This document shows, piece after piece, positions 1 to 64,000 of a DNA stretch of 64,000 bases. Origin of the DNA: Anthoceros angustus (Eukaryota > Plantae > Anthocerotophyta); the NCBI GenBank assembly GCA_010909165.1, contig VJWM01000011.1:186001-250000 (forward strand), given 5' to 3'. Both the position numbers and the translations under genes were made by a program. The number at the start of each line of letters is the position of its first letter. The first letter of the stretch is position 1. Below the pieces are notes generated by a model that saw only the letters and a program-made list of their open reading frames with translations, made no database searches and was not told the DNA's origin.

Positions 1-519
1 TGCCTCCCTTACAACTCTTCCACACCATGCATAACTATCATTCGATTTCTTGCACTTGTCATATCATGGAAAGAGTGAAACAACATGCCAATTTGTGTCG
101 ATCCATCTTCACATCATGCTTTCCTTTGTGGAATCCTCTTGGCATCCATAACCAGCAATGTATACTTCCTCTTCCTTAGAAATCCTCGCATGTCCAACAC
201 ATCTCTTGCAACCACTTGGTATTTAACAATAAACCCGTCGTTGGCATGAAATGCATAGGCCTTCCTCCATGTCCATGTCGGCAGGCCCTCTGTTCGTTCT
301 CAGACCTTTCCATGTGTGCACTTCAAGTATGAAAGCACAGAAGTCTTTGATTTCTTGGATCTTCTACATCTTTCACTTGCTACACACATGAGTTAGGTGG
401 TTAGTGCACAACAAGCTTGTCCGAAAGATGCGAGGGGCGCGGCATGCGGCTCCTACTTCCTTCTAAAGCCTCAATTCCAACATGAGGAATGGGAGGCGGC
501 ATGCCTCCCCTTCTCCTGT

Positions 520-1030
520 ACTAAAGAAGAGATATACCTTCCCATCGAAGCTTGAAACCTTGCAATGACATCGTCCGAAGAGTGCATAGGGTATTCCTGC
601 GCACCATGTCGAAAGAGTCGCATCCTAAATGCTTTGCCATAGCCACTTGTATGACATGAAGTTTCTTCCGCAGAGTGAGCTCCTTCGACATACCATTGAG
701 GTCAAGCAAACCTGTCAAAACCTTTTCCGTCATCATTGATGAGCATTTTTGTCCTCACCGTGGAATTCCTTGGAAACTGCGCCATGGTTTCCCCTACATC
801 TCTTTCGGCTTCACGAAAACACTTTCAACCGTCTTCACCTCCTCTCCAACTTTGCTTTGCCTTGCTCTTCTTCTGGTGCCCGCAACATGTTTGGCTTGTT
901 CCGGAGCTCCATCGCCTCCCACTTTGAAAAGATAGACATTTCTCCAAACCTTTCCCTCCGCCGCAATGCATAGGATATGTGTCCTGTTGTCCACTTTGTT
1001 CGCTTATATTGCTCATCTTCCCGCCTCGCC
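520..1030 (-). pseudogene. Frame-broken ORF relic with a GNH motif, possibly a second ParB-like gene of the type at 11100-11760
   Basis: Minus-strand frames give ..CRGNHGAVSKEF.. followed by ..LLDLNGMSKELTLRKKLH... Short GCGGCATG motifs lie just downstream (about 440-510), like those in the intron of the other GNH gene. The similarity is weak and judged by eye. Confidence 0.2.
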
Positions 1031-1319
1031 ATCCTCGATCGCTAACACCTTATACAAATTGAACTTCCAGTCATGCTCATTGTCACTCCACGCTTTATCT
1101 GCTCATCTCAGGTATCCGACCGCTCGATAAAGTTCATCTTCTTCCTTTGTCCGACATTGTGTTGTGGTCGATGCCAATATCACGTAAAGTCGCTGCCTCG
1201 TCTGGGGCCTCTGACGCCAGCTGGTTTTTTCGGGCCAAACAAGAGAGAGAATTTTTCAATTGGTAAAATTTTTTGAATAAGGTGGAAAATTGTAACAATA
1301 GAGTAGAAAGCATAGATCG

Positions 1320-1480
1320 ATGATGGAAACATTTTACCATCCAAGTCAAAACTAGAACAGGAGGGTAAAGAATGGATCAACCAAGTGAATATAGAGTAAA
1401 ACGAGATGATGAATGGAAACATTTTACCATCCAAATCAAAACTAGAACAACAGGGTAAAGAATGATCACCAAGTGAATAG
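1320..1480. repeat. Two-copy tandem repeat of about 87 bp
   Basis: gatg(a)atggaaacattttaccatccaa(g/a)tcaaaactagaaca..agggtaaagaatg..atcaccaagtgaata occurs twice in tandem. Confidence 0.85.
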
Positions 1481-2465
1481 CAAGTGCACGAAATACCATG
1501 GTAGATTGTAATCTGAGGAGGCCTAGTAATTCCAACACAATCGCTAACTGGCAAGAAACATCTTCGTTATACCATTCATGCGGATCCGTGGATATACAAA
1601 AACCAACAAAGAAATATCATCTTTGCAAAGTTTCGTATATCCGTAATTGCATGAATTCAAAATAACAGAAAATAGAGAAAATACCAGAATAGTTGATCCT
1701 CCTTATTCAAATTACAAATCTACATATACAAAGTAAATTAGGCTTGTAACCAATTAGATGATTCGGAATAGACGAAAGAAAAGTTCATTAGAAAAGATTC
1801 CCACCTTATTTTGGAAAATTGACATAATTGTAGAGATTGAAGACATAGTTTCCAAGACCACTTGGTTTAACGGGCAACTTGTCCAACATTATCATAGTTT
1901 GCGGTTGATGAACACAGGGGCTTTGGAGAAATTCTTCATCTTCACGAAAGTTGAGAACCTAATCAAACATTACCGTCTTAGTCTACTAAAGTAAAATTAG
2001 CGATCAAAATCAAGGGAACAATTAAATCAACTTACTTTATATGGTTTTCCATGGATGGAAGTGGGCGCTGGAGTGGTTGTAACATTGTCAATAGTTTGCT
2101 CGCCTTTCCCACGCAATCTTCGCATTTCTGTTGCTCATCTGCTTGAGTTTTTCCTGCTTTGAAATACTCTTGCCTCCTTTCGACATTTTTCTCCTTTGGA
2201 TCTCCAAAGCTTTCTCTCTTTGCTTGGAAACTCGGTTGTACCTTGCGCCTCTTCAATCAATGATTCTAAATCATTTGCCGTTGAAATTCCCTTTTCGATT
2301 CTCCTGTCATTCTCCCTTTCTCGGGTAATCTCGAAGGCCGCTCAAACACGCTTGAACCACCCTTCTCAACCCCATCTTTGCTCTACCATATCCAAAGCTA
2401 TAGGCGGTGTCTCCACAATCCTTCCTGTTGCACTTCCGGTTCAAGTCTCACCACAATGACTTGGC

Positions 2466-3495
2466 ACAGCCTCCAAGCGAGGCATCACCTCCACCACACT
2501 CGGGCACCATCAATGTTGAAATGAGGAACGAAATGCTCTCAAACTAGTGGTGGGGCTAATACTGCCAAAAACATAGAATCGACAAACACAATAAGAGAAT
2601 GAAGGATGAAACTTAAACCACCTTTACACTTAACCTTTTCAACATGTCGATGTTGAATACACCCGATAGTTGGTGCTGTCAATCAAGATCTTTAACACTA
2701 CGGCACTTGGACAGCTTCCAAAGCTTCACAATGCTGGAACTGCAAACAACAACAAACATTGTATGAAATATTGGGTGCAAACCAACAAGGAGAACCAAAA
2801 TACAACAGCAAGATACTAACCGGTCCAGTGCTGACAAAAGGGGCCCTGCTTTCATGGTGGATAGCAAGGGTGGTAGATTAGCAACACGCAAAAAGCAACA
2901 AAAAGTCAAATACCAATCAGGAGAAGAAAAGAAACAAACCTTGAGACACCAAAACGACTCATAAAATGCTTACAGCCTCCAAGCGAGGAGGCATCACCTC
3001 CACCACTAGGCACCATCAATGTTGAAATGAGGAACGAAATGCTCGTCAAACTAGTGGTGACACGATCTTTAGTGGTGGGGCTAATACTGCCGACAAACAT
3101 AGAATCGACAAACACAATAAGAGAATGAAGGATAAAACTTAAACCACCTTTACACTTAACCTTTTCAACATGTCGATGTTGAATACACAATCGAAGATCT
3201 TTAACACTACTTCGGCACTTGGACAGCTTCCAAAGCTTCACAATCTGAACGCAAACAACAACAAACATTGCATGAAATATTGGGTGCAAACCAGCAAGGA
3301 GGACGAAAATACAACAGCAAGATACTAACCGGTCCAGTGCTGACAAAAGGGGCCCTGCTTTCATGGTGGATAGCAGGGGTGGTAACAGTTGGCAACACCT
3401 GGCAACAAAAAGCAACAAAAAAGAATCAAATACCAATCAGCAAAAGATTAAAAGAAACAAACCTTCAGAAACCAAAACGACTCATGGAATGCTTA
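2466..3495. repeat. Tandem duplication of about 510 bp
   Basis: acagcctccaagcgagg..catcacctccacca..caccatcaatgttgaaatgagg starts at about 2467 and again at about 2974. The copies are colinear and differ by small indels. Confidence 0.85.
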
Positions 3496-3639
3496 CGCTT
3501 GAACTTAGGCAACATTGAGCACAAGCCTATGCACAACAAATTCTTAACATCAGCATCCTTTACAGTAGAATCATAATCTTCTCAGTGAAAATCACTCCCT
3601 TCATGGTAGAAAATACTTACATCTTGGATGAAAAACTAT

Positions 3640-5000
3640 ATCCGAGTCACATTGACAACAACGGAAGCACACCGCAAGTCATCCCGCATCCGATCGAGTT
3701 CTTCATTGAGCAACTCATTGTATGATCTTCTTTCACGGGAACTAGAACCACACTGCATACTGTTTGCTTGCCCCGACGGTCATACCGCAAAGTCCACGGT
3801 CTGTGAACACATCATGTCAATAGAAGGCATAAACAAGTTACTGACGGCATCAACAAATAGATCCTACCTTGAAAATCCAGCATCGGTTTGTGGCGGTGGC
3901 CTTCGCGAGGGCACGAGCCATGGTCACCGCGTAATCATCGTTACGGCGGCTCTTGTTCGTGTAATACCCATCAAGACCATTCGCCATTGTCTTCATATAT
4001 TTTGAGAGCATTCCTTTGGATACCCGGAGTTTTGCATACCAAGCCTACTCACAGAGAAAATTAAAGTTAGCACGTCCAATGGAACACAAACCTAGAACCC
4101 TTATCAAAAGATACTTACATTCGATCTTGGATTATCGATGGGAGAATTGAAAAGAAACCCTTGGATAGATATATTCTTGTCATTTGCGTCCACTTTGGAC
4201 AATGGTCAATGACGGCTTTAAATGTTTGAATAACATCCACCTCATAGTTTTTCACTTTTGGCGGAAGTGCTCACTCGTAGTTGCATATCAACTTTGTAAT
4301 TCTTGAATGTCGCCTCGTATCTGCGAGGCAACACAAGGAGGGTATTACAACACAAACAAGGTATCATACACAGTATTACCACACAACAAAGCATCAATCA
4401 AAACATGGACAAAGCGTCGTACAAAACGCCTCAGTCAAGAGAATGAGAAGTCACGATTAACGGGTTGTGCAATTCCTCCCGCCACGCATCTCAAACGATT
4501 CATGCAAAAATATGCACACCTATTCAGAAAACACTGAATCGTTAGAAGCAAACAACAGCAACAGGTATTGCAAAAATGCACACAAGAAGCTAGGAATCAG
4601 AACACAAACCTTTTTTGGGCGCCTCGCCCAAAAGAACATTGATGGTCACTGTGGGCAAGAATTCGTCTCTCATCATCATCAGATATCAGTTTCACCACCT
4701 TTCGGCACGATACTATACCAAGGTCTTTACTGATTTTCATGGAAGCAACAAGTGCAACCGACAACATTGAACAAGGAAACATATCACGGAACGGACATCT
4801 TGAGTTGTCTTTTAAGTTCCGAACTTGGTGGAAAAACGGTATCAATATAAGGTTCAAGTCCTTGTGAGGAATGTCCTCTATTGCACTATCCCAACCCCTC
4901 ACACCACTCACTTTCATGAAAGACTTAAGACGACTGCACCAATTATTTTGGCGTTTGGACTTGTCCTCACCACCACTCATTGCATCATTCACGGCTCCCT
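3640..5000 (-). mobile_element. Degenerate intron-containing Crypton-like (DUF3504 / ZMYM-QRICH1-KCTD1 family) tyrosine recombinase
   Basis: Hand translation across introns and frameshifts gives, in order: NNWCSRLKSF..IEDIPHKDLNLILIPFFHQVR; VASMKISKDLG..VKLISDDDERRIL; CAYFCMN..FEMRGG..ELHN (catalytic R); YEATFKNYK; VIQTFKAVIDHCP; WYAKLRVSKGMLSKYMKTMANGLDGYYTNKSRR; a frameshifted T(G)HK-like stretch; RYDR (catalytic Y). This matches the DUF3504 pattern WY..P.G.NTL..MMK.M...G....TNHSLR..GH......Y. Confidence 0.7.
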
Positions 5001-6984
5001 CGGGAATCGAGGGTCAAACCCTTGGTCCCTAAAATGGGCCTCATCTTCAATTTCTTCCATGCCCATAGCAAAATCATCCTCGGGATCAGCAGACCTCATT
5101 CTCTCAAACATATCAATACACTCTGTGATAACAGTTCGGGGGCGACACGAATGGAAAACTCACCGGTGAAAGGAATTGAGACTTATCTTGCTGCAGGAGC
5201 AGCCACAACCATTTCGAGGCTGTAGGCATGCTTCAGAGGACCATGGAATCGGATTAATCGGATGGACATTCTCACCAACAAACTTAACCCTCTCTAAAGC
5301 AGGACAATAGTTAGTAATCTCGACAAGGGACCCTCCACCAAGGGCACGTGTCGGTGTCAACCCTTCTTCTCTTCCGAGCAAATTCAGCACGGGCATCCTC
5401 CTTGGATGAAAAGTGCCTTGGCGGTTTGGGAATGGACTTTTCGGCACCAAATATGTCCCTCACTATGCACAAGGACACCGTCAACTTTACCATCATCCTG
5501 CGGAGGGTGGGTTGCGGTGTGAGCGATGGTTTTTTTGCGTTGTCGAGTGTACGGCTTGGACATGACTTGAGACAAAGGTGCACGCTTCTTGCCCGGTCCA
5601 GGCCCCGGTGGGTTTTCTTTTAGGAGCCATCGCACAGAAGTCATCGAACAACGTTGAGATGTACAAACAACATAACGAGATAACAAGCGAAAAGAAAGAA
5701 CTCACATGCGCCTTGAACCGTCGGATGAGAACTGCTGGAAGGTCTAAAAGTTGATTATCGACGGTCTAGACAAGAGAGGATATGGGGGCGGTGCCCCAAA
5801 ACACAACAGGGCTAGACATTGTTAGAGTTGTTATTCCTTCCACTTTCTAAGGATGACACATAGAACTCACAAAATACACCACATATGGGAAAAATAAAGT
5901 GAAAACCCTTTTTCAAGTACAACAAGAGTTAGACGTACAAACAACCATAGATGTACAACATATACATCGAGACCACACAAGTAAAACAATCAAGCGCTCA
6001 TTGGACAACAGACTCATCCATGCCACACAACAACACATATTTCTAGATTAGAATCGGAAAACATCCAAAGATGTTGGGAGGCAAACCCTCCAAACGTTGC
6101 ACACTTCAATACACACACATAAACACGGTCTATGAGATTAAGCTCCAAGACATGCACACAATACACCATGCCCAATCCAGTTCACTTTTCAATAGACACA
6201 ATGGATGGTGATTACCAAATCTACAAAGCGGGTCTTCAACGACAAAGCAGCACACGCAAAGAAAGCGGACCTGCGCAAAAGTCAACTTAGCGACACAACA
6301 AACCGCACAAGCGAGGCGAACGAGAAAAAATAGGCGGTAGGAACAAACAACCGCGCACAAACAACACTACGAGACAAACAAAGTCATTACGAGCGAAGTC
6401 AAGTAGGATCACATGACACGAAGACAAGAAAGCAGTAGACGGATGATACCATACAACGAAACCAAAGGACAACAAGGACCATACATAGGGACACTTCCAA
6501 CAAGCAAATAAAGGATTATACAGAAGACAAATAAAGATACTATTATCACAAATGCATCGATGAACAAAACTCAACCAACACTCAAGCTCTAAGTCAAAAG
6601 TTCTTGGTCGTTTTCATAAAAGGAACCAGAGGGAGTCGTTTTCATAAAAGCAGGCGAACCATTGACGGCTTCAACAACAAACACGATGTACAACGAACAA
6701 CAACGACAACAACAAGAGGAACGGAGGCGTATCGGCAAAGACAAATCGGATAGCAATTGAGCATCGAGACATCTTCAATAGACAAGCACGCACAAAGAAC
6801 AAGATCATCGAGGGAAAGACACACCGCGATAAGGCCAAGACCCGGAATACACGCCGCGTAACATTGTGACGCAAAACCGCACAAACAACAAGAGCAAAAC
6901 AATAGACAAGGAGGCAAGAGACACGTAAGCGCAAATGGACAGCGATTTCAAAAGGAGCGATAGACCTTAACCTTTAAGCGAGCG

Positions 6985-7450
6985 AAACCTTGGCCCGGTG
7001 TCAAAACACCTTGGCCTTCGGACTAAGCAACAACACGGGCCTTAGAAGCAAAGACCTTGACCTTGGGAAACCCCCAGCCTTGAAAACAACCTTCAAAGCA
7101 GCGAAACGACCTTTGCCTTGAAACAAACTTTACAGAGACCTTGGCCTTGAGCGAAGGCGGTAAAACCTTAGCCTTTGGAGAAGGCTGAAAGAACTGGGCT
7201 CAAAACTTGAACAAAGGCCTTAGCCTAGCAGAACACCTTGGCCTTGAGCGAAGGCGGTAAAACCTTAGCCTTTGGAGAAGGCTGAAAGAACCTTGGCCCG
7301 AAACTAGAACTAGACGGCTCCTAAGCCTTGGGAAAGCACAGATGCACCTTGGCCTCGAAAGATGACAAGGAAGGCCTTGGCCTTGACAGGGGCGGAATAC
7401 CTTGGCTGCGAAACTAATCAACAGGCGACGCCTAAGCACGGAGGTGGACC
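6985..7450. repeat. Degenerate tandem array (units of about 55-100 bp starting CCTTGGC) in a roughly 3-kb non-coding, LTR-like stretch
   Basis: ccttggccttgagcgaaggcggtaaaaccttagcctttggagaaggctgaaagaa occurs at about 7139 and 7236, with further partial copies. A TATA-like tttatatagg lies at about 7504. Confidence 0.7.
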
Positions 7451-8839
7451 ACCTAGGCCTTCAAAAGGAAGAAAGAAAAAGACCTTGGGCTTTGGAGAAG
7501 CCGTTTATATAGGCCAAACCCTAACCATTCTCCCTCCGTTCTCTCTCTACCAAAACCCCTTTGAATTAATCAACCTAACATTCCGAAATCCAAACCTACG
7601 AGGTTCGCCATTCGCTGCCGCCGCCGCCTGTTCAACCAAACCTAGGTTCCGGATTCCAAACCTAGCCTAACACCAAACCTAATCTCCGAGCCCCGGCGGC
7701 GGCGTGGCAAGCCGTCAACCCACGGCCACGCCACATTGCCGTCGAACCATCTAGAACCCTAAGTTTTCGGTATTTAAAGCATACACATAGGGTTTTATTC
7801 ACGCCCCAACACGCGCCCGCTCTCTTCCAATCGATCTTGTGACCTTTGGTCGGCGGCATCTGTTCGATCGCCTTTGCAGTGTGTTCCGCTTTTGGTGGTG
7901 TCCTCGGGGAATCATCGGCTCCACTTCCTTCATCTGCGCCCACCACCACCACGTCGATGGGCTCTCTTTTCGATCGCCTAGTCTGGTTTGTCCTTGCATG
8001 TGTCAATTGCACTCTCGATATTGGTTCTGCTGGGAACTATCATCAAGTTCATTTTGCAGCCCTGCCGGTGGCATCCACTCACGCTTAGCTCCCGGCCAAT
8101 TGGACAACAGTTCGTTTTGGCTTCCTCAGTCGTCAACGCATGCGTCGTGTCTTCTCCCTCTTCGTTCTAGCCCTTTCGCATGTCCAGCCGTGGCTATTGA
8201 GCTGGTCCACGACCCACATCGTTTCATCGGATCTCCCTCCCGCTTTTGGTTCGATCCATTGCCGAGTTCTGTGTGCCTTTGCACCGCCAAGGGTTAGCCG
8301 GAAATGTTCTCTTGTGGGTTATGGTGCTCTTCCTTTGTTCCCACCCGTCGATCGCTGTTTGGTCTTTGCTTGCGATCCGTTGCTTTCGGTGACAGTGGGT
8401 TAGTTGCTAAGTTGCTCTCTTGGTCTTGTTTTTCTCTGTCATTGTTTTACTACATGCCTTGTCCCTTCTTACCACATGGCTTGTCCTGCCAGTTCCACTC
8501 TCCCTTGTCGACACAGCATCCATTTTGAGTTTCAATTTGGTTGCTTGGTATTTCGAGGTGTAAGCCGAGAGGCTCTTTGCACTTTGCCATAGTTGTCTGC
8601 ATTCTTGTCCTCTTTTTCGGTGTTGGCGCTTGTGGCGATTACTTCAAGTTTCTCTCTGACTGAAAAGGACCAAGTTTGTAAATCTCGGTTGGTCTCGGTC
8701 ACATCCTCATTAGTTGGGCATCATTGGTAAACGGCATGGAGTCTTTGATGGGCTAGTGTTTTCAATGCTACATTTGTCATGCACTTAATAAACTCACGAC
8801 CTCTCCTCCTCCAGAATTGAGCTGCAGCCAAAGGTCACG

Positions 8840-10990
8840 CAAGAAGGCGCCATCCTAGTGTAAATCGTCCCGTCACAATAATTCTATGGTCATCATTTGA
8901 CAGCGTGTATGGAGGGTTGGCTGTGAAACTAATGCATGATTGGGTTGAGCAGAGGTAAGGGGTTCGTCTAGCAAAAGAGTCTCGTTCTTGAAGTCTTTTG
9001 AACATAACTATCCTGCGTAAAACATGCAATCTTGTGTGCGAGTTTGAGAACATATTCGCTTGTTGCTTACAAATTCTTGGATTGGTGATAATGAGCTTTT
9101 AACAAAATTCGATGCGTGATCTTGCGACAATTGGTTTCGCGTGAAGCATCGGAAGCGACGTCGTGGGCGTAAGTAATACCTTGCTCAACCGTTCTTTGTT
9201 TTCGCAATCGTCTTGTGCGGTCAGTTGGCGGTAGTCCACTATGATGTGTTCGATGGCTTTTCATTTGAATCGGATGGAATCGACAAGCGAAAGCAATAAC
9301 GATTTTCAAATCCAAGAAGGTACTTGATTGCTACTTTTCGTTTCTTACTTTTACTTTTACTTTTACTATATCTATCGTGTCAACCCCCGCAGACAGAACT
9401 CACATGACGCCACCACAGCGCCATTCGACAAATTACTTCCCACCCATGGGGATCCAGGATATGACGCTAACGCAGAGTTTGAACCACCACCTGGAGATCG
9501 GAAAGATCGTAGAAAAGGTATTCGTGAAAAATGATTGCGTTAGTCCATATATTCTCGTTGGTCGAGTCTAACAAAACCCGTGGGTTTGGGTCCTCTGAGC
9601 ACACAATGTTCTCTGTGATGGACAAACAAGACCTTAAGCATCTTGCGAGATGCACCTTGATTGAATAAGATAAAGAAGGTAAGCACTTTTCTATTTCATA
9701 AACTTGATCTAAGTATGCTCAATCCAAAATCTTAACCCTAAATTTATCTCGGGATATCAAAAGAACCTTGAACAACGACTCAATTGGGCTGAAGCGTACA
9801 CTTGTGGAAAGGTTTAATGGACACCGATTTCAATGCAAACAATGTTGGAGGGATATCAAAGTTCAATCCAGCAAGATCGAGGTAATCAAATTAACATTCA
9901 TACCTTCTTTGCTTCTTCACATTTACCTTCTTTTAACTTGGCATTCTGAGAATCTTTGGAAAACAAAATTCATGCAAAAATATAAAGGACAAAGTCGATG
10001 AGATTGACAACAACATTGACAATGCGCCATCTCCAATCAATTACAAAATGTATTTTGTATTTAATTTGTTTTAATATGATTTTGGTTTAAGAAAGTAATG
10101 ATTTTGGTTTTGATCGTGCAAAAAGAAAAATTGATGACTTCATGGAGAATGGACCAACTTACGGGCCGTCAAGAGTTCACCGAGTTTGGAAAGTGGATGA
10201 GCAATTTTCAATATCCACCACTTTTGAAGACTTTTTAAGTATCGCAATTTGGGAGCATAGTCTAAAAGAGCAAGCACCATCTTGAATGAAGATGGGTCCA
10301 ACCCAACATTCGAGCGATCAGATCCAAGCAAGTAAGCGATAACTTCTCTTTCTCTTTCTTATTTTTTACATATAATTCTATGTAATGTAATTCGTATGCA
10401 TTGAATGCGAGATAGGGGCAGCAATTGAAAATAAGGAGTTGAAAGCAGACTTGTTGTCTCTCATGGAAGAACCGGACAACTAAAAATATTCAAAAGGTAC
10501 ATCGTTTGAAAGGTAATATCCGCTTGCATTCCAGATGAATTCTAATGTTTTATGTTTCTTGAACATACGATCACATTTCAGCGTGTGGGAATCTTCACAC
10601 GTGTTTAACGCTTGTCGAAAAGGTATATGCAAAGAAAGATCTTCTCCGAATTGAAATGGAGGTAAATGACTAATTACTTTTACTTTTTGTTTGTAGTTAT
10701 CGAGAATCAAAACGAGTTGTTTTCACTCTTTGAGGTGAGTACTAAAGTTAAAAACAAATATGTTTTATATATGAATTCGACAATGGTTTAAATTGCGAAA
10801 TATTCTCGCTTGGATGAAATATTCAAATGATTATACATTTATCCGGACCATACAATCAGCAGCTCAAAAAGTATTATTCTGAAGAGAAGGCACAAGGAAC
10901 CATTTTACACTCCATCTACTCCAATAGAAGATGAGTAGAATTTACCAAAACCATTTGAATTACCTTCGACAGTGGCGAAGGTAATGCTTT
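8840..10990 (+). other. Unclassified intron-rich coding relic (AT-rich, several gtaag donors, one CxxC: HRFQCKQCW)
   Basis: Short exon-like segments end in gtaag (about 8955, 9168, 10332) and there is a CKQC motif at about 9830. No family was recognised. Confidence 0.2.
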
Positions 10991-11099
10991 TTGTGTAAAA
11001 GGATTTGAAAATAATGTGAGCAGTGAAAATGTAAGAGAGAGAAATGACATATAAGATGGGTGGTTTAGGCACCAAGTCTATCTGAGTTCACAGACCTCG

Positions 11100-13080
11100 G
11101 CTCCTTAGTCTGCGATCGATTAGCGTCGGCCCCTGACTTCGGCTCCCTTAGACGGGCCAGCGTCGGGCGCCACGGCGGTCTCGGCCTCACGGCCTCGGCC
11201 GTTCTCGGTCGTCAACGCCCTCAGCGTCCGTTCTAATACATCTCTAAAAGAGTAAGCCCCACGGTAAACATGAGCCTCCATCCATTGGAACCTTGCTTTC
11301 CACGGAGAAATGTCACCAAGTTGCTTCATAGCGGCGTATGTGTGATTGCCTCGGCACTCCCATAATATATTTTTGCCACGAACTTCGTCCAATCAAGTTT
11401 TCGATATCCTGCGATCGGATGGGTCAATCATACAAAGTAGTGGCGGGACACCTTCTTCAATCAAACCTTCGAGATATTTCGAGCTAAGTAGTTGGTCCAT
11501 GCCTCATCCACTTGCGAATCGAGCATCCTGAGGAGGAAGGCGGCCTCAAATTCTCGACTTCACAGAAGCATCTCGGGCACTACCTTCTTAGCATAGGCGA
11601 TTCCGCACTTTTGCAAGTAATCCTCGTCCATCATTGAGGCCTCCCGGTCTTTCTCCATCGGTTAACACATGCAATGTTGGAATATCACTTCTTGTCGAAG
11701 CCACAGCAGCGCTGACTTTTTCACCTTGAACCCTCGGTGTCCACGCTTTGAGTTACGCTATTTCCACCCAGGCCGAAACATACTCGTTAGTTTACTCTTC
11801 AACCACGATGCCACTTGTTCATAAGAGCGGAGTGCCTTCACGGGCGCCGGCATGCCGCCCTCCTCATCGACTGCGCACCTTCACGGGCGCGGCATGCAGC
11901 GCCCTCCTCATCGACATGTGCACCTTCACGGGCGCCGGCATGCGCGCCCTCCTCATCACATGTGCACCTTCACGGGCGGCATGCCGGCGCCCTCATCACC
12001 CATTGCACCTTCACGGGCGCCGGCATGCAGCGTAACCTCATCGGCCAGCACCATCACGGGCGCCGGCATGCAGCGCCCTCCTCATCAGCAGTGCGGTCAC
12101 GGGCGCGGCATGCAGCGTAACCTCATCGGCCAGCACCATCACGGGCGGCGGCATGCGGCGCCACCCTACTCTGCACTCATCTGCTGCGAATATTGTCCAT
12201 CCCGGTCTTCTCCTTTCTTGGGATGGGCTTGGGGTTCCCACTGTTGTCAAATCTAGTGGCGGAATAGGGACTCGCCCATGGTGCTGGTCTGGGCGTCCTT
12301 GGGAATGCTCGGGTTGCCAGTAATCCGCCCTTCTTCCTCTGCCCACTTTGCTCGTAACATATAGCATGGCTGAATACTTTCCTCTCCTCCTCGCCCTTCT
12401 CGCGGTCCTCCTCCTCTTGGATGCCTCCACATCGGAGTGGCCGAGATTTGAGGATAGGCCCATCCTCCACCCAAGGTCCAGAACTCTACCGTCATCCTCA
12501 AAATCCAAAGCAAAGTCTGGAAGTCCGGCCGTGCCTCCGCAATGACATTTCCGTCGGTGACTCACAATTGAGTTCGTGATGGCTTCACACAAACATCGTA
12601 GAAAGATTTGTGATCGAGCAAAACAAACATCCACGATATTAGAACAAGCACGCACGCAAAATGGACACTGCAACCACATGAAAATGTATCCTTACATTCT
12701 GCCCCCGCAAAGCCTCCCGGAAAGTATAAGGCAGTTGTTTTGGCTCACACTTTTCTCGTGCAAGCATGCTAGTTTCAACACAAAGGCAGTGTAATCATTG
12801 TGAGCTGGCAAAGGTTTCACCTCATAATGCCGTGATGTGCAAAGAAGTCGGACTTGAGGATCTCCTTGGCTGCATCCATAGTTGCCCACAAACCCACCTC
12901 GCTCTTGCTCTTTGGTTTGCAGCGCCGTTATACCCAAAATCCATAGCTTGACATGGGAGTCCACACTACATTGTCTTCATCCGGCTCTTCAGTTTGTGTC
13001 AAAATCCAATCTTGCTCCAGAAGCATCGTGTCCTCAAGCTGGTTTGTGTGCCTCCCGAGTCGCACTGCCTCCACATACGT
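11100..13080 (-). pseudogene. 3' part of an intron-containing gene with a ParB/Sulfiredoxin-like GNH motif, interrupted by the Gypsy insertion; 5' part at 33335-33900
   Basis: Frame-shifted exons read LRMLDSQVDEAWTNYLA..LEGLIEEGVPPLLCMIDPSD..DWTKFVAK..(R)GNHTYAAMKQL..MEAHVYRG. Removing 13081-33334 restores an open frame PDPNPSPYTYVEAVRLGRHTNQLEDTMLLEQDW. Confidence 0.5.
11830..12170. repeat. GC-rich minisatellite built on CACGGGCGCCGGCATGC
   Basis: About 8 units such as gcaccttcacgggcgccggcatgc..cgccctcctcatc. The array lies between a putative minus-strand donor (gtaggg, about 12170) and acceptor (about 11758). Confidence 0.9.
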
Positions 13081-14617
13081 TGTGGTAGGTTAGCCTGGTC
13101 ACCGAGCTCGCCTCGGTGGCCACACTTATCCCACGGCCGTTGAACACGAGGTTCGATCCCAAGAGATTTGGTTGGATTGTTTTCACAGTTCTCTCACTCT
13201 CTCGTTCTCATCCTCCGCCCGCCTACTTGTCCCTCGGGCATGACTGTTGTGCGCTTTTGGGTTATCCGCCCACCACCGCCTCCACGCCTGTGATTCCTTA
13301 CTTCTCAACACGCTCTATGCCAACTACAACGATCAATTTACTCTACAACGACACACCCATAACCAACCCTTCACCCTCTCAACAAAACATAACTCACGGA
13401 CAATCCCATTCAAGCTCACTTCATTCGATCCCCAAATCTAACTCTACTCAGAACGTCCGCTGGGCTTGCACGCCTCCCTTGCGCACAACCGCCTGGGTGG
13501 CGATTAGCTGGTATTTCTCTGGCCGATTGTTGTGCACGAACACCGCGCGAGCGTAGTCGAGCGCTCCACCGCAGTGGCCAACCCACAAAGAACACAAAGC
13601 ACATCCAGCAACAATCTTTCACGAGAGAGGGCCTCCGAGCGAACCCGCCGCGAGGGCCTCCGACCGAACCTCACCCCTTCGCCTCGCCGCCATGACGACG
13701 GCGCAAGACACACAAAGGAATGCGCCGAGAGGCGAAGAATGCATGGCAAAGCAAGGTCTCGGTGTTTATTCATTCTCCCACCCTCCCTTTTATAGGTGGG
13801 GAGTCGACTAGTCACTCGTGCGATTTAATGCTAGGCGACTTGCCAAGTCCAACAATAGGACTCTTGTCGCCCCCTTACAGTTGTCCTCTCGGCTCGATCC
13901 ACTCACCTTGACCGGAATATCCTATCCGTCCGCATACGCCACTCTTAAATACTCACACTTCCCAAGGTGCGCACCACTTGGGACAAAACGCCCCACCTAA
14001 AAGGTCCCACCGACGCCTCCCTCGTTCCACGCTTTTTGTTCGCCCTTGCAGCTTCAATGTCTTCCCCCTCAACGGGTCGCTTAGCCTTATCCACCTCCAG
14101 TCTTCACGGGACTCGCTGTAGCACCGCCTTCCTTCTTGACGCAACTCCACTTACTCCCCTCGGTGCCGCTGCGGTTCGCTGGCGCCCGTTCAAACCACAG
14201 CTAACTGTGATTTGCAGTACATGCAAATCGCTTTAATTGCGCTCCTCCGGATGGTCGCCATGTGTCCGGTCCAAAAACTCCTGCAGCTACTTTCTATTTA
14301 CAACTTAACTAGCCCTATTTGGCATATATAGCCATGCAGAACCTGAATACTTCGAAGGTCAAGGAACTTCTTACTCCCGAATATTCTTACTTCCCATGGT
14401 CCAAGGAACTTTATGGAACCTATCATGCCTATAGATGCTCCTATCTACTCCTACTTCCTACCGGATCAAAACGCCGACTCAGTTAAGGCCCGAACTTCCC
14501 TCGGACGTCCCACCAGCTTCCTACCTGTTTCTATCGACCTACCTACTACCTACCGCCTCGAACAACCATCCATCCCACGTCTCCCCGCCTTGGGTGACCA
14601 AAAGTCTTCGTTCCACA
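13081..14617 (-). repeat. 3' LTR (1537 bp)
   Basis: Begins tgtggtagg and ends gttccaca on +. It matches 24513-24797 joined to 32081-33329. Confidence 0.92.
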
Positions 14618-14632
14618 TGCTCCTCTCCCCAT
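14618..14632 (-). promoter_or_regulatory. Polypurine tract
   Basis: The minus strand reads (at)ggggagaggagca immediately before TGTGGAAC of the 3' LTR. Confidence 0.8.
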
Positions 14633-15960
14633 TTGTTTGCGTCCCAAACATCCTCGTGAAGTACTTCTTGATCTTCCACCCATTCACTCTGGTAGGAAGT
14701 AGCTCCCCCAGTAGACTTTCTAACTGCACTGACCCATTTTCATAGACTGCTACAACCCGCATAGGCCCCATCCATCTCAAACGTAACTTCCTAGGAAAAT
14801 CTAAATACCTACTATCGTAAAGGAGCACCAAGTCTCCCGCTATCACAGGGTCTTGACGTCGAAGTCTCCCATCGTGCCTCTCCTTCCTCTGTTCCTGTAC
14901 TCGCTGTGTCTCCTCTAAGGCGTCGTCCCTAGTTTCTTCATGCTTCGCAAATTCTTCCAATCTCGCTTGTTCACTATCTCCCACCGTCATTCGCTCATCT
15001 TCCATAATTCTATACGTTGGTACCTCAAACTCGAATGGCATTACAGGTGACATACCGTATGTCAGGTAGTAGGGTGTCTTCTTTGTGGTCACCTTCTCCG
15101 CAGTCCTGAAAGCCCATAGCACGGAATGTAGCTTGGTATCGATCATACATATGGGAGGCCGTCACTTTGTCAAAATGTTGCATAGTAACCCATTTGTCTT
15201 CTCCGTGAGTCCGTTGGCTTTGGTTGTAAGGCGTAGTCTTCACATGTCGAATGTTGAAATAGGCGATCCAGACTCGATTATCTTGAGGAAATGCGTCCCT
15301 CGATCGCTAACAAGTTCCAGTGGGCATCCATACCTTGTGATAATCCGTTCAAACAAAAACTTGGCGACGGTGGGCGCATCATCCTTCCTTGTCGCTTCTG
15401 CCTCTACCATCTTTGTGCAGTAATCTGTCGCAACCAAAATGTACTGTCGCCTGGTCCGACTGGTTGGTGGTCGAATAGGTCCCACAAAATCAATTCCCCA
15501 TTTCTCGAAAGGTGCCAGTGGCAGGATGTACGTTAGGGGCCACTGGGTCGTCGGCGTGGGCCTACCCGTTCGCTGACAAGCATCACAACTCCTGATGAAT
15601 AACCATACATCTCTATACATCGTAGCCCACCAAAACCCTGTGGTTAGAATCTTCTTTGTTGTGATTGTGGCGGAATAGTGTCCTCCTGCTTCCTCGGTGT
15701 GCAAGGCTTCTATCACCATGGCTTTCTCATCCCCTCAAACATCTTCGAATCACCTCATCAGCTCCCAATTTGTACAACACTCCTTTGCTGATGCAATATG
15801 GTGCTGCCTTGTGTATGAACACAGCAACTCCTTCCTATGATAAATACACCGGCAACTCCCCATGTTCTAAATACCTCCGACGTGCGTAAGTGTCGGACAC
15901 GCACGCCCTCCCTCGCTTCTACGGGGTTTACGTCGCGGGTTGCGTAGTCCTTGGTCTGTG
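14620..15960 (-). pseudogene. Gypsy integrase (frameshifted)
   Basis: ALHTEEAGGHYSATITTKKILTTGFWWATMYRDV..RSCDACQRTG (HHCC zinc finger); PFEKWGIDFVGPI..YILVATDYCTKMVEAEA; LELVSDRGTHF; LHSVLWAFRTAEK..TPYYLTYG; KLRLRWMGPMRV..VNGWKIKKY (GPY/F). Confidence 0.93.
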
Positions 15961-18900
15961 GCGTCCCCTCCTGTTCTCAGTTTGCTCGCGATATCCGGAG
16001 GAGTCCCGCTCCGTTGTTTCTCGATCCGTCCTTCTGCGGTGCCTCCTGCCGTCTTTCGATCATGCTTTCTACGGCTACTAACTCCTCATCTGGGAACTTA
16101 TCGTTCAGACTGGTGACGCTTCCCTTCATTCGTAGTCGGGAAATGAAGTCAGCGTTCACATGTTGCTTCCCAGCCCGTGTTTCCACCTCATAATCGAACT
16201 CCTGCAGCAACAGTATCCATCGCGCGATTCGGCCAGATAGATCGGGTTTGTTTACCAAGTACTTCAATGCGAAATGGTCCACATGGAACACAACTTTGCA
16301 AGCCAGCAGATAATGTCGAAATTTCTTGCAGGAATAGATGATGCCAAGAGCTTCTCTTTCGGTCGTGGAGTAGTTCCGTTCTGCATCCGAAAGTTGGCGT
16401 CTGCATAGAAGATCGGCCTATCACGCTTCTTCCCATCACGTTGACTCAGGATGGCCCCTATGGCATAAGCTGATACATCCACAAAGACATGAAAAGGTTC
16501 TTCCCAGTTGGGAGGCTGCAACACCGGTGCCCCGCCAAGCTCTTTTTCAAACTTACGAACGCCTCCTGCCGTTCGGCCGTCCAGTCAAAAGGAACATCTT
16601 TCTTCAGTAGTTGCGTGAGAGGTGCTGCCTTCTTTGCAAAATCAATGATGAATCTCCTGTAGTATCCCACCAAGCCGATGAAGGCTCGAACTTGCCTTAC
16701 CGTTTCAGGAGCATCCATCTCTGTGATAACTACGACCTTTTCCCTATCTACCTCCAAACCTCGCTTCGAAACACGATGTGCAGTGATTCCTTGTCATTCA
16801 AATAACATTTGCTTGGTGTAACTTCAAATTGGTTTCTCTACATACGTAAGCGAAGATGTCCCAAGTGCACTCTCTTCCCCAAACACACAAAAGTCATCCG
16901 AAATACTTCCATGAATTTCCTCGGTACTCTCGGAAAATGGTATTCACTACTCTACGAAAGGTGGCGGGGCATTGCAAAGACCAAAGGGTAATTTGGCATA
17001 TGCAAAGCGTCCCCAATCGGTAAAGCGTTGTTTTGTCACGATCTTCCTTTCTCGAGTGATCGATTATATCACGAATACCCGTCTAAGCTGTACATCTCAT
17101 GCCTGCGACCGTGTCCAATACACTATCCATAAGCGGCAAGGGTGATGGTCTTTCTTAGTTGCCTCATTCAACTTCACGAAATCACAAACCCGAACTTTCC
17201 CTGTTGCTTCTTAGGCACAATCACAATCGGTGCCACCCATTCGCTTGTGAGTGGGGATAGATTACTCCGCCTCCGAATCGATCCAATTGCTCCTTCACCA
17301 CTAGAGAATACTTTGGATTGAGTCGATACTGCTTGATCCTCACCGGAGTCGCTCCTTCCTTCAAGTCGATTCGGTGCACTCCCAACTCCTCTGGTATACC
17401 GGTCATTTCGGTTACCTTGAACGCGAAACAATCTATGTATTCTAACAACAGCTGCTGGAGTTGTTCCTTCTCTTTGTCCGCAGATGCCTGCATATCATAA
17501 CCTTCTTCCCAGGGGTCAGCTCCAATTCCTCCAAGGCTCCTGGATCCACTGGTCCGTCCGGACAACTTCCTACAGTGACGCCCGTTCCTTCATCCGGAAA
17601 ATCTTCATTGTCGGCTTTCCTTATCCAGGGATGCGTTTCCCCGTCCCTTTCTCCATTGTACTCCGATTCTTCCTCTATCTCGACCTGGAAGCCGTCAGCA
17701 AGCTTGACAGGACAATACGTTTGATCATCGATCGAAGAGCTTTCCTCTCCCTCTGTTTCCTCCCCAACTTCGGAGGTATACTCCTCGGTGAGGGATTCCG
17801 TTTCCCCTTCATAGGTTTCCTTGCTCCAGCGCACCGAGGCATGAGCCAACGGCATGCCCTTGAGTGATCTGAAACTAATTTCCTTCTTCCCCCAATCAAG
17901 CTGGCTCTTGCTGCCGTATAGCCATGGCCTCCCTATCAACACTTGATACCCTAGGTCGGACGCTGGTCGCATGACCACATAAGTCAAAGGGAAAACAATG
18001 CCTCCAATGTTAGTGGGTACCCGCGGTACCAGCCGCCGCCGCTCGATCCGTCCTTCTGCGGTGCCTCCTGCCGTCTTTCGATCATGCTTTCGCCACGGCT
18101 ACTAACTCCTCATCGGGAACTTATCGTTCGGTGGTGACTCTTCCCTTCATTCGTAGTCGAAATGAAGTCGGCGTTCACATGTTGCTTCCAGCCGTGTTTC
18201 CACCTCATAATCGAACTCCACCAGCAGTATCCATCGCGATTCGTCCGGATAGATCGGGTTTGTTTACCAAGTACTTCAATGCGAAATGGTCACATGGAAC
18301 ACAACTTTGCAAGCCCGGTGATAATTTGTCGAAATTTCTTGCGAGAATAGATGATGCCGAGCTTCTCTTTCGATCGTGGAGTAGTTCCGTTACGCATCCG
18401 AAAGTTGGCGTCTGCATAGAAGATCGGCCTATCATGCTTCTTCCATCACGTTGACTCGGGATGGCCCCTATGGCATAGGTGATACATCCACAAAGACATG
18501 AAAAGGTTCTTCCCGGTTGGGGTTGCAACACGGTGCCCCGCCAAGCTCTTTCAAACTTAGGCGCTTCACGCTCGGCGTCGATCAAAGGAACATCTTTCTT
18601 GATGGTTGCGTGAGAGGTCTGCCTTCTTTGCAAAATCAATGATGAATCTCGTAGTATCCCACCAAGCCGATGAAGGCTCGAACTTGCCTTACCGTTTGAG
18701 CATCCATCTACTGTGATAACTCGACCTTTTCCTATCCACCTCAAACCTCGCTTGAAACACGATGTGCAGTGATTCCCTCATTCGAAATAACATTTGCTTG
18801 GTGTAACTTCAAATTGGTTTCTCTACATACGTAAGCGAAGATGTCCCAAGTCGGCTCTCTTCCCCAAACACACAAAAGTCATCCGAAATACTTCCATGAA

Positions 18901-20170
18901 TTTCCTCGGTACTCTCGGAAAATGGTATTCACTACTCTGAAGGTGGCGGGGCATTGCAAAGACCAAAGGGTAATTTGGCATATGCAAAGCGTCCCCAATC
19001 GATGGTAAACGTTGTTTTGTCTGATCTTCCTTTCTCGAGTGATCGATTATATCCACGAATACCCGTCTAAGCTGTACATCTCATGCCTGCGACCGTGTCC
19101 AATACACTATCCATAAGCGGCAAGGGTGATGGTCTTTCTTAGTTGCCTCATTCAACTTCACGAAATCACAAACCCGAACTTTCCCTGTTGCTTCTTAGGC
19201 ACAATCACAATCGGTGCCACCCATTCGCTTGTAGTCAGGGTAGATTACTCCGCCTCCGGATCTTGATCCAATTGCTCCTTCACCACTAGAGAATACTTTG
19301 GATTGAGTCGTCTTGATCCTCACGAGTCGCTCCTTCCTTCAAGTCGATTCGGTGCACTCCCAACTCCTCTGGTATCGGTCATTTGGTTACCTTGAGCAGC
19401 GAAACAATCTATGTATTCTAACAACCTGGAGTTGTTTCTTCTTTGTATTGGATACGCATATCATGACCTTCTTCCAGGGGCTCCATTTCCTCTAAGGCTC
19501 ACGGATCCTTGGTCCGTCCGGACAACTTCCTCTGATGGCCGTTCCTTCATCCGGAAAATCTTCATTGTCGGCTTTCCTTATCCAAGGATCGTTTCCGTCC
19601 CTTCTCCATTGTACTCGATTCTTCCTCTATCTCGACACAGGCGTCGGCAAGCAGCGGGACAATACGTTTGATCATCGATCGAAGAATTTCCTCTCCTCTG
19701 TCTCCTCCCCAACCTCGGTATACTCCTCGGTGAGGATTAGTTTCCCTTCATAGGTTTCCTTGCTCCGACACGAGGCATGAGCCAGCGGCATGCCCTTGAG
19801 CGATCTGAAACTAATTTCCTTCTTCCCCAATCAAGGGCTCTTGCTGCCGTATAGCCATGGCCTCCCTATCAACACTTGATACCCTAGGTCGGACGCTGGT
19901 CGCATGACCACATAAGTCAAAGGGAAAACAATGCCCCCAATGTTAGTGGGTACCCGCGGTACCAGCCGCCGCCGCTCGATCCGCCATTCGAAGGATGGTG
20001 CGTGTCCGTTCGAACTTGGTGTATCCTAGTTTGCTGGCCGTTTCTTCCATCATCGATTAACCGAACCGAGTCGATGGTACCGCCTTATCAAGCATCCGTT
20101 CACTTGACCGATATTTCACGGCACCCAAATCCATGAGTTCCACAACTCGTACATCCGTGATTCGTTTACG
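15961..20170 (-). pseudogene. Gypsy protease-RT-RNase H, with a roughly 2-kb segment present twice
   Basis: Protease IDS(G)S..EETASKLG near 20050; RT ..QYRLNPKY..EWVAPIVIVPKK, MPFGLCNAP-like and FMEVF(L)DDF-like; RNase H FHVFVDVSAYAIGAILSQ, DHFALKYLVNKPDLSGRIARWILLLQEFDYEV. Copies lie at 16020-18041 and 18042-19983. Confidence 0.92.
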
Positions 20171-22453
20171 GTTTTACGTGAGTCCCTTTCATCGCTTCAA
20201 TCATACGTCGATACTTGGGGTTGTCGGACAAGAGTTGTCGAAATGTCACAAGGAATTCTTGATCCAACAGAGATTCTGCAAAGCTGGTGACCTTCTCAAT
20301 GAGAGGGTCTTCTCCTCCAACGCAGTTACTCCTTCTTGCACTGGTAACGTTCCATCTTTCGTCATCACTCCCCTGGACCCATGGTTTCTGGGGGTCCATG
20401 TTTCTTTGCCTGCTGAGTGAGTTTCCGTAATTCGGCATCGAGCATGCCTGCCACCTCTTGGCTGATGTCAGGTGCAAATTCGAAGCCTTGGACCGCCCTC
20501 CCTCGGCCGGGCTCACCGGGCCGCTTTCATCTACTTCCTCTGGCATTCTTCTTTTCTTTCGGTCGGATTCCGCCCATCTCCGCCGAACTTCCAATTTCCG
20601 AGCATCCTTCTTGACGTCGGAGTGTCGTCCCTCCTTCCGTCTTGACCGAGTGGCGACGCGTGCGACCAACTCGTCTTCTCCGGATATACCCGAGTCCACT
20701 TCCTGCACTTTCAACTGTTCGCCTTCTTGCTCCTCTCCCCAACGTTCGCCGTCTTCTACTTCCACTTGTAATACCGAGGGGTGGGCAGAGAGGCTGGTTT
20801 TGGTGGAATCTCTGTCACCACCGGGTTAGCGAATGCACTCCCGGGCGAGAATGGTCTTGGGCCCCGTACATCTTGCATCTCCCGCTATATGTCCCGGCGC
20901 CTTGCAGACTGAGAAGGGGGTGTACCCAATCTGTCGCCTTGGTTCTGGACATGCATTCGCATAATGATCAGGCGCCCCACAGTTGTAGCAATGGCCGGTA
21001 CATTCTGGGGTCGTTGAGAGGATTCTGGTTTCCATTGATTCGCAGTTGCTTGCCTTGGACCATACCTCATCCCACTGGGTGATGCCGGTTGATAGGTGGC
21101 TCTCATGGATTGAGGCGGTCGAGCTCCTGTCATGGCCTGCATCTGATACACCTCCTCTCCTGAATAGTATGGGTCTAGATCGTACTCCACGATTGACCCA
21201 TCGTGTCTTGAGGCGGCATTCGTGATGCGTATGGCTGGTGATGACAATTGCTACAAAAGACTTCTGTAGGGAAGGAGATCGTCGGTCGATTCTTGACTAA
21301 TTTGATCTCGATGTCTGCCAGCCGTTTTATCACATCTTCCAAATTCGGCGTACTGGCGGGACTTCCTTCCATTCGTCTCCCTTTTCCCTTCTCTGCAACC
21401 TTCGTGGCGTTTCTCTTGTCTCTCTCCTTCTTCTTCAGCAAATGTTCCAAGTCTTTCCTCACTCGCTTACGATGGGCTTCTTCCGACTCGCTATCATCCG
21501 TCCCAGGCGTTGAATTCTCTTCAGATGATGATGATTCCGACTGAGTGTCTTCGGACGTCGATTCTTCTGACGAACTTGAAGACTGATGTCTCTTCCCTTT
21601 CTTCCTCTTGCCACTCGTTTTCTTCCGTCTTCTCCTCCCGGGCGGCCTCCCATGCTGCCTCGAATGCCTTCCTCCAAGGTATCATTGCCCTGCGGTGAAT
21701 CTCCATCTTTCGTGGTAGTCCACAGACGAACCAATCCAACGCTTGTTCTTCCGAATACGCTTGTGATTCTCCTCCCGTGTTGTCCACTCTCGGAGGTATC
21801 TTCTCCAGAAAACTGTAAAACCGTTCCACATAATCGAGCAAGGATTCTTTCTTCTTTCGCTTCAGAGTGCGAAGTTTTGTTAGTACATGGGTAGTGTGGC
21901 TCAAACCACGGAAACGAATAAGGAAATCAGCTCGCAACACTGGCCAACTGGTGGGTGGGGTAGAGAACTTCCTGGCATACCATTGTTGGGCAGGTCCTCG
22001 CAATAGTCCTGGAAAAATTCGTACCCGATCTGTCGAGGAATCCTCGATGTTAGCCCTCGAGATGGATTCGAAAAGTTTTACAAAACTTTCGGCATCGATG
22101 TCGTCCTCCTTCTTGGATCCAAATTTGGGATATGGCTGTCTTGTGTGGGGGTGCTGAGAGTTTGCTCCTCCGGTACTGGCTCCTCCCGCCCCGCTCATGG
22201 CTATGGGCAAAGGTGTCAGCACTGTTGAGAACCGAGTCGTCACCTGCCGGAGTAAATGAGAAACTCGGGCAGCTCTTGCTCGTGGATTGTGGACTTGGTT
22301 ATGTCTTCGCTCTGCTCCCACAATTCTCGCTTCCTCTCTCGCAGCGCCTCGTGCACCTTCTGTTTGCGCAACTTCCGCTTGTCGAGCCAAATGATCGAGA
22401 TACTGTCGATTGTAAGTGTCCCAATCCCTTGCTCCTCGTTGATCGGCAATCAA
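20170..22453 (-). pseudogene. Gypsy gag with CCHC zinc knuckles
   Basis: YPKFGSKKEDDIDAESFVKLFE..LRGPAQQWY..LRADFLIRF..KESLLDYVERF (retrotransposon gag); CYNCGAPDHYANAC and a second knuckle near 20900. Confidence 0.9.
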
Positions 22454-24455
22454 CGCCGCCCGTATGGCTGCCTCCCGAGCCCTCTCGGTAACAAATTCAG
22501 CGCTGCTGACTCTCCGGGTGATCTCACAACAAGGCCTCGCTCGAGTCCGAAAAATCTTCTAAGGTGTCGATTGTCGAAGAGGATGTGGGTGCGTTCGGAC
22601 GGGTGGTAGCGGGACCACCCTACTTCCTCTCGAGTCTTTCACACCGCTCGGGTGATACTAACTCCACGGTCGTGATCTCTCGAAGGGTTCGCAAAGGAAT
22701 GAGCACGGCCTCACATCGGTTCCGCCTGCCTTCTTGATGCTCCAAAGTACCACTGGCTCCCGTCCGTGGAGTAGGCGCTGTCGGACCTTCTCTGCAAAAC
22801 AATCAAGACGTCCTCCACTCTAGGCTGATGGCTACGGCTAACCTTTCCGGACGCCTCTATCCGCCGTCGATACTCATCCCTTCCGCTGCCCTTTCTCCAC
22901 GAGTTGAAAGGGGGATGACGACTCGCAATGCCCGTTTACTCCCTTTATCCGCTCATGGCTATGGGCAAAGTGTCTTGTCGAATCAGTCGTCACCGGAGTA
23001 AATGAAACTCGGGCAGCTCTTGCTCGTGGGTTGTGGACTTGGTTGATGTCTTGGCTCGCTCCCACAATTCTTGCTTCTTCTCGCTGCCTCGTGCACCTAC
23101 ATTTGCGCAACTTCGAGCCAAATGATCGAGATATTGTCGATTGTAAGTGTCCCAATCCTTGCTCCTCGTTGATCGGCAATCAACGCCCGCTGTATGGCTG
23201 CCTCCCGAGCCCTCTCGGTAACAAATTCAGCGCTGCTGACTCTCCGGGTGATCTCACAACAAGGCCTCGCTCGAGTCCGAAAAATCTTCTAAGGTGTCGA
23301 TTGTCGAAGAGGATGTGGGTGCGTTCGGACGGGTGGTAGCGGGACCACCCTACTTCCTCTCGAGTCTTTCACACCGCTCGGGTGATACTAACTCCACGGT
23401 CGTGATCTCTCGAAGGGTTCGCAAAGGAATGAGCACGGCCTCACATCGGTTCCGCCTGCCTTCTTGATGCTCCAAAGTACCACTGGCTCCCGTCCGTGGA
23501 GTAGGCGCTGTCGGACCTTCTCTGCAAAACAATCAAGACGTCCTCCACTCTAGGCTGATGGCTACGGCTAACCTTTCCGGACGCCTCTATCCGCCGTCGA
23601 TACTCATCCCTTCCGCTGCCCTTTCTCCACGAGTTGAAAGGGGGATGACGACTCGCAATGCCCGTTTACTCCCTTTATCCGCTCATGGCTATGGGCAAAG
23701 TGTCTTGTCGAATCAGTCGTCACCGGAGTAAAATGAGAAACTCGGGCAGCTCTTGCTCGTGGGTTGTGGACTTGGTTGATGTCTTGGCTCGCTCCCACAA
23801 TTCTTGCTTCTTCTCGCTGCCTCGTGCACCTACATTTGCGCAACTTCGAGCCAAATGATCGAGATACTGTCGATTGTAAGTGTCCCAATCCCTTGCTCCT
23901 CGTTGATCGGATCAACGCCGCCCGTATGGCTGCCTCCCGAGCCCTCTCGGTAACAAATTCAGCGTGTCGCTCGTTGACCCCCCTCCGAAGGTGATCCCTG
24001 TCAAACAAGGCGTTCTCCTCGTCAGACTCCGAGTCCGAAAAATCTTCTAAGGTGTCAGTGTCAGAAGAGGATGTGGGTACGGTTCGGACGGGTGGTAGCG
24101 GCAGGACCACCCCTACTTCCCTCTCAGAGTCTTTCACACCGTTCGTGGGCGATACTAACTCCACGGTCGTGATCTCTCGAAGGGTACGCAAAGGAATGAG
24201 CACGGCCTCCGTTACTGGTTCCGCTCTGTCTTCTTGATGCTCCAAAGAACCACCTGGCTCCCCGTCCCGTGGAGTCGGGCGCCTGTCGGACCCTTCTCCT
24301 GCAAAACAATCAAGACGTCCTCCACTCTAGCTGCGATGGCTACGGCTAACCTTTCCGGGATTGCCTCTATCCGCCGTCGATACTCATCCCTTCTGGCTGC
24401 CCTTTCTCCACGAGTTGAAAGGGGGATGTGAGACTCATGATTTACTCCCTTTATC
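22191..24455. repeat. Triplicated segment of about 750 bp in the Gypsy leader / gag N-terminus
   Basis: ccgctcatggctatgggcaaag occurs at about 22191, 22949 and 23678. Copies 1 and 2 are letter-identical over roughly 500 bp, including deletions relative to copy 3. Confidence 0.88.
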
Positions 24456-24490
24456 TGTCATTCACTCACATTCAATCCTCAAACAGCAAA

Positions 24491-24508
24491 TCCCCGGCAA
24501 CGGCGCCA
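24491..24508 (-). promoter_or_regulatory. Primer binding site complementary to the tRNA-Asp 3' end
   Basis: The minus strand reads TGGCGCCGTTGCCGGGGA 4 nt after the LTR end ..TACCACA, the PBS type known from Athila-like elements. Confidence 0.88.
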
Positions 24509-24797
24509 AAAATGTGGTAGGTTAGCCCCGGTCACCCGGAGTTCGCCTCGGTGGCCACACTTATCCCACGGTCGTTGAATACGTAGGTTCGATCCCAAGA
24601 GATTTGGTTCGGATTGTTTGCGAGTCGCTCCTCTCACTCTCTCGTTCTCATCCTCCCGCCTACTTGTCCTCGCAGGCGCATGTGTGCGTTTTGGGGTTAT
24701 CGGCCCGCAGGCGCGCTCCACGCCTTCCAGGATTCCTTACTTCTCAACACGCTCCTATGCCAACTACAACGATCAATTTACTCTACAACGACACACC

Positions 24798-27700
24798 TGT
24801 AAACGATCTAGTCTCGGAAACCCCTGTTAAAATGTGCCCTGAAGTGAATTTTTGTTTTCTTTGAGAGTGGTGTGAAAATAAGTCGATTGACGAGTTGGGA
24901 TATTCATAGTAAAATGTCCTTGGCCTATGGAGTTCTTTTGTTTTATTGCCTAGGTTAGATAATAAATGGTCCGGAACCTGTTCCTTGGCCCATGGACCTC
25001 GATATCCACTACAAGGTCTATATATGCGGGTAGGGGTGGTTATTTGGGGTTTTGTCACCTAAGTTAGGGTCGACCCACCGGCCAGAATGAATGAGTATGG
25101 GGTTGTGGATCATGGGCACGGTCGAGAAGACAACCGGTGGTAGTGGAGGCCAAACTTAACCCTAAGGAAACCGGTAGGGTGACCAGAGCTGCTCAAACGG
25201 CGGAGCGCAACGGGCCGGAGCGGAAAGTGAGGAGTGGAGCGCAACGGGCCGGAGCGTGAGGTCGCCGAGTCAGATTCGAGAGGCGGACCGCGATCACCGG
25301 AGAGCGAGAGGCGCGATCGCGGGAGGGCCGCCCAACCCTCACCGGTGAAGTCGCAACCCCGGGTGGAAGGAAGGCGGCGCGCCGGCCATGAGGAGGTAGG
25401 AACTCGAAGCCGACCTTGCGTGAAATTCGCGCGAGGTGGCACCTGCGAGGCGCGAGACCGGGGACTATCAGGATGGCAAAGCCACGGTGAGATCGCTTGC
25501 CCAATGGCCAAACATGGACCATTGGAAAGTCCGAGCTGGGGCCCGTGAAGGAGCCGGCCTTCATGGAGAAGCGGTGGAATTACACGACCAGATCGGTGCA
25601 GAGTGCCACCTAAAGACAAGCAACCCGAGGGAATTAGAGCAAAACCTCGGATATCCACTACAAGGTCTATATATGCGGGGGGTAGGGGTGGTTATTTGGG
25701 GTTTGTCGGTCCTAAGTTAGGGTCGACCCGGTAGTAGGGAATGAGTATGGGGTTGTGGGTGGGGCATGGCGTGAAGACAACCGGTGGTAGTGCAAAAACT
25801 TAACCTAAGGAAACCGGTAGGGTGACGAGCGCGTTCAAGCGGGCCTGGGTGAGCTGGGCGGCAGTGAGGAGTGGGCGCAGCGGCTGGGCGTGAGGTCGTC
25901 GAGGCGCATTCGAGGCGGACGCGATCGGAGGCGAGAGGCGCGATCGTGGTGGAGGGCCGCCTCGAACCCTCACCGGTGAAGTCGCAACCCAGTGGAAGGA
26001 AGGCGGCGTGCGGCTTGAGGAGGTAGGAACCACAGGCGGCCTTGCCGGGTGTGGCAGTGGCACCGTCGCGACCGGGGACTCTGCGGAAGGATGGCGCCCA
26101 AAGCCACGGTGAGATCACGCTTGCCCAATGGCCAAACATGGACCATTGGAAAGTCCGAGCTGGGGCCCGTGAAGGAGCCGGCCTTCATGGAGAAGCGGTG
26201 GAATTACACGACCAGATCGGTGCAGAGTGCCACCTAAAGACAAGCAACCCGAGGGAATTAGAGCAAAACCTCGGATATCCACTACAAGGTCTATATATGC
26301 GGGGGGTAGGGGTGGTTATTTGGGGTTTGTCGGTCCTAAGTTAGGGTCGACCCGGTAGTAGGGAATGAGTATGGGGTTGTGGGTGGGGCATGGCGTGAAG
26401 ACAACCGGTGGTAGTGCAAAAACTTAACCCTAAGGAAACCGGTAGGGTGACGAGCGCGTTCAAGCGGGCCTGGGTGAGCTGGGCGGCAGTGAGGAGTGGG
26501 CGCAGCGGCTGGGCGTGAGGTCGTCGAGGCGCATTCGAGGCGGACGCGATCGGAGGCGAGAGGCGCGATCGTGGTGGAGGGCCGCCTCGAACCCTCACCG
26601 GTGAAGTCGCAACCCAGTGGAAGGAAGGCGGCGTGCGGCTTGAGGAGGTAGGAACCACAGGCGGCCTTGCCGGGTGTGGCAGTGGCACCGTCGCGACCGG
26701 GGACTCTGCGGAAGGATGGCGCCCAAAGCCACGGTGAGATCACGCTTGCCCAATGGCCAAACATGGACCATTGGAAAGTCCGTGGGGCACAGTGAAGGAG
26801 CTCGGTGGGGTTCATGGAAGCGGTGGAATTACGATTCGGGGATGGTGCGAGTCGCTCGCCACCTAAAGACAAGCAACAGGCGAGGGAATTAGAGCAAAAC
26901 CTCGGGATTGGGACTGGCATTGGTTAGGGAAGTGTATGGGCAGAAGGAGGAGGCGGAGGTTTGGTGATGGAACCTTCTAAAAGGAGCACAAGAAGGCCGC
27001 CCGTGAAGGCGGGCGTAATCCGGGAACCCAATGGTTGGCTGACGCGAGAATTGGCAACAGCACAGTTAATGGGTCTGGCCAGATGGCTTCTCTGCTTCCT
27101 ACAGCACAAGAAGCAGGATTATTTGTCTGACCACTTGCTGTTGTTCCTCCATGAAGTTGTCAAGGGGGCGAAAATCGACTGGGGACGAATCCTCTTTGAG
27201 AAGTTGAGTGAAGAAAGGTTGAACCTGATTTCTCCTACCCCCCGGCCCTCTCTAATTTCACCATTCCTAGTTCATCTTTATGCGCATGCTAATTGCCGCC
27301 AGGTAGAAATTGTGGCCTCCTTCATATGTGGAAGCCCGCCGTGGAGGTAAAGTGGAAAGGAGGAGCCCAAGGAGGAGGCGGGAGGTTTGGTGATGGAACC
27401 TTCTAAAAGGAGCACAAAGAAGAAGGCAGCCGCCCGTGAAGGCGGGCGAATCCGAACCCAATGGTTGGTCGACGCGAGAATTGGCAAGACAAGCTTAATG
27501 GGTCCGCCAGATGGCTTCTCCGCTTCCTACAAAGACAAGAAGTGGATTATTTGTCCGACCACTCCGTTGTTCCTCCATGAAGTTGTCAAGGGGCGAAAAT
27601 CGATCGGGACGAATCCTCTTGAGAAGTTGAGTGAAGAAAGGTTGAATCGATTTCTCCTACCCCGGCCCTCTAATTTCACCATTCCTAGTTCATCTTTATG

Positions 27701-30700
27701 CGCATGCTAATTGCCCGCCGAGGTAGAAATTGTGGCCTCCTTCATATGTGGAAGCCGTGAGGTAAAGTGGAGGAGCCTAAGGAGGAAATTGAGGAGGAAT
27801 CTGACCGGGAGTCCATGGCGAGTGCCCGAGGAAGAGAAGGAAATTTCTACCAAAGAAGAAGAGGAAGACCGGGAGTGTGGGTCCCAGAAAAGTGAAGGTG
27901 GACGCCACTGTCGGCAGTGCCGCCACAGTGAAAAAGCAAAGAAAATGAAAGCCAAACGGCATCGAGGTGGCGGAGGAAGAGGCGCGGTCCGAGGAAGAAA
28001 ATTTTGCCGACTGGATGCGGATGATGAGCCACCAGAGGAATTACGACCTCGTGAGCGGACCCCTCCTCAAAGATGGGAAGAGATTTTCAAGGGACTCCAC
28101 CGGCAACAGAGGTGGACGCATTAATTGGTGAGGGTGCGCACTTTGTTGGGAAGGAAGGTGCTCGACGGAGGATGGCGTCCGCACGGGCCGCCGCAATGTG
28201 GAATTGCTGTGAGCCGACGACATCGGCGATCCGGGCCCAAGCGGATTTGTTGGACCAAGCGGCCTTGGCTCTCACATGGCTCGGTGCAAGGCGGGAGGAA
28301 GTGGTGAAGGCGGGTTTGTGAAGGAGAAGCCAAGCAAGCAATCGGAGGAAGACAAGCGGCCTTAGAGGAGATAAGGATCAAGCTTCAGGAGGATTTGTGC
28401 AGGCCTGTGAGAAGCCGCAGCCATGACGAGTCACAGGAAGCGCCATGGCTCAAATCAAGGATGCCCACGAGTCAAACCAGAGATGCAGGAGAGCTACAGC
28501 CCTGGAGCAGGAGGCGGCCTCGTGGAGAAGGTCCATAAGTCGCGGAACGTATAAACGGAACGGATGAGGCACGTGGCCGAACCAAAAGAGAAGGGAAGCG
28601 AGGTGGGCCCGGCCGGGTGGTGAGGTGCGCACTTTGGGAAGGAAGGTGCTCGGCAGAGGATGGCGTCGGCAGGCGCCGCAGCAGGTGGAATTCTGAGGCG
28701 GCGACATCGATGATCCGGGCCCAGCGGTTGTTGGACCAAGCGGCCTTGGCTCTCACATGGCTCGGTGTGCAAGGCGGGGAGGAAGTGGTGAAGGCGGGTT
28801 TGTGAAGGAGAAGCCAGTATAGCTGGAGGAAGACAAGCGGCCTTAGAGGAGATAAGGATCAAGCTTGAGGAGGATTTGTGCGGGGCCGGGAGCTGCAGGC
28901 CATGGCAGTCGGCGAGGAAGCTCATGGCTCAAATCAAGGATGCCTGAGTCAAACCAGAGATGCGGGGAGGCTATTGCGAGCCCGGGGAGGCGAGGCGGCC
29001 TCGGTGGAGAAGGTCCATAAGGGAGCAGTATAAGCAGGAGCAGGATGAGGCACGTGGCCGAACGAGAAAAGAAGGGAGCGGTGGCGGGACTACGGCCGGG
29101 GTAGTGGAAGGCACTACCGAGGGAAGGACACAAAGGTAGTCAAACACCTACCACTACCGGACCAACGACGGTCGTGGAGACCACTGCCGTGGTAGCGGAA
29201 GCGGCAATGGACGGGGCGACAGGACGCGACGCGGCACCCCGCGAGGACATGGACCAGGCAACCAGGTGTAGTCTACGGGAGGGGGGGTAAGCACCTCTGC
29301 TACAGCAGGAGGTCGTATTATGTTGCGGCACATGGATGAGGAAACTTACGTGCCTGGTCTATATGTGAATGGGGAACGCGTGCTTAACTTCACTGTCCAT
29401 GTGCGTGTGGAAATAGGAGGGATCAGTCCTACCCATCGCAAGTGAGGACCAAGTGCATACTTCTACCATTGCGCCAGAGTGTGGGGATTGGCCCCTATTA
29501 TGCGGAGGCGACCTTGGAGGAGTTGAGTGAAGAGGAGGTCCGAGCTTGGGTGGATGAGGCGGTGGTAATCCTCGGCAATAGGCGGCCGGAAGAGGCGGAA
29601 GTTCCGGGGCGGTATGCCTCAATTAGGGCGTCCAGTGGCGGTGAGGTGGAAGTCACAGTGGGAAAACCCGTCGGATCGGTGGCGTGGCGGGAGGGCTCGT
29701 GGCGGCGGCGATGGAGGCGAAGGCGGCGGACGAGTCGGGGAGGCGCGGATAAGCGTAGGCAATAAGTGGTAGCATCCTAGGAAGGAAAATTTGAAGGATG
29801 CACTGGACCTAGATCGCTTAGAATTGTGGGTGCGTCCCTTGGTTTTAGGATCTAGAAACTGGGAAACGGGCGGCCGATGTATAAGAGGGGCAACTTTTGC
29901 CCACCACAGATAACTCCGGTTGAGATCCCCACCGTGGATGGTTGGAGACGTCCGATTAGCGGAGGTGGTGTGTGCGAGGCAGCTCACAGGAGTGGTCGAG
30001 AGCTTGCTCCATAGCGGGAGGAAGTGGTGAAGGCCAGTTTGAAGGAGAAGCCAGAAGCAATCGGAGGAAGACAAGCGGCCTTAGAGGAGATAAGGATCAA
30101 GCTTCAGGAGGATTTGTGCAGGCCTGAGAAGCCGCAGCCATGACGAGTCACAGGAAGCGCCATGGCTCAAATCAAGGATGCCCACGAGTCAAACCAGAGA
30201 TGCAGGAGAGCTATTGCGAGCCCAGAGCGTGAGGCGGCCTCGGTGGAGAAGGTCCATAAGTCGTGAACGGTATAAACGGAACGGATGAGGCACGTGGCCG
30301 AACGAGAAAAGAAGAGGCGAGGTGGCGGGACTACGGCCGGGGTAGTGGAAGGCACCGGAGGGAAGGACACAGCCAAGGTAGTCAAACACCTACCACACCA
30401 AAACGACGGTCGTGGAGACCACCGTGGTAGTAAGCGAATGGACGGGCGACAGACGCGACGCGCACCGCGAGGACATGGACCAGCAACGGTGTAGTCTACG
30501 GAGGAGGGGGTAAGCACCTCACCAGGAGGTCCTATTATGTTGCGGCACATGGATGAGGAAACTTACGTGCTCGGTCTATATGTGAATGGGGAACGCGGCT
30601 TAACTTCACCGCCCATGTGCGTGTGGAAATAGGAGGGATCAGTCCTACCCATCGCAAGTGAGGACCAAGTGCATACTTCTACCATTGCGCCAGAGTGTGG

Positions 30701-32075
30701 GGATTGGCCCCTATGCGGAGGCGACCTTGGAGGAGTTGAGTGAAGAGGAGGTCCAGCTTGGGTGGATGAGGAACCGTGGTAATCCTCAATAGGCGGCCAA
30801 GAGGCGGAAGTTCCGGTGGTATGCCTCAATTAGGACGCCCAAAGAAGGATGTGAGGTGGAAGTCCTGTGGGAAAACCCGCTGACCCGGTGGCGGAGGGCT
30901 CGTGGCGGCGGCGATGGAGGACGAAGGGCCAAAGTGACGAGTCGGGGAGGCGCGGATAGCGAGGCAATAAGGTGGTAGCATCCTAGGAAGGAAAATGAAG
31001 GATGCCCCATCGACCTAGATCGCTTAGAATTGTGGGTGCGTCCCTTTTTTTTTAGGATCTAGAAACTGGGAAACGGGGCGGCCGGCCGATGTATAAGAGG
31101 GGCAACTTTTGCCCACCACAACAGATAACTCCCGGTTGAGATCCCCACGCTGCCTGTGGATGGTTGGAGACGTCCGATCGACAGAGGTGGTGTGTGCGAG
31201 GCAGCTCACAGGAGTGGTCGAGAGCTTGCTCAACGGGAGGGAAGGAGGTGATGGAGCAATTTGCGACAGCGGAGGAAGCCAAGGGATCGGCCAGGCGGGT
31301 GGAGCTTGCTCATGCTTTCTGCGGGTTCTTCCCTCCTTCACCTTTAAACACAGTTGTGTTCGAAATCGGGGTTGTGTGAGTGCATGGTTGGTAGCTGTGG
31401 GCGAATTGAGGGAGGAGAGAGAGAAGAGATCGGGTGAAGGAGAGATCAAATCATGCTGATCACGAGGTGTGAGATCGTAAGTGGGAAGAGTAAAGTGAGC
31501 GAATTGGGCGTTAGCGATGGAGAGTGTGTGTGAATTGAGGAACTCAAACCGGTCTTTGGCGATGGAAAGTGCACAAGGAAAACAAAGTCTCTAGTAGAAA
31601 CCGTGTGGGGTGGCGCCCTACGTGTGTGTGTGTGTGTAAGGAGTAAGCGCGTGGTATCCTAGGACCTTTGGTCTCTAGGAATTGGTGGGTGCATGAAGTG
31701 TGGAGTGCCAAATAAAGTCCGATCTGTGAGCCTTGGTAGCTGCCGTGCTAGTCAGCGGCCTTGCGTCTGAGATGAGATGCTAGGGTTTGGTGTGGGACCC
31801 ACCTCGGTGATCGTGGTAACTACCGGTTGTGGAATGAGATTTTTGAGTGAAATGGGATTTGCGGTCGTTGGACAAGTCGGAAGGTAGTAGTAGCTGAGTA
31901 GATAGGTAAGAGGAGTGATAGCAGGTGAGCCCTGACTTAGGCAAAGGTCAGTAGTGATAGAGGTTAGCGTCTCTTGGCACAAACCATTCCCTTGGGAGCG
32001 AATCCTAGGCCTACAACGACATTGAGGGTGAATGTGGACCTCACGGTGTCCCTAGACACAAGGTTACACTCCACA
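24798..32075. mobile_element. Nested TG..CA insertion with a 5-bp TSD (ACACC) and no internal LTR pair: candidate very long solo LTR or deleted element carrying an accessory ORF
   Basis: Starts TGTAAACG, ends CTCCACA, with ACACC at 24793-24797 and 32076-32080. It contains several tandem duplications and an ORF ..LFLHEVVKGAKIDWGRILFEKLSEE..ISPFLVHLY. Confidence 0.85.
26961..27350 (+). pseudogene. Retroelement accessory ORF (plant-mobile-domain-like), duplicated at 27387-27710 and followed by acidic/coiled-coil coding relics
   Basis: KIDWGRILFEKL..SPFLVHLY resembles accessory ORFs of Athila/Tat-type elements. Family assignment is by eye only. Confidence 0.4.
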
Positions 32076-33334
32076 ACACCCATAACCAACCCCTTCACCC
32101 CTCTCAACAAAAACATAACTCACGGACAATCCCATTCAAGCTCACTTCATTCGATCCCCAAATCTAACTCTACTCGTAACGTCCTTTGCACGCCTCCCTT
32201 GCGGCACAACCGGGTGGCTAATTAGCAGGGTATTTCTCTCGGGCCGATTGTTGTGCACGAACACTGGCGCGTAGTCGAGCGCTACCACCGCAGTGGCCAA
32301 CCCACGAACACAAAGCACATCCACAACAATCTTTCACGAGAGGAGGGGCTGCGTCGAGCGAACCCGCGCGAGGGGCCTCGATCAACCTCACCTTCGCCTT
32401 CTCGCCGCCATGACGACGGTCAAACACACACACAAAGGAATGCGCCGGAGAGGCGAAGAATGCATGGCAAAGCAAGGTCTGGTGTTTATTCATTCTCCCA
32501 CCCTCCCTTTTATAGGTGGGGGAGTCGACTAGTCACTCGTGCCAGTTTAATGCTAGGGCGACTTGCCTAGTCCAACAATAGGACTCTTGTCAGCCCCCTT
32601 ACAGTTGTCCTCTCAGCTCAGTCCAGCTCACCTTGACCGGAATATCCTATCTGTCTGTACTGCCGCCACTCTTAAATACTCACACTTCCCAAGGTGCGCA
32701 CCACTTGGGACAAAACGTCCTACCGAAAAGGTCCTGACGCCCCACGTCACGCTTTTGTTCGCCTTGCTTCAATGTCTTCCCCGACGGGTCGCTTAGCCTT
32801 ATCCACCTCCAGTCTTCACGGGACTACGGTAGCACCGCCTTCCTTCTTGAGCGCAACTCCACTTACTCCCTGTTGACTGCCCAGGTTCGCTGGCCCGTTC
32901 AAACCACGGCTAACCGGATTTGCGGTACATGCAACCGCTTAATTGCGCTCCTCCGGGATGGTCGCCATGTGTCCGTCCAAAACTCCTGACTACTTTCTAT
33001 TTACAAATTAACTAGCCCTATTTGGCATATATAGCCATGCAGAACCTAAATACTTGAGGCCAAGGAACTTCTTATCCCCGAATATTCTTACTTCCCATGG
33101 TCCAAGGAACTTTATGGAACCTATCATGCTTATAGACGCTCCTATCTACTCCTACTTCCTCTGGGATCGAAGCAGACTCGATTAAGGCCGAACTTTCCTG
33201 GACGTCCCACCGCCTTCCTACCTGTTCCTATCGACCTACCTACTACCTACCTGCCTGAACAACAGCTACCCATCCTACGCGTCAGTCTCTCCTGCCGCGT
33301 CTTGGGTGACCAAAAGTCTTCGTTCCACATACGT

Positions 33335-33900
33335 GTAGGGGGATGGGTTTGGGTCTGGAACTCCTGGCGTCGCTGCTCTGGATATACCACGCTTCTCCAC
33401 ACCGCCCGCCGTTGCTTTGGTCGTGCTTGCCTTTGCAGAACTGCCCGACCCCGCCTTTGTTCCTCCTCTCCCCGCTCCCCCAACAACATGCTCCTCCGGC
33501 TGCAATGATTGGCTCCCCAGCCAGCACCCGCAATCTGTCGGGGTGGATCTTCTACAGCAACTTCTGCATCCTTCTGTTTCTTCCCTTTCTTCTGCCTTCG
33601 GGGCTTCTCCAGTAGGGCACCATGTGGCGGTCCAATGTCCGGCAGGTCCTTTTTGCTTCGGCGTCCGCTCGCCATGTCCTGCGCCCAACAAGCATCATCA
33701 AATCCAGGAACTGGAGGACCAAATCCACAGCTTTGGGAAGAAAGACACCTCTCCGTCGATGAGCACGTCCGAGAAAACGTTGGGGAGCTTGCAGGCGATG
33801 GCGTCCTCGCGAGAATTCGCACATCGTTGTGCCTCAAACACCAAATGTTCCACGCGACAGAGCCTCCATTACGCCGTTATGCGTGCGTATTCACGTAACT
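33335..33900 (-). pseudogene. 5' part of the GNH/ParB-like gene interrupted by the Gypsy element
   Basis: The basic, low-complexity frame ..KRGISRAATPGVPDPNPSPYTY continues in frame into 13080 and below once the element and one TSD are removed. Confidence 0.5.
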
Positions 33901-34739
33901 CGGGCTTGGGCGGGGAGGGCATGCGGCTCTCATTAAACCCTAATTGGGAAGTGGACCTTAAGAAACCCGCGTTCATCACGCCCGAGTCACCCTAATGATC
34001 CAGCCGTCGTTTTTGAATAAATGAAGCGGTCCTGACGTACCATGCGGCATAGCTTTTTTGGGCCGTCATTAGTTCCGGCAAGAGCACATTGGCTGTAGCG
34101 TATCTGTGTAGGATTCTCAAATCACTCATTTCCTATTTTAACGACCTTGAGCTCTTTTGATGGCGGGGATGAACAAAGAGCGAAGCTCATTGGAGTCCTG
34201 TGGAGGCGATTGGGCCGGCGACCTTCCGGAGCTACAACATCGCAACCATGTTGCAGGCCACGCACTCAAGAGGCGGCCGAGGTAATGCTTTTTGTTCACC
34301 GCTTGGTGAGCATTATCCGCCTAGCTTGCGTTCAATTGGCATTCTGGTGAACATGTTGAGTCCTTAGGAGATGAAGTGCGGGAAGGAGATGATGCTTCCG
34401 AGTTCATGAGAGTACTTGATTCCCTCGAGAAGAGAGGCAAGCCGGTGGCACCCACGATCGGAATGGGCAGCTGTTTCATCTTCCTTTTAGCATCGAGTAG
34501 GATTCGCATTCATTGTTGTCACATCTTTGCGAAGTTCTTGCTAATTTGTCGGTCAATGTGGTGTCATGTGTTCGTCCGTAATGCTATGTTGTGCTTGGTG
34601 CAGTCCTGGTGGCGAAGGACTCACCAGCATTCCGTATGCTTGATATGTACCCCAACTTCAAGGAACTTGAACATGTACTCACCATGCAAAAAGTCTGTGC
34701 GAGGAGGATCGCCGTGGCATAAGAAGGAATCAGCGCCGC

Positions 34740-37700
34740 AGGATTGTTCAACCCGTGACGGTGGACATGGGGGAGCTCCCAATGGAGAGGACGGGGATGT
34801 ATTTCAGACACCTCCACCGAATTACGAGGCTGGAGTGGGTGGCAATGCCATCACATACCATCCCAAGCCTATTTGCGAGACATTACAACCTAGCAGCGAT
34901 GCGGGGTTTTGTGTTCAGAAGCGGCGGCAGGCGTTTCGCTGAAGAAGAGCGAGGGAGATACTGTGCAGGAAGATTTCCGCAAGCCTTGTTGCAACAAACT
35001 ATGCATCCCCAAGTTTACGAAAGAAGCTTTCCAAGAGCAACAGCAGTCAGTTCTTGAGGATGGGGGCAGCAGGAGACCTTTCTGCAATCTCTTGCGTCCT
35101 AATTTCGAGGCCAAAACAAGAGACAAGGTTTATACTCACCTCATGGGACAAGCTCTAATGCAATGCTGTTTAAAGGCCTTTAGACGAGTATACTGCATAG
35201 GATCAGCAAGGTACAAGGAGTTGAAGCATAGGGTCCTTGTAGATGCACCTTGGGATGCGAACAAGGCAAGCCCTTGTGTGCAATCCTCCCATGCTCTGGG
35301 TGCAATTGCTCGGATGGAGTCCACTTTCCTCCACTTAGCAGTGCGGTTGCCAAATGTGGAGGTATATAACCTACCAAACAATTTCACGCATCTTGAGTTG
35401 TGGACACAGTACAAGATTGGAATGGAGCATGAAGGACTACATTTTGTTTGAAATGCATACTTCTTGCGGTTGTGAGATCAGAATTTCAAGCGTGTTAAGA
35501 TACCAAAGTCCAACAGTTCTCAACTTGTTCATTATGCGGGTTGAAGTGCAACATACGGGCACCGATGTCAAGTGACCAAGGTAGGCCCCTCCTCCGTAAT
35601 TGGTTTTCTCGAGTTGTTGAAATGAGTCGGAAAAGATGGAGTTGTGGGATGGACTGCATGGCGCAATGGCGGCGAGATGCCGGCGGAGATGGTCTCGCTG
35701 CAACAGGCCGGATGGGCACAGGCAACATGAACCGTGATGCTCCCGGCTGTATGGCGCATGGGCTTCGGCATGGCTGCGAGGTGCTCCATGCTTCAAGGCG
35801 CATGGGCGCAGGCATGCCGGCGCCCATGCGCCCTCTTCGATGGCGATGGGGCGCCGGCATGCGGCGCCCCGCCGCACATGGTCGCCGGCATGCCGGCGCC
35901 CATGCGCCCTCTTCGATGGCGATGGGCGTCGTCATGCGGCGCCCATGCGCCATCTTCGTGGCATAGAGGCGCGGCATGCGCCATGCGCCATCTTCGAGCA
36001 TAGAGGCGCGGCATGAGGCGCTAACTCGGCATGCTTGCGTGGGCGCGGCATGCGGCGCCCCCAGGCCACAAGCAAGGCGATGGCATGCCTCGCGCTCACA
36101 TTCCTTAGCGGGCTCTAAAGTAAGGCGGAGGTCGCCGGCATGCGCCCCACAATGTCCGGTGACATGGCCGCATGCCGGCGCCTGCATCGAAGAGGCGCAT
36201 GGGCGCGGCATGCCGGCGCCCATGCGCCATCTTCGTGGCATAGAGGCGGCATGCCGCTTATCCAGCACGCACGCCGTGGCCGTGATTTTGCTGCCACCCC
36301 GCCGGCACATTCCGTGTAGCCTCCCATGTGGTATGGTGCGGTGGAAAAGCAAGCCGCATGAGTGCCGGCATGCGCCACGCATGAACGCCGTTGCCGCCGC
36401 CCATGTTTAGTATATATGCCGCCGTTATTGATCTCTATTCAATGTCATTTACGCTTTGGATTTTGTACTGTATGATGGCATATGACATTCGATTGTGTCC
36501 AATCATCACTGATGGCTTCTTTTGGTATATTTCATGGTCGGCCGCATCTCTGACCGTATTGTAGTGATGCAATACAGCCTTGTACCAAGAGGCATTGAAC
36601 AAGCATCGTATACGATTGATGGAGGAAAGGAAGAAGTTGACCAAGCATCGCTCAAAATCGTACAAGGAGCCTCATAAATATATGTTATTATCAATCGATT
36701 GTATGGACCAGAAGAAAACTTCACTCCCGCATATTTTGAGGTGGCCAAAGGACTTGAAAGAGGATAGTTGAATCACAAGACATGTGGTGGGCTGCTTGAT
36801 ACATAACTACACATTCAAAGCGGCCTATCGCATTATGCAAATTTAGCAAATGATGCAAACGACAATAACCATTATCCAGATGTTATACATACCTATGCAG
36901 GATTACTTCCCAAGGTGTTATATCTGATTGGACAACACATGTAGGGAGAACAAGAACCAGCTTTTATTTGCGTATTTGAACATGCTTGTGGAACTCGGGA
37001 CGTTTGAGAAAGTGAAGGTTGGTTTCCTTCTTGTCGGGCATACACACGACTGTGTAGATCAAATGTTCTCTTGTTTCTCCAAGCATTTAAAGCATAAAGA
37101 GGCCAGTCCTTACCTACAATGCAAGAAATTTTGAGGAGTCATTCACGCCAAATCCAGAGGTAATGTGTTGTGAGGTTGCCGACTTAGGTCATTCGTGTGG
37201 CCTATAGGAGCGAGGATTGACGGCGGAAATACATACGTGCGGAAGTTGAACAACCTATCATTTCAACACCGTTCAAAATCACACGGAAGACAAAGTCGGC
37301 GGAAAGGTAATCATTGAGTAAGCGATTACTCTACCTCGCCATTGTGGGAATCCAAGATGGGCTGGAGTTTTGTCTCATGTTCGAGGGCTCATCGGCCCGA
37401 CTCCTTGATGGCACTGGGCAAAAGACAAAAGGGAAGTGAGGCGGTCTTAACGCACGTGAAGGCGTGGATCACTTGAAGAAAGGATTGATAAAGCTACCAA
37501 CTTATTTGACTCTGCGGAGGAAGAATGGTGGAGTTTGGAATGATCAAGTTGAAATCGCAAATATAGTAGACCATAACATTGGACTTGTCCTGCATAACCC
37601 CTGGAGATGGTACGGCAGGCGTGGTGAGCACACGTTCCTCCAATGCAGATACCGGAAGAAGCTATTGGATGAGGCTTTATTGCGCGACATACCACAAAGG

Positions 37701-38060
37701 GCCATGTACAGGGGCCTATCAAAGTATCGAACGCCAGGAGGAGGAAATGGAGAGGATGAATGGCAATATCCTGGAGATAGAGAAAGGAATGTTCATTGTG
37801 ACGCCGTGTGAAGGCGACACACACAACATGGCGTTTAAGGTAGCGAAGGTTGTTAGTGTCCACCTCGCGGCACCGAAACCCTATATACTTGTGCACTGGT
37901 GGCGAACGGACCACACCGATGCTTACGAGGGCAAATATGTTGGGGAGTATTTATTGAGGAGTGAAATGGACGAGCCACTGCGAAAAGCGAGGAAAGTGCG
38001 ACCTCCAAACATCCAAAAGTTGTCAGAAAACCGTTATAGTATACTATGGTTTTAAACTAA
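34740..38060 (+). mobile_element. Intron-containing DDD-type transposase, Sola1-related / DUF7869-like, frameshifted
   Basis: N-terminal KPCCNKLCIPKF; HRIRLMEERKKLTKHRSKSYKEPHKYMLLSIDCMDQKKTSLPH; RHVVGCLIHN; LDNTCRENKNQLLFAYLNMLVELGTFEKVKVGFLLVGHTHDCVDQMFS; C-terminal IEKGMFIV..FKVAKV..VHWW. The superfamily label is tentative. Confidence 0.8.
35750..36410. repeat. GC-rich palindromic array (GGCGCCGGCATGCCGGCGCC family) in the transposase intron
   Basis: Many ggcatgccggcgcccatgcgcc units lie between a donor gtaggc at 35581 and resumption of coding near 36570. A short further copy lies at about 38625-38690. Confidence 0.9.
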
Positions 38061-40259
38061 CTTCCGAAACATCATGCGCATAGCGGATAAAAAGCTATAA
38101 AGGAAAAGGCGAGTGCTCTCCGAATGCACCTCCACCATGCACTTCCAATGAGGCGATGGAGAGTGACAATGATGGTAATAGCGTCATTGAAGGAGGGTGA
38201 GGGTCTCGATTCAGGCGAGGAGTAATGTCATTAGTTTTGGATTTGGGAATAAGTGTGGAACAACTCCGCACCTAGTTTCATGATAACATGCCGCGACTGG
38301 ATTATAGTTTCATGATAACATGCCGCGACAATATATTACTTTCTCTTGAAATCTGTTTTGTTAAGACAAACGTGTGACATCATGCCGGCATTGAGTTCCT
38401 TCCAAACCTCGCCTTCTATTGTGGACATGCTTCCGTCAGGCCGCAATACCATCCCGACATGTATGGTTGCCTTTCACTAGTGAAAATCCCTTACTGTATA
38501 TGACGCATTTAGGCGTTGATGAGCATTGACTGACACTGTTTCACAATCCACCAGCTGCATGTCGTAATCATGATCCAATAATGACGCTATCAATGTTGAT
38601 GTAAACTTGATCCAACTCCACTGGCTGGGCGCTGGCATTCCGGTTGGACGACTGGGCGCCGGCATGCCGGCGCCCATGCCACCCACAACAGCCGCGTTCA
38701 CGCGTTACAACATTATTTCAAAGACCGGGCAGATGGCACTCCTTAGTTCCAGGAATATGATTTCAAACACATCGCCGCCATCTTGTTTACAATGATTGGA
38801 ATGAATGGCACCAGAAAATCCTGGAGGCAAGTATTTTGCACCCGCAAGGATGGGGAGCCCACATGGGTATTATTCCTCGTAAGTTGCATGCTGCGAAAAC
38901 GGTACCACTGTTCTTCTAGTGGTCTGGTGGAAAGGAAGATGCCATGACTATGATTTAAACCCGTTTTTTCAATGCGAATTTGGCAATTACATCCCAAAAG
39001 AGATATTCCGACAACCATCAAAAACACCCTTCCCAGTTTAAAGACCCTCGGAGCCGCTTGGTGTATATTCAGCCGCTTCAAATATTATGCTGTTTCAATT
39101 CTCAATATTAATGCATACCATAGACGCTTGAACACGTTTAAGCCCTCCTTGATGACTTTTCCTTTTTCCTGAGAAGAAATACCACGAGTCCCGAGTTCCA
39201 CACCACACTGACACAAGACCTTACCCGGCCATAGTCCTCCATGCATATCCAGCTTGTCATGCTTTCAATAGATAGGTGATAGCTCTTGGACGTTAGGGAG
39301 GGAAGAAACGAGCGAGTTGTAGGGCTGGACCTGTAGCTTTCGGTTTCAAGAAGCAAGTCCAGATTTAAGCAGTGTTTCCTCTGGTCAAATGATTTCTAGG
39401 ATTTTTGGCGTACGACATTTGTGTTCTGTCTTCCTGACCAGGCCAGGCTGGGACAGGATGTCGCTCACTTAAATCGAACCCGAGGCTTGCCCTTATTTTA
39501 CAATGACAGTAGATAAAGCCAAAGGTAGCTCACAATAGCAACAGCTGGTGCCAAACTGCTAATTGAAATTTTCGATATTGAAACGCGGATTAGATTGCAC
39601 GTCACGCATCACCGACAGCAGAAAAATGTCTGTAAGTGCGTGTTGTCCTTTTGGTTGTGCAGGATGGTTGCTGTTGTTGCAGGACTTTCAATGGCGGTTA
39701 GGCGTAACAGCAGCAAATGACGAGGTTCAGGCTGTGGGAACTTGCTTTGTGCAGCTGAAGCTTCTGCTGGATGATGCTTCCAAGTACCTGCAATCGCTCA
39801 ATCACCTTGAACTCAAGTCAGTGAATGGTTTCGGGTCGTGGCAACTTTTTTGTGGACGCTGAGGCACCGCCGAGAGAGGAGCGGCATGTTTGCTAGCAAG
39901 GATGAAACATGACTGAGGGGTTCATTGTTTTCCTTCTTTGCCTGCTACCGTGTGTCCGGTCTTCGTTCTTGGTTGCAACAAGAAAGTGGTGGATGGGAGA
40001 GACGTCCTGTGGGCTAATGGTCGGAATATTGGGTTGCCATTCTGCTATGTCATACCTCCACAGCCGAGAGCGGGGGTTGAACAGTGCTCAGTTTCCCGCC
40101 TAATGTGCTGCCCCCTCTCTAATACGACCTTATAGCCTCCCTCCGAAAACCACTTAAAACCAGCTGCCGGTTAGAAGTGGGCACGACACCGACACGACAA
40201 ATCCGGCCCAACCCAACCGGGCCTCAGTCCACGCTCTCCCGTAGCCGCCGCTAGGATAG

Positions 40260-40960
40260 AAGACGAGAAAGAAGTTTATTAAAGTCCACTGAGGACGAAC
40301 TTCCGCCATGGGACTGATATGACAGAAATATATAAAAGTATTAAAGTTTAATCGATATTTTGAACTTGACCTAAATACTAGCAAGTTGAAAAGTTGATAC
40401 ACTTTGTTCTAAAAGTTCGCATTTGTTTCAAGCAAACTCTTGTAAGAATAGGGTCAAGAAAAGAAAAGAGAAGAAACTTCACATCAAAGACTGAGCTGTT
40501 AAGAATAAGTTGGCCAAATCATTGCTGATATTTTCGTAGATGGGGCAAAAGTAAAGAAAATGTTCCTCAAGTCTCAACTTCTCTGTTGCATAACCTGCAT
40601 ATTCTGGTCTCCTAAATGGCCTTGGGTATAGCCATCTATTAGTCCCAACTCTCAGACGGTGAGACCCCACACGAAAATGATCGATAATCATCCTAAGATT
40701 GAAAGACACATGGTTGCGAGATAAGGTCAAAGCAAGGTCTCCCAGACTTGGAGAGGATACGAAAAAATTGTTTGTCAGTCTGGAGTTTAGTAGGTAAGGA
40801 TCCAAAGACGGGAGACCCGGTGTAGGAGAGATTGGTGAATATTGCAATTCATTGCGAATGGACCTATTAGAAGGAGCAGGCAAAAATTGGAAGAGAGGGT
40901 AGGCCTAGAGACTTTCAGGACTGAAGCCAAGGTTTTCAAGCCAAGCAGATGACTAGGCAT
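40260..40960 (-). mobile_element. 5'-truncated LINE 3' end (RTEX/L2-like C-terminal zinc knuckle)
   Basis: FRVGSHRLRVGTNRW..EEHFLYFCPIY matches the SH.L.IE.GRW..C..C..E.HFL..CP.Y tail. The 3' end reads ..gtcctcagtggactttAATAAAc, and a related 3'-end fragment lies at about 42015-42060. Confidence 0.7.
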
Positions 40961-41577
40961 ACCAGCAAGTCTTGCTACTTAAAGAGCCTAACTTCCGAGA
41001 GGATTGGAAAGCAAGGAGGAGGTACTGGGGAGTGGAGGGAGGATTGGAAAGCAAGGAGGAGGTACAGGGGAGTGCAGATGGGGTCCTCTAAAGATTAGAG
41101 CTAGTACAGGAAGTTGGTTGGATGAAGCAGACCCGAGCCAAGTTGAATCAAGAAAGACAAAACAAACCCTCAAGTTCAAGCGGAAAAGTGGCAAACTCTG
41201 CAAGAAAGATGGCGAAGGGGACATCTAAAACCTTTTAGAAGGAAGAAGTCTGAGGCAAACTAAGATCGCGAAGAAAGACGTTTGAACCTTATAGGAAGAT
41301 GTCTGAACCTTACAGAAGGAAGACGACTGTGGGTAGGAGCCTGTGTCCCTATGTCCACTGTCTTGGTTGCTAGACACCAACAACCCTCTGTGTGTGTCCG
41401 TACGATAACATTGCCTTCTTTGCAGGAGCAACTGATATGAGTGAATGCCTAAACGCCAATATTGATCATTTCTGTTGAGTTCATTGGAGCGGTCCTCAGT
41501 ATCAGTATCGTGTACTGTAGCATTCAGTTCTTGCTCTACTAACCTTGGAGAGTCTTCAATATGAACATGCGAATGTC

Positions 41578-41748
41578 CACATGTTTTAGCCACTGATATG
41601 CACCTTGCATATGTGTCCGCCACATGTTTTAGCCACTGATGTGCACCTGCATATGTGTCCGCCACATATTTTAGCCACTGATGTGTACCTGCATATGTGT
41701 CCGCCACATGTTTTAGCCACTGATGTGCACCTGCATATGTGCCCGATA
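41578..41748. repeat. 42-bp minisatellite, about 4 copies
   Basis: catgttttagccactgatgtgcacctgcatatgtgtccgcca in direct tandem. Confidence 0.9.
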
Positions 41749-42326
41749 TAATATTTTTGGCAAAACCAGGTAGAGCCAGGAACTACGTACGTATGAGACT
41801 AACTCACTCTCCCCTTGCATATGTGGGTGTGTGCAAATGTGTGTAGACCCCGTTAAGTCTGAGCAACTTAATAGGCCCCTTTGGGTTTTGTGTATTAGGT
41901 ATCAATCTAATCCATGTCCACCAAGTAGTAATGATAATGAAGAAATTGGGTTTTGTGCATCAGGTATCAATCTAATCCATGTCCACCAAGTAGTAATGAT
42001 AATGAAGAAGAATAAGAAAATTTTTATTGAAGTCCACTAAGGACGGATTTCCATCACGGGTCGGTACTTAACAACTTGTACCATGGTATTGCCTACATGG
42101 GACTTGGTACTCGGTACTTAACAACTTGTACCATGGTATTGCCTAAGCTACTTGCACCAAGGGCATCCATTCCCTTTAGGCCTCCCATCTAAGTACCGAT
42201 CCAAGCGACGTTCTTATAAATGTGTCCATCTGGACTCAGCCATTTGTACACACATTTACCTGCATTACCATTACGCAAAGTCAATAGTTGAAAATGGCTC
42301 TAGCCACCAGTGTAGCGGCAAACACG

Positions 42327-43097
42327 CTACTGGTGCCTGGTTCGCAAGTAAGGAGAAGTGAGCTCCACGTACTTGTTCCAGGAAGGCCTGGACGTGACGT
42401 CCTTCCACCATGCCTGCACATGCGGGCTGGCCTTGAAGATCTCGGCAACCTCAGGGGCGGCGCGCAGGATGTAGTTAGTAGGCACCATGTGCGTGACATC
42501 CGCCAAGGAAAAGTCATCACCGGCCAGGTACTTGTGCTTAGCGAGGTGAGGGTCGTAGATGTCCAACAACTCCCCAACCTTCTTGATGTTCTCCTGCACC
42601 ACACCCTCGTCTGCCGGCCTCTTGTGGAACAAAGGAGCGAAGTACCTCTCCACCACGATCGCGCTGGCAGGCTTGCTGTAGTTGTGAGCCTCCACTTCGA
42701 TCCACTGGTCAACCTTCCCCCTCAGCTTGAGATCCTTGGGATACAGCTCCGTCCCCTGTCCCGCAAACTTGTCCGCCGCATACTTAGCAACAGCCCGGGA
42801 CTCTGCCTGTCACACAAGCAAGGCTGAGTGAGCAACCCCATTCCAATCCTAGGCTTCCCAAATCGCAAGCTTCCATTCCAGCATTCTTGATTTCAACTCA
42901 CCGTAAATCTCGTAGTCTCCATCCGCAAGGTAGGGGATCTGCCCGAAAGGCTGGTGAGCCACATACTCCGGGTGCTTGTGAGCACCCTCGGGCAAATCCA
43001 CCGAGACCAACTCGAAATCCGCCTCCTTCTCCCACAGAGTAAGCAGCACGGTGCCGGTGGCTCCAGACAGAGGATAGCCGTAAACCTTGATCGTCAT
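42327..43097 (-). CDS. GSTF: Phi-class glutathione S-transferase, 2 exons (43097-42902, 42802-42327)
   Basis: MTIKVYGYPLSGAT..HKHPEYVAHQPFGQIPYLADGDYEIY|ESRAVAKY..KVDQWIEVEAHNY..KYLAGDDFSLADVTH..HVQAWWKDVTSRPSW. The GT-AG intron is at the conserved ESRA position and the frame is intact. Confidence 0.93.
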
Positions 43098-43439
43098 GGT
43101 GCCCTGCTTGGTAGCCGAGAGATTGGCCGGTTGACACACAAGCGACAATGAAACGCGGACGCCTTGAAAAGCGAATTTAGGCAAAGCAAGAGAAGCAAGC
43201 GAACAGCTCAGAGGTCTGGGATAGCTGCAGATGGAAGACGGACAACCAGATGCAGATGTAGATGAGTCCTTCATACGCACCGGATATGTTTCTACAACAC
43301 AGCGCGCACAAAGCGCAGAATCAAGGTTGAAGGACGGCCCACTGGAAGCATCTGCTACTGACGACCGGACGACCGGACCCGTGACAACACAATAAGTTTG
43401 TGGCTACGTGGCGAGGTGATACGAAGGAGAGGCGAAGGT

Positions 43440-44030
43440 TCTGGGATTCGCGCATGTATGCAAAGCGTGGCAGCTTGGAAGAGGCCCAGACAGTGGTTGA
43501 TGAACTTGACTCATTGCACTTCCTGCGTATGCAATATTACGGATTGAGTGCACAAGGACTGGGTGACATCGCTGCAGCCCTTGGACGATACGGCAGCTCA
43601 GTCCTGTCCACAATGGCTGTGTGTGGGAACGACATCATTTGGCCATCTTCACAAACTCGCCCTCGCTCAACATGCTCACGAATAGCGATATAGGCATGGA
43701 TGAGGAAGGGGCCGTGCTGATCGCAGAGGCCCTGCAGCGCTGGCCCTGGCCCTGGTTCAGGAGCTGCAGCTTCAGTTTAACAAGCCCTTCGGTCAATCCA
43801 GGTTCACCAAAGGGTCTTCCAAGGGTTGTAAAACAACCGCAGCATAAAGACTCTGGTGTTGGATGGCTGGGATGGGCTGGACGACAACATGTTCCAGGAC
43901 TTGATGAGGTCCTTGAGACCTAATTCCGACAGCATTCTAAAGAACGTCCCTATCAAGGAAACATCCTGGGAAAGCGAAGGCAAAGGGCGACAAATCCAGA
44001 ATGCTCTCATCCAAAACATACGCGGAAGAT
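43440..44030 (+). pseudogene. Decayed RI-type LRR fragment (TORNADO1/NLR-like) preceded by half a PPR S-motif
   Basis: MYAKRGSLEEAQTVVDEL; LHFLRMQYYGLSAQGLGDIAAAL; NSPSLNMLT..MDEEGAVLIAEALQ; NRSIKTLVLDGWDGLDDNMFQDLMRSLRPN. Contains stops and frameshifts. Confidence 0.5.
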
Positions 44031-46287
44031 GAACGGCAGGGTAGAGACATTGCATCATGAACCTAATAGTCATTAGAAGCTTAGAGCAGTTGGCCACATC
44101 CACAGCTTCGGAGAAGCTTCCCTAGAGTAAAGGAAAGAAGCCATCAGAAGCTGCGAGTAAGCCCTTGATTCAAGTCTTGTTCATCACCCTTACTACTGGC
44201 ACCAGCCTCACCGAACAAGGCTGCTTGCTCTGTCATCCAGTTGAGGCCCTGACAGAGAAGTACAACGACTTCGTGCTCTGCCCAACCTTACGGAGGGAAA
44301 AACTCTTTCTGATAGTGAAGAACACTGTCGACTAAGGAAAAAGATAAGGACCTCCAGCACATTCGGAATGGGGATGGAATTGGTCCAAACTGTAGCCAGC
44401 TCGGACAGTGGACTGTCCAGAAACATCTCAGGGACAGTGGTGAGTCTAGAAGCACCTACCACAAATCCGGTGCGCCCACTTTTCGACATAATTCACACCG
44501 GATCTAAGGAACAGGCCGTTCCAAGGATCTTTGACACGTTATCCTGATTATTGTGAACAGACTTTCAGCGGTTTTGATTCTACGGTCTGGACTTTCACCT
44601 GAGCACCGTGTGTGCCATAACAGTGGAAGGGCTGCGAGTGTGAAGGCGTGCGAGAAATACTGCCTCCTTCGCTGGTGGCCAACAGTGAAATAGATTCACT
44701 TAATTGTAAGAGTTTTCTTGCAGAGATCTTCAGCTAAAAACTCAGTTTGCAGAGTGATCAGCAAGGTGAGGTTGCGTTTCAGCTCTACTATATGGTAAGC
44801 AATTCGTAGCCTACTCAGGGTTGATCAAGTTGCCAGGAGATGATCGATCGGTGATCCTGACGGGAAATGTTAGCCTCTGCCAGAACCTTATCTCCAGGGC
44901 AAATTTGCATTTGCAGCAGCGTGGCGATGTCGGAATCTAGTCAGCTTCTCGGAGTAGCACAATTGTCTTACTAGCAGCAGACTGCGTTGTTGAGCAGAGT
45001 CCCCGCGGCTTGACATCTCGCGCGGTTGCTAATCACTCGCATTGCTGCTTCTCGAGATCAAGCAAACTGACTGGTAAGCAGATCCTAGCAGCCTGGTTTG
45101 ATGCCGATGATGGCTGCTTGAGCTCCTTGAGGCCTTGGTGGGCCAAGTGATTCCGTAATGCTGAGCCACACTAAAGCTTGGATCAAAGAGCCTCAGGTGC
45201 AGGCCGGGCGACGGGCGTCGTCGAATATGGATACGTATAACACATGTTCCACGAGACCTGTGGCTGGCCAGCAGTGCAGTCCTCCGGCTCCCACCATGTA
45301 CGTATAACACGTATGCCACGAGACCTGTGGACTCCATCAGGGCCCGATCTGCTATGAGGCTCCAACCTCGTGAATGGTTCGGTTTGGAGCATGGAAAAGG
45401 CCGCCACAGGCTGAGCCTCAAGTTCACAGGCTGTTGGTGCTGCTGTTGGTGTTGGTATTGGAGCTGGTGCTGGTGCCGGTTCTGGTTGACCCTCAACCCG
45501 GCGAGGCAGAGGAAAATCAGGGATGGATCGGGGCGTGGTATGCGCAGCAGGGTGCAGGTGGCGGGTAACGAGGAATTTGGCAGCGTTTTGGAGGGAATTC
45601 CAGTTCCAAAACAGAAAAGGCATGGCAAAGTAGGATTCCACTCCATGGTATGGCATTACACGGGCTGCAGCAGCTACCTTATAAGGCGGCACCTGCCACT
45701 GCCTCTCTGTCCCCTTTGCAGTGCCTTGCTCTGGCTGGCACCATTATTTGTTGGCTGCTTCTGTTTGCCTACATCACTTCCCCAAAACTGGTATCTCTCG
45801 TCTACTCCCTCGTTTTTTTCTGCTTATCAGCTTGGAACTTGCTCTGCCGAACTCCACATTCTGCACCCACTTCAGAGTCACTCTCCTCTCAGCATACTCC
45901 TGTCTCCTGTCAGCTGGAATCTGGCACCGTTATCACCCAACCCGCTCCTGTCCTTCATGTTGACCTCACATCTTAAATCCCAGCGCAATCCTTGCTCACT
46001 TGTGGTAACCTATTAACGGATCTGATAAAGGAGGCAAAGCAAGCTCTTGGACTCTTGAGCAACCTCTTCCAGTTTTTTTAAGGTACACTCCCCACATTAT
46101 ATTGCATCTATCTAACGTGCAGACTGGCATCAGTACTCTTGAAACATGTATGTCCCAAGATGAGCAGGTGAATACTTTGTCCCATCGTTCATTTTTGGAG
46201 GCTTCTCATACACTCTCCTGACAGATCAATTCTCGCATGCTGCAACAAGAACCCCAACAGCACTAGTGCCAAGTTTCAGCCGTGGAC

Positions 46288-47698
46288 ATGGCAGCAGCTG
46301 CAAACAAGTCAAGCCGGCCCTGCATCTTGGGGATGGGTACTGCCAATCCTTCAAAGGTCATATGGATGAAAGACTTTGCAAAAAGTTATGGCCAGGCAAT
46401 CGGTGTGTCCGCAGATGTCCAACTAATTGCAGACCGGATTTGTAAGCCCCTCAACAGAATGACTGCTGGTTGCACACACTTAGTCCAGACTGGGTTCTAC
46501 TAGACTACTAGTTAGATGCTTATCTTGCTGCATCAACTATTGTCCTCCAGGTCAATCAACAGGCATCACCCGAAAGCACTTGGCTGTTACGTACGACCAG
46601 TACGCCCAGAATAACAATCTGAAAACGTTCGGAGCCCCATCACTGGATGACCGATTTGCCTTGTTTGAGTCTGAGGCCATACCACTTGCCCAGGAGGCTG
46701 CGGACAAGGCAATCCAGGAATGGGGTGTGGACCGTTCTGCCATCACTCATGTCATCACATTCTCCACAAACGGGATGCCTTCTCCTGGAATAGACATGCA
46801 GCTCATCAAGGCTCTCAAGCTGGACAGGACCACAAAGCATTTCACGGTTTCATTTATGGGATGCCACGCAGGCCTGATCGGCATTCGGACGGCCGCAGAG
46901 ATTGCTTTGGCTGATCCATCTCACCGTGTTCTGGTGGTGTGCGTGGAGCTCAACTCGTGTCAGGTAGTATTAGATCTCTCAAGCAAAGCATGCCTACATC
47001 TACCAGACATCTGACAAGATAATCCATGGAACGTGTCTTTTGTTCCCAGGCACAACCCATAGATCCAAATGACATCGCCAACAACCTGGTTGTGGCTTCC
47101 ATATTCGGAGACGGGGCAGCGGCAGTAGTGATCGGCGCCAAGCCAACTGAAGCAGAGAAGCCCATCTACGAGCTCCACCGCTCCAACACAAGCTTCATCC
47201 CACAGTCAGACACTGCCATCATAGCTCGCCTGACCCAGTCTGGGCTCAATGCAGCGCTCTCCAAAAGGGTTCCACAGTACGTAGGCGAGAATGTTGCAGG
47301 CTTCGTTCACGAGATCCTGGAGGGCACTGGCTTGAACTTCGATACCATCAACTGGGCGCTACACCCTGGAGGCAAGGCCATCGCAGATACCGTGGAGAAG
47401 AACTGCAAACTTAGGCCAGAACAACTGCAGGTTACCAGGTACGCTGAACCACCCCAGGGCCACACCCGTTGCATGCACGCCACCATGGTCTATCCCCAAA
47501 CCCACGCTCATGCTTGGTACCACGTGCTCCTGCAGGAGTATTTACAACATCTACGCCAACATGGGAGGACCCACTGTCATTTTTGTGCTGGACAAGTACC
47601 GTAAGCAGAAAGAGGAGGTGCCAACCTGTGAGTGGACCCTGGCCTTGGCTTTTGGGCCTGGAATCTCTGTTGAAGGGACGCTCATGAGGATGGTCTGA
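46288..47698 (+). CDS. Type III polyketide synthase (CHS superfamily, non-CHS), 4 exons: 46288-46441, 46551-46963, 47050-47438, 47536-47698
   Basis: ILGMGTANP; FMGCHAG (catalytic Cys); FGDGAAA; [10 protein letters not shown] (His); YANMGG (Asn); [11 protein letters not shown]. All three introns are GT-AG and splice in frame. Confidence 0.95.
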
Positions 47699-49445
47699 GC
47701 CTGTAGGTGAAAGTTGGACCAGAAGATGTACTCACAAAAAACAGGTCTGGGATCCATCACCTCGGCGATTTCAAGCCCACTAATCCGGCAGCACATTCGA
47801 GCTCCGGGCTCCATGAGCTCGTTCACACCATCCTAGGCAATGGCATATGTACATCATTTTGACCGTTTAAGATTGGGATGCGTGTAGCCATTTATAAGCC
47901 TGCAGTCATTGCACACAAATACTTTAATTAATTAAAGTGGGTGCATTACGCCAATGCATATTCCACAAACGAGCATTTACGTGGACAATTTCCCATGGTG
48001 ATAAAGATCTAATAGCCTTGTCTTTCCTCACTCGGCTCCGCGATAGAGGCATATGGTAATCAGCATTCCTGTTACCCTATGGGAGACCGCACCCATGCTA
48101 TTGCTCCAGGCTTTCCGTGACATGGAAGTAGGCTGAGGGAGGGAGGGGCACAGCTGCAGAGGCTAAAAGCCCAAAGCAACTTTGCCAGCTCCTGAGGCTA
48201 AAATCTACCAGCAAATAAACCAGCCCGCTGGGTCAATGGGAGACACCAAGTCCACTGGCCACGCTCAAAAACCCGGGACGTCCGGTGCTGCTCGGGCACA
48301 TCAGGGGCAAGCACCGGACGGGCATATCAGGGGCATCACCAGCTTGGGTGCCGACAGAAAGGGACGTCGATGCGTCAGGACCGGCTGCAATGCCATGTAC
48401 TGCAGACTGATTAGCCAACTCTGAAATCTTTGCAGAAGCTTTCTTCCTAGGATGCTTTCTAGACAGGTGATTGTTGGGTTGCTTCTCAGCAGATGCACTG
48501 CTGGGTTGTTTCCCAATATTTGCACTATAGGAAGCATCCCATCATTTCCATTGCTGGGTTGCTTCCTTGCAGATGCCCTTGTTGGTTGCTTCCCAGCAGC
48601 TGGTAATTGCTTCGCGGCAGATCAACTGGCGGGTTGCTTCGAACCGGCAGATGCTTTCCTAGGCTGGTTCGGTTCACATGCACCCGCAACGCCATCGTGT
48701 GTATCCTGGCCAGCGGATGCACCCCAACCTTGTGCGCCTACGGGAGGGTCCCGAGCCTCATGGCAGCGTACGCTCCAGCAACAATGGCAGTATGCTGAGG
48801 CTGCAACTCAAAAAGACGGTCCAGCGCTGCACTTCCAACCACCTCCATCTCATCCTCCTGACCCTCCTGGTTGGGATGAACGGAGTTGCTTCCCCCGTTC
48901 AAGTCCTTCATTTGAGTCCCTTCGTCAGTTTGTCTTCAAGATACCGCAAGCTCCGTAGAACACAGCACCAGGAGGAGCCAACCGACAATAGCTGGCAAGA
49001 GGCCCCTGCACACAGAAGCAAAGCCCAAGGCTCGTTCCGGACCGTGTGCGAGGCCCATCTAACACCATCTAGCCGGGATGGCTTGTTCACAGCGCAGCGT
49101 CCTCACCACCGGAAGAAATGCACACAGCTTCCTTCCAGTCTTTGGAGCCGGAATCAGGCCCCGCCCCCAAAGGCACGTCATGAAACTCGGGCGCTCCCAG
49201 CTCAATCCGGCAACCGCAGCCCCTCTTCCACCGGACCTGAGCCAAATTCCAGGGCTGCACTCCTCGCAAGTGAGCTCGCCCCAGTCCGTGACCCAGCCAG
49301 GTCGCAAGCCCCAAGACGGCAAGCCAACGCTCTCCATGTCTCTCTCAGTTTGGAGAGGGATGGAGTTATGAAGCACATCCACGGCAAGAGACAAAGCAAT
49401 ACTCTCTGGCGTAAACACTCAGGTACTGGCTAGCTCTCATGATTC

Positions 49446-52400
49446 TCAAGGTCGACCCTTACAACTGCAACAACCAGCTGTGAATCGATGCACACGGTAC
49501 CCATCCCTGACAACAATGTCTCTCTGTTCAAGCCTTGACATTATCTCCGTGGAACTGTGGCAGTCACTGCACATGCGTAGATTCTTCGTTACCACCAGAG
49601 GTGTCCCACTCGGAGTGTTCAAGAGACCAAACGCCAGAGCTAGCTTCTCAGCATGCCCACAAAGCGCATCTTCCTTTTCCTTCTCAGACAGTGGCTTCAA
49701 CACCAACTTTGTATGAGGTACGTGGCCTCCCTCCTGCTTCACACGTGCATTGGTGCTCTCTACCTTGAGCGCAATATCCTTTGTCCGTGCTCCCACCAGA
49801 AATCTGTGTACCTGCTTATTCACCTCAATGCTCGCTACTGCAGGTTTCTTGTTAGCTCCTGCTGCCCTTCTCTGTGTTTCAATCCTGTCTACATCGGTCC
49901 ACCTACCTGCATCTGCGTAGGCATTGGCCATGAGCACATACGCAGACGCCCTTTGAGGGTCCAGCCTAACAATGCTTTCAAAACACCACGCAGCCCTCTC
50001 TATATCCCCGTGACTTTTGCAGGCATTCAACAAAGTCAAGCCCACAACACTACTTTGGCCCTCACATGATAATAACATCTTCTCTGCCTCATCTAAATGG
50101 CCTGCACGCCCAAGAAGATCAATCATGCAATGTAATGCTCAATAGTAGGTTTGATGCCATGCTGTTCAGCCATGGAATCAAAGTGCTTGCGACCCTCGTG
50201 GACCAGTCCCTCATGACTGCATGCTACTAGAAGGCAAGTAAAAGTAGCATCATTAGGCTGAACACCGGCAACTAACATCTCCTCAAAACAAGCTAGTGCC
50301 TTGTGACCTTCATCACAAGCACCATACCCAGATATCAGGGCATTCCATGTCACCACATCCTTTGTGGCCATGCTGTCAAAAACCTGGCGTGCATCTTCCA
50401 GTTCACCACATTTTGCATACATGTCCACCAGGCAGTTGCCCACAACGTCATCCAGCAGTCCTCTTTCACAATCTGAGTGCAGCTGCCTGCCCTTCTGTAA
50501 GGCACCAGTGCTTGCACAGGCCTTCAGAAGGCAAGCAAAAGTAACATGGTCAGCCAAAATGAGCCCTCCTCCATTTGTCCATACACAACAAGCGCCTCTT
50601 GGCCAGTCCTTGCTGTGCATACCCAGCAATCAGGGCATTCCATGTCACCACATCCTTTGTGGCCATGCTGTCAAAAACCTGGCGTGCATCTTCCAGTTCA
50701 CCACATTTTGCATACATGTCCACCAGGCAGTTGCCCACCACTACGTCATCCAGCAGTCCTCTTTCAATCTGTGAGTGCAGCTGCCTGCCCTTCTGTAAGG
50801 CACCAGTGCTTGCACAGGCCTTCAGAAGGCAAGCAAAAGTAACATGGTCAGCCAAAATGAGGCCTCCTCCATTTGTCCATACACAACAAGCGCCTCTTGG
50901 AGTCCTTGCTGTGCATACCCAGCAATCAGGGCATTCCATGTCACCACATCCTTTGTGGCCTGTCAAAAACCTGGCGTGCATCTTCCAGTTCACCACATTT
51001 TGCATACATGTCCACCAGGCAGGTGCCCACCACTACGTTATCCAGCAGTCCTCTTTTACAATCTGTGAGTGCAGTGCTGCCTGTAAGGCACCAGTGCTTC
51101 ACAGGCCTTCAGAAGGCAAGCAAAAGTAACATGGTCAGCCAAAATGAGGCCCTCCTCCATTTGTCCATACACAACAAGCGCCTCTTGGCCGAGTCCTTGC
51201 TGTGCATACCCAGCAATCAGGGCATTCCATGTCACCACATCCTTTGTGGCCATGCTGTCAAAAACCTGGCGTGCATCTTCCAGTTCACCACATTTTGCAT
51301 ACATGTCCACCAGGCAGTTGCCCACCACTATGTCATCCAGCAGTCCTCTTTCAATCTGTGAGTGCAGCCTGCCCTTCTGTAAGGCACCAGTGCTTGCACA
51401 GGCCTTCAGAAGGCAAGCAAAAGTAACATGGTCAGCCAAAATAAGGCCTGCTCCATTTGTCCATACACAACAAGCGCCTCTTGCCCTTGCTGTGCATACC
51501 CAGCAATCAGGGCATTCCATGTCACCACATCCTTTGGCTCTGTCAAAAACCTGGCGTGCATCTTCCAGTTCACCACATTTTGCATACATGTCCACCAGGC
51601 AGTTGCCCACCACTACGTCATCCAGCAGTCCTCTTTGACAATCTGTGAGTGCAGCTGCCTGCCCTTCTGTAAGGCACCAGTACTTCCACAGGCCTTCAGA
51701 AGGCAAGCAAAAGTGACATGGTTAGCCAATATCAGGTCCTCCTGCTCCATTTGTCCATACAGGAGAAGGGCCTCTTGGCCCAGTCCTTGCTGTGCATACC
51801 CAGCAATCAGGGCATTCCATGTCACCACATCTTTAGCGGCTAAGCATTCAAAAACCTGGCGTGCATTTTCAAGTTCACCACATTTTGCGTACATGTCCAC
51901 AAGGCAGTTTCCCAGCACTACATTATCAAGCAGTCCTCTTTCAACAATCAGAGAGTGCAGCCACCTGCCTTTCTGCGAGGCACCAGTGCTTGCACAGGCC
52001 TTCAGAAGGCAAGCAAAAGTAACATGGTCTGCCAAAATAGGCCCTCCTCCATTTGTCACAACAAGCGCCTCTTGGCCGAGTCCTTGCTGTGCATACCCAG
52101 CAATCAGGGCATTCCATGTCACCACATCCTTTGTGGCCATGCTGTCAAAAACCTGGCGTGCATCTTCCAGTTCACCACATTTTGCATACATGTCCACCAG
52201 GCAGTTGCCCACCACTATGTCATCCAGCAGTCCTCTTTCGACAATCTGTGAGTGCAGCTGCCTGCCCTTCTGTAAGGCACCAGTGCTTGCACAGGCCTTC
52301 AGAAGGCAAGCAAAAGTAACATGGTAGCCAAAATGAGGCCCTCCTGCTCCATTTGTCCATACACAACAAGCGCCTCTTGGCCGAGTCCTTGCTGTGCATA

Positions 52401-53823
52401 CCCAGCAATCAGGGCATTCCATGTCACCACATCCTTTGTGGCCATGCTGTCAAAAACCTGGCGTGCATCTTTCAGTTGCCACATTTTGCATACATGTCCA
52501 CCAGGCAGTGCCAACAAACAAGTTAGTAGGAATGCCACTCTGCACCACATCACAGTGCACTTTTCTGCCAGATTCCAAGTCGGCAGCAAATGCACAAGCT
52601 TGAAGGGCAGCTACAAAGACGTGAGCATCTGCCTTCACTCCTGACCTACGCATCTCATGGTACAGTTGTATGGCCTCATAGGTTTCCCATGTTTAGCATG
52701 CAGATTATGGAAGACCACATGAAGCATCTGGTTTGCCCACCCTGGTGAACACATCCATGGCCTCCTCTACCCTGCCTCCACATGCATACATGCGCAAGAT
52801 ATGGTTCCCCACATATGCAACCGACTCGTACCCGAGTTTGACACTGAGATCATGAAGTCGTCGCCCCACAACCAAATCCTTCTTAGAGGTACACAGTTTT
52901 AGCACAGTGCACAAGAGAGGCTGAGAAATAGCAGAGTCTGTCTGCGCCAGAGATTCCAGGGCTCCAACAGCCTCAGAAAGCCTCCCCTGCTGACATAACA
53001 TGCTCACGGTTCCAGCCGTTACGACGGCCATTTCCGATCCTGCGCGCCTGCCAGGTTCAGGCTCATCCGGAGAGCTAGGCTCTGAAGAAGAGGCACCAAG
53101 GCCCATCTGCAAATCGAGGGAAATTAGCTGCTCATCAACCCAAGCTGGCTTAAACATGTTGTTTAACCACAGCACCTCGCCGGACCCCTTACGCCGGAAG
53201 TCAGGCAAACGGGAGCTCTTCTTATCTCGTCTGTTGTCCCACCACATGGCAGGGTCCAGAAACAATTGTTGCCACAAGTCCTCCTGCTCCTGGCGAGGAC
53301 CATCGTTGGAAATCCCGTCCACACCCACACATTTTCTCGGATGTGGAAGTGCTGGGCTCCTTACACTGCTGCACCCGGAACCCATTTCCGATTCTGCACG
53401 CCTCCCAGGTTCAGGAGAGGCACCGTGACCCATCTGCATATCCACGGAAAAGAGCTTCTCATCAACCCAAGCTGGCTTCGACGTGTTCAACCACAGAACC
53501 TCGCCTGACCCCTTACGCCGAAAGTCAGGCGAACGGGAGCTCTTCTTGTCTCGTCTGTTATCCCACCACATGGTAGGGTCCAGAAAAAATTGTTGCCACA
53601 AGTGCTCCTGCTCCTGGCAACGACCATCGCTGGAAAACCTGTCCCTGCCCACACACGTTCTCGGAAGTGGAAGTGCAGAGCTCCTTACACTGCTGTACCT
53701 GGGGGCCTTGTTTGCCAGGGGTCGACTCCCTGAGATGAGGTGAGCGGGAGCTCCTGGTAGAATCCCTGTACAGACACCAATTTGTTCGGTCCACCACGCG
53801 TCCGGTTGCCATGCTGTGGCCAT
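49446..53823 (-). CDS. PLS-class PPR protein with two N-terminal OSB-type PDF motifs and C-terminal E1-E2-DYW:KP (GRP); frameshifts in the repeat array may be assembly errors
   Basis: ORF 52705-53871 carries two [43 protein letters not shown] motifs followed by PPR motifs. About 8 P-L-S triplets lie at 50340-52600. The terminal ORF reads [42 protein letters not shown]. First ATG in frame is 53823; an out-of-frame ATG slightly upstream (MRKLVYGSSSSW..) could be the true start. Confidence 0.9.
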
Positions 53824-55376
53824 CGTTCCGGGACCGCTGTCGAAAGATGAGTCTACCCAAAGACTACCCACACTAGGATGGATGCCCAGGATGAAGATGA
53901 ACCGTACACCAACTTCCTCATGTCGAATAATTATTTTATAAAAAAGAAAGAAATTATAGGGAATAAATCGGGTACGGTACCCCTATGGCCAACATCGACA
54001 TCATGCAATGCATCGACAGCAAGCTGCGCTCTCCCCTAGGCCTTCGTCTCTCTAGGCCCCCTCCGACTCCTCTGGCGGTCCTTCAATCTCGGCAGCATGA
54101 TGTACTGCTCCTACTGCCTTCAAGAGCTCCGCGTTATATTACGCGAAGTCTGAGTCGATCTATTGGATGGCCTCCTCCACATGGGCTCGGAGCACTCGAT
54201 ACTCCCGTCGCCAGAGATTCTCGGTAGCTGGGCGTGCCTAGTCGCTTGCTGCGCCATTCCCATCGCGAGGTCGTCCAACCTGGTCCTGGCCGCATCTCGT
54301 GAAGCCATTAAGGTGGCTTCTGCCACCTTCTAGAGTCGTTGCTTTTCATTGGCGCGCTCCTCCTCCTCGCTTTTGCGACTCGCGCCCGCCATGGACCGAG
54401 TTCTCCTCCGCCTTCCACAGCGGATCGCCAGCTCGCTTCTCCCTCAACGTCCTTTCCTGCTTTGTCATCTTCTTCTTGTCTCGTCTGTTGTCCCACCACA
54501 TGGTAGGGTCCAGAAAAATTGTTGCCACAAGTGCTCCTGCTCCTGGCAACGACCATCGCTGGAAAACCTGTCCCTGCCCACACACGTTCTCGGAAGTGGA
54601 AGTGCAGAGCTCCTTACACTGCTGTACCTGGGGCCTTGTTTGCCAGGGGTCGACTCCCTGAGATGAGGTGAGCGGGAGCTCCTGGTAGAATCCTGTACAG
54701 ACACCAATTTGTTCGGTCCACCACGCGTCCGGTTGCCATGCTGTGGCCATCGTTCCGGGACCGCTGTCGAAAGATGAGTCTACCCAAAGACTACCCACAC
54801 TAGGATGGATGCCCAGGATGAAGATGAACCGTACACCAACTTCCTCATGTCGAATAATTATTTTATAAAAAAGAAAGAAATTATAGGGAATAAATCGGGT
54901 ACGGTACCCCTATGGCCAACATCGACATCATGCAATGCATCGACAGCAAGCTGCGCTCTCCCTAGGCCTTCGTCTCTCTAGGCCCCTCCGACTCCTCTGG
55001 CGGTCCTTCAATCTCGGCAGCATGATGTACTGCTCCTCGCTTCAAGAGCTCCGCGTTATATTACGCGAAGTCTGAGTCGATCTATTGGATGGCCTCCACA
55101 TGGGCTCGGAGCACTCGATACTCCGCGAGATTCTCAGAGTGGGCGTGTTAGTCGCTTCGCGCCATTCCCATCGCGAGGTCGTCAACTGGTCCCGGCCGCA
55201 TCTCGTGAAGCCATTAAGGTGGCTTCGCCACCTTCTAGAGTCGTTGCTTTTCATTGGCGCTCCTCCTCCTCACGCTTTTGACCGCTGCCTACCATGGACC
55301 GAGTTCTCCTCCTTCCACAGCGGATCGGCAGCTTCGCCTCCCTCAACGTCCTTTCCTGCTTTGTCATCTTCTTCTT
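53541..55376. repeat. Tandem duplication of about 930 bp covering the PPR 5' end and upstream region
   Basis: Copies at 53541-54470 and 54471-55376, with TCTTCTT at both ends and at the junction. Confidence 0.88.
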
Positions 55377-56929
55377 CAGGGCCGCCATGTCCTGCTCCCG
55401 ACGTCTAGTATCGTCCAGCTCTATTTCAAAGCTCGGTAACGTCTTGCTCCTTGCTGCGCCGGTGACCTTCCTCCATTCTAAAGCAGAGCTGGAGTCGCTC
55501 TATCTCTCGCTCATAATCTTCGATCCGCCCTTGGAGAAGGCCATTTTGTTCTTCTATCACCCGGAGTCACAGCTCCAGAGTCTCCTTCTGCCCTTCCACC
55601 TCCTAGCGCTCTCAATCCAGCTCTTGAAGTTGCAGCCGAAGATCCCCCAACTCCCTGTTCCTCACCTCCATTTCCTCGCCATGGGCCACGCGCGCTTGCT
55701 CTGCGGCCGCTTGCTCCATCTTCAGGCTTGTTGTGGCCGCTCCTGCTGCCTCCCTCCATCGCTTCCGATCCCGACGGTAGTGGTCCCGTTCGGTCTTGGC
55801 AATGGCCTCCACCTCCCTTGCCCCCTTCAGCTGAGCCTCCAGTGCCTAGCTCTGCTCTTGCCGGGGAGCCTCCGCCACCTCTTTGGCTTCCTCCGCCTGT
55901 CGACGTGCTCCCTCCGCAACTTCCCTTGTCAGCCCTTTTCTAGCAGTCCTCCGCTCCGCGCCTCTTGCGCCTTTGTGCCTCTTGAGCATGCTGTTCGCAC
56001 CGAGCACCCCTATCTATCTGGGCGGACCTTGCCTCCGTATTATCCTCCTTAGTTTTCAATGTCAATTATTTTCCTATTTTCAGTTATTTCCCTATTTTTG
56101 GGAGTTTTCTACTTATAAATTCCGTTAAATATTTTAAGTTAGAATAATTCAACTTACTTACTTTAATTTGGGTTATTAGCTCCTCACCTGAGTTCTCCTT
56201 AAGTGGGAGTCTTTTTAATGGTGATTATTTACTTTAAGTTTTTACTTAATGCTTTTACGTGAAGCTTAGTTAGGGACTAGTTTTGCTAGACTAGTTTTCC
56301 TTGACCCTCTTTTTGGTCAGAAAATCACCCCTAGTTCATAGTGAGTGGGAGTGATAAAATAACTTACTATTAAGGCACTCTTTACTAGGACACCTAGGAC
56401 TTAATAATTTATTTAGTCCTTAGGGCACTAGGTAGTTTCTTTAAGTAGTTATTTAATTGGTTAGTTGTTACAACCACTTAAGGATTACAACAACCTTGCC
56501 TACATAAAGGCATGTACTTTCTATTATGAATCAATGTAACATATATTTCTTGAGCTTGTGGAAGTTTCTCAGCAGGCAGTTACTGGCAACGAAAGGACAT
56601 CTTCCCGCACGACAATTATGCCTGCTGCACTGCAGCTGAGAGAAAAAGAAGACTTCCAGACACGGCGTCTTGGCAGTTCTCTCAGTCTCCAGCGCTTCAA
56701 CACCTAGCCCTCTGGCGGTCGCTCTTCTTCCGCTCAGGCGCACCGTCGTGGAGGACTCGCATCGCCTCGACGCACTTCCTTCCTCTGGGTCTAAGGGCGC
56801 CGGGAGTTGCGTTGAGGCCAAGACTGTTCCGAAACCAAGACGACTGGCGAGGCAGCATGGCTCCCAAGAAGGCGGCAGAGACTCTGGAGCTCTGGATGAT
56901 ACCCACTCCTCCTCCTTCGTAGCAACTCC

Positions 56930-57070
56930 GTCAGCTTTGCCGTCCTTTTGGCGAAGTCCTTGATAAACTTGCGGTAGTAGCCTACCATGCCCAGGAATCC
57001 CCGCAACTCTTTTAAATTCGTTGGCGGTTGGAGGGATTGGATGACTCGGACCTTATCCTGGTGATGAGTA
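56930..57070 (-). mobile_element. Short Gypsy RT-RNase H linker fragment
   Basis: DKVRVIQSLQPPTNLKELRGFLGMVGYYRKFIKDFAKR. Confidence 0.85.
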
Positions 57071-58704
57071 GTATTGGTTCCACTTGCGGCACATATTTTC
57101 TTGATGCAATATGTGACTAGCTGAAGAGCTCCATTCAATTGACCCATTATTTCTGCAAAGAGCTAGCCAGCATTGACTGAGAGCTTTGTAGCTAAGACGT
57201 ATACCTAAGCATAGTTATGCGTTATTAAAACAAACGCTTTGAGCATGTTCTTCAACAAAAAAAAGTAAAGGGGCCGCTATGCCAGCGCCTTTCACCGAAG
57301 GCATCAACAAAACTCCTACGTTAAGAACAAAACGTCAAGTAAAAAGATATCCACATCCTCATAAAACCATTGATTTCGTTTTATGGCCGAGTTGCTGCAC
57401 AATGGTGCAGGCAAGCTTATGCCTTTCCACGGCGCCGTACGCGTCACAATAAACGAGGCAAGGTCAAAGTCCGGAGGAAGCAAACATGTTGGTGGCACTA
57501 GAGAATCGTGAGGATAAACCAGATTGTTTGGTGAAATACCCAGAACCTCCCTCATACCAAGAATTGCAGAGTCATCTAACATGTTGTACATCATGATTTA
57601 CTATGGCACCCACGGAGTATACTTGTTATGGGACCCGCGGAGTATGTTATATATAAAATATATATAAGATATGTTTTGTGGAAGGATGTGTTATAGGCTT
57701 GGTTCACAAAGTGGACATGAGTAAAACCCCCCACAAATGGATCATAAAGGAGATGCCTGATCAGTTGTGAAGTTTCTATCTCTACCTGCTATGAAGATAG
57801 TCTCCAAGGGGGTGGGTGCTGTGAAAACCGTGCCGCAGATTCCACATTCGGGCATTCAGGCTTATAGTCAGGGAGATGGCATGGCTGTGCCATACATGGT
57901 GGGATAAGAGGTGGGATTAGAGATTCCACCGCATAATGATGTAGCCGTCCTTTCCTCTCATGAATGGCCATCGGGTATCGATTTGCAACCCATACATACA
58001 TATACAAATAGTCTAGATCTAGTCGTAAAAAATGTAGTTTAATATCAATATAACTTACAGTGTGCATGGACCGAGTGCACAGTGCCCGCGTTTGGAGCGG
58101 GCGCCCGTGTTGCCAGGTTGGCCCACCCGGCCACCGGCCGTTCATTAATGGAAAAGGGCCCTGCTTCGTGCTGGGTGGGTAACCACGCCTTAACCAAGTG
58201 TTACGCATGTACATACTGTATGTACATGGCTAGCTGTGCCACAAATGGCCCAAACACCTCGTGGGAAGTGGGAATCCGAGGTTCTCGCTGAAGGACAAAG
58301 ACCTTTAACCGTCGTCAAATTTTAACGTTGGCGTAGCCACGCTGGAAAAGCGGAGGCCCGCACGACTCATCTCTGTTGGCCACCAACAAGGAGGGTGCGG
58401 CGGGCCCATTCTGGCGACACGGCTATACGTTCCCCGTCAGCCGTCACGCGGCGGTCAGGGCGACGGGGAAGCGCTAGGCCGGGGGCAGAGTCCGCGGCGA
58501 TGGACCCGCCGTCTCTCACGCTGCCTGTGCCACGGCCCGGGGGAAAGTAGGTCGCGACTTGCCCCCCATTCCCCACTCTGGCCCCCCTGTGATCTGGATG
58601 TTCCCGACTGCCAGGCCAGGCGCCACTGTTGCCAGCCTGCAAGCTGCGAGTCCGGAGTCTGCGACTCGCGTGCAGCAGGACGAGAAGGCAGCAGCAGCAG
58701 GCCC

Positions 58705-58880
58705 ATGAAAGGAAAGGAAAGGAAAGGACTGGCAAGGAATGCAAGCCAAGGAAAAGCAACAAGAAGCGTTCTCTTCTCTTCAGTCACTGTGAGACGAGAC
58801 GAGACGAGGCGAGGCGAGGCGAGGCGAGGCGAGGGCCCGAGACGAGACGAGACGAGTCGAGTCGAGTCCAGTCGAGTCGG
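58705..58880. repeat. Pentanucleotide microsatellites (GAAAG)n and (GAGAC/GAGGC/GAGTC)n upstream of the kinase
   Basis: gaaaggaaaggaaagg at about 58707; gagacgagacgagacgaggcgaggc..gagtcgagtc at about 58791-58880. Confidence 0.9.
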
Positions 58881-59252
58881 CGGGGCCACGCCAGCTGCGA
58901 GCCGCGCACTATCTCTCACGCCTGCTGCCGACGCGCTCGCCCCTCTTTCTTGCTTCCCGCTCCACGGCACTCCCTTGATCCGATCCGGTCTGCTCCCTTC
59001 CGCACCCGCATTGCGGCCTTGCAGCCTGTGAAGCTGAGTGGAAGCGTTTGTGGGCGATTGGGCGGCTGCAGCTCACGGAGAGGGGGACTATCGCGTCAGG
59101 CGGGCTCTCCTGGGGGGAGGAGATATCTCCGTCCTGCATTCTGCAGTGGGGGCAGCAAGGGTGCTTGCATTGTGGCCCCGGGGAGGGGATGGCGTAGAGG
59201 ATTGTGGGTGTTGCTGAGGGGCGGGGATTTGGAGCTTCAGGGGGGGGCCGGG

Positions 59253-62200
59253 ATGGCGGCAAGGGTGGCACTGTTGCTGTGCTACCTGGTGTTCTTGTCC
59301 AGGTTACAGGGAGGGCATGCGACGACCAATCCAGGGGACGGTACGTTCGTTTTCTTGGGTGCGAGCTTCAGGTGTGTCATGCAGAGTTGATTGTGAGGGG
59401 AGCGGTGGACAATGCATGTCGGCAGGCAGGGTGCGTGGGCGGGTTGTTTCCCCTTCTGGACTGTCAAGATCCTCGCTACTGCTAGCCGGGATGGGGTTCA
59501 TGGGCTTGAGGTCTCTGCTGTATCTGTGTGGAGGGTTTTAGTGTTGCGGACTGGAGGTGGCTGCTGGTTTTGGTTGCCAGTCGGGGTTCTTGCCTGGAGA
59601 ACGGGAGCGCGGTGCTTGAATTGGAGCGTAGTGTTTGAGGTGTTCTGATGCTGGTGGGACGAGCTTTGTGGCGTGATTGCAGTTCAGGGACTGATCACGC
59701 TCTACCAGACGTTAAACTTGTCCCCGAACCTGACGAACTGGAGTACGGATATCAATTCCGATCCATGCAACTCGATCCCCGGACAAGGATGGTTGGGGGT
59801 CTTTTGCGCAGGTCCAGCTGTTACCCAGATGTGAGAATACTGCACCGTGTGATTTACGTGGCTTGTGCGAAGTTGGCGGACAGGGCCTTGGGGTCGTATC
59901 GGTACTGACACTGCTGTCTCTAGTGTGGTGCCCAACTTGAACTTGGCAGGGAACCTACAAAATGCCGGCCCCGCGCTGCAAGGCATGCAAGCCCTGGTTA
60001 CATTGTAAGCTACCGCGGAACTCATCATGTATTGGTCAAGCGCGGGTGTGCCGTACGCCCTGTAGTGATTGGTGTTGGAGTGGTGTTGCAGGGACGTGAG
60101 CTTGAACGCTATCTCATCAGCCTTTCCGAACCAACTCCCTGGAAGTCTTCAGAACCTGTACTGTTCTCTGAACACATAATATTCTTGCTGGGGAGTGCAT
60201 ATTTCTGAATTTGAGTGCTTGAGGCTTTCCAACACACTGTCGTAGCGTTTCTCTCATCCTTTCGTTTGTTGCGACTGCAGAAACATTGCCTTTAACAGCT
60301 TCTATGGAAGCCTGCCCTCCAGTTTGTCGACCCTTGGGTTTCTGGTCACCATGTCAGTGCTACCATGCGACGCTTAGTAATGCCATTAGTATTCGAGTTT
60401 TGCTTTATCAGCCCCTGAATCTGGCCTACTCCTCGTGGCAGGAATGTGAGTCACAACTACCTTTCTGGCGGAATACCAGATGTTTTCCAGTCCTTGCCGG
60501 CTTTAAACTCCTTGTGAGTGTCTCCTTGTAACTCCTTTACGATTCCCTTTGTTCTGTTTCAAACCTCGTTTTCTTGATCGATAAGAAGCTTACTAGCGTC
60601 TCATGTGGCGTCGGGAACAGGGATTTCTCCTCCAACACCTTCACTGGGCCGCTTCCTAGCTCATTGGGCTCCCTCACAAATCTAGCTACTTTGTAAGTAT
60701 TTGGTCCTTGTGTGTCAGAATTGGTTGATCTTACTTATTTTGTCCTTGACCGTTGAAGCAGCTCGTCTTGCTTATGCAATGCCCTAAGTTGTGCCTACTT
60801 GAGTGAGCAGGGACCTGCAAAACAATAACCTGAACACCCAGCTCCCAGATTTCCTGGCGACTCTTCCTGCGCTGACACTTTTGTAAGACATAACAGCCAA
60901 ATAAGTTGGTTGGCACTAGCTTGACTTTTGTTTGGCGCGTTTTTATATATATGAGGAAGTTTGTTCTTCGGCTGCTGATTGCTTTGGTTGTCTGCCGATC
61001 AGGAATGTCTCGACCAACCAGTTCACCGGCCCGATTCCTTCAGGACTCTTGACTAAGCCAGGGCTCACCTTTGTGTATGTGCTCATACCTTTCCGTCTGA
61101 AGGAATGGTTTCTACTAGCTTCTGTGCTAAGGGGCAAATCTTGCTTTAAAGAAATGGTACGTATGGGCACTATATTTCGCTTGTTCCTGTTTGCAGGTAC
61201 GACAACAATCAGCTCACTTTATCCCCACCTCCTCCCCTCAGTCCCGGCATCAGTCCTGGTATTGTTCCGGGACCTCAGGCGCCTGAGGAGGCCCCTCCAT
61301 CGGATTACAGCCCCCCCGCTCCACCAGCCTCTGCACCAACCTCAATTGCACCGAAAAGTAGCAACTTCTGGTCGGGTGGACGCATAGTTGGTGTTGTGGT
61401 TGCTGCTTTGGCAGCCGTCACAGTTGTGGTTCTGGTAGTACTTTTCTTTCTTAAGAGAAGGCAAGAGGAGAAAGGAGATGAAGAGAAGCAGAGTGAGTCC
61501 TCTACTTGGTTTGGACCGCTCAACCCTTCACAAGGTTTGTCTTGTATACAACTCTTCAAGTTACCTGCACACTGTACTAGGTCAGAATGCATGAATCGTT
61601 GGGCCTTCGTTGGTAGAGTCTTTATTGATGGCATAGCAGGTGACATCTAGGAGTGTTTCTGTTGGTTATCTGGCTCTTTTAACCGTGAGTCTGTTCTGTG
61701 GAGACAGAAAGGTCAACTGGAAGCAGTTCGAAGTTTGCACCATGGAAAGCAGGTGAGATGAAATATGGTTGAGCACCCTGCATCGTGTAGTGCTTCCCGA
61801 ACCCCAGTGTGCTAAGTGCAATGATCAGGCGTGGCAGGAAGTGCAGCTGCTGTTGAGGAGGCACCAGTGGTTGAGCTAGTGAAGACATCTCCGCCTGAAA
61901 AGACGAACTTCAGACCTGTTCCCCCTGAGAAGCTGAAGGCTCCAGTTGAAAAGATGTCTGGTCGATCTGCTTCAAGTAAGGGTAATGGTCACAAGGTCCC
62001 AATCTCGGCAACGGCCTACTCCGTTGCAGACCTTCAAGCTGCCACGAACAGCTTCGGTCAGGAAAGTCTCATCGGTGAAGGAGCATTGGGCCGTGTTTAT
62101 CGGGGTGAATTCCCCAATGGAAAGGTTCTTCCTTCTCCACCAAGTTCGTGTTGAATTCCGTCCATTCCTTAAGTAGATATGTCGATGATTCTCCATGTCC

Positions 62201-63471
62201 GTTTGGGCTTCAGTTTCTCACCATTTCTGTGTCTCCTCAGGTATACGCAGTGAAGAAACTGGATACCACTGCTCCTTTGGTACAAAATGAAGACGATTTC
62301 CTGAGCATAGTGGCCAGCATTTCACGCCTTCGGCACTCAAACATCACAGAACTTGTCGGTTACTGTGCTGAGCATGGGCAGCGTCTCCTGGTGTACGAGT
62401 ACGTCAGCAGAGGCACTCTGAACGAGACTTTGCACGCCGCGGAGGAGAATATCAAGAGGCTGTCTTGGAACCAACGTGTGAAAATCGCACTGGGTGCAGC
62501 ACGAGCTCTGGAGTGAGTGGGATACTGCATTTTGCTTGAAGACCTGTTTACTCTCCATCCTTTAGGACTTCGATGCCTAACACGCTGTCTGTTTGACTTC
62601 AGGTATCTGCATGAGGTGTGTCTGCCTGCGGTGGTGCACCGGAATTTTAAATCAGCCAACATTTTGTTGGATGAAGAGCTCAATCCACACCTATCGGATT
62701 GTGGAATTGCGGCTCTTACGCCCTTTGGTTCAGAACGTCAGGTAATTGCACTTCACTGCAGTAATTGGTTGTGCCTTTCGATACTTGCCTCAGAAGAATG
62801 TGGTCAATTGCTGAGTTTAATGTTGTGGTGGGCTGTCTGAATGTAGGTCTCTGCTCAAATGTTGGGCTCATTTGGGTACAGTGCACCCGAGTACGCCATG
62901 TCAGGGATTTACACAGTGAAGAGTGATGTTTACAGCTTCGGTGTTGTGATGCTTGAACTCTTGACTGGACGAAAGCCACTAGATAGGTACTTCCCATCCC
63001 ACTATTGGTCTTTTGATCTCACAAGTTTTAGAGCCCATTTTTCGTCTTACACTGACATCGTTTGCGCGTGGTCACCTCAGCACAAGGACCAGAAGCGAGC
63101 AGTCACTGGTAAGGTGGGCAACTCCTCAGCTCCACGACATCGATGCCCTTGCCAAGATGGTGGATCCAGCCTTGAAAGGAATCTACCCTGCCAAGTCTCT
63201 CTCGCGATTCGCTGATGTGGTCGCCCTCTGCGTCCAGGTGCGTCTCTTGCCATGTTTCCCGTTCCCGTTGTAAGTTTTCTTGTGTCTGACATTCTGTTCC
63301 CGCAATGTCCGGCAGCCGGAACCTGAATTCCGACCTCCCATGTCCGAGGTAGTCCAAGCTTTGGTACGGCTGATGCAACGCGCAAGCCTGAGTAAACGCA
63401 GGTCAGGTGATGACTTGGGGTCTTCACAACGAAGTCTGGATCGTCACGACATCTCGGATTCCTCCGCTTGA
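59253..63471 (+). CDS. SRF: STRUBBELIG-RECEPTOR FAMILY (LRR-V) receptor-like kinase, multi-exon
   Basis: Signal peptide [23 protein letters not shown]; [12 protein letters not shown]; 72-bp LRR exons; [21 protein letters not shown]; kinase [36 protein letters not shown] (HRN typical of SUB/SRF), [74 protein letters not shown]. Confidence 0.95.
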
Positions 63472-64000
63472 TCAGACGCGTGCCTGCTGCTCTGCGAGCT
63501 CTTCAAAGATTCGCGAATTCCGGATGATCTTCGGAAGGCCTCAGACCTGTTTCGTTTCTCGGGATGCAGCATCTGCAGCAATAAAAATTTGCTCGCTGTA
63601 TCCGGGTGCTGGGCCCGAATGCGCTGGTTGCCAACGATTTCGAGACCAGCATTTATTGGATTCTTCAGCCATCTGTTTACCGTTGTACATCTATGTGTAA
63701 AGTTGATCAGGCAGCGTGGCCTTGAGATTTCTCGAAGGACATTTCTTCGCCGAAGGTGTCTGCTCTCAACGTGGACATTTCTTGGCTGAAGTACGGGTTT
63801 TATTCAACAATTGCCCCGGGGGAAAAGAATGTCAGTAGAACAGGAATTGAAATCACGGAACCTTATCGAAAGGCTGTGTGTCCTTGTAGCATGTGGACCA
63901 CACTCTCCGTAGTGCTGCTTCGGCATCTCGCTGGGGGCAATGAGGATTTTGGGTTACCGAGAACAACGCTCTCCGCTTTACACAAACCTGCCACAGCGGG

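What the first reader, a model, noticed from the sequence alone, without database searches (positions are those of the whole stretch)
52705..53823. OSB-type PDF ssDNA-binding motifs fused to a PLS-PPR / DYW:KP U-to-C editing protein
Seen: one unbroken ORF carries two copies of W-QQ-F-LDP-x-WWDNR-x-DK-x4[20 protein letters not shown] (about 53450-53610 and 53130-53290) and runs with no frameshift or intron into PPR motifs ([52 protein letters not shown]). The gene then continues through the PLS array to E1-E2-DYW:KP. Established: WWDNR..PDF..LWL is the C-terminal PDF motif of plant organellar single-stranded DNA-binding proteins (OSB1-4/PTAC9), which act in nucleoids and recombination surveillance; PLS-DYW proteins edit RNA. 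Inference: a PDF-PPR-GRP architecture I do not know to be described. It could tether reverse editing to nucleoids or R-loops (co-transcriptional editing), use PDF as an extra single-stranded nucleic-acid clamp, or even act on ssDNA.
Basis: partly seen in the sequence, partly recalled or inferred. Interest (0 to 1): 0.9.

Follow-up and report, generated by a model that had tools for sequence, protein, structure and literature searches.

The report
PDF-motif PPR editing-factor gene, broken copy
The window holds a frameshift-riddled copy of a plant organelle RNA-editing gene whose front end carries two genuine OSB-type "PDF" single-strand-binding motifs. The same PDF-plus-PPR design occurs intact and expressed in fern, moss-like and hornwort-like sequences, and no paper I could search describes it.

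Summary
The minus-strand ORF 53823..52705 encodes two 108-residue tandem units. Each holds a PDF motif, and both match annotated OSB proteins strongly (OSB3 of Chenopodium, BLASTP 6e-30). They run without a break into the first PPR motifs.

The claim that the gene "continues" to E1-E2-DYW:KP holds only in layout. Between 52722 and 50130 the reading frame is broken by about 20 frameshifting deletions and an in-frame stop. As assembled, this is a pseudogene or a badly assembled repeat, not an intact gene. The KP-type DYW tail (ends GRP) is intact and closest to hornwort transcripts.

The architecture is not a one-off:
- PDF-PPR genes are single-exon ORFs in Ceratopteris and Adiantum, and single-ORF transcripts in Pteridium.
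- At least 9 paralogues occur in moss-like metagenome contigs. Several are intact PDF-PLS-E-DYW genes of the C-to-U type. For one paralogue (E-type, no DYW domain found) a spliced transcript restores the PDF in frame with the PPR array.
- A hornwort-like contig (L087) shows PDF, PLS and a KP-like DYW with an unbroken 675-codon body.
- PPR-linked PDFs cluster together in a tree.

No paper in the searchable library links PDF and PPR. Function is inferred: an auxiliary single-strand nucleic-acid binder placed 5' of the PPR footprint.

The parts
52705..53823 (-). Head ORF (372 aa from the first ATG; the open frame extends up to 53982): presumed targeting peptide, two PDF units, linker and first PPR-like motifs. 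It ends at TAA 52705-52707.
53440..53622 (-). PDF motif 1 ([61 protein letters not shown])
   Evidence: AlphaFold2 model with pLDDT 87.9.
53113..53298 (-). PDF motif 2, 82% identical to motif 1
   Evidence: dN/dS between the two units is 0.35, and 0.22 in the motif core.
53089..53699 (-). 324-bp intragenic tandem duplication (1.9 copies, 86% matches, 1% indels) that produced the two PDF units
52723..52998 (-). First, degenerate PPR-like motifs, still in frame with the PDFs ([10 protein letters not shown] ... [21 protein letters not shown] ... KPDA)
   Evidence: Pfam PPR below threshold, 18.5 bits. Collinear with P0145 at 39% identity over 200 aa and with L087 at 38% over 86 aa.
52676..52722 (-). 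One PPR motif read in three successive frames (PDA / FMWSSII / HAKHGKP / YEAIQLY). This implies three 1-nt deletions and creates the stop at 52705.
52453..52692 (-). Non-repeated PPR motifs ([42 protein letters not shown]...), back in the head frame until about 52508
50323..52509 (-). PLS array: 7.4 tandem copies of a 297-bp (99-codon) unit, 90% matches and 5% indels. About 13 frameshifting deletions of 1-5 nt, plus in-frame deletions of 3-6 nt.
   Evidence: Pfam PPR 2.8e-35 on the longest open piece.
49446..50138 (-). Intact tail (230 codons plus TGA at 49446-49448): last PPR, E motif (49824-50012) and DYW:KP domain (49455-49727). Contains [27 protein letters not shown] and the C-terminus GRP.
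   Evidence: Best relatives are Nothoceros aenigmaticus transcripts at 60-64% identity.
54514..54962 (-). 100% identical upstream copy of 53585-54035 (927-bp tandem duplication of the promoter, 5' end and first half of PDF 1). It yields a truncated third PDF half ([15 protein letters not shown], 54472-54531) that then diverges.

Best explanation
The locus is a disrupted copy, either a decayed pseudogene or a badly assembled repeat. It belongs to a hornwort-type lineage of a widespread but undescribed subfamily of PLS-class PPR RNA-editing factors. In this subfamily one to three OSB-type PDF motifs sit between the targeting peptide and the PPR array. Shown: the PDF motifs are homologous to those of OSB proteins. 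They have evolved under purifying selection since their internal duplication. The PDF-to-PPR junction is conserved in related genes from hornwort-like, fern and moss-like sources. Intact relatives are transcribed as one ORF, and in one moss-like gene splicing restores the PDF motif in frame with the PPR array. Inferred mechanism for intact members: the PPR array reads the RNA 5' of the editing site and the DYW domain (KP type here) does the chemistry. The PDF module lies only 10-45 residues before the first PPR, on the 5' side of the PPR footprint. There it adds sequence-independent binding to single-stranded nucleic acid. It could clamp the upstream RNA or anchor the factor to single-stranded DNA at transcribing nucleoids. 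This particular copy cannot make the full protein from the assembled sequence.
For: PDF homology: 611 HMMER hits. Top named hits are OSB3 of Chenopodium and Lupinus and OSB2 of Ananas, with SSB Pfam domains in the same proteins. Constraint: dN/dS is 0.35 between the two PDF units (core 0.22, dS 0.31) and 0.26 between PLS units 1 and 2. Fusion elsewhere: Adiantum KAI5076972 and KAI5061374, A. nelumboides P0162, and Ceratopteris KAH7429238. The Ceratopteris and Adiantum genes are single exons of 2376 and 2406 nt. Pteridium transcripts P0082 and P0159 and the 4755-nt contig L001 carry one 1371-aa ORF each. Hornwort-like Logan contigs L002-L004 and L087 also carry the fusion. In L087 a PDF ORF is followed by an intact 675-codon PLS-E-DYW:KP-like ORF, joinable by an 88-nt GT..AG intron. 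Of 80 metagenome loci with a PDF match, 70 have PPR motifs directly downstream on the same strand. Intact 855-970-aa exons end in DYW. L011 is a spliced transcript of L052, L053 and L060, and one of its exon junctions lies inside the PDF. PPR-linked PDFs cluster: 14 of 16 fall in one clade of 18 (SH-aLRT 84), needing 5 changes against a minimum of 12 in shuffles. Breakage of this copy. Published work, as reviews report it: the PDF motif of OSB1 suffices for ssDNA binding (PMC6963530), and OSB1/2 prefer ssDNA to RNA (PMC4166229).
Against: No binding, localisation or editing data exist for any PDF-PPR protein, so the role of the PDF module is pure inference. OSB1/2 prefer ssDNA to RNA, which argues against a simple RNA clamp. 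The species behind the Logan and metagenome contigs are not identified ('hornwort-like' and 'moss-like' are my readings of the sequences). The L087 intron is predicted, not observed. The PDF tree rests on 63 columns and has weak support. I could not read Zaegel et al. 2006 (not held) or any subscription literature, so the fusion may already have been noted somewhere.
Confidence: 0.75

Rival explanations
1. True pseudogene. After a first frameshift the PLS units were amplified by unequal crossing-over and picked up slippage deletions. Head and tail still look open only because decay is recent.
For: About 20 frameshifting deletions. Many are 2-6 nt long and not in homopolymers, which is unlike typical consensus errors. 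The same 1-nt gap recurs at the same place in four units, as expected if it was copied with the unit. Seven near-identical PLS triplets would read a periodic RNA, which is implausible for a site-specific factor (inference). GRP-type genes are under-represented in transcriptomes (PMC9478123).
Against: There are no breaks in 1965 nt of head and tail against about 20 in 2595 nt. That split has a probability of about 1e-5 if breaks were spread evenly (my arithmetic). Indels are about as frequent as substitutions among the units (TRF: 5% each), which is unusual for natural decay.
Confidence: 0.55
2. Intact, functional PDF-PLS-DYW:KP gene. On this reading the frameshifts are assembly or polishing errors confined to sequence that is repeated within the gene and across many paralogues.
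For: Breaks are confined to the repetitive PPR part. All are deletions relative to the unit consensus. The indel-to-substitution ratio is about 1. Other repeats in the window also show 5-11% indels. Three suspicious 100%-identical 0.6-0.9-kb tandem duplications lie in the same 64 kb. Head and tail are open and under constraint. An apparently intact counterpart exists in L087.
Against: Multi-nucleotide deletions at non-homopolymer sites are not typical of polished assemblies. The neighbouring chalcone-synthase-like gene reads cleanly apart from what look like short introns. No reads are available to test this.
Confidence: 0.35
3. Chimera or artefact. The PDF segment would belong to another gene, a captured fragment or a mis-join, and would not be part of the PPR gene.
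For: A 927-bp perfect duplication of the 5' end lies immediately upstream, so the region is structurally unstable or locally mis-assembled.
Against: PDF and PPR share one open frame. The PDF-linker-PPR junction is collinear with P0145 (39% identity over 200 aa) and with fern proteins (alignment A1). The same order is seen in 70 of 80 independent loci. The PDFs group with other PPR-linked PDFs rather than with OSB PDFs.
Confidence: 0.03

Closest known systems
[quoted passage not shown]
   Same: The same roughly 50-60-residue PDF motif, with the same conserved W, P, WWDNR, K, PDF-K, LW and P-WV positions. It occurs in one to several tandem copies.
   Different: OSBs place the PDF motifs C-terminal to an SSB-like OB fold. 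Here there is no OB fold (no Pfam SSB hit) and the PDFs are N-terminal to a PPR array. PPR-linked PDFs form their own group in the tree.
PLS-class PPR-DYW:KP proteins of hornworts (GRP and DRH subgroups), candidate U-to-C editors
   Same: PLS triplets, an E motif and a DYW-like deaminase with the KP pair, HAE, CxDCH and a C-terminal GRP. The tail is 60-64% identical to Nothoceros transcripts (PMC9478123, PMC11845758).
   Different: No N-terminal PDF module is mentioned in the papers I could search. This copy's array is frameshifted and made of near-identical units.
Unannotated fern PDF-PPR proteins (Adiantum KAI5076972.1 and KAI5061374.1, Ceratopteris KAH7429238.1, Pteridium transcripts)
   Same: One to three N-terminal PDF motifs, a short linker, then a PLS array. 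The junction is conserved.
   Different: They end after E motifs with no DYW domain detected. They are deposited as hypothetical or generic PPR proteins.
Moss-like PDF-PLS-E-DYW genes in JGI metagenome contigs (e.g. L033, L069, L027)
   Same: The PDF lies immediately before the first PPR. The genes are intact, and splicing is shown for one E-type paralogue (L011).
   Different: Canonical DYW (C-to-U type: PG-like box, HSE, C-terminal DYW). There is a single PDF, split by a phase-0 intron, and the linker is only about 10 residues.
Accessory-domain fusions in editing factors (RRM-PPR, MORF-PPR, ORRM1)
   Same: An extra nucleic-acid- or protein-binding module fused to editing-factor domains (PMC13386178).
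   Different: That kingdom-wide survey lists no OSB or PDF fusion (0 occurrences of either word). PDF has no Pfam model, so domain-based surveys cannot see it.

Membership tests
PDF motif (as defined in OSB proteins) | A roughly 50-residue motif with conserved Pro-Asp-Phe and flanking W/WWDNR/LW/P-WV positions, significantly similar to the PDFs of OSB proteins | tested here: met
   BLASTP 6e-30 to RefSeq OSB3 of Chenopodium, with each window PDF aligning to each of its PDFs. 611 HMMER hits. Invariant D, R, K, F and nearly invariant W, P, W, P, D, K, L, W, P, W in 133 aligned motifs.
PDF motif (as defined in OSB proteins) | Binds single-stranded DNA | not testable with these tools
   Known only for OSB1/2 (PMC6963530, PMC4166229). 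The AlphaFold2 model is confident (pLDDT 87.9) but has no solved structural relative.
OSB protein family | Central SSB-like OB-fold domain followed by C-terminal PDF motif(s) | tested here: not met
   No SSB hit in the window ORF at E<=1, whereas OSB hits P0003 and P0032 show PF00436. Here the PDFs precede a PPR array.
PLS-class PPR protein | Tandem P-L-S pentatricopeptide motifs | tested here: met
   Pfam PPR 2.8e-35 and PPR_2 5.7e-32 on 51616-52422. 7.4 units of 99 codons.
PLS-class PPR protein | One uninterrupted coding frame from the N-terminus to the C-terminal domain | tested here: not met
   About 20 frameshifting deletions and a stop at 52705.
DYW:KP (U-to-C type) domain, GRP subgroup | KP instead of PG at the domain start; Ala/Cys instead of Ser after the His of HxE; CxxC(H) zinc motif; conserved active-site Lys; a non-DYW C-terminal triplet (GRP or DRH in hornworts) | tested here: met
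   [27 protein letters not shown] and C-terminal GRP. Pfam DYW_deaminase 1.8e-33. Criteria taken from PMC11845758 and PMC9478123.
DYW:KP (U-to-C type) domain, GRP subgroup | U-to-C editing activity | not testable with these tools
   The activity of natural KP proteins is still unknown according to PMC11845758.
PDF-PPR subfamily (proposed here) | PDF motif(s) directly N-terminal to the first PPR, in one ORF or transcript, with homologues in other species | tested here: met
   Window ORF; P0145 collinear; ferns, hornwort-like and moss-like loci.

The most novel reading that the evidence does not exclude
Non-seed land plants (mosses, hornworts, ferns) share an ancient, overlooked class of organellar RNA-editing factors. 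In this class an OSB-type PDF single-strand-binding module is built into the N-terminus of the PPR array, and it includes working U-to-C (DYW:KP) editors in hornworts. The PDF module couples editing to single-stranded DNA or nascent RNA at nucleoids, or otherwise sets target access. On this reading the frameshifts in this locus are assembly errors.
Probability: 0.3. Interest if true: 0.75.

Novelty: new variant of a known kind. Interest (0 to 1): 0.6.

Why it matters
How PLS-PPR editing factors find and hold their targets is still argued over, as is whether editing is coupled to transcription at nucleoids. In seed plants the helper functions are supplied in trans (MORF, ORRM, OZ). A built-in, OSB-type single-strand-binding module in the 'all-in-one' editing factors of mosses, hornworts and ferns would be a new accessory domain for this machinery. 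It is directly testable with the existing E. coli and Physcomitrium editing assays, whose published PPR56 constructs omit the N-terminus ahead of the PPR array (PMC10482289). It also bears on designer C-to-U and U-to-C editors. PDF has no Pfam model, so domain surveys miss it, and a profile built from alignment A2 would let others annotate it. The particular copy in this window matters less, because it is broken as assembled.

Tried and rejected
- **Domain libraries:** Pfam and NCBIfam scans of the head ORF found no model for the PDF part.
- **Structure:** a PDB sequence search and Foldseek of the AlphaFold2 PDF model against PDB found no relatives, so the fold gave no functional lead.
- **Exact look-up:** the window ORF, with either start codon, is not on record in public assemblies. 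I therefore have no transcript or second assembly for this locus.
- **Word-based homologue searches:** these were insensitive (8 and 7 hits). The exhaustive HMMER search and the metagenome scan were what revealed the family.
- **Failed scan:** The search for related loci with the broad alignment A1 failed for lack of a conserved stretch. The narrower A3 worked.
- **Introns as the cause of the frame changes:** rejected. The changes coincide with deletions relative to the repeat consensus, not insertions.
- **Capture by a transposon or mis-join:** rejected because the junction is conserved.
- **Chance or low-complexity match:** rejected on E-values.
- **Species behind the contigs:** I could not identify the species behind SRR33208241/2, SRR4210093 or the JGI contigs.
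- **Literature gap:** I could not read Zaegel et al. 2006.
- **Rfam:** nothing in the window.
- **Logan contigs L002-L004:** they show internal collapses in their PLS arrays, so I did not use them as evidence on intactness.

Full report
**1. What is in the sequence**

On the minus strand an ORF runs from 53871 (GTG; first ATG at 53823) to a TAA at 52705-52707. It holds two 324-bp tandem units (TRF 53089-53699, 86% matches, 1% indels). Each unit encodes [42 protein letters not shown], at 53440-53622 and 53113-53298. After a 45-residue linker the same frame continues into [10 protein letters not shown]... and [21 protein letters not shown], which are weak PPR matches (Pfam 18.5 bits).

**2. The rest of the gene**

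Downstream lie a PLS array and an intact tail.
- The PLS array (50323-52509) has 7.4 copies of a 297-bp unit, with 90% matches and 5% indels.
- The tail (49449-50138, 230 codons) has Pfam E_motif 1.1e-13 and DYW_deaminase 1.8e-33.
- The tail carries the published marks of DYW:KP: the KP pair ([10 protein letters not shown]), Ala after the zinc-binding His (HAEKLA), [11 protein letters not shown], and a C-terminal GRP (criteria in PMC11845758 and PMC9478123).
- Its best relatives are transcripts of the hornwort Nothoceros aenigmaticus (60-64% identity, ending GDRH or GERP), ahead of a fern transcript at 49%. The window is therefore most likely hornwort DNA.

The three parts are not one reading frame.
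- The PPR frame is lost at about 52722. One motif is read in three successive frames (PDA / FMWSSII / HAKHGKP / YEAIQLY), which implies three 1-nt deletions. The first of them creates the stop at 52705.
- Aligning the seven repeat units as DNA shows about 13 deletions that shift the frame, plus several in-frame ones.
- Frame tracing adds about four more breaks in the flanking motifs, including the last one between IEHY and MIDLLGRAG.
- My count is about 20 breaks in 2.6 kb, against none in the 1275-nt head and none in the 690-nt tail.

As assembled, the locus cannot encode the full protein.

**3. Pseudogene or assembly error?**

I could not settle this.
- **For real decay:** many deletions are 2-6 nt long and not in homopolymers. 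One 1-nt gap recurs at the same place in four units. An array of near-identical PLS triplets is an unlikely site-specific reader. GRP-type genes are reported as rare in transcriptomes.
- **For error:** the breaks are confined to the part that is repeated within the gene and among paralogues. That split has a probability of about 1e-5 if breaks were spread evenly. All breaks are deletions. Indels are as common as substitutions. Other repeats in the window show 5-11% indels. Three 100%-identical 0.6-0.9-kb tandem duplications lie in the same 64 kb.
- **Constraint:** both ends look constrained. dN/dS is 0.35 between the PDF units (0.22 in the core) and 0.26 between PLS units 1 and 2.

I put a true pseudogene at about 0.55 and an intact gene at about 0.35.

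**4. Are the motifs PDF motifs?**

Yes.
- An exhaustive HMMER search with the PDF pair found 611 proteins at E<=1e-3.
- Named top hits are OSB3 of Chenopodium quinoa and Lupinus and OSB2 of Ananas. These proteins also carry the SSB-like Pfam domain.
- BLASTP to the Chenopodium OSB3 gives 6e-30, with each window motif aligning to each of its PDFs.
- In 133 aligned motifs the D, R, K and F of WWDNR..K..PDF are invariant.
- Pfam and NCBIfam have no model for this motif. That explains why it is invisible to domain surveys.
- AlphaFold2 gives a confident small helix, three short strands, helix fold (pLDDT 87.9). It has no relative among solved structures.

**5. Is the fusion a one-off?**

No. This is the main result.

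Ferns:
- Among the HMMER hits, proteins with N-terminal PDFs followed by PLS arrays come from Adiantum capillus-veneris (KAI5076972, KAI5061374), A. nelumboides and Ceratopteris richardii (KAH7429238).
- They also come from Pteridium aquilinum transcripts and from a 4755-nt contig carrying one 1371-aa ORF with three PDFs.
- The Ceratopteris and Adiantum genes span exactly 792 and 802 codons, so they are single exons and not gene-model fusions.

Hornwort-like contigs (two neighbouring public runs):
- P0145 is collinear with the window from PDF through the linker into the first PPRs (39% identity over 200 aa).
- L087 has a PDF ORF whose motif is the nearest neighbour of the window's. It is followed at once by an unbroken 675-codon frame encoding linker, PLS, E and a KP-like DYW domain, 45% identical to the window's tail.
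- The two L087 frames can be joined by an 88-nt GT..AG intron. That join is a prediction.

Moss-like contigs:
- A scan of JGI metagenome contigs with PPR-linked PDF patterns returned 80 plant loci. In 70 of them PPR motifs start within 900 nt downstream on the same strand. The figure is 46 of the 47 loci with enough sequence, and 29 of those 47 also have a DYW domain.
- These loci represent at least 9 paralogues. They include intact 855-, 864- and 970-residue exons ending in canonical DYW.
- In these moss-like genes the PDF is split by a phase-0 intron.
- Contig L011 matches genomic loci L052, L053 and L060 at 100% identity in five blocks, so it is a spliced transcript. One of its exon junctions lies inside the PDF and restores it in frame with the PPR array.

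Tree: in a tree of 133 PDF motifs, 14 of the 16 PPR-linked ones, including both from the window, fall in one clade of 18 (SH-aLRT 84). The PPR-linked label needs 5 changes on the tree, against a minimum of 12 in 1000 shuffles. This fits one old origin, although 63 columns resolve little.

**6. How it probably works**

Established knowledge:
- PLS arrays bind RNA 5' of the edited base, one motif per nucleotide, with the DYW domain acting 4 nt beyond the last motif (PMC10482289).
- The PDF motif of OSB1 suffices for ssDNA binding (PMC6963530).
- OSB1/2 prefer ssDNA to dsDNA or RNA (PMC4166229).

In all PDF-PPR proteins the PDF lies 10-45 residues before the first PPR, on the 5' side of the PPR footprint. 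My inference is that it adds sequence-independent affinity for single-stranded nucleic acid. It could hold the RNA upstream of the target, or tie the factor to single-stranded DNA at transcribing nucleoids. The ssDNA preference of OSBs favours the second reading. The separate clade of PPR-linked PDFs leaves room for a changed preference. Nothing here tests either. The module accompanies C-to-U-type (moss-like), E/E+-type (fern, hornwort-like) and KP-type (window, L087) ends, so it is not specific to reverse editing.

**7. Comparison with what is known**

- The locus is not an OSB, because it has no OB fold and the PDFs are N-terminal.
- By sequence it belongs to PLS-PPR and DYW:KP/GRP, but it fails the test of an open frame.
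- The searchable literature does not link PDF with PPR. Four searches found nothing.
- A 2026 kingdom-wide survey of editing-factor domain fusions never mentions OSB or PDF.
- A 2026 study of OSB evolution never mentions PPR.
- The original OSB paper and subscription journals were not available to me, so prior notice cannot be excluded.

**8. Verdict**

This copy is broken, but it points to a widespread, apparently undescribed variant of PPR editing factors. I rate the novelty as a new variant of a known kind and the interest as 0.6.

Noticed in passing
window 53585-54035 and 54514-54962 (period 927 bp; weaker third copy of the upstream part at 55017-55312): A perfect (100%) tandem duplication of the gene's 5' end and upstream region. 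It creates a truncated third PDF half at 54472-54531. It is either very recent or an assembly artefact.
   Followed up: partly
window 25494-26093 = 26118-26718; 22427-22726 = 23157-23456: Two more 99-100% identical local tandem duplications (periods 624-625 and 730 bp) in the same 64 kb. Together with the 927-bp one they raise doubts about local assembly quality.
   Followed up: no
window about 46270-47700 (+): A chalcone/stilbene-synthase-like (type III polyketide synthase) gene (Pfam Chal_sti_synt_C 1.3e-19). Its frame changes look like two short introns rather than frameshifts.
   Followed up: partly
window about 15240-22450 (-): A fragmented Ty3/gypsy-type retrotransposon: gag at 21524-22453 and integrase at 15243-15719.
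   Followed up: partly
window 50364-52327 (+): Long ORFs (up to 299 aa) antisense to the PLS array. They are by-products of the repeat, not genes.
   Followed up: no
proteins P0005, P0165-P0169 (Effrenium voratum CAJ1451737, CAJ1390561 and others): Dinoflagellate proteins with 6-8 PDF motifs each, although reviews state that PDF is confined to green plants (PMC4166229). This could be transfer, contamination or a wider distribution.
   Followed up: no
protein P0041 (Coptis chinensis KAF9616283, 1526 aa): PDF motifs (3 stretches, around residues 190-246) N-terminal to a kinesin motor domain. This is either another PDF fusion or a gene-model merger.
   Followed up: no
L033 9849-9990; L052 9857-10007: In moss-like PDF-PPR genes a phase-0 intron splits the PDF motif after WWDxRxEK. 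The fern and window copies have no intron there.
   Followed up: yes
L002, L003, L004 (Logan SRR33208242): PDF-PPR contigs with internal gaps and frame jumps inside their PLS arrays. Most likely short-read assembly collapsed near-identical PLS units, which suggests such repeats are typical of this lineage.
   Followed up: partly
window 11835-12162, 26944-27756, 28126-29077: Other tandem repeats with unusually high indel content (7-11%). Region 24-32 kb has a strong positive GC skew.
   Followed up: no
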